Shown: positions 1 through 64,000 of the stretch, one piece after another | How the letters are laid out: every line of letters starts with the position of its first letter | How positions within the stretch are numbered: the first letter of the stretch is position 1 | From: Candidatus Pelagibacter sp. TMED166 | Lineage (GTDB): Bacteria > Pseudomonadota > Alphaproteobacteria > Pelagibacterales > Pelagibacteraceae | NCBI GenBank assembly: GCA_002171015.1 | Contig: NHHP01000001.1 | Span: 4,641 to 68,640, forward strand | Direction of reading: 5' to 3' | DNA length: 64,000 nucleotides | The notes under the pieces: generated by a model | What the model was told of the DNA's origin: nothing | The model's database searches: none | What the model saw: only the letters and a program-made list of their open reading frames with translations | Program-made: the position numbers and the translations under genes

Positions 1-7
1 CCGTACT

Positions 8-27
8 ATTTATAAATGAATAATAGT
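8..27 (+). promoter_or_regulatory. conserved intergenic motif ATTTAT-WW-ATGAATAA (candidate late promoter), copy 1
   Basis: ATTTATAAATGAATAATAGT lies 9 nt upstream of the ATG at 37. The same 16/20-nt core recurs at 49812 and 57689 upstream of other virion genes. Function is inferred only. Confidence 0.3.
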
Positions 28-36
28 AGGTAAATC

Positions 37-432
37 ATGAGTATAGATTATGAGATATTTAAAGGTAAATCGTTATCATCACTATTCGAAGACATATATA
101 AAAACACAGAATACAACCGAAAACAGTTAGATATTTTAACAAAAGAGTTAGTACAATTCATAAAAGACGGTGATACCGCGGTTCAAATAGTTCCGATGAT
201 AAAAGAGTACCTTGAAATAAATGTTAAAAACGATGACCAATTAGTCAAGATGGCTGGTATAGTCCAAAGATTGATATCCACGGAAGCTAGAGCTGGTGCA
301 GAAGACGAGTTCGGTCTATCCGAGGAAGAAAAGACCCAATTGTTATCTGGTATCGAGGACACTATAAAAGATATACAAACCGAGTCAGATAAAATTCATA
401 ATAAAATAGAAAATGCCGATAGGATAAATTAA
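37..432 (+). CDS. hypothetical protein
   Basis: 131-aa ORF. Its stop overlaps the next start (TAATG at 430-434), coupling it to the baseplate block. No motif recognised. Confidence 0.6.
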   Translation: MSIDYEIFKGKSLSSLFEDIYKNTEYNRKQLDILTKELVQFIKDGDTAVQIVPMIKEYLEINVKNDDQLVKMAGIVQRLISTEARAGAEDEFGLSEEEKTQLLSGIEDTIKDIQTESDKIHNKIENADRIN

Positions 433-1403
433 TGTCAAAAATAGGATTTTTTAAAAAAGTGAATCCAACACTTGATGTACCAGTAGATACAAAGCTTAGT
501 AGATTATCCACACCATTACAGATTAGTAATTACATGAAAAAGCATCAAAAGGCTTTAGAGAGTGAATACCATGAGACAGACCGTCTTGAAGTAAAAGAGG
601 TAATTAGAAATAAACCAGGTGTGAGATTAGGAGTACGAGGTGTATTGATAAATGGTAAGTCCGATCCGGGCCTAGTGATACCAGCTCAAACCCATACCAC
701 GGTTGTCCCTTTGGTTGGTGAGCATGTCAACGTTATCGAAAGAGAGGGTGTGGTATACTTCACAGATATAACTAACAGAAAAGGTTCATTGAACGAAAAC
801 TCAATACCAGGTGTGGTCGGAGATTATAATCCAACAACACAATATGGTAAGGACTTCAAAAGACAACAAGTTCCACCGATTAATTTAGGTGAGGGTTGTA
901 TAACTCATGAGGGTCGTTTCGGTCAGACTATACATTTTGATGGGCATGACAACACACCTAAAATAAAAATATCCACACATCAATCTTCTTCATTAAGTTC
1001 TAGGGAAGAAAATATTGATGGTGATGATTCTTCTATATATTTATTATCACGAGGTATGAGAGATAAATTCGACGGTAATGCAATCGAAGGAAAAAAAGTG
1101 TTAATTCAGTCCGATGGTATATTTATTACAGGAAGAAAAGAAGTAAAAATTAACGCACCTAATTTGAGTGTGATTAACGATGAAATAAAGTTGGGTAGTA
1201 GAGACGCTATACAACCAGTGGTGTTAGGAAATGAATTGGTATCAGTAATTAAAGATTTAATTTCAGCAGTAGGTAAACTTGCTTTTGTAACAGGACCTTC
1301 ACCTGGTGCACCAGCTGGGCCTTCACCAACAAATGCTACTGTATTTTTAAATGTTCAAGCAAAATTAAATAGTATTTTAAGTAAAAAAGTAAAAACAGTA
1401 TAG
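432..1403 (+). CDS. putative baseplate hub / central spike protein (gp5/gpV-like, tentative)
   Basis: 323 aa. VVPLVGEHVNVIEREGVVYFTDI resembles the OB-fold segment of gp5/VgrG/gpV spikes, and KLGSRDAIQPVVLGNELVSVIKDLI resembles the gpV/Mu gp45 C-terminal motif. It sits two genes upstream of the gp25-like gene. Evidence is motif-level only. Confidence 0.45.
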   Translation: MSKIGFFKKVNPTLDVPVDTKLSRLSTPLQISNYMKKHQKALESEYHETDRLEVKEVIRNKPGVRLGVRGVLINGKSDPGLVIPAQTHTTVVPLVGEHVNVIEREGVVYFTDITNRKGSLNENSIPGVVGDYNPTTQYGKDFKRQQVPPINLGEGCITHEGRFGQTIHFDGHDNTPKIKISTHQSSSLSSREENIDGDDSSIYLLSRGMRDKFDGNAIEGKKVLIQSDGIFITGRKEVKINAPNLSVINDEIKLGSRDAIQPVVLGNELVSVIKDLISAVGKLAFVTGPSPGAPAGPSPTNATVFLNVQAKLNSILSKKVKTV

Positions 1404-1411
1404 GAGTTATC

Positions 1412-1861
1412 ATGACTAAAAAGCAGTTAGTAAAAATAATCCAAGAAGTTGTTCGTAGAGAAATAAAAAAAGAAGTAAACAAGATATTTATTGAAGAACA
1501 AAAAACTTCCCAAAAATTAACTGATGTTATACCAAAAGTTTCGAAGCCTCGTGAAAAAGTGAAATATACAAAAAATAAATCTTTAAATGATGTTTTGAAT
1601 GAAACCGCGGGATTGAGTAAAAAAGGTGAATTCGATGAATATCCAACCATGGGTGGTGGAGCTTTTGATTCATCTAGAATGTCTGAGTTGATGGGTTACG
1701 GTAACACCGACGAAGTGAAACGAGATATGGTTGCTGTTGATACAATCAAAAAAGCAGGTAGGTCGGTTGACCAAGTGCCAGACCATGTCACAAATGCATT
1801 GACAAGGGATTATAGTGGATTGATGAAAGCATTGGATGATAAGAAAAAAGGAATTAGGTAA
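1412..1861 (+). CDS. hypothetical protein
   Basis: 149-aa ORF with a lysine-rich N-terminal half, coupled to the next gene by TAATG. Confidence 0.6.
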   Translation: MTKKQLVKIIQEVVRREIKKEVNKIFIEEQKTSQKLTDVIPKVSKPREKVKYTKNKSLNDVLNETAGLSKKGEFDEYPTMGGGAFDSSRMSELMGYGNTDEVKRDMVAVDTIKKAGRSVDQVPDHVTNALTRDYSGLMKALDDKKKGIR

Positions 1862-2361
1862 TGTCAAGAAACGCAAGAGAAATAGACTTAGACTCAAGAA
1901 GTTATGTAGGACTATCATTTCCTTTGCGAGCGGATTCCAATAATAATTTTCAGATGACAAAAAATTCATTGGAACAATCGAGACATAATCTTAGGAATCT
2001 TCTACTAACATATCCTGGCGAAAGAGCTGGTAATCCTACTTTCGGTTCTAGATTAAGAGAAGTTTGTTTTGAACAACATGATGAATCCCTACCACAAAAA
2101 ATAGAGGATGTAATTTTGAGTTCAATCAATACTTTTTTACCTTATATAAAAGTTACAGATATAGAAACTTTGACCGATGAAAACCAAAACGAAAAAATAT
2201 TTGTAAAAATAAAATACACCACAACACTTGACCCAACTTTGAATCAAACTCTAAATTTAAACGTCACCGAAGCAACCGAGGTTGGTGGTGGACAATCATC
2301 GGGTGGTTCAGGTAGACCTAGCGGTGGTTCTGGTGGAAGCTCAGGTGGCGGAGGATACTAA
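1861..2361 (+). CDS. baseplate wedge protein, gp25/GpW family, with Gly/Ser-rich C-terminal tail
   Basis: LSFPLR...SLEQSRHNLRNLLLTYPGERAGNPTFGSRLREVCFE matches the GPW/gp25 signature (..L.T..GER...P.FGS.L....F). The tail is GGGQSSGGSGRPSGGSGGSSGGGGY. Confidence 0.8.
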   Translation: MSRNAREIDLDSRSYVGLSFPLRADSNNNFQMTKNSLEQSRHNLRNLLLTYPGERAGNPTFGSRLREVCFEQHDESLPQKIEDVILSSINTFLPYIKVTDIETLTDENQNEKIFVKIKYTTTLDPTLNQTLNLNVTEATEVGGGQSSGGSGRPSGGSGGSSGGGGY

Positions 2362-4349
2362 TGGCTAGAACAAGTGTACAGAAAGATTCGGTAAAATCTA
2401 TCAATTATTTGAATAAAGACTTCAATGATTTCAAAACAAACTTGGTTGAATTTGCAAAACAATACTTTCCAAATACCTATAATGATTTCAATGAAGCATC
2501 ACCAGGTATGTTATTTATCGAGATGGCAGCTTATGTTGGAGACGTTTTATCCTACTATATTGATTCACAATTCAGAGAGTCTTTATTGGCTTATGCCGAG
2601 GAAAAAAGAAATATTTATAATATCGCACAATCATTTGGATACAAACCAAAAACAACATCACCATCAGAGGTCGTGTTAGATGTGTTTCAAACCGTGCCAG
2701 CTTTGAACGGACTACCTGATTTTAGATATTCATTGACGATAGATGAAGGTACACAAATAAACGCTGGTTCCAATGGAACAACTTTTCGTACGTTAGAAGA
2801 TGTAAATTTTAAATTTTCAAGTTCCTATGACCCAAGAGATGTGACGATATTCGAAACCGATTCAGGTGAACCAACAAAGTTCTTGTTAAAGAAAAAGGTA
2901 AAAGCCAGAAGCGGAGAAATCACAACAGAATTTTTTGACTTCGGTACTGCTGAAAAATACACACAAGTAAGACTTTCTAATCCTGATATCATTGAAATAA
3001 TATCTTGTACAGATAGTGATGGTAATAAATGGTCTGAAGTTGATTCCTTGGCAAGAGATACTGTATTCGAAGAGATGGAAAATAACTCAGCCAATGACCC
3101 ATCGTCAGTAGGTGATAGAGAATCATCATCGTATATTTTAAAACTAAAGAAAGTTTCTAGAAGATTCACGACCGTGATAGATGAAAACGACAGAACTGTT
3201 ATGAGATTCGGTGCTGGTGTATCTGATAATCCTGATGAGGAGATTGTTCCCAATCCAACAAACGTAGGTTCGAGTCTACCGGGTAGTCCGAGTTTCTTGA
3301 CGACGGCATTCGACCCTTCAAATTTTTTAAAAACAAAAACATTTGGTTTAGCACCAGCCAATACCACGTTAACAATAGAGTATTCTTATGGTGGTGGTAT
3401 CGATGACAATGTAAATGTCGGTGATGTAAATCAACTTGGCCCGATAAGTTTTACAGTCAATGAAAATAATTTATCAGCACAACTCGTACAAGAATCAAAA
3501 GATTCCGTGAGTTTTACAAATCCAAAACCAGCAACTGGTGGTTCTTCAGGTGAAACAATCAGAGAGACGAAGGAGAATGCATTGGCTTATTTTCAATCAC
3601 AACAGAGAGCGGTCACCAAGGATGACTATATAGTTAGGGCCTATTCATTACCGCAAAAATTTGGAACTGTTGCTAAGGTTCACATGTCTCAAGATGAACA
3701 ACTAAGTAAGGTCGGAATGGCCGAGATGTTGGACAGAGAAATTATAGAATCTGATTTAGGAACTAATCTGAAAGATTTACAAGTAAATAATATACCTAAT
3801 CCTTTGGCGATGAATATGTATACCTTGGGATTTGATGGTAATAAAAAATTAACAAATTTGACTCCTACTACAAAACAAAATCTTAAAACTTATCTAAGCC
3901 AGTACAGATTGATTACCGATGCAATCAATATTAAAGATGCTTATATTATAAATATTGCGATAAAATTTGCAATATTGACTAAAATTGGTTTCAACAAAAA
4001 CGAAGTGTTGTTGAGATGTGTTTCTGTGGTACAAGATTTTTTCGATATCGATAGAATACAAATCGGACAACCTATTGTATTGGCAGATTTAGTATATGAG
4101 ATTTCTTTGGTCGATGGTGTTGCAACTGTTGTGAACCCAACGGAAAACAATCCTAGAAATCTACCGATTGTTGTAGAAAATAAATTTCAATTAGACCAAG
4201 GTTATTCAGGTAATTTCTTTGACATCAATACATCATTAAGAGGTGGAGTTTTATATCCAGCTCTCGACCCAAGTATATTTGAAGTCAAGTATCCTAATAC
4301 AGATATAAGCGGTAAAGTATTGGGTGATAACTTAGGTGTTAGGGAGTAG
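2361..4349 (+). CDS. baseplate protein, gp6 / GpJ (Baseplate_J) family
   Basis: 662 aa (T4 gp6 is about 660 aa). The N-terminal segment FNEASPGMLFIEMAAYVGDVLSYYIDSQFRES is typical of Baseplate_J proteins. It directly follows the gp25-like gene, as in T4-like and P2-like baseplate modules. Confidence 0.8.
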   Translation: MARTSVQKDSVKSINYLNKDFNDFKTNLVEFAKQYFPNTYNDFNEASPGMLFIEMAAYVGDVLSYYIDSQFRESLLAYAEEKRNIYNIAQSFGYKPKTTSPSEVVLDVFQTVPALNGLPDFRYSLTIDEGTQINAGSNGTTFRTLEDVNFKFSSSYDPRDVTIFETDSGEPTKFLLKKKVKARSGEITTEFFDFGTAEKYTQVRLSNPDIIEIISCTDSDGNKWSEVDSLARDTVFEEMENNSANDPSSVGDRESSSYILKLKKVSRRFTTVIDENDRTVMRFGAGVSDNPDEEIVPNPTNVGSSLPGSPSFLTTAFDPSNFLKTKTFGLAPANTTLTIEYSYGGGIDDNVNVGDVNQLGPISFTVNENNLSAQLVQESKDSVSFTNPKPATGGSSGETIRETKENALAYFQSQQRAVTKDDYIVRAYSLPQKFGTVAKVHMSQDEQLSKVGMAEMLDREIIESDLGTNLKDLQVNNIPNPLAMNMYTLGFDGNKKLTNLTPTTKQNLKTYLSQYRLITDAINIKDAYIINIAIKFAILTKIGFNKNEVLLRCVSVVQDFFDIDRIQIGQPIVLADLVYEISLVDGVATVVNPTENNPRNLPIVVENKFQLDQGYSGNFFDINTSLRGGVLYPALDPSIFEVKYPNTDISGKVLGDNLGVRE

Positions 4350-4353
4350 GTAG

Positions 4354-5454
4354 ATGCATTTTTTTACATTCGCAGAAAAAGATACAACTTTATATCAAGA
4401 TAGTGGAAGTCTCAATGCTGGATTGGACGAAATACTTGAGGTCAGAAAAGACGTAAGTGATACCGGTGAGTCGGTAAATGTTTCTAGGGTTCTGATTAGA
4501 TTCGACATTAGTCAGATATCCGCATCAATCGGTAACGGTACGATAACAAATCCTAGTTTTTTTCTAAATCTTTTTGATGCTAAATCAACCAATCTAGCAA
4601 CATCACAAAGTTTATTCGCCTATCCTGTAAGTCAGAGTTGGATTATGGGTGATGGTAGGTCGTATGATAATCCTAGAACAACCGAAGGTGCTAGTTTTAA
4701 CTTCAGAGATGGTGCGTCCGATGGAACTCTTTGGGAACCATCAGTCAGTGCATCGGGTTGTACATGGTTTAGCGGTAGTGGATATGAAGCGTCTCAATCT
4801 TTTGGACACAATACAATTGATGTCAGAATGGATGTCACAGATATTATGAACAAATGGTTGGAAGGGACAGTTGCCAATGATGGTTTCATCGTAAAACGAA
4901 GTGGTAGTGTTGGTAATCTAAATCCTAACTCCGACGAAGGTAGTACAACAAGGTTTGGTAATCTATCATTTTTTTCATCCGATACACATACAAAATATCC
5001 ACCAACACTAGAAACAGTTTGGGACGATTCTAGATGGTCAACAGGTTCTCTCTCACCCTTGAGTCAAACAGATATCGAGGACATGGTTGTTTATATGAAA
5101 GGACTGAGACCAGAGTATAAAGAAAATTCAAAAATAAAATTTAGATTAGTTGGTAGAGCAAGGTTTCCTGAGGCTACATATGCTACGACACCAGCGAATC
5201 TTTCGGTCAAATATCTACCTAGTGGTTCATCTTTTTATTCTATAAAGGATGCAGAAACAGATGATGTAATAGTTCCATTCGGTACTGGTTCAAGAATAAG
5301 TTGTGATTCAATCGGTAATTTTTTTAGATTAGATTTAAATGGATATCAACCTGAAAGATATTATAGATTGGAATATCGTATTCAGAGTGGTAGTGGTGTT
5401 GAAGAAACCGACCAATTTTTTGACGAGGGATTTACATTCAAGGTTACACAGTAA
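4354..5454 (+). CDS. virion structural protein, N-terminal DNRLRE-like beta-sandwich (tentative)
   Basis: 366 aa. AEKDTTLYQDSGSLNAGLDEILEV...SRVLIRFDISQI and ...DVTDIMNKWLEGTVANDGFIVK resemble the start and end signatures of DNRLRE-type domains. It lies in the baseplate block. Confidence 0.5.
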   Translation: MHFFTFAEKDTTLYQDSGSLNAGLDEILEVRKDVSDTGESVNVSRVLIRFDISQISASIGNGTITNPSFFLNLFDAKSTNLATSQSLFAYPVSQSWIMGDGRSYDNPRTTEGASFNFRDGASDGTLWEPSVSASGCTWFSGSGYEASQSFGHNTIDVRMDVTDIMNKWLEGTVANDGFIVKRSGSVGNLNPNSDEGSTTRFGNLSFFSSDTHTKYPPTLETVWDDSRWSTGSLSPLSQTDIEDMVVYMKGLRPEYKENSKIKFRLVGRARFPEATYATTPANLSVKYLPSGSSFYSIKDAETDDVIVPFGTGSRISCDSIGNFFRLDLNGYQPERYYRLEYRIQSGSGVEETDQFFDEGFTFKVTQ

Positions 5455-6062
5455 TGCCTTACACAAAAGAAGAGTTAACAAATATAGGTTTCTATACCGA
5501 GTATATAGATAAACTACGTAGAGAGTACATAGCGAAGTTAGTCGGTCGTGCTAGTGGTGAACGACCTTTCAGAGAAAACGATGTTTTATATTCATTCGAA
5601 GATATAGAAAGTAGAGAGGGTATTGAGAACGCAGATTTTGGAAATGATTTTTATTCCACTCTATATACAGCTCTAAACGGTACAAATTTAGATTACTTCA
5701 TAGAAGTCGATGAGGGGTATGCTGATTTTAGGGATTTTGTACAAGGGGAATCTTGCTCGGTACAGACCGATACTATAAAGCAAACCAACAAAGAGCGTGA
5801 ATCCGATAAACTAGTCGATAGGAAAATATCAGAACTCTTACAAGTAGAAATAGCTGACCCTTTACCAGATGGATTGGTAAACGGTGATACAATTACATCG
5901 GATAATGTTAACGACGTACGTAAGTGGTTGATTGATGGAAATCAAAAAAGACCTTTTCCTGACTTACAAAGTTTCTACGCAATCGGAGCTCAATGGAGAC
6001 AGGTAAAAACATTGACTCAGGATGTTATTGATGAGATTCCGGAAGGAGAGCCAGTAGACTAA
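5454..6062 (+). CDS. hypothetical protein (baseplate block)
   Basis: 202-aa ORF, coupled by TAATG at both ends. Confidence 0.65.
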   Translation: MPYTKEELTNIGFYTEYIDKLRREYIAKLVGRASGERPFRENDVLYSFEDIESREGIENADFGNDFYSTLYTALNGTNLDYFIEVDEGYADFRDFVQGESCSVQTDTIKQTNKERESDKLVDRKISELLQVEIADPLPDGLVNGDTITSDNVNDVRKWLIDGNQKRPFPDLQSFYAIGAQWRQVKTLTQDVIDEIPEGEPVD

Positions 6063-7495
6063 TGTCAAGTAAAATTACGGAAAAAGATAAAGAATTATTG
6101 ATAACGAACAGACCGTTTGTCTACGACGCTGTTGAGAACATTTATTTCGGTGGGTATTTCGGTAATGACTCGAATGACTACATTGAAGTCCTCATTCATG
6201 ACATAAATGATAATCTATTAGAAACATCGATTGTTGATTCCGAAGATTATAATTATGATAATATCAAAGGTGGTATAAAATTAAAAACAGGTACCATATT
6301 AAGAAAACTAGGATACGATAGAGGTAGATTCAAGGTTATTTATAATTTTCTTAGAAAAGTAGCTGGTTCATATGAAACAGTTGTCACAGACCAAGACGGA
6401 AATATTTTCAACGGAGAGGTTGATGTAAATCAGTTGGATAAGACATTATTTTTAAAGGAAAACAAGTATTTGGTTCACCAGATATCTCCATCTAGAACTG
6501 AATTAAGATTGGTTACACAAAACATCAGAGATGAATCTTACGTCAGAGACTTTTATAATTTAGCAGCTAGAAATAAAAAGGTAAAATCAGATGGAACAAA
6601 CGGAAGTCAGATAGAATTCGTTGGAACATCCGAAGATAAATCGAGTTCCACCCAACTTAGATTTGTACCAGTTCAAGGTTTAAACGAAGGTGTTTTCGAA
6701 CAGTCAATGGTGGGTGGGACTATTTCGATACCAAACTTTTTTTTGACCGATAGAATTTTCCCACAACCAGTACCTACCGCAGCCGATGTTGGGGTTGGTT
6801 CAAGTGAGGTGATAAATGAAGATATTTTTCAAGCTAGTTTTTTCTTAGATCCTGAAGCTGGGGTGAAGGCATTTAAAAACAACAATAGAGGAGAGGAAGG
6901 TGATACAAATTTTGCACCTGCTTATGCTAGGTTCAAAGATGTTTCTGATGGGGTTGGTTTGACTGGTGAAACGGTAACAATACCTTTAGTGGGAACAATA
7001 ACTGTTGGTAGTGAAGGTGTTGATTTTGAAGGTGATGGTAGAACATTGAATGATGTCAGAAACTTATCGGATAGTGAATTTAATGTTGTATATTTGAAAA
7101 GGAATGACCCTACACCCGAGATAGATATCGTTAGTAATTCTTTCATCAGAGCCGATACGACCGTAGAGTATAAATGGACAGTAACAGGATTTGATAAATA
7201 TAGTGGTGGGTTCAAAAGGATACAACCTAGACCAGATGGAGCCGATGAGGGTGGAGATTTCAGAATCGTGAACCTTGGTGATGGTTATGCTACAAGAACG
7301 GTAGGAAGTGCATTTCAAGCAATTCAAACCATACAAGGTGGTAATGCAACTTCGGATACTAATCGAGATGGTGCCAGATTAAGATTACAACTATTCAGTA
7401 AAGACTGTCACTATGGTATCAAACTAGAGATTAACGATAATACGGCGAATGATTCATCGACACTTCATTTACCAGCGATAATTGAGACACACTAA
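6062..7495 (+). CDS. hypothetical virion protein (baseplate block)
   Basis: 477-aa ORF, coupled by TAATG at both ends. No motif recognised. Confidence 0.65.
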   Translation: MSSKITEKDKELLITNRPFVYDAVENIYFGGYFGNDSNDYIEVLIHDINDNLLETSIVDSEDYNYDNIKGGIKLKTGTILRKLGYDRGRFKVIYNFLRKVAGSYETVVTDQDGNIFNGEVDVNQLDKTLFLKENKYLVHQISPSRTELRLVTQNIRDESYVRDFYNLAARNKKVKSDGTNGSQIEFVGTSEDKSSSTQLRFVPVQGLNEGVFEQSMVGGTISIPNFFLTDRIFPQPVPTAADVGVGSSEVINEDIFQASFFLDPEAGVKAFKNNNRGEEGDTNFAPAYARFKDVSDGVGLTGETVTIPLVGTITVGSEGVDFEGDGRTLNDVRNLSDSEFNVVYLKRNDPTPEIDIVSNSFIRADTTVEYKWTVTGFDKYSGGFKRIQPRPDGADEGGDFRIVNLGDGYATRTVGSAFQAIQTIQGGNATSDTNRDGARLRLQLFSKDCHYGIKLEINDNTANDSSTLHLPAIIETH

Positions 7496-10400
7496 TGGCT
7501 AGAAAACCTTACGTAGAACTACCCGATATACTAAAGCTACTACCATTAGCAGCCGAAGTTGATACCGAACCAGAAGTCGGAGGACCTGGTGGGTTACTCA
7601 ATCAGATAAAAGATTTATACATTACGGAATATATTTTACGTGATGGATGGTACGACGACGGTACGCTGGTTCCATCCAAACTTGTTCTATACGATGAACC
7701 ATTTACGGTCGAATTAAAATCCGATGTTAGATTCAATGAAGCTGATGAATTGGGGTGGGAAGTTCTACAAGATGGAGAGGTCATATTCCAAATTAGTGGA
7801 AATCGGTTACAGAGTTTTAATATTTCCGATTATGTCAATCCACAACAACTCCAACAAAATCGTATCTTCGAAGTAAGAGCCGTCATTGAACGATATAGGT
7901 TTTCTGAAGAGCGTGGTACATCCATCCTATTAGGCACTGAAGCTTTTCCAGAGGTTGCCTTTAGTTGCGTTGCACCACCAACGGATGATAATGAACTACC
8001 CTTTACACCTGTATACGAACCTTTTGTTGCTAAAATAAATAACGTTGATGGTGATACTATCGAGATAGACGTTAGTTACGATGAGCTTGTAAATAGAATA
8101 AGACCAATCACAGACGGTTCAAAGCAACCCAATGAACAATACAGCGGTTGGACAATTAATAGTAAGTTTGGTGACCGAAAAGATTTAAATACCTATGTAC
8201 ACTTCGGTGATGATAAAAGATATCTTGTTACAAATGTAAAGTATGATAATCAGGCCGTACCAACATTACCTTATTCTATAATTTATAAGACATATGAACC
8301 ACTACCAGACGACATATCGGAAAAAGATTTTGTTTATGTCGTTAGAGAGGTGTTACCACCGTTGACCGAAACTGTGGAGTTGGTTGGATACGCACAAGAA
8401 GAAGAGGAATTTCAGGTTTTAATCCCAAGAGATAATTTTCCTCAAGAGTCACCAATTACAAAAAGACAGACTGAATTTAAAACATTCAATGATTTAGTTA
8501 CATCCGAAGACCCAAGACTTAAAGATGATATTGAAGATAAATTTTTACAAGAAAAACCGGTTGAACTTAGTGTCGATTTTTCTAGATATGAGAATTTTGT
8601 CAATTTTTCATCCGCTCAACGAAGATTGGAAAATTTTAAATATAAGATTGAACAAATAGAAAAAGAGACCCAATTGAGTTCATCGTTCGTTGGTGTGACT
8701 AATGCTGATGTTGATTTAAATATACATCATAATAAAATACGTGATATAAAAAATAATTTTGATGGTTACGAAAATTATCTTCACAACATTCAATCATCTT
8801 ACGTGACTAGCTCCTTGGGACAATTTTTTGACGCGTCTTGGCCAAAGACCGGTAGTGGAACCTATGAAGACCCTTTCAAACCTGTTAGTTCTTCATCTAG
8901 TGAATTTACAAGTTGGTATGGTTCGATATCTAGTAAAACTGGTCAAATCTATAGTGCGTCATTTTACGATACCAATAACGGTAATAGGTTGGTCAATTTA
9001 CTTCCTGACCATATAAGAACAAATAATTCAAACACACAATTCTTAGATTTTATGGATATGGCCGGACAACATTTCGATGAACTTTGGTCTTATATAAAAT
9101 CACTATCTGATATTACCGATAGACGATTAGATTTAGGTGATGGTTTTTCAAAAGATTTAGTATTCAATATCGCTAAGTCTTTGGGTTGGAACACACAAGA
9201 TGGTAAGGATTTATTGGATTTAAGTAGATTTGGATTCGGTAGAAAACTGAGTGGTGATTCGTATTCTCTGTACACTTCTGGTTCTTTAGATTCACCTATT
9301 GAAGCCGATGTATCAAAAGAAATAGTAAAAAGATTAATAGCTAGTATGCCGTTCATCCTCAAAACCAAAGGTACGAAAGCTTCCATAAAAGCTATATTGA
9401 ATTGTTACGGTATACCATCAACGATACTACAAATCAGAGAGTACGGTGGTGTTGACGCCAAGGTACAGAGAGCACCATTTGAAACAAAAAGAAGATTTAC
9501 AAGAGCACTTGGTTTTAGAGGTACGCAACATGTCACAAGTAGTTGGGCTGACGATAGTGATACAAGTAGAAAACCTGAGACCGTCGAATTAAGATTCAGG
9601 TCCGTCAATAGTTCCGACCAAGTTCTTATTCAGAAAGATAATAATTGGGCAATAAAATTAAAAGATAACGGAGCAACGGATAATCTCGGTACTGTTTCAT
9701 TCGTATTATCTGGTTCTTCAGGTAATTTAGAAGTAAGTTCTTCACTACTACCTGTTTATGATGGTGAATTTTACTCATTGATGTTGAAAAAAGAAAAAGT
9801 CGATATAGAGCTATTTAAACATCCGTCGTTTGAAACAAGTAGTTTGTTCAACCCACCGTTCGAATCAGGCTCGACAAGTGCAGTCGGTGGAAATATTGAG
9901 ATTGTTAGTAGTTCAGGTGTGTCGAGAACAGGTACAAAAGCATTACAACATAGGAACACTTATCAAAAAGGAAGTGGACAAACATCCTATACCTTAAATT
10001 TTAGATCTGGTTCACAACCAGCATCGGTAGCTTCTATCAGTCAAGGTGAGACATATATATTCTCTGCCTTTGGTAAGGCGTCAGGTAGCACTGTTGATTC
10101 AGTTGGTGGTTTATCTGTATTTGAATTAGACTCGAATGAAAACGTTATAAATTGGGAAGATGATGTTGATTCATCACAAATCTCAATCACATCATTGGGT
10201 GGTATAAAAAGGTCAGAACCGATTGGACTTGTTGAAGATGAATGGAAAAAAATTACTGTCAAAAAGACAATAAGATTTCCAAACGCGGCAAAATTAGGTA
10301 TCCGATTTGAAAATAGAAAAGCTGGGTCAACAATTTATTGGGATGATGTGTCGTTGAAAAAAGCTTCAACTAATACGGATGAAATTGGTGACGGATTCTC

Positions 10401-11973
10401 TTATCAATTGTTCGTTAAGAAATTTTCCGAGGGATTGGATAGAATTGTACAATCATCCAATACATCATTGTTTATTACAGGTTCTGTATCATCATCATAT
10501 AATGCGTCTTGGACTGGTAGTGGTGACCTTTTCATAGGTGGTAAACCTAGTTCAGTATTTGGTAATCAACTCACAGGTTCGTTGATGGAATTCAGACTAT
10601 GGTCTGAACCGTTACGTGAATCTATTTTCGAAAATCATGTATCGGACCCGAAGTCATATGTTGGTAATACTCCATCATCATCCTATGAAAATTTATCCGT
10701 CAGATACTCTTTTGATGATAATACACAATTAGCAAATGGTGATACCATCAGAGATGTATCATCTAATCAAACCACCACAAGTCCTGGTCACGCACAAGGT
10801 TTTTTAAACCTGAATACCTTTGAATCTGTGGTAGACCAAACAAAAACTTTTGTTCCTAATTATGGGCCAAACCGAAGAAGTACCGACAAAATCAGAATTG
10901 AAGATAATTTTCTGAGCGGTAGTGGTGCGTCACTAAGTGTTACTGAAAGATTTGATTTTAGTTCAAATGATTTCGCACCTGTGGATTCAGCTAAAGTCGG
11001 CATATTTTTCTCACCTACTGATGTGGTAAATGATGACATCATATCGTCTTTTGCTAATTTAGATTTTAATCAATTATTAGGTGACCCAAGAGATAATTTT
11101 AAATTACAATACGGAGAGTTAAAGGACTCATCGAATAAATATTTTCAAAAATATACCGATAATAATGATTTTTGGGATTATATGCATTTGATAAAATTCT
11201 ACGACCAATCTGTATTCAAGAATATCAAAAAACTAATACCGATGAGAGCTAAGCCAACATTAGGTACGGTCATTGAACCTAATATTTTTGAACGTTCGAA
11301 AAATCCAATTCAGAGAAATCATCCATCGTTTGAGTTTATAAATTATGATTCGAAAATAAACCTAAGTAATTTTCATTACAACACGGATACCGATGGTGTA
11401 TATCAAGAAGCTAGTCACTCTGTTTTGAAAATAGAAACAGAATATCCTAATTATGAGGGTGAGATAGATTCTTCGGATAGTTTTCTTAAACCATCTTTGT
11501 ATAAATTTACAACAAATGATAACTACGATGATAGAAACACATACATAAGTGGTGCGGTCGAATTTGGTGGCCCATCTTTTGTATACCAAGAGGCTACAGG
11601 TGCGATTGTGATGAATCAAAGATTATCTGAAAGAAATCAGGAATACAAATATTTTTACGATAGTGAGATAAGTTATTCAGTCAGTTCACAATACAGTTCT
11701 GACCCATTTGAAAATTTTTATAGTTCTAGGTCTTTACATGAAAGTGACCTTGACACATCTTATCAACATAATACGGCGTTCGATAGAATGTTTTTTAAAG
11801 GTGTGAAGAATACATCGGAGACTACTATCGATGGAGATTTACCATTCATAGTGACCCAAACTGCACCAACAGTCGCAGTTCCAACAACGAAAGGTATATC
11901 GAAACTAACGGTCGACCAAAAGTCTGATGTCAAAAAACCGAAACCAAAACCTAGAAGACGTACGAGAAGATAA
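7495..11973 (+). CDS. large baseplate/fibre-associated protein with LamG-like lectin fold and sugar-binding-like sandwich
   Basis: 1492 aa. LFIGGKPSSVFGNQLTGSLMEFRLWSEPL fits the LamG/concanavalin-like signature, and LGIRFENRKAGSTIYWDDVSLKK resembles a CBM4/9-type module. It has a basic C-terminal tail, KKPKPKPRRRTRR. Confidence 0.6.
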   Translation: MARKPYVELPDILKLLPLAAEVDTEPEVGGPGGLLNQIKDLYITEYILRDGWYDDGTLVPSKLVLYDEPFTVELKSDVRFNEADELGWEVLQDGEVIFQISGNRLQSFNISDYVNPQQLQQNRIFEVRAVIERYRFSEERGTSILLGTEAFPEVAFSCVAPPTDDNELPFTPVYEPFVAKINNVDGDTIEIDVSYDELVNRIRPITDGSKQPNEQYSGWTINSKFGDRKDLNTYVHFGDDKRYLVTNVKYDNQAVPTLPYSIIYKTYEPLPDDISEKDFVYVVREVLPPLTETVELVGYAQEEEEFQVLIPRDNFPQESPITKRQTEFKTFNDLVTSEDPRLKDDIEDKFLQEKPVELSVDFSRYENFVNFSSAQRRLENFKYKIEQIEKETQLSSSFVGVTNADVDLNIHHNKIRDIKNNFDGYENYLHNIQSSYVTSSLGQFFDASWPKTGSGTYEDPFKPVSSSSSEFTSWYGSISSKTGQIYSASFYDTNNGNRLVNLLPDHIRTNNSNTQFLDFMDMAGQHFDELWSYIKSLSDITDRRLDLGDGFSKDLVFNIAKSLGWNTQDGKDLLDLSRFGFGRKLSGDSYSLYTSGSLDSPIEADVSKEIVKRLIASMPFILKTKGTKASIKAILNCYGIPSTILQIREYGGVDAKVQRAPFETKRRFTRALGFRGTQHVTSSWADDSDTSRKPETVELRFRSVNSSDQVLIQKDNNWAIKLKDNGATDNLGTVSFVLSGSSGNLEVSSSLLPVYDGEFYSLMLKKEKVDIELFKHPSFETSSLFNPPFESGSTSAVGGNIEIVSSSGVSRTGTKALQHRNTYQKGSGQTSYTLNFRSGSQPASVASISQGETYIFSAFGKASGSTVDSVGGLSVFELDSNENVINWEDDVDSSQISITSLGGIKRSEPIGLVEDEWKKITVKKTIRFPNAAKLGIRFENRKAGSTIYWDDVSLKKASTNTDEIGDGFSYQLFVKKFSEGLDRIVQSSNTSLFITGSVSSSYNASWTGSGDLFIGGKPSSVFGNQLTGSLMEFRLWSEPLRESIFENHVSDPKSYVGNTPSSSYENLSVRYSFDDNTQLANGDTIRDVSSNQTTTSPGHAQGFLNLNTFESVVDQTKTFVPNYGPNRRSTDKIRIEDNFLSGSGASLSVTERFDFSSNDFAPVDSAKVGIFFSPTDVVNDDIISSFANLDFNQLLGDPRDNFKLQYGELKDSSNKYFQKYTDNNDFWDYMHLIKFYDQSVFKNIKKLIPMRAKPTLGTVIEPNIFERSKNPIQRNHPSFEFINYDSKINLSNFHYNTDTDGVYQEASHSVLKIETEYPNYEGEIDSSDSFLKPSLYKFTTNDNYDDRNTYISGAVEFGGPSFVYQEATGAIVMNQRLSERNQEYKYFYDSEISYSVSSQYSSDPFENFYSSRSLHESDLDTSYQHNTAFDRMFFKGVKNTSETTIDGDLPFIVTQTAPTVAVPTTKGISKLTVDQKSDVKKPKPKPRRRTRR

Positions 11974-12053
11974 AATGTTTAAAAAATTAAATATTAGATA
12001 TTTATTTTTAGAAAAGTTATATCAACACAACAAAAATCATTGGAGATAATAAT

Positions 12054-12725
12054 ATGGGATTTTTAGACAATTCAAGTATAACCGTAGATGCTATTTTGAC
12101 CAAAAGAGGTCGCGAGATATTAGCCGCAGGCGGTGATTTGAATATAAATAAATTTGCTTTGAGTGATGAAGAGGTAGACTACACGTTATATGATGTCACT
12201 CATCCTAACGGTACAGATTCATACGGAAGCGTAATAGAAAATATGTCTTTGTTAGAGGCTACACCAGCTAGAACTACATTTCGTAGTTTTCTTGTGAATG
12301 AGTCACAAGCTGGTTCGAGTCTAAACGTAGATACGACTAATTATAGTGGTGTCGATAAAGATACAGACATCGCGATATCTCCAACTACAGTTGGTTCTCC
12401 GGCTGAATCCTATGTATTTCAGATAGAAAATTCCAATATAGTTAAATTTAGCGGTGAAGGGTCAGTAAAAACTAAGACAGCTGAGTCCGTTGTGTTAAGG
12501 GCTCAATCAATCAATACTGCTGGTACTACTACTGTTACGATTCAAGGTGTAAACTCAGGTCTTGTACAGACTGTAACTGTAAACGTTAAACCTGACGTAT
12601 CATCTGTGGTTGACCCAAGGCAAAAACAAACTAGACCACCTCTAGTAAGAGAAGATAGAGTAGTTAATTCATCAAGTCCTCGAGATCGTGGTGGCCGCGG
12701 TGGTGGCGGATACGGAGGTAGATAA
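12054..12725 (+). CDS. virion protein with Ig-like (Big_2-type) segment and RGG/GGY C-terminal tail
   Basis: 223 aa. SVVLRAQSINTAGTTTVTIQGVNSGLVQTVTVNVK looks like a bacterial Ig-like domain. The protein ends in RDRGGRGGGGYGGR and is preceded by an 80-nt AT-rich spacer and a GGAG Shine-Dalgarno. Confidence 0.6.
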   Translation: MGFLDNSSITVDAILTKRGREILAAGGDLNINKFALSDEEVDYTLYDVTHPNGTDSYGSVIENMSLLEATPARTTFRSFLVNESQAGSSLNVDTTNYSGVDKDTDIAISPTTVGSPAESYVFQIENSNIVKFSGEGSVKTKTAESVVLRAQSINTAGTTTVTIQGVNSGLVQTVTVNVKPDVSSVVDPRQKQTRPPLVREDRVVNSSSPRDRGGRGGGGYGGR

Positions 12726-13750
12726 TGTCAGCATATAGAAATTTTACAGGAGAGGATGTTAGTGAAGACACAGGTATTGTCACGTCAGGTATTTGGCAGG
12801 ATGGAGCTTCCAACATCATAACTTTCTTCAGTTCATCAGCACAGTACACCAACACGGGTGATTACAACATCGACGTGTATAGGTATGACCCATCCACAAA
12901 CGCATCAGCTTCGGTACAATTTGGATTAGTTTACGGTCATCGTGAGGGTAGTGGTTCACTTGGAACCAAAGGTGCGACAGGTGATAGAACGACGGCAGCG
13001 GTATTCGGACAATTCAATAATTTAATCAATCCACCAGAAACAACGAACTTTACGTTTCAAGGTAACACAGATGTCAAACAATTCTATGCTTTGTCAATCA
13101 ATAGGGCAAGAATGAGAGAAGCGATTGAACCAGGTGGTTGGGAACTACATTTAAAAAATGGTGCAAATAAAATAAAATTAATCGACGATTCTTCTACGAA
13201 CAAAGGTGGTAATAATTTTGAAAGAAATTTCTCGCCAGAGTTTAACATCGTTAGTGGAACATTGGTTGGTGGTACGGATATCAATACAGCGGCATCTGCT
13301 GAAGCAGATATCATGGGTTCTTACGGAACTTTTTATCCGAGTCTAGGGGTTTTACTTTTAAATCCTGAAAGACTTAGTGGAGCACCGTTACTGTTGGCAA
13401 CACTTAGTGGTTCAAACGCTGACAATAGGAATAATAGGAAACTCTTTGATTCAGTCGTAGCTGGAGCTAAATTCCAAATGAGACGAAAAGAAGAAATCAC
13501 TTCTGTTCATTATTTTGTTAGAGCGACATCGAATAATTTTAATTCAACGACCAATGAATCTTATTACACACAATCTGTTGCAGGTGTTAAGGAAATCATA
13601 CCAGGTATGAAGACAGACCCTAAAACATATATCACAAGTGTTGGTCTTTACAACAATGCTAACGAATTATTAGCAATCGCTAAACTCAGTAAACCAATCT
13701 TAAAATCAAGAGCAAGAGAAGCACTGATAAAAGTAAAACTTGACTTCTAA
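12725..13750 (+). CDS. fibre/tail-associated protein, paralogue A
   Basis: 341 aa. The C-terminus YITSVGLYNNANELLAIAKLSKPILKSRAREALIKVKLDF is shared with the next ORF. Confidence 0.6.
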   Translation: MSAYRNFTGEDVSEDTGIVTSGIWQDGASNIITFFSSSAQYTNTGDYNIDVYRYDPSTNASASVQFGLVYGHREGSGSLGTKGATGDRTTAAVFGQFNNLINPPETTNFTFQGNTDVKQFYALSINRARMREAIEPGGWELHLKNGANKIKLIDDSSTNKGGNNFERNFSPEFNIVSGTLVGGTDINTAASAEADIMGSYGTFYPSLGVLLLNPERLSGAPLLLATLSGSNADNRNNRKLFDSVVAGAKFQMRRKEEITSVHYFVRATSNNFNSTTNESYYTQSVAGVKEIIPGMKTDPKTYITSVGLYNNANELLAIAKLSKPILKSRAREALIKVKLDF

Positions 13751-13761
13751 AGGATTCCAAA

Positions 13762-14841
13762 ATGAAATTCAAGAATCTTGAATCCGATGATGTCTTAATA
13801 TCTCCATTCGAAGTTCATAAAACTTTTAATGTGACTAACCATGATAGTGGTAGTGGAATCTATAGATTCTCAATCACTAAAGGTACAGATTCAAATCTCT
13901 ACGGATTCGACACAACAACAGCATCCTCAACCTCAATATCGTCTAGTGCTTTCTACAACGTTCCTAACTATTATGTGATTAGTAGTATGTATTATCGTGA
14001 TTTGAATCAGATGAGCGGTATCAAGGATTATGTAAATGGTGTACCGATAGATAAAACCGGTGTCGATGAGTATGTAAAAACAAGACACTTATACGATAGA
14101 CCGACAGAAGCACATAAAGAAGTTTTACGTAGACCGTTAACAAGACAACTACATGATGACGCGACTGTAATATCTATTCCTCAAGAGTTATACGGTGAAA
14201 CAATCAAAAAAAATTCTATTAGATTAATAGATAATAGTGTAAGTCCACAAATAATTTTACAAGATGATGGTTTTGGTAATCTGTATGATATCGCTTTTAG
14301 TGCAAGTTATTCGGAACGGAGACTTGCTGCTAACGATAGCGGTAGTGTGGTTGGTAATATTTTTTACGATGATGGTGTGTTGGTTGTAACCGATACTGGT
14401 AGTTATTCAAGTGTGGGAGATGGTAGTTTTAATTTAACTTTTGATTCCACACAGACTATTTATGAAAGAGAATATATATGTAGGATAGACGAAGATGATT
14501 TTTTACATACGACGAATAGAAGTTTAAAAGTTGGACAGAGTAGTAGTATTGCTTTTCACGGAACTGATTATAATAAAGGAATTAATCTAGTAGGAACTTA
14601 CCGCGACGAATTTCCATATGAATTAACAGGATTTGCTACAAACTCTTTCCAAGATAAACAATACGAGATAGGTAGGGAATTAATCGGTGAAGCAACTCAT
14701 TCGGATTTCGCGACTTATGTGACATCCATTGGTCTTTACAATGATAATAATGAATTGGTTGCGATTGGTAAAACCGCTAAACCTATAAAAAATGATAGAG
14801 AAATGTCACTAAGTTTTGTGGTAAGATTTGACACAAACTAA
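13762..14841 (+). CDS. fibre/tail-associated protein, paralogue B
   Basis: 359 aa. The C-terminus YVTSIGLYNDNNELVAIGKTAKPIKNDREMSLSFVVRFD is homologous to the end of the 12725 ORF. Confidence 0.6.
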   Translation: MKFKNLESDDVLISPFEVHKTFNVTNHDSGSGIYRFSITKGTDSNLYGFDTTTASSTSISSSAFYNVPNYYVISSMYYRDLNQMSGIKDYVNGVPIDKTGVDEYVKTRHLYDRPTEAHKEVLRRPLTRQLHDDATVISIPQELYGETIKKNSIRLIDNSVSPQIILQDDGFGNLYDIAFSASYSERRLAANDSGSVVGNIFYDDGVLVVTDTGSYSSVGDGSFNLTFDSTQTIYEREYICRIDEDDFLHTTNRSLKVGQSSSIAFHGTDYNKGINLVGTYRDEFPYELTGFATNSFQDKQYEIGRELIGEATHSDFATYVTSIGLYNDNNELVAIGKTAKPIKNDREMSLSFVVRFDTN

Positions 14842-14880
14842 TATTTATAGTTGTAACGTTACATATTAAAGGAGAATAAA

Positions 14881-15165
14881 ATGGCACATTTTACAGAAAC
14901 TCAAGCTCAAGCATCAAAATTAGAGTCAGCCAATAAAGAGTTTACCGATGGTAACTTTGCTTATTGGGTATTGAGAGTATCGGGTTCAGATGGACAAATG
15001 CATCAGTACGTAGACCATGAATTAGCAGAAGATGCTTCTTTGACTCAAGTAAAAAATAAATTGATAAACCACGTAACTGGTTCAGAATTCTATGTAGAAC
15101 CAACACCACCTGTAATAAGTGGTTCTAGTCATTTCGTTGATGACCACGGAGATACATTAGGTTAA
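14881..15165 (+). CDS. hypothetical protein
   Basis: 94-aa ORF with an AAGGAG Shine-Dalgarno 7 nt upstream. ATATTTATAG motif at 14841-14850. Confidence 0.55.
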   Translation: MAHFTETQAQASKLESANKEFTDGNFAYWVLRVSGSDGQMHQYVDHELAEDASLTQVKNKLINHVTGSEFYVEPTPPVISGSSHFVDDHGDTLG

Positions 15166-15185
15166 TTAAAAATAGGAGAAAACAG

Positions 15186-16472
15186 ATGTTAAAGAAAATT
15201 ATAATAGGTATATTGTTAACCTCATCTTTGTTTAGCCAAGAGATTATACTAAACTTTTTTAAGTATTCCACAGCTTACGCTAGTTTTAGTTTAAACGCAC
15301 CGAGACACCAAGATGATAGGTTTTCTATCGTTGGTGGTTTGTCTACGGGTGTATTGGAATTCAAAAGGGATGAGAGAGAACTCGAAGCAGACTTCCAAAA
15401 ATCTTTTGGTTTGAGAAAGATAGGTAGATTTAAATACGAGCCTAAACGTGGTGTTAAGAACGCCGGTAAAGGTGGTATGTGGTATGATGGTTCTGAACAA
15501 TCAGCTAACGAGATGGCTACATTCGGACCTGTAAAGGGTTGGGAATACTTAGTCAAATGGACTGAGGGTCGTCAATGGGGTGATGATTACGTTAATCAAG
15601 AATACTGGCTACGATATGTAGGTGATTGGTTTATGATTAAAGGTGGTTACACCGAACTTGGTTTAGAGGACGTTTTATATTCACAAGGTGATGCTAGATT
15701 AAAAAAATCAATAGGCCCTATTCATATGAGTGTTGGATTGAAACACAGACAGCATCCTGTATATGGATTCGATGCTGTGATATTAGACACCACTTGGTAT
15801 AGAGGACAATGGTGGAACTTTGCTGAAGATGCATTCGGTATAGATGATAACGCTTGGTTTACTGAAGAATATTACAACAATGGTGACGGTAACCTTGACC
15901 AAGACATCCAATTATACGAGATAGACCCAATAACAGGTGAGCTCAGACACATCGAAGGTGGAGGCCCATTTTGGAATGACGATGGTAGGTTTGTTGGTGT
16001 TGATTGGTTGTGGAGAGATACTGAAGGTCGTATCTTTGCTTATACAGATAGAGAATATTTCTTATATCACTTTCCTGAAATGTTAGAAAATTATATCAGT
16101 AGAGTAAAGAAAGATTTAGGATACCAAAGAGAAACATCATTTGTAGTTGGTTTAGATTTTTATCACTATGATGAGAATTGGTGGGCACATGCTTGGGGTA
16201 ACTATATACCTTATCATTATGGTCACGATGTTTATTCGTATCATAACGCAGCTGCTTATGAGGAACACAAAGAAAATAAGAATCCACCACATACTTTTAA
16301 ATTCGGAGAATCAGGTTGGAAAGGTTGGGATGATTATGATGTAGGTGCTATCGTCGGTATTAAAGTAAAAGACAACTTCGGTATATTCGCTGAAGGAAAG
16401 TATCTTTACTATTGGAATAAACCAGCTTATGATTTTAAAGTAGGTGCTAACTATCAATTTGTAGGATGGTAA
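15186..16472 (+). CDS. predicted outer-membrane beta-barrel protein
   Basis: 428 aa with an N-terminal signal peptide (MLKKIIIGILLTSSLFSQ) and W/Y/G/D-rich composition. It ends in ...FKVGANYQFVGW, the C-terminal aromatic signature of BAM-inserted barrels. Confidence 0.55.
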   Translation: MLKKIIIGILLTSSLFSQEIILNFFKYSTAYASFSLNAPRHQDDRFSIVGGLSTGVLEFKRDERELEADFQKSFGLRKIGRFKYEPKRGVKNAGKGGMWYDGSEQSANEMATFGPVKGWEYLVKWTEGRQWGDDYVNQEYWLRYVGDWFMIKGGYTELGLEDVLYSQGDARLKKSIGPIHMSVGLKHRQHPVYGFDAVILDTTWYRGQWWNFAEDAFGIDDNAWFTEEYYNNGDGNLDQDIQLYEIDPITGELRHIEGGGPFWNDDGRFVGVDWLWRDTEGRIFAYTDREYFLYHFPEMLENYISRVKKDLGYQRETSFVVGLDFYHYDENWWAHAWGNYIPYHYGHDVYSYHNAAAYEEHKENKNPPHTFKFGESGWKGWDDYDVGAIVGIKVKDNFGIFAEGKYLYYWNKPAYDFKVGANYQFVGW

Positions 16473-17075
16473 ATGAACGGTGATATTAAAATAGGTAAGT
16501 TACTTTGTGATGAGGATATCATCACCAAGAGACAATTGAATCAAGCTCTTCAGGCTCAGATAAAAGGTGATAAAAGAGCCTTGGGTGAGATACTTGTTGA
16601 TAAGGGATTCTGCACCTTAGATGATATTACTGGTGTATTAATGGATGAACCTGTACACGAGGTCAAAAAAGAAAAGGTAGCTAAAAAATCCAAGGATAAG
16701 AATGAGCCGGTTGAAATAAGTGAAGAAAAGGTTATGGGCACCAAATTCACGATGTCGGTTCAAACTATCGGTGCATTGGTTATGGTGATAGCTAGTGGTG
16801 TCGGTGGTTATTATATGTTACTACAAGAAATACAAGAAGCTAAAGAACTTCCAAAGATTGATATAGAAGCAATCTACAAGGATGAATACCCATCAAGACC
16901 TGAAGGACATAACTGGCCAAGGTCTAAGGAACAATACAACCAACAGGTTGGAGACTTACAAGATGATATGGATACTGTATTTGATAGGTTGGATGAGTTA
17001 GAAGATGATGTTAAAGATTTAAAAAAGTTAGTAACAGATTTACGAGTTCAAGTAGCTAACAAGAGAGATAAGTAG
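16473..17075 (+). CDS. membrane protein with MshEN / T2SS-E N-terminal-like domain and acidic coiled coil
   Basis: Residues 6-59 form two 24-aa units, KIGKLLCDEDIITKRQLNQALQAQ and (R)ALGEILVDKGFCTLDDITGVLMDE, separated by about 5 aa. They resemble the tandem RLGxxLLxxGLLxxxxLxxxLxxQ motif. One TM follows (IGALVMVIASGVGGYYMLL), then a coiled-coil tail. Confidence 0.45.
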   Translation: MNGDIKIGKLLCDEDIITKRQLNQALQAQIKGDKRALGEILVDKGFCTLDDITGVLMDEPVHEVKKEKVAKKSKDKNEPVEISEEKVMGTKFTMSVQTIGALVMVIASGVGGYYMLLQEIQEAKELPKIDIEAIYKDEYPSRPEGHNWPRSKEQYNQQVGDLQDDMDTVFDRLDELEDDVKDLKKLVTDLRVQVANKRDK

Positions 17076-17084
17076 GAGAGTAGA

Positions 17085-17459
17085 GTGAGATATTTTATTG
17101 GATTATTATTTTTCTTATCTACAATGGTAGCTCAGGTTACAGATAAGAATTTCAAAGACAAAATAAGTGATGGTTTTTCAGTAATCGTATTTACTTCCGA
17201 ATGGCAAGAAAAAGAATTGGATACTAAGATATTAGATGGTGTAAAAGGGTATGAGGATGCTAAAATTATAACCGTCAAATCTGGAGACACAAAGAAGGTA
17301 ATTAAGAAACTAAGAATAAGAAATTTTCCATCTATTGCTTTATTTCATAATGGAGATAAGGTAGATGTTTGGAAAGCTGATATGGATGGTGAAGTCGATT
17401 GTACTGTATCTGATATAAAAAGAGCGGTAGATGACTTTAATTCTGGCGATGTCTTCTAA
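17085..17459 (+). CDS. exported thioredoxin-fold protein lacking the CxxC active site
   Basis: GTG start after AGGAGAG, with signal peptide MRYFIGLLFFLSTMVAQ. VTDKNFKDKISDGFSVIVFTSEWQEKE...IRNFPSIALFHNGDKV aligns with the thioredoxin pattern (VTD.NF...V..F.A.WCGPC...IR..PT..LF.NG), but WCGPC is replaced by WQEKE. Confidence 0.65.
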   Translation: MRYFIGLLFFLSTMVAQVTDKNFKDKISDGFSVIVFTSEWQEKELDTKILDGVKGYEDAKIITVKSGDTKKVIKKLRIRNFPSIALFHNGDKVDVWKADMDGEVDCTVSDIKRAVDDFNSGDVF

Positions 17460-17773
17460 TGGATGCTAAAGATTTAACAACAAAAGATGCAAGACAAAAT
17501 CAAAAACATTTTATAAATGTCAAATTAGTAGACCTAATTGAATATAGACAATCTCGTAAGTGGTATGTAAGTATTGCTGTGGTTGGTATGTTTGCATTTA
17601 TATTAGGTCTTATGATATTTTTTATGGGCCAAGGTAAAGATGTTACTGAGGGTTGGAAAGAAATTCTCCTACTTATGTTAGGTGGATTCGTAGGTTCGTT
17701 TGCAAAGGTTATTGATTTTTGGTTTAACAATCAAGAGAATGATAACAAACTCTTGGAACATGCGGATGACTAA
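17459..17773 (+). CDS. small membrane protein (two TM helices)
   Basis: 104 aa with hydrophobic stretches WYVSIAVVGMFAFILGLMIFFM and ILLLMLGGFVGSFAKVIDFWF. TAATG coupling at both ends. Confidence 0.55.
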   Translation: MDAKDLTTKDARQNQKHFINVKLVDLIEYRQSRKWYVSIAVVGMFAFILGLMIFFMGQGKDVTEGWKEILLLMLGGFVGSFAKVIDFWFNNQENDNKLLEHADD

Positions 17774-17988
17774 TGAAGAAAAAACATTTGGTGACTTTAG
17801 TAAGAACAATAAAAGATATACTATACGCTCATAGAAAAGCTGATTGGGATGATAAAAATGTTGTAGAAACTGTATCCGAGGTTATAACTAAAAAGTTCTC
17901 AAAATACATGAAAGAACAAGAAGACTTAGAGAGAATGGGTAAGACTGAACAAGATTATCTTGCTCCACCAAATGGGTTAAATCAATGA
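17773..17988 (+). CDS. hypothetical protein
   Basis: 71-aa ORF, coupled to its neighbours (TAATG upstream, ATGA downstream). Confidence 0.5.
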   Translation: MKKKHLVTLVRTIKDILYAHRKADWDDKNVVETVSEVITKKFSKYMKEQEDLERMGKTEQDYLAPPNGLNQ

Positions 17989-18638
17989 ACATCGCTACAT
18001 TAGCTGGACACCTTGCATTTGGATTAATTGCATTTTCATTTTTAGTCAAAGATATTTTTTGGCTTAGACTATTATCGATAGCGGCTAGTTTATTTTCTGT
18101 ATTTTACAATTACACGATACCAACAGAACCAATGTGGTTAGCAATCAATTGGAATTTTATATTCATCTTAGTAAATCTATATCATATCGGAGTAATTCTC
18201 TACGAAAAACGTGAAGTTAAAATGGGTGATAAAGACGAGGAACTCTATCAAACTTTATTCAAAGAAATGTCACCAGTAGAATATCTGAAAATTAGTCGAG
18301 CAGCTAAATGGGAAACACTCAAACCTGGTCAAAGAATCATAACACAAGGTATACAAGTACCAGATTTGTATCTTATTTACAACGGAACTGTTGATGTTGA
18401 GATTGATAATGAACATATAACACAACTTAAAGATGGAGAATTCGTTGGTGAAATGTCATTTTTAACAGAGAAAGTCGCAACCGCGACTTGTAAAGTAAAG
18501 TATGAAGCTCAATGTTTGGTTTGGAAACAAAGAGAGTTCAAGGAGTTATTGAAACGTAATCCATCTCTATATTTCACAATACAATCCGTTTTGAGTGCTC
18601 AGGTATCCAATAAACTAGTAAGTAGTACCAAAAAATAA
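17985..18638 (+). CDS. three-TM membrane protein with C-terminal cyclic-nucleotide-binding-like domain (Popeye-like architecture)
   Basis: 217 aa with three N-terminal hydrophobic helices. The C-terminal part LKPGQRIITQGIQVPDLYLIYNGTVDV...LKDGEFVGEMSFLTEKVATATCKV...FKELLKRNP fits the cNMP-binding beta-roll (G..FGE.s.l......At..a). The canonical phosphate-binding Arg is not present. Confidence 0.6.
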   Translation: MNIATLAGHLAFGLIAFSFLVKDIFWLRLLSIAASLFSVFYNYTIPTEPMWLAINWNFIFILVNLYHIGVILYEKREVKMGDKDEELYQTLFKEMSPVEYLKISRAAKWETLKPGQRIITQGIQVPDLYLIYNGTVDVEIDNEHITQLKDGEFVGEMSFLTEKVATATCKVKYEAQCLVWKQREFKELLKRNPSLYFTIQSVLSAQVSNKLVSSTKK

Positions 18639-18679
18639 GTTTGACGATATTTATTAAAGAATAACTATAGGGATAAGTG

Positions 18680-19207
18680 ATGGTAAAATTAAAAGAATTG
18701 TTAAAAGAATCTCTTGAAAGAAAGTTTGGTGAGCCTTTAGCAACCTTAGATGGTGTGATGAGGGATTATCAGTTGGGTAAACTTTATACCGATAAGGATA
18801 AACCACCTTTCAAGACCGATAAACAAATCCAAGAAGAATTAAACGAGGATGGACATACCGATGTACCGTCATCTATTAGAAAATTGAAAACATCGATTGA
18901 GGATGCCAACGAAATAATAGGTAGGTTACAATCAATGTCCGACGAACAACCACTTCCGAGTTGGTGGAGTGATAAGATTACCTTATCAGCGAATTATTTA
19001 AATAAAGCTCGTGATTATATTTTGAATCCAAATGAATCGGTGAATGAACGTTCCAACCCTAGTGATAAAAAAGAACTTCTCAGAGCTTTGAAAAACTCAA
19101 AAGTAGCTGATGCTTTTTCATTAAACAACGATGAGCTAGTTATAGAGATGACTAGTCCATCAGGTACAGACTTCGTAGTCGGTAATATAAGGAAGTATAA
19201 AGGTTAG
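18680..19207 (+). CDS. leader-family protein 1 (MVKLKELLKE...)
   Basis: The ORF track starts at GTG 18677, but ATG 18680 gives MVKLKELLKESLERKFGEPLATL. The leader and the FGEPL motif are shared with the 21591 ORF. Confidence 0.65.
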   Translation: MVKLKELLKESLERKFGEPLATLDGVMRDYQLGKLYTDKDKPPFKTDKQIQEELNEDGHTDVPSSIRKLKTSIEDANEIIGRLQSMSDEQPLPSWWSDKITLSANYLNKARDYILNPNESVNERSNPSDKKELLRALKNSKVADAFSLNNDELVIEMTSPSGTDFVVGNIRKYKG

Positions 19208-19209
19208 TA

Positions 19210-19923
19210 ATGATAAAGTTAAAAGATTTACTAATAGAAGCACCTAAGATTAAAAAAATAAAAAATGTTTCGGTTCAATATATGGATGCTGAATATGTTG
19301 GTAGTGTAGATTTCGAACCTGTCAGAAAAGCTTGGGTATATAAAAAGGATAAACCGAAAGATAATTATTTTCTAGACGTTATAACTAAAACAAAAAATAA
19401 ATATCAAATAGATTTAGGTAAACATAGAAACTCTGAAAGTGCAAAGAAATTTGCTAGTGGGTATTTGAAAAGAAAATTTACATCAATGGAATCCATTAAA
19501 GAAACAGTATCACACCGAATATTAAGACTATCTAAAGATGGTGCTTCTAAACAATTTCTTAGAGACTTCGATAGAGTGTTTAAGAAGAAGTCTAAAGAAT
19601 TAGGTTATGGTAAATTGAATAAGGACGTTCAGACTCTTAATGTTCAAGTTTCTAAACCAGCAGGTTTTGATAAACCTATTAAGTATGAAAAGATGAAAGG
19701 TATCCAAGTCAGCTATCAATTTGATGAAGGGGTAATACCAGGTAGACCATCTTACAAATATTCATTGGATGATTTCAAAAAAGATTTAAAAAAGTTCAGA
19801 GGATATAAAATAAAACAGGATTTACCAGTGATATTTACCTTAACCAAAGGTGACTTTGCGTATAGTGTAAATTACATTGGGGCTATAAGTGGTGTATTTG
19901 TAATTGGTGGCACAAGAGTATGA
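19210..19923 (+). CDS. leader-family protein 2 (MIKLKDLLIE...)
   Basis: 237-aa ORF with the conserved N-terminal leader. ATGA overlap with the next gene. Confidence 0.65.
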   Translation: MIKLKDLLIEAPKIKKIKNVSVQYMDAEYVGSVDFEPVRKAWVYKKDKPKDNYFLDVITKTKNKYQIDLGKHRNSESAKKFASGYLKRKFTSMESIKETVSHRILRLSKDGASKQFLRDFDRVFKKKSKELGYGKLNKDVQTLNVQVSKPAGFDKPIKYEKMKGIQVSYQFDEGVIPGRPSYKYSLDDFKKDLKKFRGYKIKQDLPVIFTLTKGDFAYSVNYIGAISGVFVIGGTRV

Positions 19924-20300
19924 TTAAACTAAAAGACCTTTTAAAAGAGGGTATAATAAACTCAACACAAAATAAGTTAATAAAGAAAGGTGAATCTTTA
20001 TATAAAAAACTTATGAAAAAATATGATGGTGACAAACAAAAAGTAGAAAAAGAAGTAATTTCTACTTTAAATAAAGATCCTCTAATTAAAAAATTTGTCG
20101 GTGTAGATGCTGTCAGTAATGATTACACAAGATATAGGATAAAAGGAAATGTTGAAGTTTATAAGTTAGAAAGTGGAGGATATCCTATTTTTTATGCTGA
20201 TGTGGTAACACGTGGGTATGATGCTAAAACAGGTAAAGATATTATAAATAAAAAAGTTAAAACAATTAATTTATCAAGAGAATTTGATAGATATCAATAA
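19920..20300 (+). CDS. leader-family protein 3 (MIKLKDLLKE...)
   Basis: 126-aa ORF with the conserved N-terminal leader. Confidence 0.65.
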   Translation: MIKLKDLLKEGIINSTQNKLIKKGESLYKKLMKKYDGDKQKVEKEVISTLNKDPLIKKFVGVDAVSNDYTRYRIKGNVEVYKLESGGYPIFYADVVTRGYDAKTGKDIINKKVKTINLSREFDRYQ

Positions 20301-20312
20301 GGTACGGAATTA

Positions 20313-20561
20313 ATGATTAAGTTAAAGGATATACTAACAGAAGCTAAGAAGTCTGATGTAAAGAAGATGGAAAAGATGGCTAATAAGATTGTTTCTGATA
20401 TGAATAAACTTAATAAGATGTTCGAAAAAATTCATGACGCTCGAACCAGTAATCCAAGTGCTTATCGTACGTTGAAGGATTGGGAAATGGTGGCAACCGA
20501 CGCAAGCGGAAAATACGGTGGTTGGTTCGAATATGTATACGATAGTGATAACGTGGAGTAA
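20313..20561 (+). CDS. leader-family protein 4 (MIKLKDILTE...)
   Basis: 82-aa ORF with the conserved N-terminal leader. Confidence 0.6.
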   Translation: MIKLKDILTEAKKSDVKKMEKMANKIVSDMNKLNKMFEKIHDARTSNPSAYRTLKDWEMVATDASGKYGGWFEYVYDSDNVE

Positions 20562-20563
20562 TT

Positions 20564-21427
20564 ATGAGTAAATCAATAAACGAAAATAAAGTTGAAAAGG
20601 AAAAAATTTTCAAAATGTTGGTCAAACGAGGAGATACTCCTATAGATGCTCGGTATGAGGTAAATAAATCCTACGATTTTGTAAAAAAGAGATATCCCAA
20701 AGCATCAGTTTCAAAAAAAGCCGAAATTATTTCTAGCTTATCCAAATTTGAATCCGTCAAAAAAGAAGGTACCTGTGGTTACGGTGAAAATGGTGAGTTA
20801 GGTGAAGAACCAGCCGGCCCACATCTGTTGAAGAAAACCGAAAGTAGGACAAAATCATTGGGTGAAAAGGATTTGATGAAATATCTGATGAAAAGGTTTA
20901 AGTTCAGCAAAAAGAAAGCTATTGGTACGATGAAGAAAGCTGGTTTCGATACATCCATGTTGAAAGAACAATCAGTTCTTGAAAAGTGTCAAAAAGGATA
21001 CATGACACATCCTACTCGTAAGACAAAAATTTTATTCGGTAAACGATATCCTAATTGTGTGAAAAAAGAAGGCGTTGATACGATGGTCACGGTTGAACAG
21101 GCTGGTAGATTACTTGATAATCTTTGTATCAATTGTGGTGATTTTGCTAACGAAGATTTAAGGAAATGGTTTAAACAGAAATGGGTTAATATAGGGAAGA
21201 AAACAAAGTCTGGTAAACACCCAGCGTGTGGAACTAGTGGTGAAAAAAGAGGATACGCTAAATGCGTCCCAGCTTCCAAAGCCGCCAGTATGTCGAAGAA
21301 ACAAAAAGCAAGTGCTACTCGTAGAAAGAGGTCTGCACAGAACAAAGCCGGTAGAGGTGGTAGAGGAAAACAAGGTGCAGGAGCACAAGGTAGAAAACCA
21401 ATAATGGTTAAGACCGATAAAAAATGA
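20564..21427 (+). CDS. basic protein with Cys-containing short modules (C..GY...PNCVK; WF..KWV...CG...KC)
   Basis: 287 aa. CQKGYMTHPTRKTKILFGKRYPNCVKKEG is paralogous to a segment of the 22504 ORF. It has an RGG/KQG-rich basic tail. Confidence 0.65.
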   Translation: MSKSINENKVEKEKIFKMLVKRGDTPIDARYEVNKSYDFVKKRYPKASVSKKAEIISSLSKFESVKKEGTCGYGENGELGEEPAGPHLLKKTESRTKSLGEKDLMKYLMKRFKFSKKKAIGTMKKAGFDTSMLKEQSVLEKCQKGYMTHPTRKTKILFGKRYPNCVKKEGVDTMVTVEQAGRLLDNLCINCGDFANEDLRKWFKQKWVNIGKKTKSGKHPACGTSGEKRGYAKCVPASKAASMSKKQKASATRRKRSAQNKAGRGGRGKQGAGAQGRKPIMVKTDKK

Positions 21428-21594
21428 TAAAAGAGTTAAAAAAAATTTTAACTTGTGGATGTCAAGATATATTTACTTTAGAGATGATAGAAGAAAAAAA
21501 ATGGAGCAAAAAGTATAAACGGTCAATCAATTGTAACAACCCAAAAGGATTTAGTCAAAAAGCACATTGTGCTGGAAGAAGGAAAAGAAAATGA
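21424..21594 (+). CDS. small leader-family protein 5 (MIKELKKIL..., 56 aa; not in ORF track)
   Basis: ATG at 21424 overlaps the upstream stop (ATGA), and the stop at 21592-21594 overlaps the next ATG (ATGA). Product: MIKELKKILTCGCQDIFTLEMIEEKKWSKKYKRSINCNNPKGFSQKAHCAGRRKRK. Confidence 0.55.
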   Translation: MIKELKKILTCGCQDIFTLEMIEEKKWSKKYKRSINCNNPKGFSQKAHCAGRRKRK

Positions 21595-22043
21595 TAAAAT
21601 TAAAAAAAATAATCAAAGAAACCAAATATTGGGAAGGACGTAAGTTTGGTGAACCACTTCCGACTTTGAAATTGGAACAAGAAGAGCCAGAACATTTCGG
21701 TGGTGGTGAAAACATCGATATATTGGGATTCAAGACAGAGCATTTCGATATCTGTAAATCTGCTGTTATTCTTTACAATAAATTAAAAGAAAAAGATTTA
21801 AATGACACAGCTAAAAAACTAGTTTTATCTTCAGCAAAAGAATTAGACCATTTATTCGAAATGGAAAAAGATGTCGTTGCTGGTAAGAGTCTAGACCATG
21901 ACCCATTGGAACATGGTATTGAATTGGTAAATATAATATCATTTCAACTAGGTAGGGTGGCTGAACTTATCAACGAAGATTTTGAACGTGACACAAATTT
22001 TCTTAAACTACACTTATTAGAAATCGTCAAAAGGAGTAAGTAA
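21591..22043 (+). CDS. leader-family protein 6 (MIKLKKIIKE...)
   Basis: The track ORF begins at 21567, but ATG 21591 gives MIKLKKIIKETKYWEGRKFGEPLPTL. That start matches the other leaders and forms an ATGA overlap with the 56-aa ORF. Confidence 0.65.
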   Translation: MIKLKKIIKETKYWEGRKFGEPLPTLKLEQEEPEHFGGGENIDILGFKTEHFDICKSAVILYNKLKEKDLNDTAKKLVLSSAKELDHLFEMEKDVVAGKSLDHDPLEHGIELVNIISFQLGRVAELINEDFERDTNFLKLHLLEIVKRSK

Positions 22044-22174
22044 TGGATAAATATAATAAATCAGTACAACATAACTGATTCCATCACGCGACTTGGGGGT
22101 CTCCCAAAAGAAAAAATGAGGGTATAGGAGATGTAATTTGGCATTCCCTAACCGAAGATGGTAAGGTTGAAATA

Positions 22175-22501
22175 GTGGATATCAGATTTGGTAACACTAT
22201 ATATCGAAATGTAAGTGTAAATAGATTAAAACCTATTGATGAGGCATCACATTCTCATCCTAGGTCTGGTAAAGAGTTAGACGATAAAAAGAAAAAGAGA
22301 AATAAAATGACAAAAGAGATAGCAGAACAAAAATTAAATTTATTCCTTGAAAAAAATGTTCCTACGAATCCAGCAAAATGGTCGTATTATAAATCTCAAG
22401 CAAAGAAAAAGTTTGATGTTTATCCATCCGCTTATGCCAACGCATGGGCTGCGAAACAATATAAAGCCGCTGGTGGTGGATGGAGAAAAACCAAAGGGTA
22501 A
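22175..22501 (+). CDS. basic protein with PSAYANAWAAKQYK motif; start uncertain
   Basis: The only start in the open frame is GTG at 22175. The frame stays open upstream to an in-frame TGA at 22076-22078, which is preceded by a coupled ATG at 22043 (see findings). Confidence 0.5.
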   Translation: MDIRFGNTIYRNVSVNRLKPIDEASHSHPRSGKELDDKKKKRNKMTKEIAEQKLNLFLEKNVPTNPAKWSYYKSQAKKKFDVYPSAYANAWAAKQYKAAGGGWRKTKG

Positions 22502-22503
22502 TC

Positions 22504-22932
22504 ATGGAAGAAGCAAGAGGAACTTGTTGGGTTGGTTACCAACAAATAGGTATGAAAAAGAAAGGTAATAGAATGGTGCCTAACTGTGTAAAAGAAGAGG
22601 TAGAGATTTACTACGAAGAAGGTGGTAAAGGATACGGATACACATTTGAATTTATTACCAATAAGTCCTTAAAAGAAGCGGAGTACCAAGGTAGAAAGGT
22701 AAAGTTAAATAAAATTATGCAAGGTGATGCTAAAAAGTTTAAAGTTTACGTAAAAAATCCAAAAGGTAACGTTGTTAAAGTAAACTTTGGTCAAGGTGGT
22801 GATGCTAAAGGTGGTACAATGAGAATCAGAAAATCAAATCCTAAGGCTCGAAAAAGTTTTCGGGCTCGTCATAATTGTGATAATCCAGGTCCAAAACACA
22901 AAGCTCGTTATTGGGCTTGTCGGACGTGGTAA
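22504..22932 (+). CDS. basic Cys-motif protein (CW.GY...PNCVKEE; RHNC...KARYWACRTW)
   Basis: ATG 22504 lies just after the upstream stop with an AAGGG Shine-Dalgarno (track start is 22480). CWVGYQQIGMKKKGNRMVPNCVKEE is paralogous to a segment of the 20564 ORF. Confidence 0.6.
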   Translation: MEEARGTCWVGYQQIGMKKKGNRMVPNCVKEEVEIYYEEGGKGYGYTFEFITNKSLKEAEYQGRKVKLNKIMQGDAKKFKVYVKNPKGNVVKVNFGQGGDAKGGTMRIRKSNPKARKSFRARHNCDNPGPKHKARYWACRTW

Positions 22933-23069
22933 ATCACCTCAAAGAAAAAAACCTAGGATATTGGGAGCATTGGTGGAAAGCTATGAAGTTAAGTGTCGCT
23001 CTATTTATACACGCATTTTTACCTGATATTTTAACTGATTACGCATCTAAGGAATTGAATGATGATTAA
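22926..23069 (+). CDS. possible small hydrophobic protein (about 47 aa; not in ORF track)
   Basis: An open frame fills the apparent gap. From GTG 22926 (or ATG 22983) it reads ..NHLKEKNLGYWEHWWKAMKLSVALFIHAFLPDILTDYASKELNDD and overlaps both neighbours by a few nt. The start is unproven. Confidence 0.35.
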   Translation: MVNHLKEKNLGYWEHWWKAMKLSVALFIHAFLPDILTDYASKELNDD

Positions 23070-23394
23070 GTTAAAAGAATTATTAAATCACATAAACGAA
23101 AATACAACATATCTTCCGCCAAAATACAGTAGTCCTGAGGTTAAAAGTATGATTGACAATGACATTAAAAAAATGTCAAAGATATTAGGAAAGGCTTCAC
23201 AACAAGTTATTAAAGTAATGATGGATGGTGTCAAGGGAGGAAAGTATGATGCTATGGATATTATCAGAGGTATAGAGACTGGTAACGTAAATAGAACACA
23301 CGAAGGAGAAAGACCTTTTCTGAGAATGCTGTGGAGAAAAGTTAAAAGTGGATTTAGAAGATACTCCAAAGACGGAAGGTTGAGAAAAAAATGA
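23062..23394 (+). CDS. leader-family protein 7 (MIKLKELLNH...)
   Basis: Tandem ATGs at 23059 and 23062. Conserved leader, ATGA overlap with the next gene. Confidence 0.65.
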   Translation: MIKLKELLNHINENTTYLPPKYSSPEVKSMIDNDIKKMSKILGKASQQVIKVMMDGVKGGKYDAMDIIRGIETGNVNRTHEGERPFLRMLWRKVKSGFRRYSKDGRLRKK

Positions 23395-23759
23395 TTAAAT
23401 TGAAAACCCTTTTAGAGAGAGTTGATTATCACTATGAAGCTTCGGAACTCGTTAAGCGTTATGGATTACGGTCTAAGGTTAAAATCGGTACTGGTAAAAA
23501 CTTCGGTGAATATATACCAGAGACTGATACAATTACTATCAGGCCATCTTATCCAAATCTTAAAGAATTCTACATGACTGTTTTACACGAAATAGGACAC
23601 GCATTGGATGCTAAAAGATTAGGACTAAGAAAATATTTAAAGAAATATGTTCAGGCTGGTACGATGGCAACCTACCGTGGTTTAGACCCACATGATGATA
23701 ATAAGTGGGAAGAAAAAGCCGAAAGGTTTGCTAAAAAAGAATTAAAAAGATGGTTGTAG
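23391..23759 (+). CDS. leader-family protein 8 with HExxH zinc-metallopeptidase motif
   Basis: 122 aa, MIKLKTLLE... leader. ...TITIRPSYPNLKEFYMTVLHEIGHALDAKR has the strand-helix-HExxH layout of minimal zincins (ImmA/IrrE- or SprT-like). Confidence 0.55.
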   Translation: MIKLKTLLERVDYHYEASELVKRYGLRSKVKIGTGKNFGEYIPETDTITIRPSYPNLKEFYMTVLHEIGHALDAKRLGLRKYLKKYVQAGTMATYRGLDPHDDNKWEEKAERFAKKELKRWL

Positions 23760-23775
23760 AAAAAAATAATTGTAT

Positions 23776-23804
23776 TTGAGCTTTTCATTTACTAATTATA
23801 TAAG
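23776..23804 (+). promoter_or_regulatory. sigma70-like promoter candidate (TTGAGC-N17-TATAAG)
   Basis: -35 TTGAGC at 23776-23781, a 17-nt spacer, -10 TATAAG at 23799-23804. It lies in the 79-nt spacer ahead of the nuclease/primase/SbcCD genes. Confidence 0.4.
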
Positions 23805-23838
23805 GTTACTTTATAAAACCAAAAGAAAAGAATAATAT

Positions 23839-24174
23839 ATGAAACCTCGTTCCGCAAAGAATAAAGGTAAAAGGTTACAAAATCAAGTCAGAGACTTAAT
23901 CCTCGAAAAATTTAATCAGTTAGAACCAGATGATGTTCGTTCAATCACGATGGGTGATAGTGGTGAAGATATTCTTTTATCACCCGCGGCTCGTAAGCTA
24001 TTCCCATTCTCCGTCGAGTGTAAAAATCAAGAGAAACTAAACATTTGGAAATCATTAGAACAATCGGAAACAAATTGTGGTAATCACACACCTATGGTGA
24101 TATTTAAAAGAAACAGAACTAAAACATATGTTGCATTAGAATTTGACAAACTGTTAGAATTATTGAATGAATAA
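23839..24174 (+). CDS. PD-(D/E)XK-type nuclease (Holliday-junction-resolvase-like, tentative)
   Basis: 111 aa. N-terminal basic KNKGKRLQNQVRDLI, then GDSGEDILLS...FSVECKNQ gives a D...E-x-K arrangement. It sits next to the primase and SbcCD genes. Confidence 0.5.
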   Translation: MKPRSAKNKGKRLQNQVRDLILEKFNQLEPDDVRSITMGDSGEDILLSPAARKLFPFSVECKNQEKLNIWKSLEQSETNCGNHTPMVIFKRNRTKTYVALEFDKLLELLNE

Positions 24175-25111
24175 AATTATAAATCTCCTTAACAGAGTTA
24201 TCGGTTCCAACGGAGCTAAGTTAAGGAAAAGGGATGAATACATGTATTGGTCACCTTTCATTTCACATCACAAACCTAAGCTACAAATAAATATATCCAC
24301 TGGTAAATGGCATTGTTGGGTATCGAATGTCGGTGGTCGTAATCTATTTCAGTTGTTGAAAAAGGTTGGAGCTACGAAAGAACAATTCTCTGAACTATCC
24401 GAGCTTGTTGATGATATACCACGATATAAACCAACAGAGGATAAGGTTGAATTTGTACAATTACCTAAAGAATATAGACCACTTTGGAACGGTGGTGATA
24501 GTATTGTTAAAAGACATGCTCTCAGCTATCTCTACAAACGTGACATTACGGATGAGGATATATTGAAATATGACATAGGTTACTGTGACTCTGGTCTGTA
24601 TTCAAACAGAATAATCATACCATCATATGATTCAGATGGTAAACTAAATTTTTTCGTAGGTAGAGATTTTTATAATGGTAAAATGAAATATCGTAACTCG
24701 ACCACCAGTAAAGATATAATCGGATTCGACTTATTTATAAATTGGGACGAACCAATAATATTATGTGAGGGTGTATTTGATGCTATGGCTTTCAAAAGAA
24801 ACGCGATACCTTTATTTGGTAAAACGGTCATGAATAATTTGATGAAAAAAATAATTGAATTTAGAGTAAAAACTTTATATTTAGCATTAGATAAAGATGC
24901 TATAGATGATGCTGTTCAGATAACTGAACAATTTATCAACCATGGTATAGAGGTCAGAATGATGAATTTCGAAGAAAAAGACCCAAGCGAAACAGGTTTT
25001 TCAAAATTGTTATATTTAATAGATAGAACAAAGAAAACAAAGTTTTCAGATTTGATGAAGGTAAGATTGAATGGCAAAACAAAAAGACATATGGAGATTC
25101 AACGACGATGA
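24167..25111 (+). CDS. DnaG-type (TOPRIM) DNA primase with degenerate zinc-finger region
   Basis: TOPRIM motifs IILCEGVFDAMAF (E-G-x-x-D) and YLALDKDAIDDA (DxD). The N-terminal WSPFISHHKPKLQINISTGKWHCWVSNVGG aligns with CPFH.EKTPSF....CFGCG..G but keeps only one Cys. Confidence 0.75.
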   Translation: MNKIINLLNRVIGSNGAKLRKRDEYMYWSPFISHHKPKLQINISTGKWHCWVSNVGGRNLFQLLKKVGATKEQFSELSELVDDIPRYKPTEDKVEFVQLPKEYRPLWNGGDSIVKRHALSYLYKRDITDEDILKYDIGYCDSGLYSNRIIIPSYDSDGKLNFFVGRDFYNGKMKYRNSTTSKDIIGFDLFINWDEPIILCEGVFDAMAFKRNAIPLFGKTVMNNLMKKIIEFRVKTLYLALDKDAIDDAVQITEQFINHGIEVRMMNFEEKDPSETGFSKLLYLIDRTKKTKFSDLMKVRLNGKTKRHMEIQRR

Positions 25112-25289
25112 GTGGAAAGTCCATATTGACAACGATAAATTATGTGAAGAAGTTGTTGACCGCTTTGGTTTACACCGCTCCACTATATACTATGAAAATG
25201 GTGGACTCTCTGAAGAGACCGCTTGGGATATAATCGTACCTAATTCCAAAATCAACAAAGTCAAAAAATATCTAAAGGATAATACTTGA
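25071..25289 (+). CDS. hypothetical protein
   Basis: 72-aa ORF overlapping the primase 3' end by 41 nt. Its TGA overlaps the TTG start of the next gene (TTGA). Confidence 0.45.
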   Translation: MAKQKDIWRFNDDEWKVHIDNDKLCEEVVDRFGLHRSTIYYENGGLSEETAWDIIVPNSKINKVKKYLKDNT

Positions 25290-28200
25290 TACAACAAAAA
25301 ATCAAAGTTCCATTTCGTAAATTAAAACACATACACCACATTTCAGACATTCAGATTCGTAATCTCAAAAGACATAAAGAGTACGAACAAGTATTTGAAG
25401 GTCTGTATTATGAAGTTAGGAAAAATAAAGATAACGCTGTTGCTTATATCGGTGGTGATATAGCACATTCTAAAACAGATATGTCACCAGAACTTATCGA
25501 CCAACTGTCTAGGTTGTTTAAAAATCTTGCTGATATATGTCCAACGATTATCATAGCTGGTAATCACGATTGTAATTTAAATAATCTGAATAGAATGGAT
25601 TGTTTAACTCCGATTGTAGAAAATTTAAACCATTCTAATTTACACTATCTGAAAAGGACGGGTGTCTATACTTGTGCAGATACTGATTTTATCGTATGGG
25701 ATGTATGGGATAAGGAAAAAGATTATATCAAAGCGAAAGATGTACCGGGTGATAGAACTAAGGTTGTCCTTTTTCACGGAACTGTAGATAAATGTGAAAC
25801 TGATTTGGGATTCAACCTACCATCCGATGTCAAGATAACTAAATTCAAAGGATATGATTTAGGATTACTAGGTGATATTCACAAAAGACAACATCTTAAT
25901 AAAGAAGAAACCATCTCCTACTGTGGTTCATTGGTTCAACAAAATCATGGTGAGGATATCGGTAAAGGTTATTTGCTATGGGATGTTTCGACTAGAAAAT
26001 CAGAATACATTGAGATTCCTAATGAGTATGGATATTATACGGTCAATATAGATAAGAATACCCTACCAGATTTATCGGATTTACCGAAAAAACCAAGACT
26101 ACGAGTCAGAGTATCTAACACCAAACCATCCGAGTTGAAAAAGCTCATGGCTAAAATACATAAGATGGCTAACGTACAAGAATCAGTCATAAGTAGGGTT
26201 GATGGTTTATCGACTGAAAAGATTCGTGATAATAAAATAAACATCGGTGATGTCAATAGTGTTGATTATCAACTTAAATTAATAAGTGATTATTTGAATA
26301 ATAATTATTTTATAGATGATGAGATGATGGTTAAGATAAAGAATATTTTGACTGAACTGAATACCAACATACCTGATGCCGATGTACAAAGAAATATAAA
26401 TTGGAAACTTAAAAAATTTGAGTTTTCAAATATGTTTTCATATGGAGAGAATAACACCGTTGATTTCACAAAACTAAACGGTATAATCGGTATGTTTGCA
26501 CCAAATGCCACCGGTAAATCAGCTTTGTTGGATTCTTTATGTTTTTGTTTATTTGATACCTCGTCTAGAGCCTATAAAGCTGATAATATAATTAATAATT
26601 CAAAATCTACAATGAGTTGTAAAGTCAACTTCGAGATAGATGGTATAGATTATTTTATAGAAAAGAAAGGTAAAAAGAATCTAAGAACAGGTCATGTAAA
26701 AGTGGATGTTCAATTTTACCTTATCGATGAAAGTGGAGAACGTGTAAGTTTAAATGGTGACCAAAGAAGAACAACACAAAAAAATATTCAAAACGTAATC
26801 GGTAGTTTTGACGAATTTATTTTGACAACAATGAGCTCACAAAATAATTCCACCGTGTTTATAGATAAGACACAAAAAGAAAGAAAAGAATTATTATCTC
26901 AGTTCATGGGATTGACAATATTCGACAGATTATATACGTTAGCAACAGAGGATATAAAAGAAGTAGATACACTTCTTAAAAATTTTAAAAAGGCTGATTA
27001 CGATACTGAATTAGCTAACATCACACAAGAATTATATTTACTTGAGGATAAACATAAAAAATTTAAATCCGATGAAAGAAAAGTAAAAAAAGAAATCAAA
27101 GAGGTTTTATCGACGATAAAAGAACAAACAGTAAGATTAAAACCCATCGATACAAATGTTCGCGACATATCTTTATTATCCAAAGAAAAAGATAAACTAG
27201 ATAGTTTATTATATAATGTTGATGAACAATTAGCTACCACTAAGACACAAGTCAAAACATTTTCTTTAGAACAAAAAGATTTTAACACTAGAATAAAACA
27301 ATATGAAAAAGATAATGTAAGTGAAAAGTATTCTAGATTAGAAAAACTAGAGGATGAAAGAGATTTGTTTCAGATAGAAATAGACAAGCTCAAGATAGAA
27401 GTTAGACAAAAATTAGATAAGATAGATAAACTTGGTAATTTGACCTACGATGAAGATTGTGATGATTGTATGAGTAATCCGTTTACACTTGACGCCATTG
27501 AAACAAAGAAAAATCTCGACAAGGATAAATTGTTAGCTCAACAATATGTGACTAAGAAAAAAACCATGGAAGATAGAATACAAAAAATGTTTAAGGTCAG
27601 AGCTTTTAAAACAGACCTAGATTCGTTGATGGAGCAACTTCATTCGTTGAACGTGAAAGAAACCCATACGAAAACACAACAAAATTTATTAGAAGAAAAA
27701 AGAAATAATATCTTCAATCAGTTGAATTCAATAAACCTTGAGATACAAAAATATCACAATCATGAAAAAGATATTCTGTTCAACTCACAGATTGAATCCG
27801 AGGTGGATAATCTACAGAACCAAAGCGATAATTTAGATTATCAGCTGGATACCGTATCCAATAAGGTTAAAAAATTATATGCTGATATCAAAGTTCTGAA
27901 GACTAATGAAAAACAAATCAATGATAATATTACCAAGGTTGAAAAACTCGAAGGTGACCATCAAGCGTATCAGTATCTATTAGAAGCGATTAGAAGAGAT
28001 GGTGTACCATATGACTTGATTAGTAAATCACTCCCAACTGTTGAAGGAGCGGTTAACGATATTCTCTCACAAATAGTGGATTTCAGTATTATATTCAATA
28101 TGGATGGAAAAGTAATCGATACACATATCGTATACGATGATGATAGAGTATGGCCACTTGAATTGAGTAGTGGTATGGAAAGATTTATATCTTCATTGGC

Positions 28201-28441
28201 TATTCGTGTCGGTTTGTTGAATGTCTCTAATCTACCACGCTCTAATTTTCTAGCCATCGATGAGGGTTGGGGAACCATGGATAGTGAAAACATAAATTCA
28301 GTCTATAGTTTATTTCAATATCTAAAAACACAGTTTCAATTCTCACTTATAGTATCTCATATCGATTCAATGAGAGATGCCGTAGATACTTTACTAGAAG
28401 TAAAGAAAGATGGTTCGCATAGTAATATTATTTTTGATTAG
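25286..28441 (+). CDS. fused SbcD/Mre11-like phosphoesterase + SbcC/Rad50-like ATPase (T4 gp47+gp46 equivalents in one chain)
   Basis: TTG start. The N-terminal 350 aa carry calcineurin-type motifs HISDIQ, GGDIAH, AGNHD, LFHGTV, LLGDIH. Next comes Walker A APNATGKS (26498-26521), then a long heptad-rich region with a central CDDC hook (27458-27469). The C-terminal part has LSSGMERF signature, Walker B FLAIDEG and VSHI. Confidence 0.8.
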   Translation: MIQQKIKVPFRKLKHIHHISDIQIRNLKRHKEYEQVFEGLYYEVRKNKDNAVAYIGGDIAHSKTDMSPELIDQLSRLFKNLADICPTIIIAGNHDCNLNNLNRMDCLTPIVENLNHSNLHYLKRTGVYTCADTDFIVWDVWDKEKDYIKAKDVPGDRTKVVLFHGTVDKCETDLGFNLPSDVKITKFKGYDLGLLGDIHKRQHLNKEETISYCGSLVQQNHGEDIGKGYLLWDVSTRKSEYIEIPNEYGYYTVNIDKNTLPDLSDLPKKPRLRVRVSNTKPSELKKLMAKIHKMANVQESVISRVDGLSTEKIRDNKINIGDVNSVDYQLKLISDYLNNNYFIDDEMMVKIKNILTELNTNIPDADVQRNINWKLKKFEFSNMFSYGENNTVDFTKLNGIIGMFAPNATGKSALLDSLCFCLFDTSSRAYKADNIINNSKSTMSCKVNFEIDGIDYFIEKKGKKNLRTGHVKVDVQFYLIDESGERVSLNGDQRRTTQKNIQNVIGSFDEFILTTMSSQNNSTVFIDKTQKERKELLSQFMGLTIFDRLYTLATEDIKEVDTLLKNFKKADYDTELANITQELYLLEDKHKKFKSDERKVKKEIKEVLSTIKEQTVRLKPIDTNVRDISLLSKEKDKLDSLLYNVDEQLATTKTQVKTFSLEQKDFNTRIKQYEKDNVSEKYSRLEKLEDERDLFQIEIDKLKIEVRQKLDKIDKLGNLTYDEDCDDCMSNPFTLDAIETKKNLDKDKLLAQQYVTKKKTMEDRIQKMFKVRAFKTDLDSLMEQLHSLNVKETHTKTQQNLLEEKRNNIFNQLNSINLEIQKYHNHEKDILFNSQIESEVDNLQNQSDNLDYQLDTVSNKVKKLYADIKVLKTNEKQINDNITKVEKLEGDHQAYQYLLEAIRRDGVPYDLISKSLPTVEGAVNDILSQIVDFSIIFNMDGKVIDTHIVYDDDRVWPLELSSGMERFISSLAIRVGLLNVSNLPRSNFLAIDEGWGTMDSENINSVYSLFQYLKTQFQFSLIVSHIDSMRDAVDTLLEVKKDGSHSNIIFD

Positions 28442-28583
28442 AATATAATATCCTCTTCGTACATTTTTGTTTTATCAATTCCTCTAACAAGGCATACATT
28501 TTATATCCGTGATGTTTAGAGTAATCTTTTAACATATCACGAAACTCTTCTCTGATTTTTATGTTAACAAATTTTTCTTTCAT
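28428..28583 (-). CDS. ribbon-helix-helix (Arc/CopG-like) small DNA-binding protein, 51 aa (not in ORF track)
   Basis: Minus-strand ATG at 28583-28581, TAA at 28430-28428. Product: MKEKFVNIKIREEFRDMLKDYSKHHGYKMYALLEELIKQKCTKRILYSNQK. It shows a short beta-strand (VNIKI) followed by two amphipathic helices, and it fills an otherwise gene-free 245-nt gap. Confidence 0.5.
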   Translation of the reverse strand: MKEKFVNIKIREEFRDMLKDYSKHHGYKMYALLEELIKQKCTKRILYSNQK

Positions 28584-28686
28584 ATCTATAATTATCATTT
28601 AACTACTTTTTAACCACTTTAGGAATACTTTCTATTTATTATTTTTGGATATTGATATTTATATTAGATATATAGGAACATTCTAA

Positions 28687-31600
28687 ATGGGATTTTTACC
28701 AAAGCGTTTAACATTACAGAATCTAGACCAAGTAAGTGTTTTCATCGAAGACACCGATAATCAATATTTTAACGTACAACACCTGCCAGAGACCCTAAGT
28801 CAAGGTAGACATGCTTTTAAACTATTTGGCTCGAACTTACTACGTGAAGGGATAGAATTAAAAATGGAGTTACTCGATTCTGAGGGTAACACTATTTTCA
28901 TGACACCTGTTGATTTTATAGGTGAAGAGACCCCACCGCATACCCCATATAGATATGTAACGATTGAAGTTTACTCCCCACCAATAAATTATCCTGGTAT
29001 CGCGACTCTGACCATTCTAGGTGAATTGAATCCTAATTTAGTCGATGTACCTATAGAATTTCAAAATGCGTACAACGTTAGATATCAGGTAGATATTGAT
29101 GTTGATTTATCAACAATTGTTAACACTCAACCTATTAGATTTTTTAAGAATCCAACTACAGAGTTTCAAGAGGTTGTTCAGGCAAAAACAGTACTATCTC
29201 CAATTAGTGAGTCAATTGTAAAGACAACCGCGAACGGATTGACAAGGTCGGATTTAAAAGGTTCGGTCATTGAGATACAATCAGGTAGTCTTGAGAAAGA
29301 AGCTCTACCTAATTCTGTTTCGGATACATTTAAGGATATCAGACGTTTTAAGGATGAGTTTAAATATAAGACAGGTCTAAGAGGTAAGGTTCCTAGCATT
29401 ATAAAAAGACGAGGATTGTCTAGAAGGTTCGCGTCTTTGGAACAACCAAAGTTTAAAATCAAAACATCAGCTGCGACATTTAGATCTGATATGCAGGGTG
29501 GGACGGTAGAAATTGGTAAACACGATGTAAAAATATTCACGGTCGATAGTATAACTGGTCAGACAAAGGAGAAGGTCGTAACCGTACCAAGATTCAAAAC
29601 CAAGATTCTAGAGGTTCTTGATGATAAGACAATCATACCAGAAGAACCACCTATAGTATTTTTACCAACTGGTAGTCAACCTTCAAACACCGACATACAA
29701 GAAGCTACGATAGAGGATTTCTCAAGTGCACCTATTACAGCATCTTTCAGTGCTGCTGATAGTTCACCATCCCAATCAATAGTAAACTTCGATTCCTTAC
29801 TTGATTTAACAATCAAGGATATGAGGACTTTTTCTGGTGATATATATAGGATACGAGTTCATGGAAAAAGTGAGGCTGCTGGTTCAGATTTCACAGTATT
29901 GACTGATGTCATAGTAGAATCACCAGAGTTATTAAAGGATGTAGATTCTCCGTCTGGTGTGCTACGAACAGGTTATTTTATCAATCAGTCACATATCAAT
30001 ACCTATTTAAACAAATTTTCAATGGACGGAACCACCAAGGGTACTAATGTAATATCAAACTATAATTCATCAAACATTATTGACGCTATAAATATTAGTG
30101 GTTCCAACCTAGGTTTGAATCAAAGTGTGGTCGTTGAAACTAAAATAGGACAATCATTTACCATTAGAAAGGATGTTACCTATACTTTATCGGCAAAAGT
30201 TAAAGGACAGATAAAAGACAAAGTTTTAGATGATAGTGGAACTGTTTCAAGAAAAGGTAAATTATATTTCCATCTGTCTGGTTCGAATATAAATGATTCA
30301 TCTCTCGTAACATCTCACAATAGATTTGGGTTTGAACTTAGGGATGAGGCGACCGGAGAGCCTGTTGTTTTACAATTAGATGAAGATATAGATGGTATTC
30401 AAAACTTCGAAACAATAGAACATACTTTTAAACCAAAATTTAATCTAGATAGGACTGTAAACACAGATACAGTCTTACAGTTGAGAGCTGAGTCTGGTGA
30501 ATGGTTTATAAGTGATTTATCTCTTAGACCAGCAATGGACACTGGATTCTCACCTGATGAATTTGATTTAAAAGTTCCGATACCGAGGTCTATAAGACCT
30601 GATAGATTTGATTTTCTAATAGAATATTTTGATATCAACAACAACGTGGCTGAAACCGTTACGGTATTACAAGATGTACCGATATCTGGTTCAGCATTGG
30701 TAATCGATGGTGATGGTAACCTTTTGACAGGATCTTTATTCCTAGGTAACGCTGTTGATTCAGGTATTGAAGCTGCTGGTGTAAACTCGGCATTCGTTAG
30801 GTCTGTTGGATATGAGGGTTTTGAAAGTGCATCTCTAGGTGGTAAGGGTGGATTCATGATTTTCAGCGGTTCTGTCTTACCCGACGCACCTGATAATTAT
30901 GTAGGTGCTGGTATTGAGATACATGATGGAACCACAGGTGTTGATGAAAGTTTTCTAAAATTTAGAACCAATCCATCACAGTTCGATGTTAAGACCTCGA
31001 CATTCTTTTTAGGTAAAAAATTAAATCCAGCAAATTTCATAAGTGGGTCTAACGGTAACCTACAAATATCCTCATCTAATTTTGAGTTGACCGCAGATGG
31101 TGATGTGACGATGTCTGGTGAGATTTCTGCTACTGGTGGAGCAATAGGTGGTTTTGATATCGGTAGTTCAACAATTTCTACCACGGGTGTCGTTCTTGGG
31201 GACTCATCAGAGGATTTATTTATTAGCTCAAGTGCTTTTAAAGTAGACCATAGTGGTAACATAACTGCATCTAATATAGATTTGGGTGGTACAATAAGTG
31301 CTACAAGTGGTGATGTTGGTGGATTTCAAATCAATGCAGGTTCGTTGACATCTGGTACCGGTGATAGTGCGATAACCATGAGTAGTGCTGATAAATTAAT
31401 ATCGATTGGTAGTGGTTCTACTTTCAATAAAGGTGATTTACGAGGTGGGTTTAGAGCCGGAATAGATACCGATGGAGTGTTCAAATTTGCTATTGGTAAT
31501 TCTGATTCATTCATACACGTTGATAACGATGGAGTAAGTATCAAGACAGAGGACATCAATGTTACAGCTTCGTTATTGAATATTGATGTCGATATATTTA

Positions 31601-34600
31601 GACTTAACGCTAATAATTTATTTATAAGTTCAAGTGAAGGTGGTATAATATCAGCTGGTAATCCTAGACCAACCGATATAGACGGAACCAATAAAGGTTT
31701 CTTCGTCAATGGTAGTACTGGTAAAGTGTTATTAGGTAATTCCAATGGTAGTCATATAAAATTTGATGGGACTAATACGAGTATTTCGTCATCGGCTTTC
31801 TTCCTAGGTTCGGAAGCTCAATTCGTAAGTGGTTCGAATGGTAATATAGAAATAAGTTCTAGTAATTTCCATCTCACAAATGCTGGTGATGTTACGATGG
31901 CTGGAACTATTACCGCGACCGCTGGTCAATTGGGTGGATTCGGAATCAGCAGTGACGCGATATCATCTGATAATTTCTTTATAAGTGGTGGAGCTGAGAA
32001 TAATGAATTCTTTATCTCATCATCAGCGTTCAACGTAAAAGCTAGTGGAAATGTTACAGCTTCAGCATTACAACTTAGTGGTGGTAGTGCAGGTGGATTG
32101 GTCGTAAGTGCTGGACAAATCGGTGTCGGTGAAATTCTGAAACTAAAGGATAGTGGACAGATAACAGGTTCGTCGGTTTTATTCACAGGTGGTAAGATAG
32201 CTTCATTTGATATAACAGATAATGTATTGAGTAACTCCCCAAACTTTTTTATAAGTGGTTCAGCGACAGGTAATAATTTTTTCATATCATCATCTAATTT
32301 CAACGTTAAGGCAAGTGGTGATGTATCAGCTTCAGCTATTCTATTAGGTGATAAAAGTGGTGGTCAATTTTTACAATTCGCGGGTGATACATTAACCGTA
32401 CAAGGTAATATATCTGCTGATAGTATATCGACCCCATCAGCAGCGGCTACACCTAGCTCGTCTTTATCATCAGATGGTCTGTTGAAAACAGTATCGGCTT
32501 CAATCGGTGGTTTTGAAATTGATGACCACAGTATACGAACAAGCGGTATAGAATTCAATAACTCAACACAACCTATATTCATAAGCTCAAGTGCTTTTAA
32601 AGTAGACCATAGTGGAAATGTCACTGCTAGTAATGTTGATTTAAGTGGTAAGATAACGGCAACTAGTGGAGAAATCGGTGGATTTAATATCGATAGTGAT
32701 GAAATAAAAAGTGGAACAAATATTAGTTTGAATTCAAACAACAAATCATTATCGATAAACAATAGTACGTTTGGAAATACCGGTATACAATTACAGTTCA
32801 ATAGTGGTACACCAAGAATGTTCGTTGGACAACAATTAGGTGAGTTCTTCAAGTTCGATGGAACTAATGTAGAAGTCAGCTCATCAAAATTTTTCTTCGG
32901 TAACAATACTAATTTTATAAGTGGTTCGTTGGGTAACATCAGTATACAGAGCAGTGGAGTTACCACCTTAAGTGGAAGTCAAGTCACAATACAAACACCA
33001 AAATTTTTCTTTGGTGGAGACTCACAATTCATAAGTGGTTCTAATGGCAATATAGAAATAAGTTCTAGTAAGTTTCATATCCAACCAGATGGTGATGTCA
33101 TCACAAACGATATTACCGCATCAAACGCAAACGTTAGTGGTAAGATAACCGCTACTTCTGGTGAAATCGGTGGATTCACGATAGGTGATGATTTATCAAA
33201 TAGTGCTGGTAGTACATTGAAACTCAAAGGTAGTACCGGTCAGATTACAGCCTCGGCAGCAAACATAACTGGTGATATTACTGCCGATACAATCACAGCT
33301 AATACAGCTGGGACTATTGCTAACTTCGAAATTAGTTCTACGGAAATAAAATCATCGAACAACCTTTTAAGATTGAAGTCAAATGGACAGATTACAGGTT
33401 CATCAGCACAAATCGCAGGTAACATTACTGCCACAAGTGGTCAAATAGCTGGATTTACAATTAGTGGTAATGAGTTGACCGCAACTAATTTTACTTTAGA
33501 CGCGAGTGGTAAATCGATATCACTTGGAACTGGTAATACAATTTTTATAGCGGATGCTGATGAAGGTATACAACTAGGACATGCCTCTTTCAATAGTGCT
33601 CCGTTTAGTGTAACTAAGGCTGGAGAGTTGAAAGCAACATCAGGCACTATTGGTGGTTGGAGTTTAAGTGCAAACACAATAGTAGGTGCTAATCTAACTT
33701 TAAATTCAAGTGGTCTGATAGAAACAAATGATTTCGCAAGTGGAGTCAAAGGTTTCAGATTAGATTCTACCAACAACGGACAAGCCGAGTTCGAGAATAT
33801 ATCGATTCGTGGTACTTTGAAAACAACAGTATTCGAAAAAGAAACTGTAAACGCTGTTGGTGGTCAGTTATATGTTGCGAACTCTACAACACTTACTGGT
33901 TCTTTAGCCATATCCGCTAGTGCAGCTACGATGAGTGTCGTCAATGTTACCGGTTTTACAGGTAGTTATGCGAATGATGGTGAAATACTAGTTGCTAAAA
34001 AAATAACCGACACAGGTTTTTCAACAGAATATATTTTAGTACAAAGTGCGTCACGAGATAATCCGTCAAGTGATACCGATTTCTCTGGTAAACTATTCGT
34101 TGTCAGAGGATATCAAAGTGGTAGTAGTGGGGACTTCCTAGGTGATAACGCTAATTTGTCTCAATCATTGGCACCTGGTCAGGTATTGGCTTCAACTGGT
34201 AGGATAGGAACAGGTTATATCAGATTAAATGCTAATCCAAATGATACCACAACACCATTTATAGATATTGTTGAAAGAACTGGTAGTGGTGTATTCGATG
34301 TAGATTTAAAAGCTAGACTCGGTGATTTGAGTGGGTTGAGTACAACGAAGTTACATGGAACCGACCCAGCAAACGCTGGTTTCGGACTCTACAGTCAAAA
34401 TGTTTTTCTCGAAGGTGGGATAGTTGCCAACACAGGTTCTATCGGTGGTATAGAAATGGAAGCTGGTAAACTATACAACGGAGTTGGTGTACACGGAAAT
34501 TCTAATACAGGTTTTTATGTCGATAGTTCCAGTAAATTTAGTTTGGGTGATAAGTTGGTTTGGGATGGAAGTGATTTATCTGTCGAAGGTTCAATAACCC

Positions 34601-37600
34601 TAACAGGTGGGACTGGAGTAGCCACCCCATCGGATGTATCCGCGAGTTTGAATGCATCATCGAGTGCACTACAGGATAACATAGATAACGTTGAATCCAA
34701 TGTATCAGGTGCTTTTACAGAAACATCAGCGTCTATCGCTACAGATTTAAATACAGTTGAATCCAACATATCGGGTGCTTTCACAGAGGTATCAGCTTCG
34801 ATAGTCCAAAACATAGTAACCGATATAAGTGGTTCGATACTAGATATTCCACCGGCACCTGGTGGTGAGGGTTTATTTTTAAACTTCCCACACATGGGAT
34901 ACTTTAGTGGTAGTGAATTTACAGCTTTCATATCAGCAAGTGGTGGTTTCCTATTCAAAGCTGATGACAACAATCTGATATCTTTTGGACAGACTGTAAC
35001 AGGTGGAGACGGAATAGATAGTAAATCGTTTGTTCTTAAATCAGATAACGTATTCCTAAGTGGTTCAAAGGTAAACATTCTAGGAGAAAGATTTTTCTTG
35101 GGTGGTCAGTCACAATTTGTTAGTGGTTCGAACGGAAATATTGAAATAAGTTCATCTAGGTTTCATGTGAAACCCGATGGTGATATAGTGGTTCAGAAGG
35201 TTACGGCTACAGAGGGTAGTATCGGTGGTTATACAATAGATGGTCATAGTATATCTACCACCGGTGTTGAAATTAACGATTCCACACAACCAATATTTAT
35301 AAGTTCAAGTGCTTTTAAAGTTGACCATGTAGGTAATGTCACGGCTAGTAACGTGGACTTATCAGGTAAGATTACTTCAACGGAAGGTAGTATCGGTGGA
35401 TTCGATATAGGCTCATCTCAGATATCGAGTTCAACCGGTGGATTGATTTTAAACTCAGATGGTGGTATCACGGGCTCTAAGTTTTTATTAGAAGGCGGTA
35501 TCATTACCGATAGTGTAACGATAGAAGGGTCGTTATCAGCTAACTCAATATCTACACCGACAGGTGGTTCACCCTTGGCTCAGATAACCGACCAAGGTTT
35601 CGCTAAGTTCGTATCAGCGTCGATTGGTGGATTCGATATATCACAAACTGAAATCAAGGATACAGACGAAGACTTAATTTTAAAATCAAGTGGACAAATC
35701 ACTGCATCTGCAGCACAGATAACTGGTGAACTCAACATTACCGGTGGTGCCACCAAAACCCAATTGGATGTCATAGGTCAACAAACCGCATCATTGGATG
35801 CTAGTGTATCCGCGATAGGAGCAACGACCGCATCATTGAACACAGCGACTGGATCACTCCAATCAGATATCGATACAGGTCTGGCATCAGTCAGTTCATC
35901 GGTATCAGGTGCTTTTACCGAAGCTTCAGCTTCGTTGGCAACAAATCTTAACACCGTAGAAGCCAATGTATCGGGTGCTTTTACTGAGGTATCTGCTTCC
36001 ATTGTTGAAAAAATTGTAACGGATTCAACCGGTTCAATTTTAGAAGTCCCACCATCACCAGCGGGAAGTGGATTGTATTTAAATTTTCCACACATGGGAT
36101 TCTACGATGGAGCGGAACCAGCAAGTACGACATATATCGTTACAGCACCGGGTGGTTCGGGTGGTGGATTCTACATAGATGGTGTTCAGAGAGCAACATT
36201 AGAATTACAAGTAGGATACACCTATAGATTTAATACCTCTGCTGTTGAGGGTTCTCATCCGTTTAGATTTTCAACAGATTCTGATAATGATAATGCTTAT
36301 ACAACTGGTGTTACGGTTGGTAGTGGATACGTAGATATAGTGGTTACTTCAAGCACACCATCAACTCTATATTATTATTGTACGGCACATGATGGTATGG
36401 GTGGACAGATAAATGTCGTGGATAACTCAGAGTATAAAGCTTTTATATCAGCATCTGGTGGATTTCTATTCAAAGCTGATAACAATAATCTGATATCCTT
36501 TGGTCAATCCGTAGATGGTGGGGATGGAACTTCAACGAAATCATTCGTGCTTCGGTCTGATAATGTTTTCCTAAGTGGTTCTAATGTAAATATTTTAGGG
36601 GAGAGGTTTTTCCTCGGTGGACAGGCACAATTCATTAGTGGGTCGAATGGTAACCTAGAAATTACCTCAAGTAACTTTCATCTAGACAGAGATGGTAATG
36701 TCACATTGGATGGAACTATAACGGCTACAACCGGTGAAATCGGTGGATTTAGTATATCTTCAAACTCCATATCAAGTTCGAATGATATTTTACAATTAAA
36801 ATCAAGTGGTCAGATTACCGCATCAGCAATACAACTTACTGGTGAGGTCAACATAACAGGTGGTTCGGCTAAATCACATTTGGAGCAAATCGGAGAATCA
36901 ACAGCATCATTGAATACGAGTGTTGTTGCAATCGGACAATCAACTTCATCCCTTGACGCGAGTGTTGTATCGATAGGTCAACAAACCGAATCTTTGGACA
37001 ATAGTGTTATTTCTATTGGTGAGAAATCCGCATCATTAGACGCAAGTGTTGTTTCCATAGGAGAATCAACAGCATCTCTAACTACTGCCTCACAATCTAT
37101 GGCGGCTAGAGCTTCATTGACTGCGACAGGTTTGGATATATTTGATAGTGGTAGTAATAGGATTGCTGAGTTTAGTGGAAATGTCACAATAGGTAAAACC
37201 GCGTTTCCAGAGAACAACGTTTTTATCGATAACGATAGTGTTGAAATCAGAAGAGGTTCACAGGTATCGGCTTCCTTTGGTTCAACGACGACGATTGGCC
37301 CAACATCCAACAAACACGTCAAAATAACAAGCGATGCATTGGAGATTAAAACCGATGCCAATACAACGGTTCTATCGGCATCTGCTGCAGGTTTGGAAAT
37401 GGTCGGTACGATTAATGCCAGTGCTGGTGATATCGGTGGATTCGGTATATCGGCGACAACAATCAGTAGTTCTAATTCAGATTTGATATTGAACTCCAAC
37501 GGACAGATAACCGCTTCAGCGGTATCGATGTCAGGTGCGATTAATGCGACTAGCGGTTTGATTGGTGGTATGAGGATTGAATCCAACAGCATAGAGAGTG

Positions 37601-40600
37601 GTGCGGATTCAGGCGATGGTTCGGTGATAACCTTGACCGTGACAGCTCAAGATAGTAATTATTTCATCATAGACGGAGTCAATCAACCAACGTTGACATT
37701 CCTACCTGGTAACACCTATAGGTTTGATTTATCGGATGATTCAACTAATGGTCATCCTTTCAGATTTGCCACATCTGGTGATGGTAGCGGTACTGTTGTG
37801 TACACCGAGGGTGTGACATCGAGTGGAACTCAAGGAGATCCTGGTGCGTATCGACAGATAGCCGTGACACAAAATACTCCAACGAATTTATTCTATAGAT
37901 GCACAAATCATAGCGGTATGGGTAATTCAATTACCGTCGATAAAACCTCTCCGTTGATACTAGATGGTAACACAGGACAGATCAGTGGTTCTAGATTTCT
38001 TTTCACGGGTGGTAAGATTAGCGGTTCTAGTGTCGAGATTGATGTTGAAAACGTTAAGATAAGCGGTAGTTCGGTAGATATCGCCACACCTAAGTTTTTC
38101 CTAGGCGGTGGTGGACAATTCATAAGCGGTAGTAATCAAAACATTGAGATTAGCTCTAGTAACTTTCATCTACAACCCGATGGTGATGTTGTGATGAGCG
38201 GTACTGTCACGGCAACAACAGGTGAGTTAGGTGGTTTCGCGATAACACCGACTGCAATATCTGAATCCAACAACCGTTTAATATTAAGGTCGGATGGTAG
38301 GATTACGGCTTCGTTCATGCAAATGACCGGTGAAGTAAACATAGTCGGTGGTTCTGCTAAAACTCATTTAGAATTAATCGGTGAACAGACCGCGTCGTTG
38401 AATACGAGCGTGGTTTCGATTGGAGCTCAAACTGCATCTCTTGACACAAGTGTTGTATCGATAGGAGCACAGACTGCGTCATTAGATGCTAGTGTAGTTT
38501 CAATCGGTGAGAAATCCGCATCGTTGGATACTAGTGTCGTATCGATAGGAGCACAGACTGCATCATTAGATGCGAGTGTTGTTTCGATAGGGGCACAAAC
38601 AGCGTCATTGGACACGAGTGTGGTTTCAATAGGTGCGACTACGGCTTCGATACAAACCGTAACCGCTTCTCTACAGGTAGCTTCAGCGTCAATGGCGTCA
38701 ACCGCGGCATTGACAGCGACTGGTCTAGACATTTTCGATAGCGGTAGTAACAGAATTGCACAATTTAGTGGTAACGTTACGATAGGTAAGACAAGTTTTC
38801 CTGAAAATAATGTTTTTATCGATGAAGATTCTGTGGAGATACGTAGAGGTTCTCAGGTATCGGCGTCGTTTGGAAGCACAACAACCATAGGCCCAACCAC
38901 GGATAAGCATGTAAAAATTACATCAGATGCTTTGGAGATTAAAACAGATTCCGATACAACTGTTTTATCAGCATCCGCAGCTGGTCTGGAGATGGAGGGT
39001 ACGGTTAGAGCAACTGCAGGTGAAATTGGTGGATTCACAATAAATTCTACAGAGATAAGTGCTAGTGGATTACTGTTAAAATCAAGTGGACAGATAACAG
39101 GTTCAGCTGCTAATCTTAGTGGTAGCTCGGTTGATATAAGAACACCGAAGTTTTTCTTAGGTGGCAGTGGACAATTTGTAAGTGGTTCAAATGGAAACAT
39201 TGAAATAAGTTCATCTAAGTTTCATGTGAAACCAGATGGTGATATTGTGGTTAGAAAGGTTAATGCTGATGATGGTACAATCGGAGGTTTTAAAATTGCA
39301 AATACATTTTTAACATCAAGTGCAGGTAGTGGTTTTGGTATTTTAATTGCAGAGCCAGATACAAATCCAACAAATGATTTCAATATAGATGAAGATGGAG
39401 CATTGGGTATATCATTTGGTCTACATCGAAGACCTAATGGTACAACCTATACTTTAAATACATCAAATATGGATTTAGACAATGCTACTAATTATCCAAA
39501 TTTATGGGTAATGGGTTCTGCTACTGATAATGAAAACATAATATTTAGAGTTGGAAAATCAGGTGGTGAGGGTATCAGATTTGAAAACGAAAAGATTGAA
39601 GTAAGTTCTTCAGCATTTTTACTTGGTGATAAGAATAGTAATTTCGTAAGTGGTAGTAATGGTAACATAGAGATAAGTTCATCTAAGTTTCATGTGAAAC
39701 CAGATGGTGATATAGTAGTTAGAAAAGTAGATGCTGTTGAAGGTTCTATATCAGGATTTTCAGTTGAAAATAATAAATTACTAGGTCGTACAGTTTCGGA
39801 TTTTAGTGGTACGGTTATAACATCTTCTGTTTTATTTACACCTGATGTTGAAAATACTGGAGGACTAGGAGGCATACCAGCAATAGGCATAACTGCAATG
39901 AGTGGTTCGGTAATGGGAGCTGGGTTTAGTGTATTATGTAAACCAAACGATGACGAGCTTGGTGTTGACTTTAGAATTGGCCAAGCAACAGGTGAAGGAA
40001 TAGCTACTGGAACAGGTGGATTAAGAATTGTAGCTGTACAGAAAGAAGATGGTTCGGATGATTTTGGTTACTCGGTAAACGGTCAAAGTTTTACAGATTT
40101 CACCTCAGGTTCATCTTTTAATTTTGGCGGTGCAGGAAATGGCTTGAGTTATGGTCTCACCGGTAATAGATTCAAATACCTAATGGGTAAGAGCAGTGGT
40201 GCTCATTTAAAATTTGATTCTGCTGTAAATGAATTATGGATTAGTTCTTCGTATCAAAATATGGAAACTGATATAGGTAAGACAGTAATTTATGGAAATT
40301 CAGTATCTGCTTCAAGAAGTACAGCGATAAGTGACCTAAACTCATACACTACAAGTTCGTTAAGTCATCTTCATCTTGATGGGTTAACATTCAATACCGC
40401 AACTAGTGTTCGTTCAGCACTTCTAGGAGCTGCAGATGGAGAACAACATTCAATAACATTTAACAGACTGTTATATTTTGAGAGTACTCAAGGTGGTGAA
40501 AGCATGCGCCTTAGTCGTAATAGTGAAGTTGTTATTGCAGGTGCATTATCTAAGGGTTCTGGTACATTTAGAATATCACATCCAGATCCTAAAAAGAATG

Positions 40601-40941
40601 AAAAGTATTATTTACAACATTCGTTTGTAGAGTCGCCAACTCGTGGAGATAATATTTATAGATGGCAAATAGATGTTAAGGAAAAACGACACACAATTAA
40701 ATTACCTGATTATTATAAACATTTAAATGAGAATGATATGGTTTGGATAAATGCAGTAAAACATTTTGGTAAGGCTTATGGTGAAGTAAATGTAGAACAA
40801 ACAGAACTAACAATACATACCGATACTGATGGATTATACAATGTTCTATTGATTGGAACACGAAAAGATGAGGTAGCAACAAAAGCATTTGCAGGTGTAG
40901 AACCATCAAAATCTTATATAAAAGAATTAGAGGAGAAATAA
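28687..40941 (+). CDS. giant repetitive tail-fibre-like virion protein (4084 aa)
   Basis: One uninterrupted ORF. It has at least 9 copies of a 45-50-aa module, FFLGG.QF(V/I)SGSNGNIEISSS.FH..PDGD....(I/V)TAT.G.IGGF.I. It also has 14-aa coiled-coil-like repeat arrays, two about 105-aa cupredoxin-like inserts, and a non-repetitive C-terminal domain (about 40480-40938). Confidence 0.85.
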   Translation: MGFLPKRLTLQNLDQVSVFIEDTDNQYFNVQHLPETLSQGRHAFKLFGSNLLREGIELKMELLDSEGNTIFMTPVDFIGEETPPHTPYRYVTIEVYSPPINYPGIATLTILGELNPNLVDVPIEFQNAYNVRYQVDIDVDLSTIVNTQPIRFFKNPTTEFQEVVQAKTVLSPISESIVKTTANGLTRSDLKGSVIEIQSGSLEKEALPNSVSDTFKDIRRFKDEFKYKTGLRGKVPSIIKRRGLSRRFASLEQPKFKIKTSAATFRSDMQGGTVEIGKHDVKIFTVDSITGQTKEKVVTVPRFKTKILEVLDDKTIIPEEPPIVFLPTGSQPSNTDIQEATIEDFSSAPITASFSAADSSPSQSIVNFDSLLDLTIKDMRTFSGDIYRIRVHGKSEAAGSDFTVLTDVIVESPELLKDVDSPSGVLRTGYFINQSHINTYLNKFSMDGTTKGTNVISNYNSSNIIDAINISGSNLGLNQSVVVETKIGQSFTIRKDVTYTLSAKVKGQIKDKVLDDSGTVSRKGKLYFHLSGSNINDSSLVTSHNRFGFELRDEATGEPVVLQLDEDIDGIQNFETIEHTFKPKFNLDRTVNTDTVLQLRAESGEWFISDLSLRPAMDTGFSPDEFDLKVPIPRSIRPDRFDFLIEYFDINNNVAETVTVLQDVPISGSALVIDGDGNLLTGSLFLGNAVDSGIEAAGVNSAFVRSVGYEGFESASLGGKGGFMIFSGSVLPDAPDNYVGAGIEIHDGTTGVDESFLKFRTNPSQFDVKTSTFFLGKKLNPANFISGSNGNLQISSSNFELTADGDVTMSGEISATGGAIGGFDIGSSTISTTGVVLGDSSEDLFISSSAFKVDHSGNITASNIDLGGTISATSGDVGGFQINAGSLTSGTGDSAITMSSADKLISIGSGSTFNKGDLRGGFRAGIDTDGVFKFAIGNSDSFIHVDNDGVSIKTEDINVTASLLNIDVDIFRLNANNLFISSSEGGIISAGNPRPTDIDGTNKGFFVNGSTGKVLLGNSNGSHIKFDGTNTSISSSAFFLGSEAQFVSGSNGNIEISSSNFHLTNAGDVTMAGTITATAGQLGGFGISSDAISSDNFFISGGAENNEFFISSSAFNVKASGNVTASALQLSGGSAGGLVVSAGQIGVGEILKLKDSGQITGSSVLFTGGKIASFDITDNVLSNSPNFFISGSATGNNFFISSSNFNVKASGDVSASAILLGDKSGGQFLQFAGDTLTVQGNISADSISTPSAAATPSSSLSSDGLLKTVSASIGGFEIDDHSIRTSGIEFNNSTQPIFISSSAFKVDHSGNVTASNVDLSGKITATSGEIGGFNIDSDEIKSGTNISLNSNNKSLSINNSTFGNTGIQLQFNSGTPRMFVGQQLGEFFKFDGTNVEVSSSKFFFGNNTNFISGSLGNISIQSSGVTTLSGSQVTIQTPKFFFGGDSQFISGSNGNIEISSSKFHIQPDGDVITNDITASNANVSGKITATSGEIGGFTIGDDLSNSAGSTLKLKGSTGQITASAANITGDITADTITANTAGTIANFEISSTEIKSSNNLLRLKSNGQITGSSAQIAGNITATSGQIAGFTISGNELTATNFTLDASGKSISLGTGNTIFIADADEGIQLGHASFNSAPFSVTKAGELKATSGTIGGWSLSANTIVGANLTLNSSGLIETNDFASGVKGFRLDSTNNGQAEFENISIRGTLKTTVFEKETVNAVGGQLYVANSTTLTGSLAISASAATMSVVNVTGFTGSYANDGEILVAKKITDTGFSTEYILVQSASRDNPSSDTDFSGKLFVVRGYQSGSSGDFLGDNANLSQSLAPGQVLASTGRIGTGYIRLNANPNDTTTPFIDIVERTGSGVFDVDLKARLGDLSGLSTTKLHGTDPANAGFGLYSQNVFLEGGIVANTGSIGGIEMEAGKLYNGVGVHGNSNTGFYVDSSSKFSLGDKLVWDGSDLSVEGSITLTGGTGVATPSDVSASLNASSSALQDNIDNVESNVSGAFTETSASIATDLNTVESNISGAFTEVSASIVQNIVTDISGSILDIPPAPGGEGLFLNFPHMGYFSGSEFTAFISASGGFLFKADDNNLISFGQTVTGGDGIDSKSFVLKSDNVFLSGSKVNILGERFFLGGQSQFVSGSNGNIEISSSRFHVKPDGDIVVQKVTATEGSIGGYTIDGHSISTTGVEINDSTQPIFISSSAFKVDHVGNVTASNVDLSGKITSTEGSIGGFDIGSSQISSSTGGLILNSDGGITGSKFLLEGGIITDSVTIEGSLSANSISTPTGGSPLAQITDQGFAKFVSASIGGFDISQTEIKDTDEDLILKSSGQITASAAQITGELNITGGATKTQLDVIGQQTASLDASVSAIGATTASLNTATGSLQSDIDTGLASVSSSVSGAFTEASASLATNLNTVEANVSGAFTEVSASIVEKIVTDSTGSILEVPPSPAGSGLYLNFPHMGFYDGAEPASTTYIVTAPGGSGGGFYIDGVQRATLELQVGYTYRFNTSAVEGSHPFRFSTDSDNDNAYTTGVTVGSGYVDIVVTSSTPSTLYYYCTAHDGMGGQINVVDNSEYKAFISASGGFLFKADNNNLISFGQSVDGGDGTSTKSFVLRSDNVFLSGSNVNILGERFFLGGQAQFISGSNGNLEITSSNFHLDRDGNVTLDGTITATTGEIGGFSISSNSISSSNDILQLKSSGQITASAIQLTGEVNITGGSAKSHLEQIGESTASLNTSVVAIGQSTSSLDASVVSIGQQTESLDNSVISIGEKSASLDASVVSIGESTASLTTASQSMAARASLTATGLDIFDSGSNRIAEFSGNVTIGKTAFPENNVFIDNDSVEIRRGSQVSASFGSTTTIGPTSNKHVKITSDALEIKTDANTTVLSASAAGLEMVGTINASAGDIGGFGISATTISSSNSDLILNSNGQITASAVSMSGAINATSGLIGGMRIESNSIESGADSGDGSVITLTVTAQDSNYFIIDGVNQPTLTFLPGNTYRFDLSDDSTNGHPFRFATSGDGSGTVVYTEGVTSSGTQGDPGAYRQIAVTQNTPTNLFYRCTNHSGMGNSITVDKTSPLILDGNTGQISGSRFLFTGGKISGSSVEIDVENVKISGSSVDIATPKFFLGGGGQFISGSNQNIEISSSNFHLQPDGDVVMSGTVTATTGELGGFAITPTAISESNNRLILRSDGRITASFMQMTGEVNIVGGSAKTHLELIGEQTASLNTSVVSIGAQTASLDTSVVSIGAQTASLDASVVSIGEKSASLDTSVVSIGAQTASLDASVVSIGAQTASLDTSVVSIGATTASIQTVTASLQVASASMASTAALTATGLDIFDSGSNRIAQFSGNVTIGKTSFPENNVFIDEDSVEIRRGSQVSASFGSTTTIGPTTDKHVKITSDALEIKTDSDTTVLSASAAGLEMEGTVRATAGEIGGFTINSTEISASGLLLKSSGQITGSAANLSGSSVDIRTPKFFLGGSGQFVSGSNGNIEISSSKFHVKPDGDIVVRKVNADDGTIGGFKIANTFLTSSAGSGFGILIAEPDTNPTNDFNIDEDGALGISFGLHRRPNGTTYTLNTSNMDLDNATNYPNLWVMGSATDNENIIFRVGKSGGEGIRFENEKIEVSSSAFLLGDKNSNFVSGSNGNIEISSSKFHVKPDGDIVVRKVDAVEGSISGFSVENNKLLGRTVSDFSGTVITSSVLFTPDVENTGGLGGIPAIGITAMSGSVMGAGFSVLCKPNDDELGVDFRIGQATGEGIATGTGGLRIVAVQKEDGSDDFGYSVNGQSFTDFTSGSSFNFGGAGNGLSYGLTGNRFKYLMGKSSGAHLKFDSAVNELWISSSYQNMETDIGKTVIYGNSVSASRSTAISDLNSYTTSSLSHLHLDGLTFNTATSVRSALLGAADGEQHSITFNRLLYFESTQGGESMRLSRNSEVVIAGALSKGSGTFRISHPDPKKNEKYYLQHSFVESPTRGDNIYRWQIDVKEKRHTIKLPDYYKHLNENDMVWINAVKHFGKAYGEVNVEQTELTIHTDTDGLYNVLLIGTRKDEVATKAFAGVEPSKSYIKELEEK
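36112..36426 (+). other. cupredoxin-like domain 1 inside the giant fibre (aa 2476-2580)
   Basis: ...GYTYRFNTSAVEGSHPFRFST...LYYYCTAHDGMGGQINV. His2524, Cys2565, His2568 and Met2571 sit in the H...C-x2-H-x2-M spacing of type-1 copper sites (amicyanin-type short loop). Confidence 0.6.
36895..37104 (+). repeat. in-frame 42-nt (14-aa) tandem repeat, 4 full + 1 degenerate unit
   Basis: ESTASLNTSVVAIG / QSTSSLDASVVSIG / QQTESLDNSVISIG / EKSASLDASVVSIG / ESTASLTTASQSMA. Confidence 0.85.
37624..37941 (+). other. cupredoxin-like domain 2 inside the giant fibre (aa 2980-3085)
   Basis: ...GNTYRFDLSDDSTNGHPFRFAT...LFYRCTNHSGMGNSITV, with His3023, Cys3072, His3075, Met3078. Confidence 0.6.
38383..38676 (+). 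repeat. in-frame 42-nt (14-aa) tandem repeat, 6 full + 1 degenerate unit
   Basis: (E/A)QTASL(N/D)(T/A)SVVSIG repeated six times, with one EKSASLDTSVVSIG variant, then ATTASIQTVTASLQ. Confidence 0.9.
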
Positions 40942-40942
40942 A

Positions 40943-41425
40943 ATGTTAAAAGAATTTAACGATATAATAGAAATAACCCTACATCACGAGGGTGGATATG
41001 TAAATGACCCGAATGATTTAGGCGGAGAAACCAATTTTGGTATCGCTAAACGTTTCTATCCCGACGTAGATATAAAAAATTTAACGAAAGATAAAGCAAA
41101 AGATATTTATAGAAGAGATTATTGGGATAAAAACAAAGTCGATGAGATGCCTGAACAGTTGAGACATATATATTTCGATATGTGTGTAAATCAAGGCAAA
41201 GGAACCGCAGTAAAAGTTTTACAAAGAGCTTGTAATTCCAAGAAAGCAGACCTCAAGGTCGATGGTGGGTTGGGCCCTAAAACATTAGGGGCTATCAAAG
41301 AATTCAATCCATCGCTACCAAGGGTTCGTTGCTATAGATTGAAACATTACTATGATTTGGTGAATAGGAAACCAGAACAAGAAAAGTTCTTATTCGGATG
41401 GTATCGTAGAACAATGGAAGTATAA
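40943..41425 (+). CDS. GH108-family lysozyme (endolysin or virion lysin) with peptidoglycan-binding C-terminus
   Basis: ITLHHEGGYVNDPNDLGGETNFGI matches the GH108 N-terminal signature (EGGY..D..D.GG.T..GI). VDGGLGPKTLGAIKEF matches the PG-binding helical motif (DG..GP.T..A). Confidence 0.8.
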   Translation: MLKEFNDIIEITLHHEGGYVNDPNDLGGETNFGIAKRFYPDVDIKNLTKDKAKDIYRRDYWDKNKVDEMPEQLRHIYFDMCVNQGKGTAVKVLQRACNSKKADLKVDGGLGPKTLGAIKEFNPSLPRVRCYRLKHYYDLVNRKPEQEKFLFGWYRRTMEV

Positions 41426-44400
41426 ATGAATAAATTGACCGAATGGTTGACAAAACCATTTTTAGAAAAAGATATTATCAAAGAGGGTGTCAGAGATCCT
41501 GGTATCTTCAAAGCTATATTTTTAGCTGGAGGACCTGGTAGCGGTAAATCATTCGTAGCACAGAAGTTATTCGGTATACCAGAGAAGATAAATGTATCGA
41601 AGACTGGTCTGAAGATGGTAAATCAAGATAACGAACTTGAACTTTTGTTAAAAAAGTATTTTGGTACAACTGATATTGACAATATGCCTGATGAGTTATT
41701 TCAAGATTTGACTGGTGTGGATAAACAAGGTAAACCCGTAGATTACGACACGAGTGGATTAAGAAAGTTTGCTAAATCTTTAAGTAAAGAAAGATTAAGA
41801 CTTTACACCAATGGAAAGTTAGGTGTTATCATAGATGGTACTGGACATAACTTTGGTAAGATTAAAAAAAGAAGAAAAGAATTGATGGATTTAGGATACG
41901 ATACCTATATGGTTTTTGTAAATACCTCATTAAAGATTGCTAGAGAAAGAAATGAAAAAAGAGATAGGGTCGTACCAGACGCTATTGTTAAAAAAAGTTG
42001 GGAAGATGTACAATCAAATTTAGGTGCCTTTCAAGGTTTATTCGGTGGTTCTAACTTTATGATTGTTCAGAATAACAAGATGTTATCAGATGCTCAGATA
42101 AAGAAACATTTTAAGATGTTGGTCAGTAAAGGTATAGATTCATTTTTAAAGAAACCAATTAAGAGTAAGGTTGGTAAAGCTTGGTTACGAAGAGAAAAGA
42201 AACATCAAAAGGTATTTAAAGATCCTGGCCAGTCAAAGTTTTTTGAATCTATAAATATTCCGATAAAAGTAGGTGATACAATCCTTACCGGTAGATTTAA
42301 AAACAAAAAAGTTGTTGTAAAATCAATCGGAAAAGACGACCACGGTATGCCCACAATAAATGGAAAAAAGATAACAACAATTCGTACGATGAAAAACGTT
42401 GATGAGGCACCTAGGGTTCCTAGAAAGAAAGGACAACATCGTGGTTCAAAGTCTCATTCAGATTTATATACGGATGAGAATCCAAAAGGAACAATCAAAG
42501 GATTGAAGTTTGCTACGGTTAAAGATGCAAAAGCATCAGTCAGTAAAATAAATGGAAGTGGTAAAACTCACGCACATAAGATACAAGCAGCTGTAGCTAT
42601 GGAACAGAGAGCTAAAGAAATGGGTAAAGCTTCTCAAGCGGCTGTATATAGAACTTATATCAATAAGATGAAAAAGAAAACAAAAGAGAAAAATGAAGAA
42701 TTTGGATTACCTGCTGGTGAGATACCATCACCAAGTCGTAAGATGGTAAAGAAGATGAAGAAACGTGGTAACACATCGGTTCCCTACGGTAGTGGTTACA
42801 AGAAAGTAAATGAAAATGATAAAGCTGAGTTATACAAATTGTATAGTATGGGTATGAAAGCATTTTCTGGTAGTGCTAAACATAAAGAAATACTAAAGAA
42901 GATAAAAGTTCTAAGAAAAAAATTAGGTATGAATGAACAAAAAGAAATCAAAAAAACTATCGGTATATTCGGTGGTAGATTCCAACCGTTTCATAGTGGA
43001 CATTTAGCCACATATAAATGGTTATCTAAACAAGTGGATGAAGCTTATATAACAACTTCTAATATTAAACAACTTCCAAGACACCCAATGGACTTCAAGG
43101 AAAAAGTCCGTCACATGGTAAAGATGGGTATTCCAAAGAATCGTATTGTTCAAGAAAGAACACCTTATGTAGCAGACAAAGTTTTAAAGAAATTTAATCC
43201 TAATACCACTGCTGTAGTTTATGCTTTTGGACAAAAAGATGCTGGTAGATTAAAAGGTGGTAAGGGTAAATACTTTCAAGATTATAAAAAAAGTAGAGAG
43301 GATATCCGAGGATACAAAGAACATGGATATTTTATCACTGCACCACAATTTGGTGACATGAGTGGTACTAAGATGAGGTCACTATTGGGTGACCCTAGGA
43401 TAGATGATAAAGAAAGAAGAAAATCTTTCAAAAAAGTTTTCGGATATTTCGACCAAGGTATCTATAATATGATGACCAATAAATTCAGAAAGTTATACGA
43501 GGGTATAGAGGACTTTATACTCAAAACAGATTTTAAAGAATTAGTCAACGAAGCAAGTTTAACAGCGATAAACCCAACAGATGATGGCCCACCAACTTTC
43601 TACAGAGGTTTCAATGATTATAAGAATCAATCCAAAAGATGGTTGGATGATATGTACGGTGATACTGGTTGGGAAGTCGTACAATATATTTTAGGAAAAC
43701 ATGCTATAAATCCTGATTATGATTACACCCTTAAATACAACGTAGTTCCTGCTGTAGCTTATGGTCGTAAACAATCTGGTAAATATGGTACTAGATTTGG
43801 TACAGACAATCCAATAAAATCCTATAAAAATTATATAGAAGGAACTGTATTGCATAATATTGGGTATGAGTTGGTAAAATGGATGGGTATTACACCAGAT
43901 GGTAATAATTATACTGGTGTAGAGGTGGAGACTCCAGTGGTACCAGGTATCGGTGATGATAATGTTGGTAATACAGAAAAACAAAAATTAAAACTAAAAG
44001 AGATAAATTTAAATGAAGAAGTAGAAATATTGATTGGGGAAAGGAAAAAACTTTTACCGTCAAGAGACCACAAATATGTTTCGATTGGTTTCGGTAGGTA
44101 TAAATTAAAAGGTAAGGAAAACGAAGACGACGCCGATGTATATTTCAAATCAAAAGATGGAACTTATATAAAATCAAATGACCAAAAAAGTGATAATAAA
44201 AATTTTAAAGAAGGTGTATTACTAGAGGGTGGAGCTTACGGACATTTGAACCATCCTTTTGATGACAAAAATCTTACATTTTCAGATTTTAAAACACTAA
44301 TTATTAATACCCTACAAGGTAAATTAGACAAAGAGGGTGCAGTCACAGAAAAAACAGATGGTCAGAACATAATGATAAGTTGGAAGAACAATAAACTTAT

Positions 44401-45451
44401 CGCCGCTAGAAATAAAGGTCATATAAAAAATCATGGGGCAAACGCACCAGACATTAGTGGTATTCAATCGATGTTTGCTGGTCGTGGAGATATTGAAAAA
44501 GCATTCGTATTTGCAATGAGGGATTTACAAAAGGCCATCGGTAAACTTAGTGATAAACAAAAGGACAAGATATTTGACGAAGGAAAAAAATTCATGTCTT
44601 TAGAAGTAATATATCCAAAGACCGTTAACGTAATACCTTATGATAAATCGTTATTACAATTTCATGGAACGATTGAATACGATACCGACGGTTCTCCGAT
44701 AGGTGAGGATAGGGGTAGTGCACGGATGTTAGCCGGTATGATAAAACAAATAAATCAAGATATACAGAAAGCGTTTAAAATAGAAAAACCATTTATCTCG
44801 AAGTTACCACAAGTAAAGGATTTTAGTAGAAGACAGAAATACTTTTTAGGTAAATTGAATAGATTACAAAAACAATTTGCATTGAGAGGTACGGATACTC
44901 TAGCTGATTATCATCAAGCTTATTGGACTGAATTTATTTTCAACGCTGCTAAACAATACAAATACAACATACCGAACAACGTCTTGGGTAAGTTGACTAA
45001 AAGATGGGCGTTTTTAGATAAATCATATAGAATACCAGATATCAGACGTGAGATACCGAATAAGAATTTTTTGAATTGGGTTCTGAGAACCGACAAAACA
45101 GATTTACAAGGTCTACAAAAAAAACATATTAGGGATTGGGAAGTTTTGTTTTTTGAACTAGGTGCTGAGATATTATCAAACTTATCTGATTTTATCGCGG
45201 CTAATCCAGATAAATCTGCTCAAAAAATTAGAAAAGATTTATCAAAAGCAATAAGTAAAGTGAAGACTTCGAAAGACCCAAAAGTTATCAACACCTTGAA
45301 AACACAGTTGGATAGGTTGAAAGCAATAGGTGGTTTGAAAGCTGTTGTCCCTACTGAGGGAATCACGTTTGTTTTCAAAGGAAAATTGTATAAATATACT
45401 GGTGCTTTCGCACCAGCTAATCAAATTTTAGGAATGTTAAAGTTCGTATAG
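41426..45451 (+). CDS. 1341-aa multidomain protein: P-loop kinase + HxGH (NMNAT/cytidylyltransferase-type) nucleotidyltransferase + KxDG ligase-like domain
   Basis: Walker A GGPGSGKS (41528-41551), with VIIDGTG and RNEKRDRVVP downstream. GIFGGRFQPFHSGH (42962-43003) and MSGTKMR (43358-43378) fit the HxGH / (S/T)xxxxR pair of NMNAT-like enzymes. EKTDGQN (44348-44368, K976) fits motif I of ATP-dependent RNA/DNA ligases. Confidence 0.6.
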   Translation: MNKLTEWLTKPFLEKDIIKEGVRDPGIFKAIFLAGGPGSGKSFVAQKLFGIPEKINVSKTGLKMVNQDNELELLLKKYFGTTDIDNMPDELFQDLTGVDKQGKPVDYDTSGLRKFAKSLSKERLRLYTNGKLGVIIDGTGHNFGKIKKRRKELMDLGYDTYMVFVNTSLKIARERNEKRDRVVPDAIVKKSWEDVQSNLGAFQGLFGGSNFMIVQNNKMLSDAQIKKHFKMLVSKGIDSFLKKPIKSKVGKAWLRREKKHQKVFKDPGQSKFFESINIPIKVGDTILTGRFKNKKVVVKSIGKDDHGMPTINGKKITTIRTMKNVDEAPRVPRKKGQHRGSKSHSDLYTDENPKGTIKGLKFATVKDAKASVSKINGSGKTHAHKIQAAVAMEQRAKEMGKASQAAVYRTYINKMKKKTKEKNEEFGLPAGEIPSPSRKMVKKMKKRGNTSVPYGSGYKKVNENDKAELYKLYSMGMKAFSGSAKHKEILKKIKVLRKKLGMNEQKEIKKTIGIFGGRFQPFHSGHLATYKWLSKQVDEAYITTSNIKQLPRHPMDFKEKVRHMVKMGIPKNRIVQERTPYVADKVLKKFNPNTTAVVYAFGQKDAGRLKGGKGKYFQDYKKSREDIRGYKEHGYFITAPQFGDMSGTKMRSLLGDPRIDDKERRKSFKKVFGYFDQGIYNMMTNKFRKLYEGIEDFILKTDFKELVNEASLTAINPTDDGPPTFYRGFNDYKNQSKRWLDDMYGDTGWEVVQYILGKHAINPDYDYTLKYNVVPAVAYGRKQSGKYGTRFGTDNPIKSYKNYIEGTVLHNIGYELVKWMGITPDGNNYTGVEVETPVVPGIGDDNVGNTEKQKLKLKEINLNEEVEILIGERKKLLPSRDHKYVSIGFGRYKLKGKENEDDADVYFKSKDGTYIKSNDQKSDNKNFKEGVLLEGGAYGHLNHPFDDKNLTFSDFKTLIINTLQGKLDKEGAVTEKTDGQNIMISWKNNKLIAARNKGHIKNHGANAPDISGIQSMFAGRGDIEKAFVFAMRDLQKAIGKLSDKQKDKIFDEGKKFMSLEVIYPKTVNVIPYDKSLLQFHGTIEYDTDGSPIGEDRGSARMLAGMIKQINQDIQKAFKIEKPFISKLPQVKDFSRRQKYFLGKLNRLQKQFALRGTDTLADYHQAYWTEFIFNAAKQYKYNIPNNVLGKLTKRWAFLDKSYRIPDIRREIPNKNFLNWVLRTDKTDLQGLQKKHIRDWEVLFFELGAEILSNLSDFIAANPDKSAQKIRKDLSKAISKVKTSKDPKVINTLKTQLDRLKAIGGLKAVVPTEGITFVFKGKLYKYTGAFAPANQILGMLKFV

Positions 45452-45459
45452 AGGTTAAT

Positions 45460-46011
45460 ATGGCAGGATATAGTAAAGAAAATCATAGACAAAATCAAGC
45501 TCTACAGACTATTTTAGATGGTGGTACACCTGAAAAAAGAATAATTGTAAGTATGGAAGATGTCAATGAAAAGAAACAAAGACAGAAACAAATCGCAGAG
45601 GATAGAGAGAAGTCAAGTAAGAGGTCTGAAGCTTTATCATCAGCACGTACTCCATGGTTTTGTCCAAGCTGTAAAAAGGTAATGAAAAAAAAATTAGATG
45701 ACAAAATGTATAGACTGTACAATCATTGTTTCAATTGTCAGGTTGAAGTAGAAAATAAAATGAGAATTGAAGGTACTTATGATGATTGGGAAAAAGAAAA
45801 AATAAAACAAAATCAATTATCTTGGATACAAGAACAAAGAGAAACTATAGAACAATTTAAAAAACAAAAGGCACCTGAGTTCTATCAACAATTCAGGCCC
45901 GATGGTTATTCAATTGATAAAGAAAAATGGGATATGGATAAGAGTTTCATATTAGAACAAGCAGAAGAAGCTCTAGATTATCTTAAAAAAATGGAAGATT
46001 CTTTAAAATAA
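45460..46011 (+). CDS. zinc-ribbon protein
   Basis: 183 aa with CPSCKK...(17 aa)...CFNCQ, flanked by charged helical regions. Confidence 0.6.
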   Translation: MAGYSKENHRQNQALQTILDGGTPEKRIIVSMEDVNEKKQRQKQIAEDREKSSKRSEALSSARTPWFCPSCKKVMKKKLDDKMYRLYNHCFNCQVEVENKMRIEGTYDDWEKEKIKQNQLSWIQEQRETIEQFKKQKAPEFYQQFRPDGYSIDKEKWDMDKSFILEQAEEALDYLKKMEDSLK

Positions 46012-46053
46012 TATATTTATATATAGGGAATTTTAACTTTAAGGAGAATAACA

Positions 46054-46356
46054 ATGCCTCAAATAAAAAGTGGTACAAATAATAGAACCGATGTAGCGAG
46101 TAGAAGTGCACCGAAATTTAAAAATCCTGGCTTCTATAACAAAGCAACTTTGGTTGGGTCAAATAAGACAATTGCATTTACTGGCTCGGCTATAGCTGCT
46201 GGATTTATTTGTGAGAACGTGACAAATGTTACGATTGAATTACAAAATGGTGGTACATTACCAGGTTCGACTTTGACAGCTGATACTTTATACGAGATAG
46301 CACCCAAAAAGGTTGTCATTGGTGCTACAGGTGTGGTTCACGTATTACATAAGTAA
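46054..46356 (+). CDS. hypothetical protein
   Basis: 100-aa ORF with an AAGGAG Shine-Dalgarno and an ATATATTTATATATAG motif at 46011-46026. It lies immediately upstream of terL. A small-terminase role cannot be supported from sequence. Confidence 0.55.
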   Translation: MPQIKSGTNNRTDVASRSAPKFKNPGFYNKATLVGSNKTIAFTGSAIAAGFICENVTNVTIELQNGGTLPGSTLTADTLYEIAPKKVVIGATGVVHVLHK

Positions 46357-46359
46357 AAA

Positions 46360-47949
46360 ATGAAGAGAAACCAAAAAGGACAATTGAAAGATGTCATAAG
46401 GAAGGAGTATGTAAAATGCGCCTCAGACCCTATCTACTTTTTGAAAAGATACTGTTTTATACAGCATCCGATAAAAGGTAAGATACCTTTCGCCCTTTAC
46501 GATTTTCAAGAAAAAACAATTGAAGACTTCGTTCAACACCGATTCAACATAATTTTGAAAGCTAGACAATTAGGTTTATCGACGATTACGGCAGGTTATT
46601 CTCTGTGGATGATGACATTTCATCAAGATAAAAATATTTTGGTTATTGCTACGAAACAAGAGGTCGCGAAAAACCTTGTTACAAAAGTAAGAGTGATGCA
46701 CGCCAACTTACCCTCTTGGTTGAAACAAAAATGTGTTGAGGATAATAAACTATCCCTTAGATATAAAAATGGTTCACAGATAAAGGCCGTATCGAGTGGA
46801 GAGGATGCAGGTCGTTCAGAGGCACTATCACTATTGGTTCTCGATGAGGCTGCTTTCATCGATAAAATTGATACAATATGGGCTGCAGCTTCACAGACAC
46901 TATCTACTGGTGGTCAATGTATCGCACTATCCACACCAAACGGTGTTGGTAATTGGTTTCACAGAACTTGGATGGATTCTGAAGATGGACTGAATGATTT
47001 TAATTTTATCAAACTACATTGGACAGTACATCCAGATAGAGAACAAGATTGGAGAGATGAACAAGATTCCCTATTAGGCCCCTCACTTGCGGCACAAGAA
47101 TGTGACTGTGATTTTATTACATCTGGTCAATCGGTCGTCGATGGTTTGATTCTAGAAGATTATAAAAACAATCAGGTCAGAGAACCGATTGAAAAAAGAG
47201 GTATCGATAGTAATGTGTGGATATGGGAACCACCGAATTATACAAAAGATTATATAGTATGTGCAGATGTCAGTCGTGGTGATTCAACTGATTATTCAGC
47301 TTTTCACATCATAGATATAGAGACTTTGGAACAGGTTGGAGAGTATAAGGGAAGAATGTCGACAAGAGACTTTGGTAATCTTCTAGTCAATATATCGATT
47401 GAGTATAACGATGCATTACTTGTAATTGAAAATAACAATATAGGTTGGGCAACCATCCAACAATGTATCGACAGAGAATATCAAAATCTTTTTTACATGA
47501 GTAAAGATTTACAAGTTGTAGATGTACACAGGCAGGTCAATAATAAAATTAACAGAGCCGAAAAACAGTTAGTACCTGGATTTACGGTGACACAAAAGAC
47601 ACGACCGTTGGTGGTTGCGAAATTAGAAGAATTTTTCAGAGAGAGATTAGTTACGGTTCGTTCAAATCGTTTAATAGACGAGTTGTTTGTATTTATATAT
47701 AATGGTAGTAGAGCGGAAGCTATGTCCGGATACAACGATGATTTAGTGATGTCTTACGCTATGGGTTTATGGATACGAGAAACCGCCTTGAGATTAAGAG
47801 CGGAAGGTATCGAACTACAGAAAAAAGCAATGAGTGGTATAACATCAAATCAAGGTGTTTACACTCCTAAACAAAATATCAATGATTCTTGGACGATGGA
47901 AGTAAACAAACAACCAGAATCATTAGATTGGTTACTAGATAAGAGGTAA
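46360..47949 (+). CDS. terL: terminase large subunit (T4 gp17-like)
   Basis: ILKARQLGLST (gp17-type Walker A variant SRQLGKT), Walker B LLVLDEAAFI, coupling motif LSTPNG. Nuclease-half acidic residues: IVCADVSRGDSTDYSAF, LLVIENNNIG, YNDDLVMS. Confidence 0.9.
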   Translation: MKRNQKGQLKDVIRKEYVKCASDPIYFLKRYCFIQHPIKGKIPFALYDFQEKTIEDFVQHRFNIILKARQLGLSTITAGYSLWMMTFHQDKNILVIATKQEVAKNLVTKVRVMHANLPSWLKQKCVEDNKLSLRYKNGSQIKAVSSGEDAGRSEALSLLVLDEAAFIDKIDTIWAAASQTLSTGGQCIALSTPNGVGNWFHRTWMDSEDGLNDFNFIKLHWTVHPDREQDWRDEQDSLLGPSLAAQECDCDFITSGQSVVDGLILEDYKNNQVREPIEKRGIDSNVWIWEPPNYTKDYIVCADVSRGDSTDYSAFHIIDIETLEQVGEYKGRMSTRDFGNLLVNISIEYNDALLVIENNNIGWATIQQCIDREYQNLFYMSKDLQVVDVHRQVNNKINRAEKQLVPGFTVTQKTRPLVVAKLEEFFRERLVTVRSNRLIDELFVFIYNGSRAEAMSGYNDDLVMSYAMGLWIRETALRLRAEGIELQKKAMSGITSNQGVYTPKQNINDSWTMEVNKQPESLDWLLDKR

Positions 47950-47952
47950 AAA

Positions 47953-49794
47953 ATGGCTGATACAAGTTTATTCAGTAGATTAAGAAGATTATTTTCAACT
48001 AATGTTGTTGTTAGAAACGTTGGTGGAAGAAAACTGAAGGTTAGTGATACTAGTCGTACACAAGCTTATTCAAAAAGTAATCTTGTCGATAGATATCAAA
48101 AGATTTTCACAGGTGCTGGACTGAGTGGATATTCCGATGCGTTGATGACAAAATCAATGAGATTGAATTTATTCAAAGATTATGAAGCAATGGACTCCGA
48201 TGCTATAATATCATCGGCTCTAGATATATATTCCGATGAATCAACAATGAAATCCGAATACGGAGAGGTGTTACAGATTCAAACAGATAATGACCAAATA
48301 AAAGAAATACTACACAATCTATTCTATGATATTGTCAATATTGAATTCAATCTTTGGCCATGGATTCGTAACATGTGTAAGTATGGTGATTTCTTTTTAA
48401 AGTTAGAGATAGACGAAAAGTACGGTATTACTAATGTTGTCCCACTTTCTGTTTATGATGTGTCTAGATTAGAAGGTTTAGATCCTGAGAATCCTGAATA
48501 TGTAAAATTTTTAATCGAGGCTGCGACAGCAGAACATAGGTATAAACAAGAACAATCATCAACAAAAGAAGAATTGGAAAACTATGAGGTCGCACATTTT
48601 AGATTACTATCAGACTCTAATTATTTACCCTATGGTAAATCACAAGTAGAGGGTGCTCGTAAAATATATAAACAATTGACCTTAATGGAAGACGCGATGT
48701 TAATCCATCGTATAATGAGAGCACCTGAGAAAAGAGTATTCAAATTAGATATTGGTAACATACCACCAGCAGAAGTTGATAATTACATGCAACAAGTTAT
48801 CAATAAAATGAAGAAAGCACCTGTTGTTGATGAGACCACCGGTGATTACAACCTCAAATACAATATGCAGAATATTACCGAGGATTTCTTTTTACCTGTC
48901 CGTGGTGGTGATAGTGGTACGAGTATCGATTCTTTACCAGGTTTGACATATGAAGCAACGGATGATATCGAGTATTTAAAGAATAAATTACTATCAGCAC
49001 TTAGGATACCAAAAGCATTTCTAGGGTTCGAAGACCAAATCGGTTCTAAGGCTACCTTAGCAGCAGAGGATGTTCGTTTTGCAAGGACTATAGAAAGGAT
49101 ACAGAGAATTACTCTTTCCGAGTTAACAAAGATTGCAATTGTTCATTTATATGCACAAGGATATCAAGACGCAGAATTGACAAATTTTGAATTGACTTTG
49201 ACTAATCCATCAACAATATATGAACAAGAAAAAATTGAACTTTGGAACAATAAAACTTCTTTAGCTGATTCAATGTTGAGAGACGGATTATGTTCGTCTG
49301 AATGGATATATAAAAATATTTTTAATTTTACCCAAGAAGAAATCAAAGAAATGGACAAACAAATTACATTTGATTATAAAACAAAATTTAGAAGACAACA
49401 AATCGAACAAGAGGGTAATGACCCAGCTGAGAGTGGAGAATCACAAGGGACACCATCGGATTTAGCTTTAGGTAGAACCGGTCATGAGTTGGATGACGAA
49501 GGTGGTTCGGAAGAGGGTGGACAACCAGGTGCTGGAAGACCAAAAGAACCAAATAAATATGGAAAAGATAGTGGAGCGAGAGGAAGAGACCCTTTGGGAG
49601 CTCATGATAAGAAAAAAGGTGGTAGTGGTGCTCCTAAGTATGGTAAGGCTTTAGCCCTATCTCATTACGATTCCCTTAAGAAATCAATGAATTTTAACAA
49701 AAAAGACAGAGAAATCATAACTGAGGTATCAGAATTAGAAGAAGAGTATCAAAATGAGGTAAGTTCTTTCAGTAATGATAAATCAAATGACTAA
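47953..49794 (+). CDS. portal protein
   Basis: 613 aa directly after terL. SALDIYSDEST and the overall size resemble gp20-type portals. It has a Gly/charged C-terminal tail. Confidence 0.75.
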   Translation: MADTSLFSRLRRLFSTNVVVRNVGGRKLKVSDTSRTQAYSKSNLVDRYQKIFTGAGLSGYSDALMTKSMRLNLFKDYEAMDSDAIISSALDIYSDESTMKSEYGEVLQIQTDNDQIKEILHNLFYDIVNIEFNLWPWIRNMCKYGDFFLKLEIDEKYGITNVVPLSVYDVSRLEGLDPENPEYVKFLIEAATAEHRYKQEQSSTKEELENYEVAHFRLLSDSNYLPYGKSQVEGARKIYKQLTLMEDAMLIHRIMRAPEKRVFKLDIGNIPPAEVDNYMQQVINKMKKAPVVDETTGDYNLKYNMQNITEDFFLPVRGGDSGTSIDSLPGLTYEATDDIEYLKNKLLSALRIPKAFLGFEDQIGSKATLAAEDVRFARTIERIQRITLSELTKIAIVHLYAQGYQDAELTNFELTLTNPSTIYEQEKIELWNNKTSLADSMLRDGLCSSEWIYKNIFNFTQEEIKEMDKQITFDYKTKFRRQQIEQEGNDPAESGESQGTPSDLALGRTGHELDDEGGSEEGGQPGAGRPKEPNKYGKDSGARGRDPLGAHDKKKGGSGAPKYGKALALSHYDSLKKSMNFNKKDREIITEVSELEEEYQNEVSSFSNDKSND

Positions 49795-49808
49795 TTATTG
49801 TTTAACTT

Positions 49809-49832
49809 TATATTTATTTATGAATAAATATA
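49809..49832. promoter_or_regulatory. perfect 10-nt-arm palindrome TATATTTATT-TATG-AATAAATATA containing AATAAATA (T4-type late-promoter-like), copy 2 of conserved motif
   Basis: Located 22 nt upstream of the ATG at 49855, followed by a GGAG Shine-Dalgarno. It shares the core ATTTATnnATGAATAA with 8-27 and 57689-57708. Confidence 0.4.
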
Positions 49833-49854
49833 CACTTGTATGGAGTAATCTATA

Positions 49855-50724
49855 ATGGCTCGAAAAATAAAACATTCAAAAATCAAGAATACTGGTATTC
49901 TTTTTGAATTATTGACAAGACAAATCACAGCAGATGTGTTAGCCGGAAAATCAACAAAGTCAGTTGGTATATTGAAGAAATTTTTTAATGAAAAGACAGA
50001 GTTGGGTAAAGAACTTGAACTCTACAAGTTATTGTCAGAAAAAAATTATAATTCAGAAGTCAAAGCTAATGATTTATTAAATGTGGTTATAAAACAAAGA
50101 CAAAACCTAAACAACTCAGACCTACGCAGAGAAAAGTATAATTTGATTAGTTCGATTAAAGAAAATTATAACGTTACAGATTTTTTCAATGGTAGGATTC
50201 CTAATTATAGATTATTGGCATCTATCTATAATATTTTCCAATCTGAGACTACTGATGAGAAATTTAAAGCTGACCAGTTGGTTAATTCTAAATTTACTGT
50301 GTTGGAACATATAACTCATAAAAAGATAGATGATGAGAAAATAAAACAAAAGGTAATCGCCGAATATAGTAAACAAGACAAGGATTTGAGATTATTGGCT
50401 TATGAAATATTAGTAGATAAGTTCAACAAAAAGTATAAATCCCTTGATGAATCACAAAAGAAACTGTTAAAGAATTATATTAATAATATCAGTAATACTA
50501 ATTCATTAAGAGAATATGTTGATAAAGAGGTCACTCGTATAAAATCAGTATTGAAAAAAGAGTTACCTAGGGTAGATGATAAAATTACTAGTATCAAATT
50601 AACAGAAGCGATTAATCAAATAGAAAATTTGACAAAAGGTAAAATTGTTAACGAAAAACAAGTTTTATCTTTGATGAGATATTATGAACTTATTAAGGAG
50701 ATTAGGAATGTCCACAAAGGATAA
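49855..50724 (+). CDS. hypothetical protein (head module)
   Basis: 289-aa ORF between the portal and protease genes. No motif recognised. Confidence 0.65.
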   Translation: MARKIKHSKIKNTGILFELLTRQITADVLAGKSTKSVGILKKFFNEKTELGKELELYKLLSEKNYNSEVKANDLLNVVIKQRQNLNNSDLRREKYNLISSIKENYNVTDFFNGRIPNYRLLASIYNIFQSETTDEKFKADQLVNSKFTVLEHITHKKIDDEKIKQKVIAEYSKQDKDLRLLAYEILVDKFNKKYKSLDESQKKLLKNYINNISNTNSLREYVDKEVTRIKSVLKKELPRVDDKITSIKLTEAINQIENLTKGKIVNEKQVLSLMRYYELIKEIRNVHKG

Positions 50725-51145
50725 ACTCAAAGAGATTATCAGAGAGTTAATCAGACAAGAATTGGAAGAGGTTTCTGTTACGGGTAATCTCGATGGTGGT
50801 GAAGGCCCACCTAGAACTCCTTATGCTTTTTACGGTGGTCGTAAAAAAGATAAAAAGAAAAAGAAAAAAATTACACATGCGGCTGGATATTCAAAAGTAC
50901 ACGAAGGTAAATATCATGAATATCGTAACGATGAATCAATGACACCGAAACAAAAAATCGGTAAGTCGATGAGAGAAATCAGAGATAGTCTGAATGAGTT
51001 AGACAAATTAGTAAAAATGAACGTTCGTTTGAAAAATGAATTAAATGTAGATTCAAGGTCATATTGGAAAAATACCCATAAGGCGTTACGTAGAGTTAGT
51101 GAAAGGTTGGTAAAACTAGCGAACAAGGTCGGTCAATTACAGTAA
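50708..51145 (+). CDS. hypothetical protein with leader-like N-terminus (MSTKDKLKEIIRE...)
   Basis: ATG 50708 has an AAGGAG Shine-Dalgarno 8 nt upstream (track start is 50684). Basic KKDKKKKKK stretch. Confidence 0.55.
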   Translation: MSTKDKLKEIIRELIRQELEEVSVTGNLDGGEGPPRTPYAFYGGRKKDKKKKKKITHAAGYSKVHEGKYHEYRNDESMTPKQKIGKSMREIRDSLNELDKLVKMNVRLKNELNVDSRSYWKNTHKALRRVSERLVKLANKVGQLQ

Positions 51146-51153
51146 GTATTGAT

Positions 51154-51342
51154 ATGCCATTTCAAGAGAACAAAAAATCCTATATGGATACTTTGTTCAG
51201 TATCTCGACTCTGTTGAAAAGATGGCAAGTCGAAATACAGAAGAAAGATGTAGATAAGAATTATATGTTAAAGAGACTTGGACAATGGATTGAGATGTTG
51301 GAAAGTCTTAGACACGAAATTATGATGGGAAAAGATAAATGA
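51154..51342 (+). CDS. hypothetical protein
   Basis: 62-aa ORF with an ATGA overlap onto the protease gene. Confidence 0.5.
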   Translation: MPFQENKKSYMDTLFSISTLLKRWQVEIQKKDVDKNYMLKRLGQWIEMLESLRHEIMMGKDK

Positions 51343-51950
51343 AACAACTAATAGTAGATTATTTGCCGTTTGAAATCAAACCAGAACAAATTAATGAATC
51401 CATGAAGGGTAATAATGGTAAGTTAATTGTTAAGGGTGTTTTACAACGAGCTGAGTCAAAAAATCAAAACGGTAGAATCTACCCGAGGGATATTTTAGTC
51501 AGAGAAGCTAAAAAATACACAGAAGAATTTATAGAACAAAGAAGAGCCATGGGTGAGCTAGACCATCCTGAATCGTCCGTTGTGAATTTACAAAATGTTT
51601 CTCACAATGTCAAGGAAATGCACTTCGAAGGCGATAACTTGATGGGAACCGTCGAGGTTTTAGGAACACCAGCTGGTAACATATTGAAAGAATTATTCAA
51701 AAGTGGTATTAAATTAGGTATCAGTTCTCGTGGAATGGGTTCTGTGGAATCGGTAAACGAGGGTGAAGCACAAGAGGTTCAACCTGATTTCGAACTTATT
51801 GCTTTTGATTTTGTATCCAATCCATCCACACATGGAGCTTTCTTGCATCCAACCAATGAATCAATAAATGAGTCAAAGATAGTTGGTAGAACGTGTGGTG
51901 ATTACTGTAAGGTTGAATCAGTAATAAATGACATCATGAGGGGAAGCTAA
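51339..51950 (+). CDS. prohead core protease (T4 gp21 family)
   Basis: 203 aa (T4 gp21 is about 212 aa). VLQRAESKNQNGRIYPRDIL...AMGELDHPE...NVSHNV...LGISSRGMGS matches conserved gp21-family blocks, including the His and Ser regions. Confidence 0.85.
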   Translation: MKQLIVDYLPFEIKPEQINESMKGNNGKLIVKGVLQRAESKNQNGRIYPRDILVREAKKYTEEFIEQRRAMGELDHPESSVVNLQNVSHNVKEMHFEGDNLMGTVEVLGTPAGNILKELFKSGIKLGISSRGMGSVESVNEGEAQEVQPDFELIAFDFVSNPSTHGAFLHPTNESINESKIVGRTCGDYCKVESVINDIMRGS

Positions 51951-52258
51951 TGAGTTATCTTAATCGAAAAGTTATGAACACTTGGCACGAATTTCGTAAG
52001 ACAACTTGCGAATGTGGTGGTGATTGTTGTTCAGTCAACGAATCCATAGAGGATAAAGCAAGGGCTAAAAAGAAATTTCAGTCTTTAGCGAAACAAGAAG
52101 GTGGGATGAGAGATAAAATGTTTAAGTTGGAACAAGCTTTCTTACGTGACGCCAGACCTGAGAATAGAGAGATTGCAAAACAACTCAAAAAATTATATAA
52201 AGATAATGTTACCAACTTCATGAGAGAAGCTGCTAAACTAACTAAGAAATTAAAATAA
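51950..52258 (+). CDS. hypothetical protein
   Basis: 102-aa ORF, TAATG-coupled at both ends. Confidence 0.55.
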   Translation: MSYLNRKVMNTWHEFRKTTCECGGDCCSVNESIEDKARAKKKFQSLAKQEGGMRDKMFKLEQAFLRDARPENREIAKQLKKLYKDNVTNFMREAAKLTKKLK

Positions 52259-53277
52259 TGCCCTCGTTATCCAAAAAACAACAAAAGTTTATGGGTATTG
52301 TTAGAGCGATACAAAAAGGAGATGCACCGGCATCAAAATTTTCAAAAAAAGCTCGAGACACCGCAAAGAGTATGAAAGGAAAAGACGTGAAGAAATACGC
52401 TTCGACAAAACACAAGGGATTACCAACAAGAGTGAAAAGTGAAAACAAACTTTTTGAAAATCCTGCCGCTATCGCTGCTGGTGTCAGAGCTGCTATGGCA
52501 AGGGCAAAAGAAAAAGAACTTTCCTCAGGTGGTGGTAAAAAGGTAAAAGTCGCAACCGCACTATCTAATAAAAGTCATCCTCAGCATAAAAAGGCAAAAG
52601 GTATAATAGATAGAATTAAAGATAAAGCTAAGGAAATGTTATCCAAAGCAAAAAAGAAAAAAACCGAACCAAAGAAACAATCAAAAGCAGATGCTAGTTT
52701 CTACGCAAGACAATTCGGTGGTCAAGCCGAAAGTATAAGTAATAGATTATTGAAAAAAATTGAGAAAAATAAAGCCACTCGTTTAAAAAAAAAAGTAAAA
52801 AAAATCAGATTAAAAGGTAGAGGTGTCTATCAGGATTACGATGGATTGGAAGGTTTTGGTGGTGAACTCAAAGGTTCTAAAAAGAAAAAATTTGAAGACG
52901 ATAGAAAGAAAAATGGTGAACAGTTAGGATACAAACTAACTGGTAAGAGTGATGCCAATGAATCCGTAAATGAAAGAATGGATAAGAGACAGGCAGGTGA
53001 GACCTTGAAACAGTTGGGTGGTAATCGTTTCATTGCTATGACAGGTGCGAAGAATTTCGCAGTAGGCCCCAAGGGGATGGGGTTCAAGATTGGTAAAAAT
53101 GCCAAAAATGTAAACTATGTAAGAATAGATTTAGATAGAGGTAAAGATTTGTACGATATGTATTTTAACTTTGTGTCCGTAAGGGGTGTGAAGGTGAAAG
53201 CAAAAGTTAAGGGAGTCTATGCAGATGACCTTCGTGGAATGTTCACCAAACATACCGGTATGTATACAAGTTTGTAG
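52258..53277 (+). CDS. lysine-rich basic protein (possible internal head protein)
   Basis: 339 aa. The N-terminus MPSLSKKQQKFMGIVRAIQKG...YASTKHKGLP resembles the DUF3008-type opening. The composition is very K-rich, and the gene lies in the head module. Confidence 0.6.
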   Translation: MPSLSKKQQKFMGIVRAIQKGDAPASKFSKKARDTAKSMKGKDVKKYASTKHKGLPTRVKSENKLFENPAAIAAGVRAAMARAKEKELSSGGGKKVKVATALSNKSHPQHKKAKGIIDRIKDKAKEMLSKAKKKKTEPKKQSKADASFYARQFGGQAESISNRLLKKIEKNKATRLKKKVKKIRLKGRGVYQDYDGLEGFGGELKGSKKKKFEDDRKKNGEQLGYKLTGKSDANESVNERMDKRQAGETLKQLGGNRFIAMTGAKNFAVGPKGMGFKIGKNAKNVNYVRIDLDRGKDLYDMYFNFVSVRGVKVKAKVKGVYADDLRGMFTKHTGMYTSL

Positions 53278-53342
53278 AAAAATTATAATGACTTATATTT
53301 ATAGATATAAAAACATAACCATTTAAAATTAGGAGAGTAAAA

Positions 53343-53822
53343 ATGGCAGGAAAAAATAAAGATGCAATCAGAAATGCTTTAGCACAAGTTGTTAGCTACA
53401 ATGGTGGTAATCAATTTGGTGCAGTCGCAGCTGGTGTTGCAGATGCTATCAAAGACATACCGGTTGTTGACGCAACATCTGGTAACGTAACATTAACGGC
53501 AGACCAATCTGGTGCTTGTGTATTCGCAGGTGGTGGTGCAAGAACAATCACATTACCAGCAGTTGCTGCAGGTATAAACTTCAAAATTGTATCAACAACA
53601 GCACACAATCATATAATTTCTGGTTCCGCAGGAGATTTAACAGGTCTTGTGTATACAGGAATTGATAATACTAACGGTACTACTATTGCTAGAACGAATA
53701 TTACTAATAAATGTGCGATTACGTTAGCAAATGCTAAAATTGGTGAACAGTTGGAGTTGGTATCTGATGGTAGTAAGCATTATATCAAGGGTGACCTAAA
53801 CGATACACCAACAGCTACTTAA
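53343..53822 (+). CDS. hypothetical protein (beta-rich, head module)
   Basis: 159-aa ORF with an AGGAGAG Shine-Dalgarno. TATATTTATAGATAT motif at 53294-53308. Confidence 0.6.
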   Translation: MAGKNKDAIRNALAQVVSYNGGNQFGAVAAGVADAIKDIPVVDATSGNVTLTADQSGACVFAGGGARTITLPAVAAGINFKIVSTTAHNHIISGSAGDLTGLVYTGIDNTNGTTIARTNITNKCAITLANAKIGEQLELVSDGSKHYIKGDLNDTPTAT

Positions 53823-53828
53823 TAAATC

Positions 53829-54482
53829 ATGTCAAAGAAAATCAAGTTAAAGGATTTACTTAAAGAGAACTTTACAGGTTCGATGATGGGTGGTGTTGTC
53901 TCAAGAAACGCCTTTGGTGAAGAAATGAGTCTATCACATATCGTCAAAGAAAAGTATGGTGATATAGATGAAGAGAAAGTTGATGTAAAACAACTTACTA
54001 AGGAAATATCATCTTATAACGGAATTGGTGAAGCTATCTTCGGTAAATCGAATATATCTAAAATATCGGAGAAATTGAGTTGGATTGCTAAATCTGCTAA
54101 ATCACATACTCTCCAAGAAACTGATGATTGGTTTGATAAGATTACGGTCAATCGTAATATGAAAGAATTGACAGGTTTATCAAAACAGTTTGGTAAGATA
54201 GCTCAAGAGTCAAAGTCTTTACAGGAAAGATTAGGTGCTCTGTATGAAGATATGGGTAACATCCTAGGTAGATACTATGATATAGGAGAAACCCACGTCT
54301 ACGGACATGATTCCGATGATGTAGAGACTTACGATATTGAAGAGAATGCATATGAAGAGTTTTTTCAAAAAGCGATGAAAAAGTTTGGTATTAAATCCCC
54401 AGCGGATTTGGGTGATGATGAGAAGAAAAAATTCTTCAACTATGTGGATAAAAACTATAAAGCAGACAACGAGACTGACTAG
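53829..54482 (+). CDS. leader-family protein 9 (MSKKIKLKDLLKE...)
   Basis: 217-aa ORF in the head module carrying the same leader as the 18677-23759 array, with a 3-residue N-terminal extension. Confidence 0.65.
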   Translation: MSKKIKLKDLLKENFTGSMMGGVVSRNAFGEEMSLSHIVKEKYGDIDEEKVDVKQLTKEISSYNGIGEAIFGKSNISKISEKLSWIAKSAKSHTLQETDDWFDKITVNRNMKELTGLSKQFGKIAQESKSLQERLGALYEDMGNILGRYYDIGETHVYGHDSDDVETYDIEENAYEEFFQKAMKKFGIKSPADLGDDEKKKFFNYVDKNYKADNETD

Positions 54483-54490
54483 GAGGATAC

Positions 54491-54676
54491 TTGATTTACG
54501 TAAAGGTTTATAAAAATAATTACGAAAAAGCTATAAGTAAATTTAAGAAAAAGGTTAAAGAGTCTAAGTTATTGGTTGAATTAAGAGAACGAGAGTTCTA
54601 CACTAAGAAATCAACCAAACGTAAAGAAAAAAAGGCGAAAGCTAGACTTAGGCAAAAAAATCATATCGAAAATTAA
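54491..54676 (+). CDS. rpsU: ribosomal protein bS21 homologue
   Basis: TTG start 4 nt after AGGAGG. (M)IYVKVYKNNYEKAISKFKKKVKESKLLVELREREFYTKKSTKRKEKKAKARLRQK aligns along its length with bacterial bS21 (..V.V..N.....A...FK........L.E.R.REFY.KP...RK....A..R). Confidence 0.85.
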   Translation: MIYVKVYKNNYEKAISKFKKKVKESKLLVELREREFYTKKSTKRKEKKAKARLRQKNHIEN

Positions 54677-54805
54677 TTTTCTATATATTTATATATACAA
54701 AAAACAAATACACTACGGTCTTTCCGACCATCTTGTAGTGTAATCATAAATGTAATTCTATTATAGTTCCTAATAACTATATTAATTCCAAATGGAGAAA
54801 TAATA

Positions 54806-55942
54806 ATGGATGATCTTTTAAAAGATGCCATTGCTGATGCTAAAGCTGTTCGTGAAACTGCTTTAGAGAATGCTAAAATTGCACTCGAAGAGGCTTTCAC
54901 TCCTAGACTACAATCTATGCTTTCAAAGAAAATTCAATCGGAAATCGAAGTTGACGAAGGTGAACATGAAGATGACCGTGAAGAAGAAGGTTCAATGAGA
55001 GGCGAAGAAGGTGAGGAGAGAAGCGAAGAAGGTGACGATGTCGAAGAAAGAGCACATGAAGAAGACGATGATGATGTTGAAGAAAGAGCACATGAAGAAG
55101 ACGATGAAGACGATGTCGATGAAGGTATTATCGAAATTGATGGAGTCAAATATGCACCTGTCGTGTCTGAAAAAGAAGACGACGAAGATCCTGAAGAGGG
55201 TATGCATGATGACGAAGACGATGTCGATGAAGACCTTGACCTTGATGAAATCTTGAAAGAACTAGAAGAGGAAGATGTCAATGAAGTCGATGAAATCGAA
55301 GAAGGTGAGCATGAAGACGATGATGATGAAAAGAATGAAGACCTTGATGAAAACGATGTATCTTCTAACATAGGTTCTGGTGATAACAAACTCGATAAAA
55401 AAGCTGGTGATTCTACTGATATTGGTAAAGCCGGTTCAGCTAAATTCGAATCTGTTAAAGAAGGAGCTCATGAAGATGAAGATGAAGACGAAGTCGATGA
55501 AGATATTGACCTTGAAGAGATTGTAAAAGCATTAACAGAAGAGGACGATGAAGAAGAGGAGAAAAATGAAGTATCCAAATTGCAGTCTGACTTGGACGAG
55601 CATCGCAATGTCGTAAAATATCTACGTTCCAAACTCAACGAAGTGAATTTGCTCAACGCAAAACTACTTTTCACAAATAAACTATTTCGTTCTTTCGGTC
55701 TAAATAATGACCAGAAGATGAAAGTTGTGGAAACTTTTGATAGAGCTCATAATCTTCGTGAAGTTAAATTAGTTTATTCTACTTTAGCTGAGTCTTTTGG
55801 AAATAACAAAAAAACTGAAATTAAAGAATTAAAAGGTTCGGCTTCTAAGCCTGTAGCCTCTACTAAGTCTGAAAAACAGGAAGTAATTTCTGAAGGACAT
55901 GAGTTGAGAGACAGATTTAAGAAGTTGGCTGGTATTCTTTAA
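54806..55942 (+). CDS. acidic prohead scaffold protein (T4 gp22 analogue)
   Basis: 378 aa with an extremely E/D-rich central region. It sits between the protease and major capsid genes and has a helical C-terminal region. Confidence 0.65.
   Translation: MDDLLKDAIADAKAVRETALENAKIALEEAFTPRLQSMLSKKIQSEIEVDEGEHEDDREEEGSMRGEEGEERSEEGDDVEERAHEEDDDDVEERAHEEDDEDDVDEGIIEIDGVKYAPVVSEKEDDEDPEEGMHDDEDDVDEDLDLDEILKELEEEDVNEVDEIEEGEHEDDDDEKNEDLDENDVSSNIGSGDNKLDKKAGDSTDIGKAGSAKFESVKEGAHEDEDEDEVDEDIDLEEIVKALTEEDDEEEEKNEVSKLQSDLDEHRNVVKYLRSKLNEVNLLNAKLLFTNKLFRSFGLNNDQKMKVVETFDRAHNLREVKLVYSTLAESFGNNKKTEIKELKGSASKPVASTKSEKQEVISEGHELRDRFKKLAGIL
55043..55114 (+). repeat. 36-nt tandem duplication in scaffold gene (EERAHEEDDDDV / EERAHEEDDEDD)
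   Basis: The first 29 nt of the two units are identical (55043-55071 and 55079-55107). Confidence 0.85.
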
Positions 55943-55962
55943 GACATAATTGGAGAAATTAA

Positions 55963-57615
55963 ATGTCAAATCATAAAAACCTCGGAGCAGTCGAGAAATT
56001 GATGGATGGATATAATCCATACAAGCAACGACAAGAGGAAACTCGTGGTTTAATCAAGAAGTGGGAGCCCACTGGCTTGTTAGAAGGTTTGAGCACAGAA
56101 CAAAAAGTAAGTGGTATGGCAGTACTTCTTGAAAACCAGGCTCGTCAGTTAATCGACGAATCTAGTCACACAGGAACTTCTGCTAACTCTGAAGAATGGT
56201 CTGGTGTTGCACTCCCATTGGTTAGAAAAATCTTTGGTGAATTAGCAGCTCAGGAGTTCGTTAGTGTTCAACCTATGAATCTTCCAAGTGGACTTATCTT
56301 CTATCTTGATTTCAAATACGGAACAGCTCAGGCTGGTTTCGATGATGGTGGCCAAGTGTTTGGTATTACATCTGGTTCAGATGCAAATCCAAATGGTGGT
56401 CTCTATGGTGCTGGTAGGTCAGGATATTCTATCAATGACTTCACCGGTACTGCACAAGCAGTAGCAGCCCTTACTGGTTCAGTAAGCTGGGCTGATGTTG
56501 ATTTTGAACCAGATTTATCTAGTTCATTAGGAAATCTTAAATTCTATGATATTCCTATTTCAACACTTTCAGATCCTGATTTAGAAGGTATTAAAGCATT
56601 TGAAATTACTGGTTCAAGTGCGTTTACTGCTTACTATCCTGCATATAACAAAGTTTTAGATGGTTCAAACGGAAACGAAGTGAATCCATCTGATTCAAGT
56701 CGTTCTCATATACGATTTATCGTAGACGAGGGAAGTATATCCGCAGGTCAGACAGCATCAGTACTGTTTCATAAGCAACCAACAGATGTCACTCGTGGTG
56801 ACTTCGAAGCTTCATCAGCTGGTGTTAGTGCTAATCCTGAAACCGATATTGATATACCAGAAATCGACATATCAATGCGTTCAATCGCTATCGTTGCGAA
56901 AACACGTAAATTGAAAGCAGTATGGACTCCTGAGTTAGCTCAAGACCTTAATGCTTATCATAGTGTAGACGCTGAAGCAGAACTTACTTCACTATTAAGT
57001 GAGTATGTATCTATGGAAATCGACTTAGAAATCCTAGATATGCTTTATCTAAACGCTAATGCGAAGACTGAACGTTGGAGTACAAGAGTTGGATTCGAAT
57101 ACGACCCATCTACTACTCTTTTTGCCGAATCATCTGGTGCATCAAACGCCTATTCTAAGGGTGATTGGTTTCAAACTCTAGGTAACAAGATACAGTCTGT
57201 ATCTAATGCAATACATCAGAAGACCCTACGTGGTGGTGCGAACTTCATCGTAGTAAGTCCTGAAGTTGCAACAATCCTTGAGTCAATACCAGGATATAGT
57301 TCAGATAGTGATGCTGATTCTAGTAAGACTCAGTACGCTATGGGTGTACAGAAGGCAGGTTTAATTAACAATAGATTTACAGTCTATAAGAACCCTTATC
57401 AGTTCGAGAATGTAATCTTGGTAGGTTTCCGTGGAAGTAACTTCCTCGAAACAGGTGCGGTCTACGCTCCATATGTACCGTTAATTATGACTCCTCTTGT
57501 ATACGACCCTAAGAACTTCACTCCACGTAAAGGTGTAATGACACGTTACGCTAAGAAAATCGTGAGACCAGAGTTCTACGGTAAGGTAATCGTTGCTGAT
57601 GTTAACTATGTTTAA
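55963..57615 (+). CDS. major capsid protein (T4 gp23-like)
   Basis: 550 aa (gp23 is 521 aa). AAQEFVSVQPMNLPSGLIFYLDF resembles the conserved gp23-family block. It follows the protease and scaffold genes and has a candidate propeptide cleavage after I64-D65-E66. A strong terminator lies downstream. Confidence 0.8.
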   Translation: MSNHKNLGAVEKLMDGYNPYKQRQEETRGLIKKWEPTGLLEGLSTEQKVSGMAVLLENQARQLIDESSHTGTSANSEEWSGVALPLVRKIFGELAAQEFVSVQPMNLPSGLIFYLDFKYGTAQAGFDDGGQVFGITSGSDANPNGGLYGAGRSGYSINDFTGTAQAVAALTGSVSWADVDFEPDLSSSLGNLKFYDIPISTLSDPDLEGIKAFEITGSSAFTAYYPAYNKVLDGSNGNEVNPSDSSRSHIRFIVDEGSISAGQTASVLFHKQPTDVTRGDFEASSAGVSANPETDIDIPEIDISMRSIAIVAKTRKLKAVWTPELAQDLNAYHSVDAEAELTSLLSEYVSMEIDLEILDMLYLNANAKTERWSTRVGFEYDPSTTLFAESSGASNAYSKGDWFQTLGNKIQSVSNAIHQKTLRGGANFIVVSPEVATILESIPGYSSDSDADSSKTQYAMGVQKAGLINNRFTVYKNPYQFENVILVGFRGSNFLETGAVYAPYVPLIMTPLVYDPKNFTPRKGVMTRYAKKIVRPEFYGKVIVADVNYV

Positions 57616-57646
57616 TATTAGTTGAGATAGTACTTAGGTACAATAT

Positions 57647-57677
57647 AAAAAGGGGAAGTCTAACTTCCCCTTTTTTT
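57647..57677 (+). terminator. rho-independent terminator after major capsid gene
   Basis: AAAAA-GGGGAAGT-cta-ACTTCCCC-TTTTTTT: an 8-bp GC-rich stem (57652-57659 / 57663-57670) followed by a T7 run. The flanking A and T runs can extend the stem. Confidence 0.85.
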
Positions 57678-57685
57678 ATGCTCTT

Positions 57686-57709
57686 AATATTTATTAATGA
57701 ATAAATGTA
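57686..57709. promoter_or_regulatory. imperfect palindrome AATATTTATT-AATG-AATAAATGTA, copy 3 of conserved motif (candidate late promoter)
   Basis: Located 20 nt upstream of the ATG at 57730, followed by an AGGAG Shine-Dalgarno. The core ATTTATnnATGAATAA is identical to copy 2. Confidence 0.35.
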
Positions 57710-57729
57710 ATTAATTTTAGGAGATTTTC

Positions 57730-58893
57730 ATGGCACAAGAAGCAATTTGGCCAGGTAGTAGTTCATTTGCCGTCGGAGAAACACCTTATGGTTTCTACGA
57801 TACCGATACTGATTTTTCAGGTTCAAGCGTTCATTCAGTCGATAGGTTCGCTGATTGGGCGGCGAGAAGACTAGGTTTTCCAATTATGTCGGTTGAATTA
57901 CAAGAAGGGCAATTCTATGCCTGTTACGAGGAATCAATTACAGAATATTCAGCTCAAGTCAATCAATTCAATATAAAAGATAATTTATTACATCTAACAG
58001 GTCAAGCTACTGGTTCTAATGTGACCCACAAAAAAGTAACACCGACACTCGGTAGAACCGTAACATTGTCAAAACAATACGGTACAGAGGCGATGGTTGG
58101 TGGAAATGTTGATATAAAAAAAGGTTCTATCAACGTGACGAGTGGTAGTCAAGAATATGACTTGAATAAATTATTTGTAGATGGTAGTACAAGTGGTTCG
58201 ATTGAAGTAAAAAGAGTTTATTACGAAGCCACACCAGCAATGCAAAGGTTTTTCGACCCTTATGCAACGACCGGTTATGGGACTATTAATATGGTATCAG
58301 GTTTTGGATTTGGTAACTATTCACCAGCGGTGTCGTTTACATTGATGCCATTATTTGAAGACCTACTGAGGGTTCAAGCCATTGAGTTGAACGATTCAAT
58401 TAGAAAATCTGCTTATACTTTTTCTTTAGTCAATAATAAGCTGAGAATATTTCCAGATCCAGAAGAGGACAGAACCGTCTTTTTTGATTATGTGGTAACT
58501 AGTGAACGAGATAATCCGTTAATTACAGAGTATAGTGGTTCTGCAGATGTTGTATCTGATTTCTCAAATGTTCCTTATGACAACATGGAGTTCAAATTTA
58601 TAAACGATGTTGGTAAACAATGGATTAAAAAATATGGTTTAGCTCTTTGTAAAGAACTATTGGGTATAATACGAGGTAAGTATGGTACAATACCGATACC
58701 TAACTCAGACACAACTTTGGATGGTGATACCCTCAGAGCCGAAGCTTCCGCTGAAAAGGAAACACTAGTCACACAACTCAGAGAAATGTTAGAACAAACG
58801 AGTCGAAAAGCACTTTTAGAAGCAGATAAGGATGAAGCTGAATTTTTACAAGAAAAATTACAAAAAGTTCCATATCCAATTTACATAGGATAA
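57730..58893 (+). CDS. hypothetical virion protein
   Basis: 387-aa ORF immediately after the capsid terminator/promoter region. No motif recognised. Confidence 0.65.
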   Translation: MAQEAIWPGSSSFAVGETPYGFYDTDTDFSGSSVHSVDRFADWAARRLGFPIMSVELQEGQFYACYEESITEYSAQVNQFNIKDNLLHLTGQATGSNVTHKKVTPTLGRTVTLSKQYGTEAMVGGNVDIKKGSINVTSGSQEYDLNKLFVDGSTSGSIEVKRVYYEATPAMQRFFDPYATTGYGTINMVSGFGFGNYSPAVSFTLMPLFEDLLRVQAIELNDSIRKSAYTFSLVNNKLRIFPDPEEDRTVFFDYVVTSERDNPLITEYSGSADVVSDFSNVPYDNMEFKFINDVGKQWIKKYGLALCKELLGIIRGKYGTIPIPNSDTTLDGDTLRAEASAEKETLVTQLREMLEQTSRKALLEADKDEAEFLQEKLQKVPYPIYIG

Positions 58894-58897
58894 AATA

Positions 58898-59383
58898 ATG
58901 CCAAGTCGTTTTTATTCACAAAAAGACATCGACACCTTTGATAAATTCAACAAAGAATTAGTCGGTAATTTATCTACTGAACAAGATGGTATAATAAATC
59001 AACCAGTCATTATCTACAAGGTATCGGTGACCGATACAGAAGTCAATATGTATGGTGAGACATCACAAGGAAAGGTTTTCAAACCAGGTGTTCAGATTAC
59101 CGCATTGGTAAATGCCGAAGACCAAACAACAACGACAGATGAATTCGGACCTGATTTACAACAAAACGCTGAATTTTCATTCGTAAGACAATCATTGGTT
59201 GATATAAATTTTGTCGTTGAAATAGGAGATGTGATTAATTGGAACAGCGGATATTGGGAAATATCTTCGATAAGTGAAAATCAATTAGTTGGTGGACAGA
59301 CAGACTTTAATCATTCTGTGGTTTGTAACACATATCTAATCAGAATATCACATTTAAATATCGAAAGAGTTAGGAGTATTTAA
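58898..59383 (+). CDS. hypothetical protein
   Basis: 161-aa ORF, TAATG-coupled to the next gene. Confidence 0.6.
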   Translation: MPSRFYSQKDIDTFDKFNKELVGNLSTEQDGIINQPVIIYKVSVTDTEVNMYGETSQGKVFKPGVQITALVNAEDQTTTTDEFGPDLQQNAEFSFVRQSLVDINFVVEIGDVINWNSGYWEISSISENQLVGGQTDFNHSVVCNTYLIRISHLNIERVRSI

Positions 59384-61080
59384 TGGCAGGTACAAGGACG
59401 ACATCAGGTAAACCTTTACCAAGAAAACAAAGAGTACTGAATAGAGGATATCTATATACGAGAAAAGATGAAAAAGTAAAGAATCCTGAAGTAACTCTGA
59501 TGGATATGGACAGTGCGATAGTTTCGTACTTCGATGAGGTTATTCAACCATCGGTAGATGACAACGGAGAAAACACGAAAGTACCGATAATGTACGCATC
59601 ACCTGAGAGGTGGAAAGCAATAAAACGTGACGGTTTTATACGTGATAAAAAAAGACAAATTATTACGCCAGTTATCGTGTATAGAAGAACAAGTATTGAG
59701 AAAGACCAAAGTATACCACAAGATAAGTTGGATGCTAATAATCCTAACATTTTCTATACTTTTGAAAAGAAGTTTTCCCAAGAAAATAGATATGATAATT
59801 TTTCTCAACAAATAGGGTTATTACCACAAAAAGAATATTATAATGTGATGTTACCCGATTATGTTACATTGCAATATGATTTTATTATTTGGACTTCCTA
59901 CATAGAACAAATGAATAAAATAGTTGAGAGAGTTGTTTACTCCGATGGTGCTTATTGGGGTCATCCTGATAAGATGAGATTCAGAACAAGTATAGATACA
60001 TTTACGGACGCGACAGAAGTTAGTGACACCGAGAGAATAGTCAGAACTAATTTTACCGTAACTCTCAGAGGTTATTTATTACCCAAAGGTAACTTTGACC
60101 ATAGGTCTACGACTCAAAAATTTTTAACACCGAAGAAATTAATTTTTGGTGCAGAGACAGATGTTGCAGTCACTAATAATGTAGGGATTGCTGGTCAGTT
60201 TACTGGTGAAGCACCAGACGACGTTAGTGTTTTCAGTAAACCAGCAGAAGGAGATTTGGGTGTATCGACCGCGAATCCAATAGTTTTCAATCAAGGGACT
60301 GGTGTGACTTTAACACCAGATGGAATTGAGTTCGATGGTGGTAGTAGGGTCGATTTGACAATCGCAATAGGTCAACCGGTTGAAACAACATCAAACGTAG
60401 TGTTCAATGCGGTATCGGCCAGTTCGTTGGTTCTCGGTAGTACAACATTCAAAGACCAGCAGATTACAGGTAGTCAATCAATTCTAGGTTCGTTGACAAC
60501 CACAGGTGATTTAACAATCAATAGCGATACAACGGTCAACGGAACACTAACCGTAAGAGAACTTCATACCGAATTTGTTTCAGCATCTATCATTTTCGCT
60601 AGTGGTTCAACAATCTTTGGTGACACGGCAGATGACACCCATCAATTCAGCGGTAGTGTTCAGATGTCTGGTTCTCTATCCTTAAACAACTATGAGGTGA
60701 CGGAGATATCAAACGACACAGGTTTATCAGACAATAGTGCCACAGCTTTGGTTACTGAAAACGCGGTCAGAGGATACGTTAGTGACCAAGTATCCACTCC
60801 TAACACTTATTTGAGAAAACAATTTTTCAAAACATCAACATCAATAACTGCTCCATCGACCGCTAGTTTTACCGCCGTTACCGCATCAGCACCTACGGGT
60901 CTAACTGCTACATCGAAAAATGACTTTGTATTTTTTATAAACGGACAGTACATGGAACATGATGCGTTATCAATTCAACAGGCTGCGTCAACATTTTTAC
61001 TAAAGGTTGATAACGATAGTATAGGTTATGAACTAGAATCCGATGATGAAATATTAGCAATCGGTAAATTCAACTCATAG
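59383..61080 (+). CDS. virion protein: globular N-terminal domain + fibre-like C-terminal region (paralogue of 61084 ORF)
   Basis: 565 aa. The C-terminal 230 aa (TGDLTINSDTTVNGTLTV...SGSLSLNNYEVTEISNDTGLSDNSA...FTAVTASAPTGLTATSKNDFVFFINGQ...AIGKFNS) are collinear with the next ORF. Confidence 0.65.
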   Translation: MAGTRTTSGKPLPRKQRVLNRGYLYTRKDEKVKNPEVTLMDMDSAIVSYFDEVIQPSVDDNGENTKVPIMYASPERWKAIKRDGFIRDKKRQIITPVIVYRRTSIEKDQSIPQDKLDANNPNIFYTFEKKFSQENRYDNFSQQIGLLPQKEYYNVMLPDYVTLQYDFIIWTSYIEQMNKIVERVVYSDGAYWGHPDKMRFRTSIDTFTDATEVSDTERIVRTNFTVTLRGYLLPKGNFDHRSTTQKFLTPKKLIFGAETDVAVTNNVGIAGQFTGEAPDDVSVFSKPAEGDLGVSTANPIVFNQGTGVTLTPDGIEFDGGSRVDLTIAIGQPVETTSNVVFNAVSASSLVLGSTTFKDQQITGSQSILGSLTTTGDLTINSDTTVNGTLTVRELHTEFVSASIIFASGSTIFGDTADDTHQFSGSVQMSGSLSLNNYEVTEISNDTGLSDNSATALVTENAVRGYVSDQVSTPNTYLRKQFFKTSTSITAPSTASFTAVTASAPTGLTATSKNDFVFFINGQYMEHDALSIQQAASTFLLKVDNDSIGYELESDDEILAIGKFNS

Positions 61081-61083
61081 ATT

Positions 61084-61914
61084 ATGGCTAATATATTTAG
61101 AGAGGCTTTTGTACCGAAACAAGGTACAGGTGTAACGATAAATCAAGACAATCAATTACTCAGAGCAGAGGAACGTGAATTAGTAAATATATCAATCGGT
61201 AATGATGTGGGTGTAACAGCTCAACCATTGTTTTTATCGGTAACATCAACGAGTCAAGAATTTCAAATAAATCAATTTATAATTACACCGAATGCGATGA
61301 CCGGTTCAATAAACTTACTAGGTGATTTAACACTCAGTACAACGTTGGCAGTCGGTAACGATATGAGGGTCTTAGGAGCAACGACCGCTTCAAAAATAGA
61401 ATCACAACAGACCCAATCATTTACGATATTCGATAGTGGTTCGAGTCTATTCGGAGACTCTGTAGATGACACTCATAAAATCTCAGGTAGTTTATTATCT
61501 TCTGGTTCCATCGTTCTGAATAATGGAACGATTCAAAATATTTCAAATGATACCGCTTTATCCGATAACAGCACACAAGATATCGTGACAGAAAGAGCTG
61601 GTAAGACTTATATAGACAATATAGGATATGAGGGTTTTCAGACCTATCAGAGAAAGTGTTTTCCACATACCGGTAGTTTCGTTAGTTCAACGACATCTAG
61701 TTTTAATGCGGTAACGGCATCAGCTCCATCTGGTTTTACATCTACGACAAAAAATGATTTCATGTTTTTTATCAACGGTGTAATCGTAGAAAACGACGGT
61801 GTAGATATACAACAAGTCGGTTCGTCTCTGTTGTTAAAGATAGATACATCAAATGTTGGTTATGTTTTGTCTACTGACGATGAAGTTGTAGGTTGGGGAA
61901 AATTTAATTCGTAA
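61084..61914 (+). CDS. fibre-like protein (paralogue of C-terminal part of 59383 ORF)
   Basis: 276 aa. ...SGSIVLNNGTIQNISNDTALSDNST...FNAVTASAPSGFTSTTKNDFMFFINGV...GWGKFNS. Confidence 0.65.
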   Translation: MANIFREAFVPKQGTGVTINQDNQLLRAEERELVNISIGNDVGVTAQPLFLSVTSTSQEFQINQFIITPNAMTGSINLLGDLTLSTTLAVGNDMRVLGATTASKIESQQTQSFTIFDSGSSLFGDSVDDTHKISGSLLSSGSIVLNNGTIQNISNDTALSDNSTQDIVTERAGKTYIDNIGYEGFQTYQRKCFPHTGSFVSSTTSSFNAVTASAPSGFTSTTKNDFMFFINGVIVENDGVDIQQVGSSLLLKIDTSNVGYVLSTDDEVVGWGKFNS

Positions 61915-61952
61915 TACCACTTTTCTTTTACTACTTTGTTATATTTATAGAT

Positions 61953-62276
61953 ATGAGGAAAAGACATTGGAAAGATAGAAAAAATAGAAAGTGTCCATCT
62001 TGTACGAGAATCTTAACCTACACTAGAAAAGATTCTTTCGATAGAGCAGTTGGTAACAATAGTGTCTGTAAATCATGTGCACAGATGGATAGAAAATTGA
62101 CAATGGAAACGATTGAAAAAATGCAACAACCGAAATCAGTTGAACATAAACAAAAAATTTCTATCGGACAGTTCAAAAGGTCGTATGATAGATATTTATT
62201 AGAAGTAACGAAACCAAACCTGTCGTTTGATGAGTTTGTGGAGGCGAGAAAAAAAGGATATAAATGGCAATACTAA
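61953..62276 (+). CDS. zinc-ribbon + NUMOD3-like DNA-binding protein (possible homing-endonuclease remnant)
   Basis: 107 aa with CPSC...(19 aa)...CKSC, then PKSVEHKQKISIGQFKRS, which resembles the NUMOD3 motif (HSEETK.KIS...KG) of GIY-YIG/HNH homing endonucleases. No nuclease motif is present. Confidence 0.4.
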   Translation: MRKRHWKDRKNRKCPSCTRILTYTRKDSFDRAVGNNSVCKSCAQMDRKLTMETIEKMQQPKSVEHKQKISIGQFKRSYDRYLLEVTKPNLSFDEFVEARKKGYKWQY

Positions 62277-62773
62277 AGAGTAAACAATTATCCACAAGAT
62301 TATCTGGTTCTTATGTAATATCGGGTTCGACGCAAAACCTAATAGGACAAACCACGATAGAGGGTCAGACCACAATAAGTGGTTCGGCAATCCTAAAAGG
62401 GCCGTCGGTTGATTTAAATATACGACAAAATGATAATACAAATTTAGTTAGATTATTGACCACAACTGGTGGAACGTCGGCTTTACAACTTTACGATAAT
62501 GATAATCATGGTTCGGTATTAAAAACAGTAGAGATAAATACAAGTGACCAGAATGCCTTGATTATCAGTTCTGGTAGTGCGACAATATTAAATCTCGATA
62601 GGGATAATAAAAAATTATTTGTTGATGGAAACATTAGTGGTAGTTCTAGTTTCACTGGTTCTTTCGGTAGTGTTGAGACCTCTGGTGATATAAATTCTAG
62701 TGGTAGAATTTTTGAACAAGGTACATCAGTAATAGACCACGCTACGGCGATGGCAATAGTATTTGGAGGATAA
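62264..62773 (+). CDS. fibre-associated protein
   Basis: 169-aa Ser/Gly/Thr-rich ORF. It shares the S.(S/F)TGSFG motif with the final ORF. Confidence 0.55.
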   Translation: MAILKSKQLSTRLSGSYVISGSTQNLIGQTTIEGQTTISGSAILKGPSVDLNIRQNDNTNLVRLLTTTGGTSALQLYDNDNHGSVLKTVEINTSDQNALIISSGSATILNLDRDNKKLFVDGNISGSSSFTGSFGSVETSGDINSSGRIFEQGTSVIDHATAMAIVFGG

Positions 62774-62775
62774 TA

Positions 62776-63102
62776 ATGGCTAATACATTTACAAGTGCGG
62801 CAACAGGTTCGACAACAGCGGTAACAACATTGTACACATGTCCAGCTGCTACATCAGCAGTTATTCATGCGATGTATCTCAGTAATGTTGACGGTACGAA
62901 CGATGCAACAGTCAACGTATCGATTAGCGGTAGTGCTAATTTCGACACTAGAAGATTTATATTGAAAACAGTCGATGTTCCAGCCGATACCACGGTGGTG
63001 ATTGAGAAACCAATCAACCTCGGTGTATCCGATAAATTGGAAACACAGGCTTCACAAACCTCATCAATTGATGTATTCGCAAGTATATTGGAAATAACAT
63101 AG
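62776..63102 (+). CDS. hypothetical beta-rich protein
   Basis: 108-aa ORF, tightly spaced between fibre genes. Confidence 0.55.
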   Translation: MANTFTSAATGSTTAVTTLYTCPAATSAVIHAMYLSNVDGTNDATVNVSISGSANFDTRRFILKTVDVPADTTVVIEKPINLGVSDKLETQASQTSSIDVFASILEIT

Positions 63103-63103
63103 T

Positions 63104-64000
63104 ATGAGCAATCCCAAATACATAGGTAAAAACATACTCGACCATGAACTTTTGGTTCGTAATGGTAATATAATTGGTGACCATACCGAGATTATAAGGG
63201 TTGTCGTCCAAAGCACAGCTCAAGGAAATAAATATGTGTTTTTAGGTGGAATTGCACCTGACCTTACTTTGAGTGAGGGTAAAACCTATAGGTTCGACCA
63301 ATCAGATAGCACGAATACCAACCATCCGTTTAGGTTTAGTACGACTTATAACGGAACTTGGGGTGGTGGTTCGGCCTACACAACAAATGTTACGGTTCAC
63401 GGAGTACCAGGTGTTAAAGGTGCGTATACGGAAATAAAGGTTACCAAGGTCACTCCAAACTTTCTTTATTATTATTGCACCCAACATTCAAATATGGGTA
63501 TATATAACGATAAGGCTGGAAAGTTTCTTAAAAATGATTTGAATAATCTACATAGGGTAAGTGGTTCATCAACCTCAACTGGTTCGTTTGGTGATGGTAG
63601 ATTTGCAGGAAATGTCGGTATCGGAAATGTAAATCCACCAGAAAAGCTAACCGTAACTGGTGACATAAGTGCAAGTGGTGATTTTCATTTAGATGGTCAA
63701 GCTGGTTTTGGTGTGGCACCAAATACTGATTATGCTGCTGTTTTCCAACAACCTACTGGTACAAATAAAGATTACATACAAGGTGTTCAAGATAATGGTA
63801 GTAATACTGCTTTTAGGATTGATACCGATAGTGGTGATAATGTATCCCTAAGATTATACAACGGAAGTGGTGTTCAAAAAATTCATTTAAATGCTGGTGG
63901 AACTTCAACATTTGAAGGAAGTGTAAGTGGTTCATCAACCTCAACTGGTTCGTTTGGTAGAGGGTTTATTGTAGATTCGTTAAATCTTAATAATAATGCA
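63104..64000 (+). CDS. fibre-like protein with N-terminal cupredoxin-like domain (3' end outside window; not in ORF track)
   Basis: ATG at 63104, one nt after the upstream stop, open for 299 codons to the window edge. GKTYRFDQSDSTNTNHPFRFST...FLYYYCTQHSNMGIYN gives His74, Cys125, His128, Met131. Downstream it is a Gly/Ser-rich fibre. Confidence 0.75.
   Translation, partial: MSNPKYIGKNILDHELLVRNGNIIGDHTEIIRVVVQSTAQGNKYVFLGGIAPDLTLSEGKTYRFDQSDSTNTNHPFRFSTTYNGTWGGGSAYTTNVTVHGVPGVKGAYTEIKVTKVTPNFLYYYCTQHSNMGIYNDKAGKFLKNDLNNLHRVSGSSTSTGSFGDGRFAGNVGIGNVNPPEKLTVTGDISASGDFHLDGQAGFGVAPNTDYAAVFQQPTGTNKDYIQGVQDNGSNTAFRIDTDSGDNVSLRLYNGSGVQKIHLNAGGTSTFEGSVSGSSTSTGSFGRGFIVDSLNLNNNA
63191..63508 (+). other. 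cupredoxin-like domain 3 (aa 30-135 of truncated ORF)
   Basis: Same H...C-x2-H-x2-M-G pattern and TYRF/HPFRF blocks as the two inserts in the 4084-aa protein. Confidence 0.6.

What the first reader, a model, noticed from the sequence alone, without database searches (positions are those of the whole stretch)
37624..37941. Second cupredoxin-like insert in the same fibre, with diverged sequence but identical ligand geometry
Seen: aa 2980-3085 read VITLTVTAQDSNYFIIDGVNQPTLTFLPGNTYRFDLSDDSTNGHPFRFAT...NLFYRCTNHSGMGNSITV. From my manual alignment I estimate roughly 40-50 percent identity to insert 1. All four putative ligands are retained (H3023, C3072, H3075, M3078), as are the TYRF and HPFRF blocks. 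Retention of exactly these positions across diverged copies argues for selection on the metal site.
Basis: partly seen in the sequence, partly recalled or inferred. Interest (0 to 1): 0.6.

Follow-up and report, generated by a model that had tools for sequence, protein, structure and literature searches.

The report
Blue-copper-type domain in phage fibre
A giant fibre-like protein of a marine-type phage carries a second small domain with the fold and all four metal-binding residues of blue copper proteins; this copy sits at the same place in related phage fibres, so these virus particles probably carry a bound metal, most likely copper, whose role is untested.

Summary
Window 37624-37941 encodes aa 2980-3085 of a 4084-aa ORF, exactly as quoted. 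It is 43-45% identical to copy 1 (36127-36426) and to a third copy in another ORF (63197-63523). H3023, C3072, H3075 and M3078 are present.

An AlphaFold2 model (pLDDT 92) matches only cupredoxins among its 50 best PDB hits. The ligands lie where type-1 copper ligands lie, with amicyanin's C-x2-H-x2-M spacing.

- **Family size:** 7783 cluster representatives match the module. In the isolate-phage collection it is in 294 records, nearly all named for marine hosts. Pfam and NCBIfam do not cover it, and I found no paper describing it.
- **Ligand conservation:** among 418 homologous domains the His/Cys/His triad is all present (327) or all absent (70). Only 21 are partial. Met is kept either way.
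- **Cysteine scarcity:** two of the protein's three cysteines are the ligand cysteines.
- **Selection:** median dN/dS among close homologues is 0.16. Between the window copies dS is saturated.
- **New for copy 2:** it and its flanks are collinear with giant-fibre homologues on three other viral contigs. The copy-1 site is empty in those homologues.

Copper binding itself is untested. This scan has reported the same module before, on copy 1 of this window and on other genomes.

The parts
28687..40941 (+). 4084-aa Ser/Gly/Thr-rich repetitive ORF (giant fibre-like virion protein) that hosts copies 1 and 2
   Evidence: ORF list and translation. It is 56-58% identical over long stretches to giant ORFs on viral contigs L004, L008, L012 and L036. 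The L004 homologue ends in a Peptidase_S74 tail-fibre chaperone domain. Only 3 Cys occur in 4084 aa. 'Fibre' is an inference for the window protein itself.
37624..37941 (+). Copy 2 of the cupredoxin-type module (the finding), aa 2980-3085
   Evidence: Translation. AF2 model with pLDDT 92.4 and 9 strands. The Foldseek PDB top 50 are all cupredoxins. The BFVD top hits are cyanophage tail-fibre and virion proteins at TMq 0.8-0.88.
37753..37755 (+). Codon of His3023, the putative N-terminal copper ligand in the GHPFRF block
   Evidence: invariant column H48 of A4. It lies just before strand E50-53 of the model.
37900..37920 (+). Ligand loop C3072-T-N-H3075-S-G-M3078 (C-x2-H-x2-M) between the last two strands
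   Evidence: The best PDB profile hit is pseudoazurin, aligned over YxCxxHxGMG (E 0.18).
37555..37623 (+). Upstream flank GLIGGMRIESNSIESGADSGDGS, conserved entry junction of copy 2
   Evidence: It is collinear with L004, L008 and L012 (IGGM....GDG[ST]) in alignment A5.
37942..38028 (+). Downstream flank KTSPLILDGNTGQISGSRFLFTGGKISGS, conserved exit junction of copy 2
   Evidence: Alignment A5. The window's own paralogous segment starting at aa 3342 (nt 38710) lacks the module together with about 179 aa.
36127..36426 (+). Copy 1 of the module, aa 2481-2580 (ligands H2524, C2565, H2568, M2571)
   Evidence: It is a clean insertion between LNFPHMGFYDG and SEYKAFISASGG, relative to the uninterrupted paralogous junction at nt 34879-34947. 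The same junctions are uninterrupted in L004, L008 and L012.
63197..63523 (+). Copy 3 of the module, aa 32-140 of a second large ORF (63104 onward, at least 1380 aa, running past the window)
   Evidence: Its only cysteine is the ligand Cys125. The region matches tail-fibre and baseplate PHROGs 30742, 693 and 708.

Best explanation
Window 37624-37941 encodes a roughly 105-residue cupredoxin-fold module with an intact type-1 (blue) copper ligand set: His3023, then Cys3072-x2-His3075-x2-Met3078 in the loop between the last two strands. It is spliced into a loop of one repeat unit of a giant phage fibre-like protein. It belongs to a very large, unnamed family of modules found in tail-fibre, baseplate (gp9-like) and other virion proteins of marine phages.

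Most likely mechanism (inferred): each module binds one metal ion, most probably copper. Because virion proteins fold in the cytoplasm, the metal is perhaps picked up only after lysis. The ion clamps the C-terminal loop to the His-bearing strand. The module would then be a rigid beta-sandwich knob attached to the fibre shaft by the end that carries both termini, with the metal end pointing outward.

The metal-site end is the most conserved part of the module, and the module is shared by phages of unrelated hosts. I therefore read it as a generic metal-stabilised decoration or adhesion module, not a host-specific receptor-binding tip.

Shown: sequence, fold prediction, ligand conservation, insertion junctions and distribution. 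Inferred: metal identity, loading route, orientation and role.
For: - **Sequence and numbering:**
- **Fold:** the AF2 model has pLDDT 92.4 and pTM 0.86. All top 50 Foldseek PDB hits are cupredoxins with probability 1.0 and TMq 0.5-0.6. They include engineered short-loop (CTPHPFM, CAAHAAM) azurin and pseudoazurin variants.
- **Ligand topology:** His lies before strand 5 of 9, Cys ends the penultimate strand, and Met starts the last strand.
- **Conservation:** 4 of the 9 invariant columns in 58 sequences are the ligands.
- **All-or-none triad:** 327 domains have all three of His/Cys/His, 70 have none and 21 are partial. Pairwise Fisher p is 1e-60 to 1e-78, not corrected for relatedness. The Pro after His1 is present in 95% of ligand-bearing domains against 19% of ligand-less ones.
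- **Cys avoidance:** two of the 3 Cys in 4084 aa are ligand Cys. The single Cys in the copy-3 protein (at least 1380 aa) is the ligand.
- **Purifying selection:** median dN/dS is 0.16 over 180 close homologue pairs.
- **Positional orthology:** copy 2 plus flanks is collinear with three other viral contigs at 53-61% identity over 217 aa, with ligands kept in all.
- **Distribution:** 294 phage records match, named almost entirely for Synechococcus, Prochlorococcus, Pelagibacter and Methylophilales phages or as marine/uncultured, in tail-fibre or structural genes. There are 7783 cluster representatives. The gp9 baseplate connector of P-RSM4 ends in an intact module. S-TIM5 gp134, annotated 'virion structural protein and packaging', carries one.
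- **Weak profile support:** multi-copy homologues P0005 and P0009 reach the Pfam PF00127 cut-off, 23.5 and 22.3 bits against 21.2.
Against: - No metal-binding data exist for any family member, and no solved structure matches.
- This copy has no significant Pfam, NCBIfam or PDB sequence hit to cupredoxins.
- Cupredoxins are normally metallated outside the cytoplasm, whereas virion proteins fold in the cytoplasm, where free copper is essentially absent.
- About 17% of family domains lack the triad but keep the fold signature, so a metal is not needed for the fold.
- The residue after His1 is Pro, not the Asn typical of classical type-1 sites.
- That the window protein is a tail fibre is inferred from composition, repeats and homologues. 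No annotated phage protein matches its N- or C-terminal regions well.
Confidence: 0.6

Rival explanations
1. It is a metal-free beta-sandwich decoration. The conserved His, Cys, His and Met are packing or folding residues of a cupredoxin-derived scaffold that no longer binds metal, as in ephrins or copper-less phytocyanin-like proteins.
For: - 70 of 418 family domains lack the His/Cys/His triad yet keep Y32, F34, the Met-Gly pair and other core positions.
- Met is retained in 86% of those domains.
- The protein folds in the cytoplasm (established knowledge).
Against: - The triad is all-or-none, with only 21 of 418 intermediates. Packing residues would be expected to drift one at a time.
- Cys is otherwise almost absent from these proteins.
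- The spacing and strand positions are exactly those of a type-1 site.
Confidence: 0.15
2. The site binds a metal other than copper in the virion, for example Zn(II), and acts purely as a structural clamp. Type-1 sites accept Zn, Co, Ni and Hg in vitro.
For: Zinc is far more available than copper in the cytoplasm where the protein folds (established knowledge). The ligand set alone does not discriminate between metals.
Against: A His2-Cys-Met set in a cupredoxin fold is otherwise characteristic of copper. Retention of the weak axial Met is typical of copper sites, although Met is also kept in ligand-less copies.
Confidence: 0.17
3. The module is the host-specific receptor-binding tip of the fibre, and the conserved residues merely hold a variable binding surface.
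For: In podovirus Pelagibacter phage Baldr the module lies near the C-terminal end of the putative tail fibre. In P-RSM4 gp9 it is the C-terminal domain.
Against: - In this protein both copies are internal, about 1000-1600 aa from the C-terminus.
- Closely similar modules (45-60% identity) occur in phages of cyanobacteria, SAR11 and OM43, which argues against host-specific recognition.
- The metal-site region is the most conserved part, and variation is concentrated in other loops.
Confidence: 0.05
4. It is a redox-active electron carrier used during infection, that is, an auxiliary metabolic plastocyanin-like function.
For: It has a full type-1 ligand set. Cyanophages are known to carry separate plastocyanin (petE) genes (own knowledge).
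Against: - The module is embedded in giant structural proteins and in annotated virion, tail-fibre and baseplate proteins.
- It has no signal peptide and is never found as a dedicated soluble carrier in gene neighbourhoods of electron-transport genes.
- It also occurs in phages of non-photosynthetic SAR11 and OM43.
Confidence: 0.03

Closest known systems
Amicyanin, pseudoazurin and plastocyanin (single-domain type-1 blue copper proteins; Pfam PF00127, cupredoxin clan)
   Same: - It shares the Greek-key beta-sandwich fold.
- One His lies on an internal strand, and Cys, His and Met lie in the loop joining the last two strands.
- The C-x2-H-x2-M spacing is that of amicyanin, the shortest natural loop.
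- The YxCxxHxxMxG signature aligns with pseudoazurin.
   Different: - It is not a free soluble periplasmic or lumenal electron carrier. It is an internal module of a 4084-aa phage virion protein with no signal peptide.
- This copy falls below every Pfam threshold.
- Pro replaces the usual Asn after the first His.
- It has an extra N-terminal hairpin, giving 9 strands.
- No redox partner is evident, and copper binding is untested.
Rusticyanin and AcoP of Acidithiobacillus ferrooxidans (best structural matches)
   Same: These are the top Foldseek hits, E 6.5e-5 to 7e-4 and TMq 0.51-0.60. They are cupredoxins with additional N-terminal strands.
   Different: Sequence identity is only 12-20% and rmsd is high at 5-8 Å. 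They are acidophile periplasmic redox proteins with different loop lengths.
Unnamed module in marine phage tail-fibre and baseplate proteins (regions of PHROGs 30742, 693, 708, 27200; e.g. P-SSM2 tail fiber-like protein Q58M60, S-TIM5 gp134, P-RSM4 gp9, fibres of Pelagibacter phages Baldr and Mosig and Methylophilales phage Melnitz)
   Same: These are direct homologues at 35-60% identity, with BFVD TMq 0.8-0.88. They have the same ligand set and the same kind of host protein.
   Different: Here two copies sit deep inside a 4084-aa fibre rather than near an end. Annotations call the host proteins 'tail fiber' or 'virion structural protein' and give the module no name.
Copper-less cupredoxin-fold adhesion or signalling domains (ephrins, early-nodulin-like phytocyanins)
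   Same: The cupredoxin fold is used as an extracellular interaction or decoration module. The family here also contains ligand-less copies.
   Different: This copy keeps all four ligands. No sequence relationship was tested, so the comparison rests on my own knowledge.
Metal sites in phage tail fibres (HxH iron sites of T4 gp37) and the 'Ferrojan Horse' hypothesis
   Same: Both involve a metal bound in host-contact fibres of phages, with a proposed ecological role in the ocean (abstract of bioRxiv 10.1101/674382).
   Different: Those sites are inter-chain His-coordinated iron within the fibre shaft. They are not an autonomous cupredoxin domain, and the metal and fold differ.

Membership tests
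Cupredoxin fold (type-1 blue copper protein superfamily) | Greek-key beta-sandwich of 7-9 strands | tested here: met
   The AF2 model has pLDDT 92.4 and nine strands. All top 50 Foldseek PDB hits are cupredoxins, with probability 0.98-1.0.
Cupredoxin fold (type-1 blue copper protein superfamily) | Ligand set of one upstream His plus Cys-Xn-His-Xm-Met in the loop between the last two strands | tested here: met
   H3023, C3072, H3075 and M3078 are present. They are invariant in 58 homologues. Their positions relative to the predicted strands fit. C, H and M align to amicyanin's ligands (weak).
Cupredoxin fold (type-1 blue copper protein superfamily) | The four side chains converge on one site at coordination distance | not testable with these tools
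   The structure tool returns no coordinates, and no solved structure of a family member exists.
Cupredoxin fold (type-1 blue copper protein superfamily) | Binds copper, with a ~600 nm S(Cys)-to-Cu charge-transfer band and small A-parallel in EPR | not testable with these tools
   This needs protein chemistry.
Pfam PF00127 Copper-bind (plastocyanin/azurin family) | Profile score at or above the gathering threshold (21.2 bits) | tested here: not met
   This copy gives no PF00127 hit. Only 8 of 58 close homologues hit weakly, best E 0.0034. Multi-copy homologues P0005 and P0009 reach 23.5 and 22.3 bits by summing over domains.
Pfam PF00127 Copper-bind (plastocyanin/azurin family) | Asn following the first His ligand (second-sphere hydrogen bond network) | tested here: not met
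   The residue is Pro in this copy (HPFRF) and in 95% of ligand-bearing family members.
Marine-phage fibre/baseplate cupredoxin module (unnamed; parts of PHROGs 30742, 693, 708, 27200) | Significant profile or sequence similarity to the module in annotated phage tail proteins | tested here: met
   tblastn finds 294 phage records, best E 2e-27 at 59.6% identity to the Pelagibacter phage Baldr tail fibre. Copy 3 hits the PHROGs at 1e-7 to 5e-23. BFVD matches reach TMq 0.8-0.88.
Marine-phage fibre/baseplate cupredoxin module (unnamed; parts of PHROGs 30742, 693, 708, 27200) | Residence in a virion tail or fibre protein | tested here: inconclusive
   Homologues of the host protein exist on viral contigs, and one ends in a Peptidase_S74 fibre chaperone domain. 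The window protein itself has no annotated homologue outside the module and no proteomic evidence.
Ig-like phage decoration domains (Hoc/BIg/FN3 type) | Ig-like fold and profile | tested here: not met
   No Ig, FN3 or BIg Pfam hit was found. PDB sequence hits to antibody V domains are chance-level (E 0.6-3.6) and rest on the YYC motif. The fold search returns cupredoxins, not Ig domains.

The most novel reading that the evidence does not exclude
The type-1 copper centre is an active part of infection rather than a passive clamp. For example, fibre or baseplate behaviour could be gated by the metal or redox state of the exposed site, sensing the oxidising or Cu-bearing micro-environment at a cell surface. 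Alternatively, the Cu-loaded module could be recognised by a host surface component. Either would make copper a cofactor of adsorption for a large fraction of marine phages, including cyanophages, pelagiphages and OM43 phages.
Probability: 0.1. Interest if true: 0.85.

Novelty: new variant of a known kind. Interest (0 to 1): 0.6.

Why it matters
If the site really binds copper, many abundant ocean viruses would carry a redox-active metal centre on their host-contact machinery. These include T4-like cyanophages and SAR11 and OM43 phages. I found no paper that describes this, and Pfam and NCBIfam do not cover the module.

It would be a second example, besides iron in T4-type fibres, of a metal built into phage fibres. 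It would also give a simple handle for studying virion stability and adsorption in seawater, through chelators and Cys or His variants.

The claim has limits. My own rough arithmetic assumes about 1e10 virions per litre and tens of sites per virion. That gives sub-picomolar site concentrations, far below nanomolar dissolved copper. The module is therefore unlikely to matter for bulk copper speciation.

For this particular finding the added value is evolutionary. Copy 2 sits at the position conserved across related giant fibres, and copy 1 is a later lineage-specific insertion. The ligand set has thus been retained in separate lineages and in separate insertion contexts.

Tried and rejected
- **Sequence-profile assignment.** Pfam, NCBIfam and the PDB sequence search give nothing significant for this copy. 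The only Pfam hit is PF25489 'At5g54830-like' at E 0.02. The cupredoxin call therefore rests on fold prediction.
dS is 1.4-1.5 or not computable because of saturation, so the ratios are meaningless. I used close homologue pairs instead.
- **Phylogeny of the module.** With 77 rows and 109 columns, a quick tree places copies 1 and 2 with the modules of the homologous giant fibres (SH-aLRT 93) and copy 3 elsewhere. AU tests reject none of three groupings: all three window copies together, copies 1 and 2 together, or copy 2 with its positional orthologues (p 0.58-0.79). The constrained trees even scored better than the free quick search. The tree cannot say whether the copies are in-genome duplicates, so I relied on flank collinearity.
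- **Nucleotide search of phage records** with 2.2 kb around the site found no match.
- **N- and C-terminal parts of the giant protein against phage records** gave only one weak hit each.
- **Cellular occurrence.** The genome-collection scan found only 8 loci, all in marine MAGs or SAGs. The two I examined have phage tail and virion gene neighbours. I did not confirm the claim in earlier notes that the module occurs on surface proteins of cells.
- **Ig-like domain reading.** Rejected.
- **The search for related loci with alignment A4** failed for lack of a conserved stretch. It was repeated with A3.
Full report
**1. Observation**

It is residues 2980-3085 of a 4084-aa ORF at 28687-40941. Residues 3023, 3072, 3075 and 3078 are His, Cys, His and Met.

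A six-frame motif scan finds three copies of the module in the window:
- copy 1 at 36127-36426, in the same ORF;
- copy 2, the finding;
- copy 3 at 63197-63523, near the N-terminus of a second large ORF. That ORF runs past the window and is at least 1380 aa on the contig.

Pairwise identity is 41-45%. The TYRF and HPFRF blocks and C-x2-H-x2-M are shared by all three. The distance from His to Cys differs between copies, 48 residues against 40. 'Identical geometry' is therefore true of the C-terminal ligand loop only. Three-dimensional geometry could not be measured because no coordinates are returned.

**2. Setting**

The window is a phage region:
- terminase and portal genes at 46360-49794, with the closest portals in Microcystis phage Mel-JY01 and Flavobacterium phage immuto at about 55% identity;
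- an SbcC-like nuclease upstream of the giant ORF.

The window lies on contig C6 of an 847-kb, 7-contig assembly. C6 (GC 0.356) and C3 (GC 0.365) differ in composition from the other contigs (GC 0.27-0.29). The phage DNA therefore sits inside an assembly of an AT-rich small-genome bacterium. This could reflect an infected cell or a binning artefact, and I could not tell which.

The giant ORF has little similarity to annotated phage proteins outside the module. It is 56-58% identical over long stretches to giant ORFs on viral contigs L004, L008, L012 and L036. The L004 homologue ends in a Peptidase_S74 intramolecular chaperone domain (E 2.6e-16), a hallmark of trimeric tail fibres and spikes. 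'Fibre' is thus a reasonable inference for the window protein, not a demonstrated fact.

**3. Is it a cupredoxin?**

Sequence profiles do not say so for this copy. There is no Pfam cupredoxin hit, only PF25489 at E 0.02. NCBIfam gives nothing, and so does a PDB sequence search.

Weak signals do point to the right place:
- The best PDB profile hit is pseudoazurin, aligned over YxCxxHxGMG (E 0.18).
- 8 of 58 close homologues touch PF00127.
- Two multi-copy homologues reach its cut-off.
- hhalign puts C, H and M on amicyanin's C92, H95 and M98 (E 0.014).

The decisive evidence is the fold. An AlphaFold2 model was built on 58 sequences, namely the three window copies and 55 copies from viral contigs. 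It has mean pLDDT 92.4, pTM 0.86 and nine strands. All of its 50 best Foldseek matches in the PDB are cupredoxins: rusticyanin, AcoP, azurin, pseudoazurin, multicopper-oxidase and CuA domains. They include engineered proteins carrying amicyanin-type short ligand loops.

In the model:
- the first His lies just before an internal strand;
- Cys ends the penultimate strand;
- the second His is in the loop;
- Met begins the last strand.

This is the canonical type-1 copper arrangement.

**4. Are the ligands under selection?**

- **Invariant columns.** In the 58-sequence alignment (mean column identity 60%), only nine columns are invariant. Four of them are the ligands.
- **All-or-none pattern.** I examined 418 unique complete domain instances from 266 more distant proteins. 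Of these, 327 have His, Cys and His, 70 have none of the three, and 21 have one or two. Pairwise association gives Fisher p of 1e-60 to 1e-78. These values are not corrected for relatedness, and many ligand-less copies are tandem repeats in a few proteins, so the number of independent losses is smaller.
- **Co-varying residue.** The Pro after the first His tracks the triad, 95% against 19%.
- **Methionine.** Met is kept in 98% and 86% of the two classes. Its conservation is therefore structural at least in part.
- **Cysteine scarcity.** The 4084-aa protein has three cysteines and two are the ligand cysteines. The copy-3 protein has a single cysteine, which is the ligand.
- **dN/dS.** Between the window copies it is uninformative because dS is saturated. 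Among 180 close pairs of viral homologues the median is 0.16.

**5. Is it an insert, and what is special about copy 2?**

Copy 1 is a clean insertion. The paralogous segment at aa 2065 reads LNFPHMGYFSG|SEFTAFISASGG. At aa 2465 the same junction is interrupted by about 105 residues. The same junction is uninterrupted three times in L004 and also in L008 and L012. Copy 1 is therefore specific to this lineage.

Copy 2 lies in a roughly 179-aa stretch that is missing from the window's own near-identical paralogous segment beginning at aa 3342. Its entry and exit junctions are IGGM...GDG[ST] | module | ...L.L[DN]G..GQI[ST]GS...GG.ISGS. Both are collinear with L004, L008 and L012 at 53-61% identity over 217 residues, and all retain the four ligands. 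Copy 2 thus occupies the position conserved in this fibre family.

A tree of 77 modules groups copies 1 and 2 with the modules of these homologous fibres (SH-aLRT 93) and places copy 3 elsewhere. AU tests cannot reject alternative groupings. The history of the copies stays open.

**6. The family**

- A profile of the three copies finds 7783 cluster representatives at E ≤ 1e-3. Some carry up to 26 tandem copies. Co-occurring domains include collagen repeats, laminin-G/ConA-like and F5/8-C domains.
- In the isolate-phage collection of 50,697 records, 294 records match. They are named almost entirely for Synechococcus, Prochlorococcus, Pelagibacter and Methylophilales phages, or as marine or uncultured. 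The matches lie in genes annotated as tail fibre, virion structural protein or gp9 baseplate connector.
- BFVD structure matches tell the same story.
- Short homologues in the large protein collection are all 'hypothetical' and have no Pfam domain.
- The genome collection gave only eight loci, all in marine MAGs or SAGs. The two I examined have phage tail-gene contexts.
- No paper in the searchable library combines cupredoxin or blue copper with phage tail fibres.
- This scan has noted the same module repeatedly. Examples are copy 1 of this window (e1-3862033) and other genomes (e1-3448678, e1-1062812, e1-4211931). My results agree with those notes.

**7. Mechanism**

Shown: the fold prediction, the ligand set and its concerted conservation, the insertion junctions, and the distribution.

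Inferred: the module binds one metal ion, most likely copper, which locks the C-terminal loop onto the His-bearing strand. In plastocyanin-type cupredoxins both termini lie at the end opposite the metal site. This comes from established structural knowledge and was not measured on this model. By that analogy the module would be attached to the fibre by that end, with the metal end pointing outward.

Two observations shape my reading of the role. The region around the metal site is the most conserved part of the module, and similar modules serve phages of unrelated hosts. I therefore favour a generic metal-stabilised decoration or adhesion role over host-specific receptor recognition.

The main difficulty is metallation. 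Virion proteins fold in the cytoplasm, so copper would have to be acquired from host trafficking or from seawater after lysis.

Rival readings are scored in the report sections: a metal-free scaffold, zinc or another metal, a receptor-binding tip, and an electron carrier.

**8. Verdict**

The module is a known fold and metal-site type in an undescribed context: phage fibres and baseplates, a family-specific His-Pro motif, and no profile coverage. I rate it a new variant of a known kind. The decisive tests are biochemical, namely copper binding by the domain and copper in purified virions.

Noticed in passing
window 37117-37476 and 38710-39069 (aa 2811-2930 and 3342-3461 of the giant ORF): Two blocks of about 120 aa are nearly identical as protein. 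After them the first copy continues into the stretch that holds cupredoxin copy 2, and the second does not.
   Followed up: partly
window 28687-40941: The 4084-aa protein contains only three cysteines (2565, 3072, 3751). The third, at aa 3751, lies outside any recognised module.
   Followed up: partly
L004:5350-6057 versus window 40000-40938: The homologous giant fibre on viral contig L004 ends in a Peptidase_S74 intramolecular chaperone domain (E 2.6e-16). The window protein's C-terminal ~310 aa have no Pfam hit and only a weak match to a hypothetical protein of cyanophage S-TIM54. The distal end appears to have been exchanged between related fibres.
   Followed up: partly
G000 contig C3 (outside the window): C3 is a 116-kb contig with GC 0.365, against 0.27-0.29 for the bacterial contigs. 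It has an outlying tetranucleotide profile and giant same-strand ORFs of 5453, 3296, 2008 and 1442 aa. It may be the rest of the same phage genome (C3 + C6 = 188 kb). It contains no cupredoxin module.
   Followed up: partly
window 41426-45451: A 1341-aa ORF directly after the fibre gene combines PHROG matches to an ATPase, a cytidyltransferase and a polynucleotide-kinase-like family. This is an unusual fusion sitting between structural and packaging genes.
   Followed up: no
window ~36900-37100 and ~38480-38700 (aa ~2745-2800 and ~3270-3340): There are runs of a 14-residue tandem repeat (SVVSIGAQTASLDT and variants), with about 8 units in the second run. They lie just upstream of the duplicated blocks (seen in the translation).
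   Followed up: no
L097:514-1746 (Prochlorococcus phage P-RSM4 gp9): The annotated baseplate wedge/tail-fibre connector gp9 of a T4-like cyanophage ends in an intact His/Cys/His/Met module as its C-terminal domain. The module therefore also sits on an annotated baseplate protein.
   Followed up: partly
L008 and L012 (viral contigs): The homologous giant fibres there carry two modules only about 217 aa apart. The second is a shorter (99-aa) variant ending MGNSI[ST]V, like window copy 2.
   Followed up: partly

Follow-up and report, generated by a model that had tools for sequence, protein, structure and literature searches.

What does a phage do with a kinase, a nucleotidyltransferase and a ligase-like domain in one polypeptide? 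The question is raised by an open reading frame in a 64,000-nucleotide stretch of DNA (the window). A preliminary description had read its 1341-aa product as a fusion of these three activities, used either (a) for end healing and sealing in RNA repair with an extra nucleotidyltransferase, or (b) for NAD salvage, joined to a ligase. The source of the gene is a marine phage. The reading frame is real, indexing found every named motif set at its residues, and the gene does directly follow a lysin gene: the TAA stop of the latter (41423-41425) adjoins the ATG, and GGAAG is located 7-11 nt 5' of this start codon. The features are collected in Table 1. Similar chains of kinase, nucleotidyltransferase (NTase) and C-terminal domain are present on independent contigs (P0011, P0114, P0121 and P0122), so an assembly artefact is ruled out as the origin of the fusion. 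The motif matches also exceed chance, because Pfam scores lie over their cutoffs, a module recurs in other phages, and xKxDG is present in 139 of 147 family representatives with its Lys, Asp and Gly conserved.

Table 1. Features of the 1341-aa gene and its upstream neighbours in the window
Feature	Residues	Position	Strand	Basis or remark
Giant ORF, 4084 aa (context)		28687..40941	+	Giant ORFs also 5' of the gene in related phages
Endolysin gene, upstream neighbour		40943..41425	+	Glyco_hydro_108 E 1.7e-27 and PG_binding_3 (Pfam); phrog_315
Whole gene, multidomain protein	1-1341	41426..45451	+	ORF call, ATG start
P-loop kinase domain	16-258	41471..42199	+	Pfam AAA_33, Zeta_toxin; PHROG matches
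Small, probably beta-rich module, IPIKVGDTILTGRFKNKKVVVKSIG...INGKK	268-325	42227..42400	+	Recurs in family representatives
Conserved module, SDLYTDENPKGTIKGLKF...GKTHAHKIQAAVAMEQRA	326-415	42401..42670	+	Cyanophage/pelagiphage homologues
Lys-rich linker	416-505	42671..42940	+	In only 9/147 representatives
HIGH-superfamily (HxGH) NTase, NMNAT-like	506-700	42941..43525	+	Pfam CTP_transf_like E 1.4e-9
Middle domain, DDGPPTFY...VPAVAYG...	701-860	43526..44005	+	Conserved in 23/147 representatives and P0117
Lineage-specific insertion or linker	861-927	44006..44206	+	pLDDT <50 in model
Predicted ligase-fold (covalent nucleotidyltransferase-like) domain	928-1341	44207..45448	+	AlphaFold2, Foldseek
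Family-specific motif GGAYGHLNHPFDD	935-947	44228..44266	+	~30 residues 5' of motif I
Motif I EKTDGQN	975-981	44348..44368	+	K976, D978, G979 at least 90% conserved
Motif Ia-like AARNKG (R995, N996)		44402..44419	+	At least 90% conserved
Motif III SLEVIYP (E1060) and motif IIIa-like LQFHG (F1079/H1080)		44597..44668	+	At least 90% conserved
All-helical subdomain, ~175 residues	~1133-1306	44822..45343	+	Helices 206-379 of model
Motif IV/V hairpin EGITFVFKGKLYKYTG (E1311, G1312, K1323)		45356..45403	+	Two strands in model

Kinase, nucleotidyltransferase and connecting modules

The N-terminal domain had been called a kinase of the Pnk/zeta/AAA_33 type, and the profile searches agree. It scores 33.9 bits with Pfam AAA_33 (cutoff 27; E 4.7e-8), is matched by Zeta_toxin (E 1.2e-6), and finds phrog_12810 (E 1.7e-37) and phrog_505, 'polynucleotide kinase' (E 2.7e-5), among the PHROGs. 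The Walker A motif GGPGSGKS occupies residues 35-42 and includes K41, D68 (in VNQDNE) is a candidate catalytic residue, and VIIDGTG and RNEKRDRVVP stand at 134-140 (with D137) and 175-184. The lid R175-N-x-x-R179 resembles R122-N-x-x-R126 of T4 Pnk; a BLAST comparison with T4 Pnk gave no similarity apart from the P-loop. The phrog_505 match and this resemblance are a weak hint of polynucleotide specificity. In the related locus L013 a separate kinase gene, 53% identical (E 3e-90) to the kinase domain of the window, lies directly 5' of an NTase-ligase gene.

The call of an HxGH nucleotidyltransferase is likewise borne out, with 35-38 bits for CTP_transf_like (cutoff 21), 28.6 bits for TIGR00125 (cutoff 27.7) and a match to phrog_395, 'cytidyltransferase' (E 9e-9). 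The stretch GIFGGRFQPFHSGH at 513-526 contains GRFQPFHSGH (517-526), MSGTKMR is found at 645-651 (SGTKMR 646-651), and the clade-specific motif GQKDAGRL at 602-609. When the NTase family profile was compared with the PDB, the closest solved relatives were archaeal and NadM-type NMNATs: that of M. jannaschii (1f9a, E 5.5e-8), that of M. thermautotrophicus, and NadM (2qjt).

Is the protein then an NAD+-regenerating enzyme of the NadR/NadM type? The kinase would phosphorylate nicotinamide riboside and the HxGH domain would adenylylate NMN to NAD+, countering NAD-depleting defences, while the ligase-like domain would have a separate role or use the NAD+. Beside the NMNATs as nearest solved relatives, the GRFQPFHxGH and SGTxxR motifs are shared, weak NMNAT matches occur in NCBIfam and PHROG, NadR likewise joins an NMNAT to a P-loop kinase, and NAD+ salvage by phages is established (PMC9503650). 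However, the NTase reaches only 16-26 bits with the NMNAT, NadR and NadM equivalogs of NCBIfam, whose cutoffs are 127-409 bits, and the similarity is confined to the HxGH segment and the SGTxxR motif. In a third of the family NTases (35/98) xxHH replaces HxGH, and the clade carries its own G.KDA.RL motif. The kinase is of the AAA_33/Zeta and Pnk PHROG kind, not a NadR kinase; unlike NadR/NadM the protein has no Nudix and no HTH domain, and its NTase is fused to a predicted ligase fold. Only 7 of 147 representatives have a kinase together with the NTase, the kinase of P0247 adjoins HD and CCA domains, and no Nampt/NadV or Nudix partner was found in the neighbourhoods examined. Option (b) thus retains its NMNAT likeness by best match and loses on equivalog cutoffs, kinase family and domain pairing; we consider it improbable.

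As for the remaining segments, module 268-325 might be called SH3-like, an impression from its sequence alone. It occurs in 49 of 147 representatives, where it often immediately precedes the ligase-like domain, and is 61% identical to a huge-phage record; its sole PHROG match is a weak one to phrog_3574. The next module had been said to occur in other viral proteins, correctly: residues 324-412 share 47-75% identity with parts of hypothetical proteins of the cyanophages P-TIM68, S-SM2 and Bellamy and of pelagiphages. Module 326-415 matches phrog_727 (E 4.5e-5) and nothing in Pfam, and SDLYTDENP (345-353) and GKTHAHKIQAAVAMEQRA (379-396) were confirmed by indexing. Family searches with the Lys-rich linker gave no match, nor did Pfam or PHROG for the middle domain, a low-confidence stretch of the first structure model. 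Residues 861-927 are missing from P0117 in a pairwise alignment.

Fold and motifs of the C-terminal domain

There is a further question of importance, is the C-terminal domain a ligase? Its ~410 residues match nothing in Pfam (RNA_lig_T4_1 of T4 Rnl1 included), PHROGs or PDB sequences, and hhalign with the Rnl1 profile gives no significant ligase link. The AlphaFold2 model (pLDDT 91.4, pTM 0.86) points to a ligase fold. Its best Foldseek match in the PDB is the RNA-bound ligase domain of Trl1 (Trl1-LIG, 8rbj; E 4.7e-3, prob 0.95), with Rnl3, T4 Rnl1, NgrRnl, Rnl5 and T4 Rnl2 among further matches. RNA or putative DNA ligases make up 19 of the 20 best, at modest E-values (at least 4.7e-3) and low TM-scores (0.2-0.35), and in BFVD the model finds many viral 'RNA ligase' entries (E 4e-4 to 1e-2). 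The Foldseek check proposed for each segment returned almost exclusively RNA ligases for this one. The earlier claim of a KxDG ligase-like domain is upheld by modelled fold, motif order and context, and not by Pfam, PDB hmmsearch or hhalign profiles.

The motif order I, Ia, III, IIIa, IV, V is retained. K976 is the predicted nucleotidyl-accepting lysine, and an intein of the relative P0157 is inserted exactly inside motif I (EK/C...HN/TDGQ). In hhalign alignments to T4 Rnl1, which are not significant, K976 pairs with K99, AARNKG lies opposite FKSKGS (K119), E1060 pairs with E159, and the IV/V hairpin pairs with EGYV...FKIK (E227/G228, K240). The motif III and IIIa-like segments are both beta strands in the model. 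The helical subdomain is placed between the IIIa region and motif IV; when it is removed, the local alignment to Rnl1 extends through motifs IV and V, still not significantly. Among 148 sequences K976, R995, E1060, F1079/H1080, E1311/G1312 and K1323 are at least 90% conserved, as are T1325, G1326 and residues G935, G936, G939, H940 and H943 of the family-specific motif; E384/G385 are invariant in A5. The usual motif V of ligases is KxK, and here its position holds a single conserved lysine, K1323.

Could KxDG, EG...K and the weak fold matches be coincidental, so that the domain is no nucleotidyltransferase but, for example, an RNA-binding scaffold? The absence of significant profile similarity to ligases, the low TM-scores and the one motif V lysine would fit. 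Yet ligases are nearly all of the best matches in two independent structure libraries, five motifs stand in canonical order on predicted strands, motif I is interrupted by an intein, and the genomic and fusion context is one of RNA repair. We regard such a coincidence as very unlikely.

Another explanation is that the domain is a phage DNA ligase, which together with the 5'-kinase would process DNA ends and seal nicks in place of the T4 gp30-type ligase that many marine T4-like phages lack. ATP-dependent DNA ligases and a putative Aquifex DNA ligase are also among the Foldseek matches, a kinase and ligase pair fits DNA repair too, and in Mel-JY01, a phage with a homologous gene, nothing between 5 and 169 kb is annotated as a DNA ligase; gp30 is a quasi-core gene missing from some marine T4-like cyanophages (PMC2993671). 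Nevertheless, RNA ligases without an OB domain give the best structural matches, and the model shows no OB domain after motif V. The gene lies in a late structural block, away from the replication module of the window (primase and SbcC-like genes, 24-28 kb), and cultured T4-like phages seldom carry a close homologue (3 of 50,697 records). CCA-adding enzymes, which are tRNA-specific, occur in the fusions and neighbourhoods described below. A DNA-sealing role is accordingly doubtful.

Family, fusions and gene neighbourhoods

With at least 2146 clusters at 50% identity, the family defined by the C-terminal domain is very large, and it is restricted to phages; in 185,579 species genomes only 5 loci were found, every one on a MAG contig. 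The NTase is its main fusion partner (99/147 representatives). The statement that the architecture had not been described is thus true of the exact chain, and not of its core of NTase and C-terminal domain, which is abundant and already in databases as merely 'cytidyltransferase-like'. Domain shuffling is extensive across the 147 representatives. PolyA_pol/CCA domains occur in 5 of the 34 longest members, HD in 4 and kinase in 4, and P0247 holds NTase, AAA_33 kinase, HD, CCA-adding enzyme and ligase-like domain in one chain. The partners of other relatives, fused or encoded by adjacent genes, are CCA-adding enzymes, phosphoesterases of the HD or 2H type and a Pnk-like kinase. Within ~9 kb, L013 carries Acb1/2H, CCA-adding+HD, AAA_33 kinase, NTase-ligase and HD_4 genes; its 2H neighbour matches Acb1 and could serve anti-CBASS instead of repair. 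L004 has a separate kinase gene and an HD-NTase-ligase fusion. In related phages the genes that are fused in the 1341-aa chain stand apart, next to each other. Neither tRNA genes nor further repair genes were found within the window. Mel-JY01 carries an annotated canonical RNA ligase besides its homologous gene, so the two are no simple substitutes.

At all loci examined the gene or its homologue stands in the late block that precedes the portal gene and TerL, and in L006 it is preceded by the same lysin. Does the protein then act in the virion, in tail-fibre assembly, or packaged and ejected into the host, which would be compatible with repair activity? T4 gp63 is RNA ligase 1 and also the catalyst of tail-fibre attachment. 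The window, L004, L005 and L006 each have a giant ORF (3200-4084 aa) upstream of the gene, that of L006 with a weak Peptidase_S74 match, and relatives show zincin-type features (an SprT-like match; HEITH in P0247). Genes for polyvalent phage proteins typically stand next to virion genes (PMC5512222), and the virion proteome of cyanophage S-SZBM1 contains a 'cytidylyltransferase' (PMC9146016), linked to our protein by name only. That protein is not among the tblastn matches, however, the chain has no MuF, portal or MPTase domain, and gene position is the sole ground of the gp63 analogy. The probability of a virion role appears very low.

Discussion

What, then, is the gene product? On balance it is probably a single-chain phage enzyme for heal-and-seal repair of RNA (tRNA), i.e. 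option (a). The chain holds a P-loop kinase, a HIGH-superfamily NMNAT-like NTase and a C-terminal domain with the predicted fold of an ATP-dependent RNA ligase. RNA repair is the best-supported reading by that fold, by the HD and CCA fusions and by the kinase, 2H, CCA/HD and HD_4 neighbours. Counting against it are a ligase link without any sequence-profile support, the one conserved motif V lysine and the lack of a recognisable 3'-end-healing domain in the 1341-aa chain, a point that the preliminary description does not make. The modest Foldseek scores, the weak grounds for polynucleotide specificity of the kinase, the canonical RNA ligase of Mel-JY01 and the lack of tRNA or further repair genes in the window count against it too. 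We also know of no RNA-repair pathway that needs a HIGH nucleotidyltransferase, yet here it is the main fusion partner.

Comparison with known systems gives both likenesses and differences. T4 Pnkp and Rnl1 also combine a phage 5'-kinase with an OB-less ATP-dependent RNA-ligase fold and an all-helical accessory domain. In Rnl1, however, the helical domain comes after motifs IV/V instead of before them; the window kinase has no HAD phosphatase partner; and here the parts form one chain, with a HIGH nucleotidyltransferase and three further modules, encoded in a late structural block. Fungal and plant Trl1 (Rnl6 clade) likewise joins ligase and P-loop kinase in a single heal-and-seal polypeptide, but in reversed order (here the kinase is N-terminal and the ligase-like domain C-terminal), and our protein has no 2H cyclic phosphodiesterase and no sequence similarity to it. 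The bacterial complexes Pnkp-Hen1 and Pnkp1-Rnl-Hen1 set kinase, phosphoesterase and ligase against ribotoxin damage, with Hen1 modifying the repaired junction (PMC4411300). The extra NTase here could act comparably to Hen1, although it is of the HIGH superfamily, methyltransferase and metallophosphoesterase are absent from the window protein, and the present family is phage-restricted. Polyvalent proteins (Iyer et al. 2017) share multiple unrelated enzymatic domains per polypeptide, shuffling and virion-gene neighbours, whereas their class-defining hub domains (MPTase, ArdC-N, MuF) are missing from our chain, whose activities look less like disparate functions than like steps in a single pathway.

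How might RNA repair proceed? The N-terminal kinase (K41, D68, R175/R179) would phosphorylate the 5'-OH. The 3' end would be healed by a module of the chain still to be recognised or by another enzyme; in relatives this may fall to HD domains within the chain or to 2H/HD enzymes encoded next to it. The C-terminal domain would nucleotidylate itself on K976, pass the nucleotide to the 5'-phosphate and then seal the break, with the helical subdomain before motif IV probably holding the RNA, as the helical domain at the C-terminus of T4 Rnl1 does. The ligase domain is paired with the NMNAT-like domain more often than with any other, so the latter probably belongs to the same pathway and forms a pyrophosphate-linked adenylate; its substrate could be NAD+ or a dinucleotide akin to it, or else a phosphate end that is adenylylated. 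Given the late structural block at all examined loci, the protein may possibly be packaged and delivered at infection. For the family as a whole, the best reading is that the ligase-like domain represents a new, rearranged clade of RNA ligases.

Predicted ligase fold of the C-terminal domain

What is the C-terminal domain (residues 928-1341) of the 1341-aa protein? It has no Pfam match even at E<=10, and it was recognised by none of NCBIfam, PHROGs and PADLOC. Searches against PDB sequences by phmmer and hmmsearch with three queries gave no ligase match; the eS6 ribosomal-protein matches that did appear were discarded as compositional, coming from Lys-rich helices. Alignment by hhalign to T4 Rnl1 alone or to the Rnl1 family profile was not significant (E ~0.2-0.3; probability 0.2% and E 0.27 for the family alignment), and by profile the domain does not belong to the Rnl1 family (T4 RnlA, PF09511 + PF20819). 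With residues 700-1341 as query, more than 2900 proteins were found, nearly all marine metagenomic and up to 86% identical in the last ~410 residues, and an exhaustive profile search gave 2146 clusters (50% identity) with E<=1e-3. Some of these proteins, of 410 aa, consist of the domain alone; in others it is joined to further domains, almost always at the C-terminal end.

A first AlphaFold model (residues 700-1341, shallow alignment) had a pLDDT of 60 and matched Rnl1 only at E ~0.08. A second model, made for the C-terminal domain only from 36 sequences with identity down to 41% (alignment A5), reached pLDDT 91.4 and pTM 0.86. Its best Foldseek match in PDB is the fungal tRNA ligase Trl1-LIG with RNA (E 4.7e-3, prob 0.95), followed by Rnl3 of Palaeococcus and Pyrococcus, T4 Rnl1 and an Aquifex putative ligase, and at lower ranks by Naegleria Rnl5, T4 Rnl2, and then DNA ligases and capping enzymes. 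In BFVD, members of the family come first, named only 'cytidyltransferase-like domain-containing protein', and next come many viral proteins that bear the name RNA ligase (E 4e-4 to 1e-2). The model has the covalent nucleotidyltransferase fold, and we predict a ligase fold for this domain with good confidence. The preliminary description had proposed a KxDG ligase-like domain, and this holds: ligases make up 19 of the 20 top PDB matches, and xKxDG is present in 139/147 representatives. Since the TM-scores are low (0.2-0.35, with a predicted structure as query), the domain is best regarded as a putative divergent relative of the ligases, outside every named clade.

The conserved motif residues (see table) sit on successive strands in the model, with a single conserved Lys at the motif V position. 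This order and placement agree with the predicted ligase fold and lend it some support, the assignment of motifs III, IIIa, IV and V being tentative. The modelled topology is unlike that of T4 Rnl1, because the helical tRNA-binding domain of T4 Rnl1 comes C-terminal to motif V, whereas here a helical subdomain of ~175 residues separates the IIIa region from motif IV, ahead of motifs IV/V, and motif V is followed by one helix only. In the non-significant hhalign alignment to Rnl1, K976 falls on K99, NKG on SKG (K119) and E1060 on E159; when the helical insert is excised, the alignment reaches motifs IV/V, with EG on E227/G228 and K1323 on K240, and is still not significant. That EK-TDGQ is a critical site is indicated, independently, by the related protein P0157, in which a mini-intein (Pfam Intein_splicing, E 1.1e-10) is inserted exactly after the motif I lysine (...QEK|CIDGD...LVHN|TDGQN...). 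At the N-terminus of another relative, P0251, the C-terminal part of an intein remains at this EK|TDGQ point.

Coordinates of features in the window, in the 1341-aa protein and at related loci (residues given for motifs are >=90% conserved in 148 sequences)
Feature	Sequence	Position	Strand	Remark
Gene of the 1341-aa protein	window	41426..45451	+	uninterrupted, 1341 codons
gp25-like baseplate wedge protein	window
Primase and SbcC-like nuclease	window
4084-aa ORF	window	28687..40941	+	Pfam match: none
Endolysin, gene of the 1341-aa protein, two small ORFs, then large terminase and portal	window
217-aa ORF	window	17985..18635	+	Pfam cNMP_binding E 7e-14, POPDC1-3 E 2e-14
122-aa ORF	window	23391..23759	+	weak Pfam MPTase-PolyVal match, E 1.6e-4, below cutoff
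326-415 module	window	42401..42670		SDLYTDENP...GKTHAHKIQAAVAMEQRA
Walker A	1341-aa protein	35-42		GGPGSGKS
Family-specific GGAYGHxxHPFD motif	1341-aa protein	G935, G936, G939, H940, H943
Motif I	1341-aa protein	E975-K976-x-D978-G979		EKTDGQN, 975-981
Motif Ia position	1341-aa protein	A994-R995-N996
Motif III	1341-aa protein	E1060
Motif IIIa position	1341-aa protein	F1079-H1080
Helical subdomain (model)	1341-aa protein	~1133-1306
Motif IV	1341-aa protein	E1311-G1312
Motif V position	1341-aa protein	K1323-x-T1325-G1326
Mini-intein	P0157	740-878
HEITH (HExxH) motif	P0247	~525-535		between NTase and DUF5661 modules
Acb1-like 2H phosphoesterase gene	L013	4016..4546
Portal gene	L013	19526..19824 and beyond		976 aa, Portal_T4 - Intein_splicing - Portal_T4
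Gene of 373-aa hypothetical protein	L003 (Prochlorococcus phage P-TIM68)	2764..3885		between major head protein and gp3
NTase-ligase-fold gene	Microcystis phage Mel-JY01	11243..13162
'AAA domain protein' - 'RNA ligase' - tRNA-Leu cluster	Mel-JY01	66200..68632 (L015)		RNA ligase annotated, canonical

Kinase and nucleotidyltransferase domains

The N-terminal domain (residues ~16-258) had been called a kinase of the Pnk/zeta/AAA_33 type, and Pfam bears out the zeta/AAA_33 part of this, with scores above the gathering thresholds for both AAA_33 (E 4.7e-8, 33.9 bits against 27) and Zeta_toxin (E 1.2e-6, 28.6 bits against 22.3); with its Walker A motif the domain belongs to the AAA_33 / Zeta-toxin P-loop kinases. 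In PHROGs it matches phrog_12810 (E 1.7e-37, function unknown) and an 'ATPase' family, and residues 120-200 match phrog_505, 'polynucleotide kinase' (E 2.7e-5). The P-loop (K41), D68, the IIDGTG segment and R175-N-x-x-R179 are kept in homologues. Because of these matches and conserved motifs, the domain is certainly a P-loop phosphotransferase. We tentatively take K41, D68, the Asp of IIDGTG and R175/R179 to be counterparts of K15, D35, D85 and R122-N-x-x-R126 in T4 Pnk; BLAST against T4 Pnk aligned the P-loop only. As acceptor we infer a polynucleotide 5'-OH. T4-type Pnkp carries a fused DxDxT (HAD) 3'-phosphatase, whereas no match to HAD or another phosphoesterase was found anywhere in the 1341-aa protein with Pfam, PHROGs and NCBIfam.

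The nucleotidyltransferase (NTase, residues ~506-700) matches Pfam CTP_transf_like (PF01467, E 1.4e-9, 38.6 bits against a cutoff of 21), scores just over the cutoff of TIGR00125, and has the motifs H523-S-G-H526 and S646-G-T-K-M-R651 of the HIGH superfamily, to which it belongs. Is it of NMNAT type, as had been proposed? A profile built from 21 family sequences (A7) and run against PDB sequences found the M. jannaschii NMNAT 1f9a first (E 5.5e-8), then the M. thermautotrophicus NMNAT, NadM of Francisella and Synechocystis, and then NaMNAT and PPAT, in an alignment spanning the GRFQPFHxGH segment, the 'SPFNFxEK' loop after it and the SGTxxR motif. The HxGH and SGTxxR motifs and the relationship to NMNATs thus stand, but with 16-26 bits the NTase does not reach the NCBIfam equivalog cutoffs for NMNAT/NadR/NadM (127-409 bits): it scores 26.5 against 127 for NF002243, 23 against 181 for TIGR01527, 23.6 against 201 for NadR NF005988, and 17.3 against 397 for NadM NF003786. 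Moreover, xxHH (e.g. GPHH) replaces HxGH in 35/98 family NTases, and G.KDA.RL is an invariant motif peculiar to this clade. Because of these sub-cutoff scores, the xxHH variants and the clade's own motif, 'NMNAT-type' names the nearest known relative and does not fix the substrate; judged from sequence, NMN adenylyltransferase activity is only putative.

Fusion partners and neighbouring genes

The NTase is the most constant partner of the C-terminal domain. Among the 147 best family representatives it is present in 99, the 268-325 module in 49, the middle domain (701-860) in 23, the kinase in seven and the 326-415 module in four. These counts bear on NAD+ salvage, the second function offered in the preliminary description. 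Support for a NadR-like salvage enzyme is weak: the NTase does resemble NMNATs, though only in part, but the kinase is of another family and seldom present, and none of the neighbourhoods examined contains a Nampt or Nudix partner.

Pfam annotation of the 34 longest family members gives CTP_transf_like in 26, DUF5661 in eight, PolyA_pol with an RNA-binding domain (CCA-adding enzyme, best E 1.6e-64) in five, HD in four and AAA_33 / Zeta in four. One relative, P0247 (1930 aa), holds NTase, DUF5661, AAA_33 kinase, HD, CCA-adding enzyme and ligase-fold domain in one chain. Its HEITH motif possibly marks a zincin peptidase that could process the polyprotein; another relative has a SprT-like match. 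DUF5661 was considered for the 326-415 module and rejected, as the two are different. This module also lies within a hypothetical protein of the cyanophage P-TIM68 and in other cyanomyoviruses (66-75% identity).

Separate genes for the same parts are found in other phages. At locus L013, ~9 kb contain genes for an Acb1/2H phosphoesterase, a CCA-adding enzyme with HD, an AAA_33 kinase, the family protein P0117 and an HD_4 protein, and the 3' end of the kinase gene overlaps the start of the P0117 gene. Residues 16-258 of the 1341-aa protein share 53% identity with the separate kinase (E 3e-90), and residues 509-1340 share 45% with P0117. The 1341-aa protein is thus a fusion of neighbouring genes, since these two match its two parts. 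L004 has a separate kinase gene and an HD-NTase-ligase fusion.

Several other observations concern these loci. Acb1 is an anti-CBASS family, and the Acb1-like 2H enzyme clustered with the CCA-adding enzyme, kinase and family genes of L013 could act in RNA end healing or in cyclic-nucleotide degradation. The portal gene of L013 also contains an intein. In L004, L012 and L013 the gene calls that match Terminase_6N are short (207-284 aa), and directly upstream in L013 is a gene that weakly matches NUMOD3.

Genome setting and distribution

All motifs that had been read from the sequence lie at the residue numbers first assigned to them, and the adjacent stop/start with the lysin gene is confirmed: the TAA of the upstream endolysin gene (GH108 + PG_binding_3) is followed without gap by the ATG, with GGAAG 7-11 nt upstream. 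The fusion is not a product of misassembly, because independent contigs from metagenomes encode comparable kinase + NTase + C-terminal-domain chains (1068-1270 aa; P0011, P0114, P0121, P0122). All long ORFs of the window are on the + strand. Related contigs have a similar order, in which a giant ORF and an optional lysin or separate kinase gene precede the family gene; downstream of it come a few small ORFs (two or three) and then the genes for TerL, a portal of T4 type and an S77 prohead protease. The gene belongs to the late structural block of its source, a T4-like marine myovirus. Only this position and the analogy to T4 gp63 and polyvalent proteins (PMC5512222) hint at a virion or assembly role, which could coexist with repair. 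The hub domains of polyvalent proteins are MPTase, ArdC-N and MuF (Iyer et al. 2017), whereas Pfam finds none of them in the 1341-aa protein.

Other features of the window were also observed. A search with ARAGORN gave neither tRNA nor tmRNA genes across the 64 kb (1..64000). The 217-aa ORF is a candidate cyclic-nucleotide-binding protein that could bind or sequester host signalling nucleotides. MPTase-PolyVal, weakly matched by the 122-aa ORF, is a zincin-like metallopeptidase of polyvalent proteins. The sole phage-database relative of the 4084-aa ORF is in the huge-phage record LR756508, also just upstream of an NTase-ligase homologue; L004 and L006 have syntenic giant ORFs of 3200-3600 aa, and that of L006 weakly matches Peptidase_S74, a tail-fibre chaperone. 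The idea that the 4084-aa ORF encodes an N4-like virion RNA polymerase was dropped, given the lack of a Pfam match and the weak Peptidase_S74 match of its syntenic homologue.

How widely is the family distributed? A pattern scan of 185,579 species of bacteria and archaea, each represented by a single genome, gave five family loci, all on short MAG contigs; the scan used only two peptide patterns (from alignment A2), so that its sensitivity for the apparent absence from cellular genomes is limited. Among 50,697 phage records, a close homologue was found only in Mel-JY01 and two huge-phage assemblies. From these five loci and three carriers, the family belongs essentially to uncultured marine phages. 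No gene between 5 and 169 kb of Mel-JY01 is annotated as a DNA ligase; the phage does have one annotated as ribosomal protein S21.

Probable function in RNA repair and possible roles of the nucleotidyltransferase

A kinase, a cyclic-phosphate/phosphate esterase, a CCA-adding enzyme and a ligase are the standard set for mending ribotoxin-cut tRNA (PMC7824862), and the fusions and neighbourhoods of the family point to RNA repair. It is very likely that the domains are as described, and moderately likely that the function is RNA repair. In such a heal-and-seal scheme, the kinase would phosphorylate a 5'-OH, and the C-terminal domain would be nucleotidylated on K976, activate the 5'-phosphate and seal the break, while the inserted helical subdomain may hold the RNA. 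An RNA-repair enzyme with an extra NTase had been the first option of the preliminary description; the kinase, the predicted ligase fold and the context speak for it, but no 3'-end-healing domain is recognisable in the 1341-aa protein, its relatives having fused HD or 2H/HD neighbours. Trl1 / Rnl6 differs in having the order LIG-KIN-CPD and a 2H cyclic phosphodiesterase, whereas here the kinase is N-terminal, the ligase fold C-terminal, and Pfam gives no 2H/CPD match. Could the protein be a DNA ligase instead? Some marine T4-like phages lack gp30 (PMC2993671), which leaves room for one; however, this fits poorly with the fusions to CCA-adding enzymes, with the matches to OB-less RNA ligases and with a position among the late genes, and we consider a DNA-ligase role quite improbable.

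We rate the protein as probably part of a phage RNA-repair system in which a divergent, rearranged ligase clade has an unexplained NTase partner. We know of no RNA-repair pathway that gives a role to an NMNAT-like domain. Three speculative roles may be named: NAD+ could be made, or regenerated on site, to serve the ligase domain as AMP donor; it could be made as substrate of a Tpt1-type 2'-phosphotransferase after Trl1-like sealing; or an RNA phosphate end could be adenylylated directly. A bolder reading, which we hold to be rather unlikely as a whole, is that the C-terminal domain founds a seventh RNA-ligase clade beyond Rnl1-Rnl6, topologically rearranged, phage-only, abundant in ocean viromes, and coupled to a HIGH-family adenylyltransferase whose step no known RNA-repair pathway has. 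Under a seventh clade, that step could make or regenerate the nucleotide cofactor of the ligase on site, e.g. NAD+ from NMN, or alternatively adenylylate the RNA phosphate end directly.

No description of the C-terminal domain was found in the literature, though the RNA-repair survey of Burroughs & Aravind 2016 may hold an earlier one. It lacks a model in Pfam (2025 copy) and in PHROGs, and the UniProt names of family members cover only the cytidyltransferase-like part; in the cyanophage literature, 'cytidylyltransferase' genes are treated as metabolic genes of unknown function (PMC9146016). If the RNA-repair reading is true, a very large and now unannotated family of marine phage proteins would be RNA ligases, and RNA-repair counter-defence would join the common functions of ocean phages. 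There would be an additional ligase clade with an unusual domain topology, and possibly a new reagent for RNA work; with NAD+ from NMN as cofactor, the seventh clade would contain the first NAD+-linked RNA ligase. The multidomain relatives with kinase, HD, CCA-adding enzyme, NTase and ligase in one chain are natural experiments for dissecting the pathway. Then why is an NMNAT-like enzyme beside a ligase? The answer to this biochemical question could link NAD+ metabolism with RNA repair in phage-host conflict.
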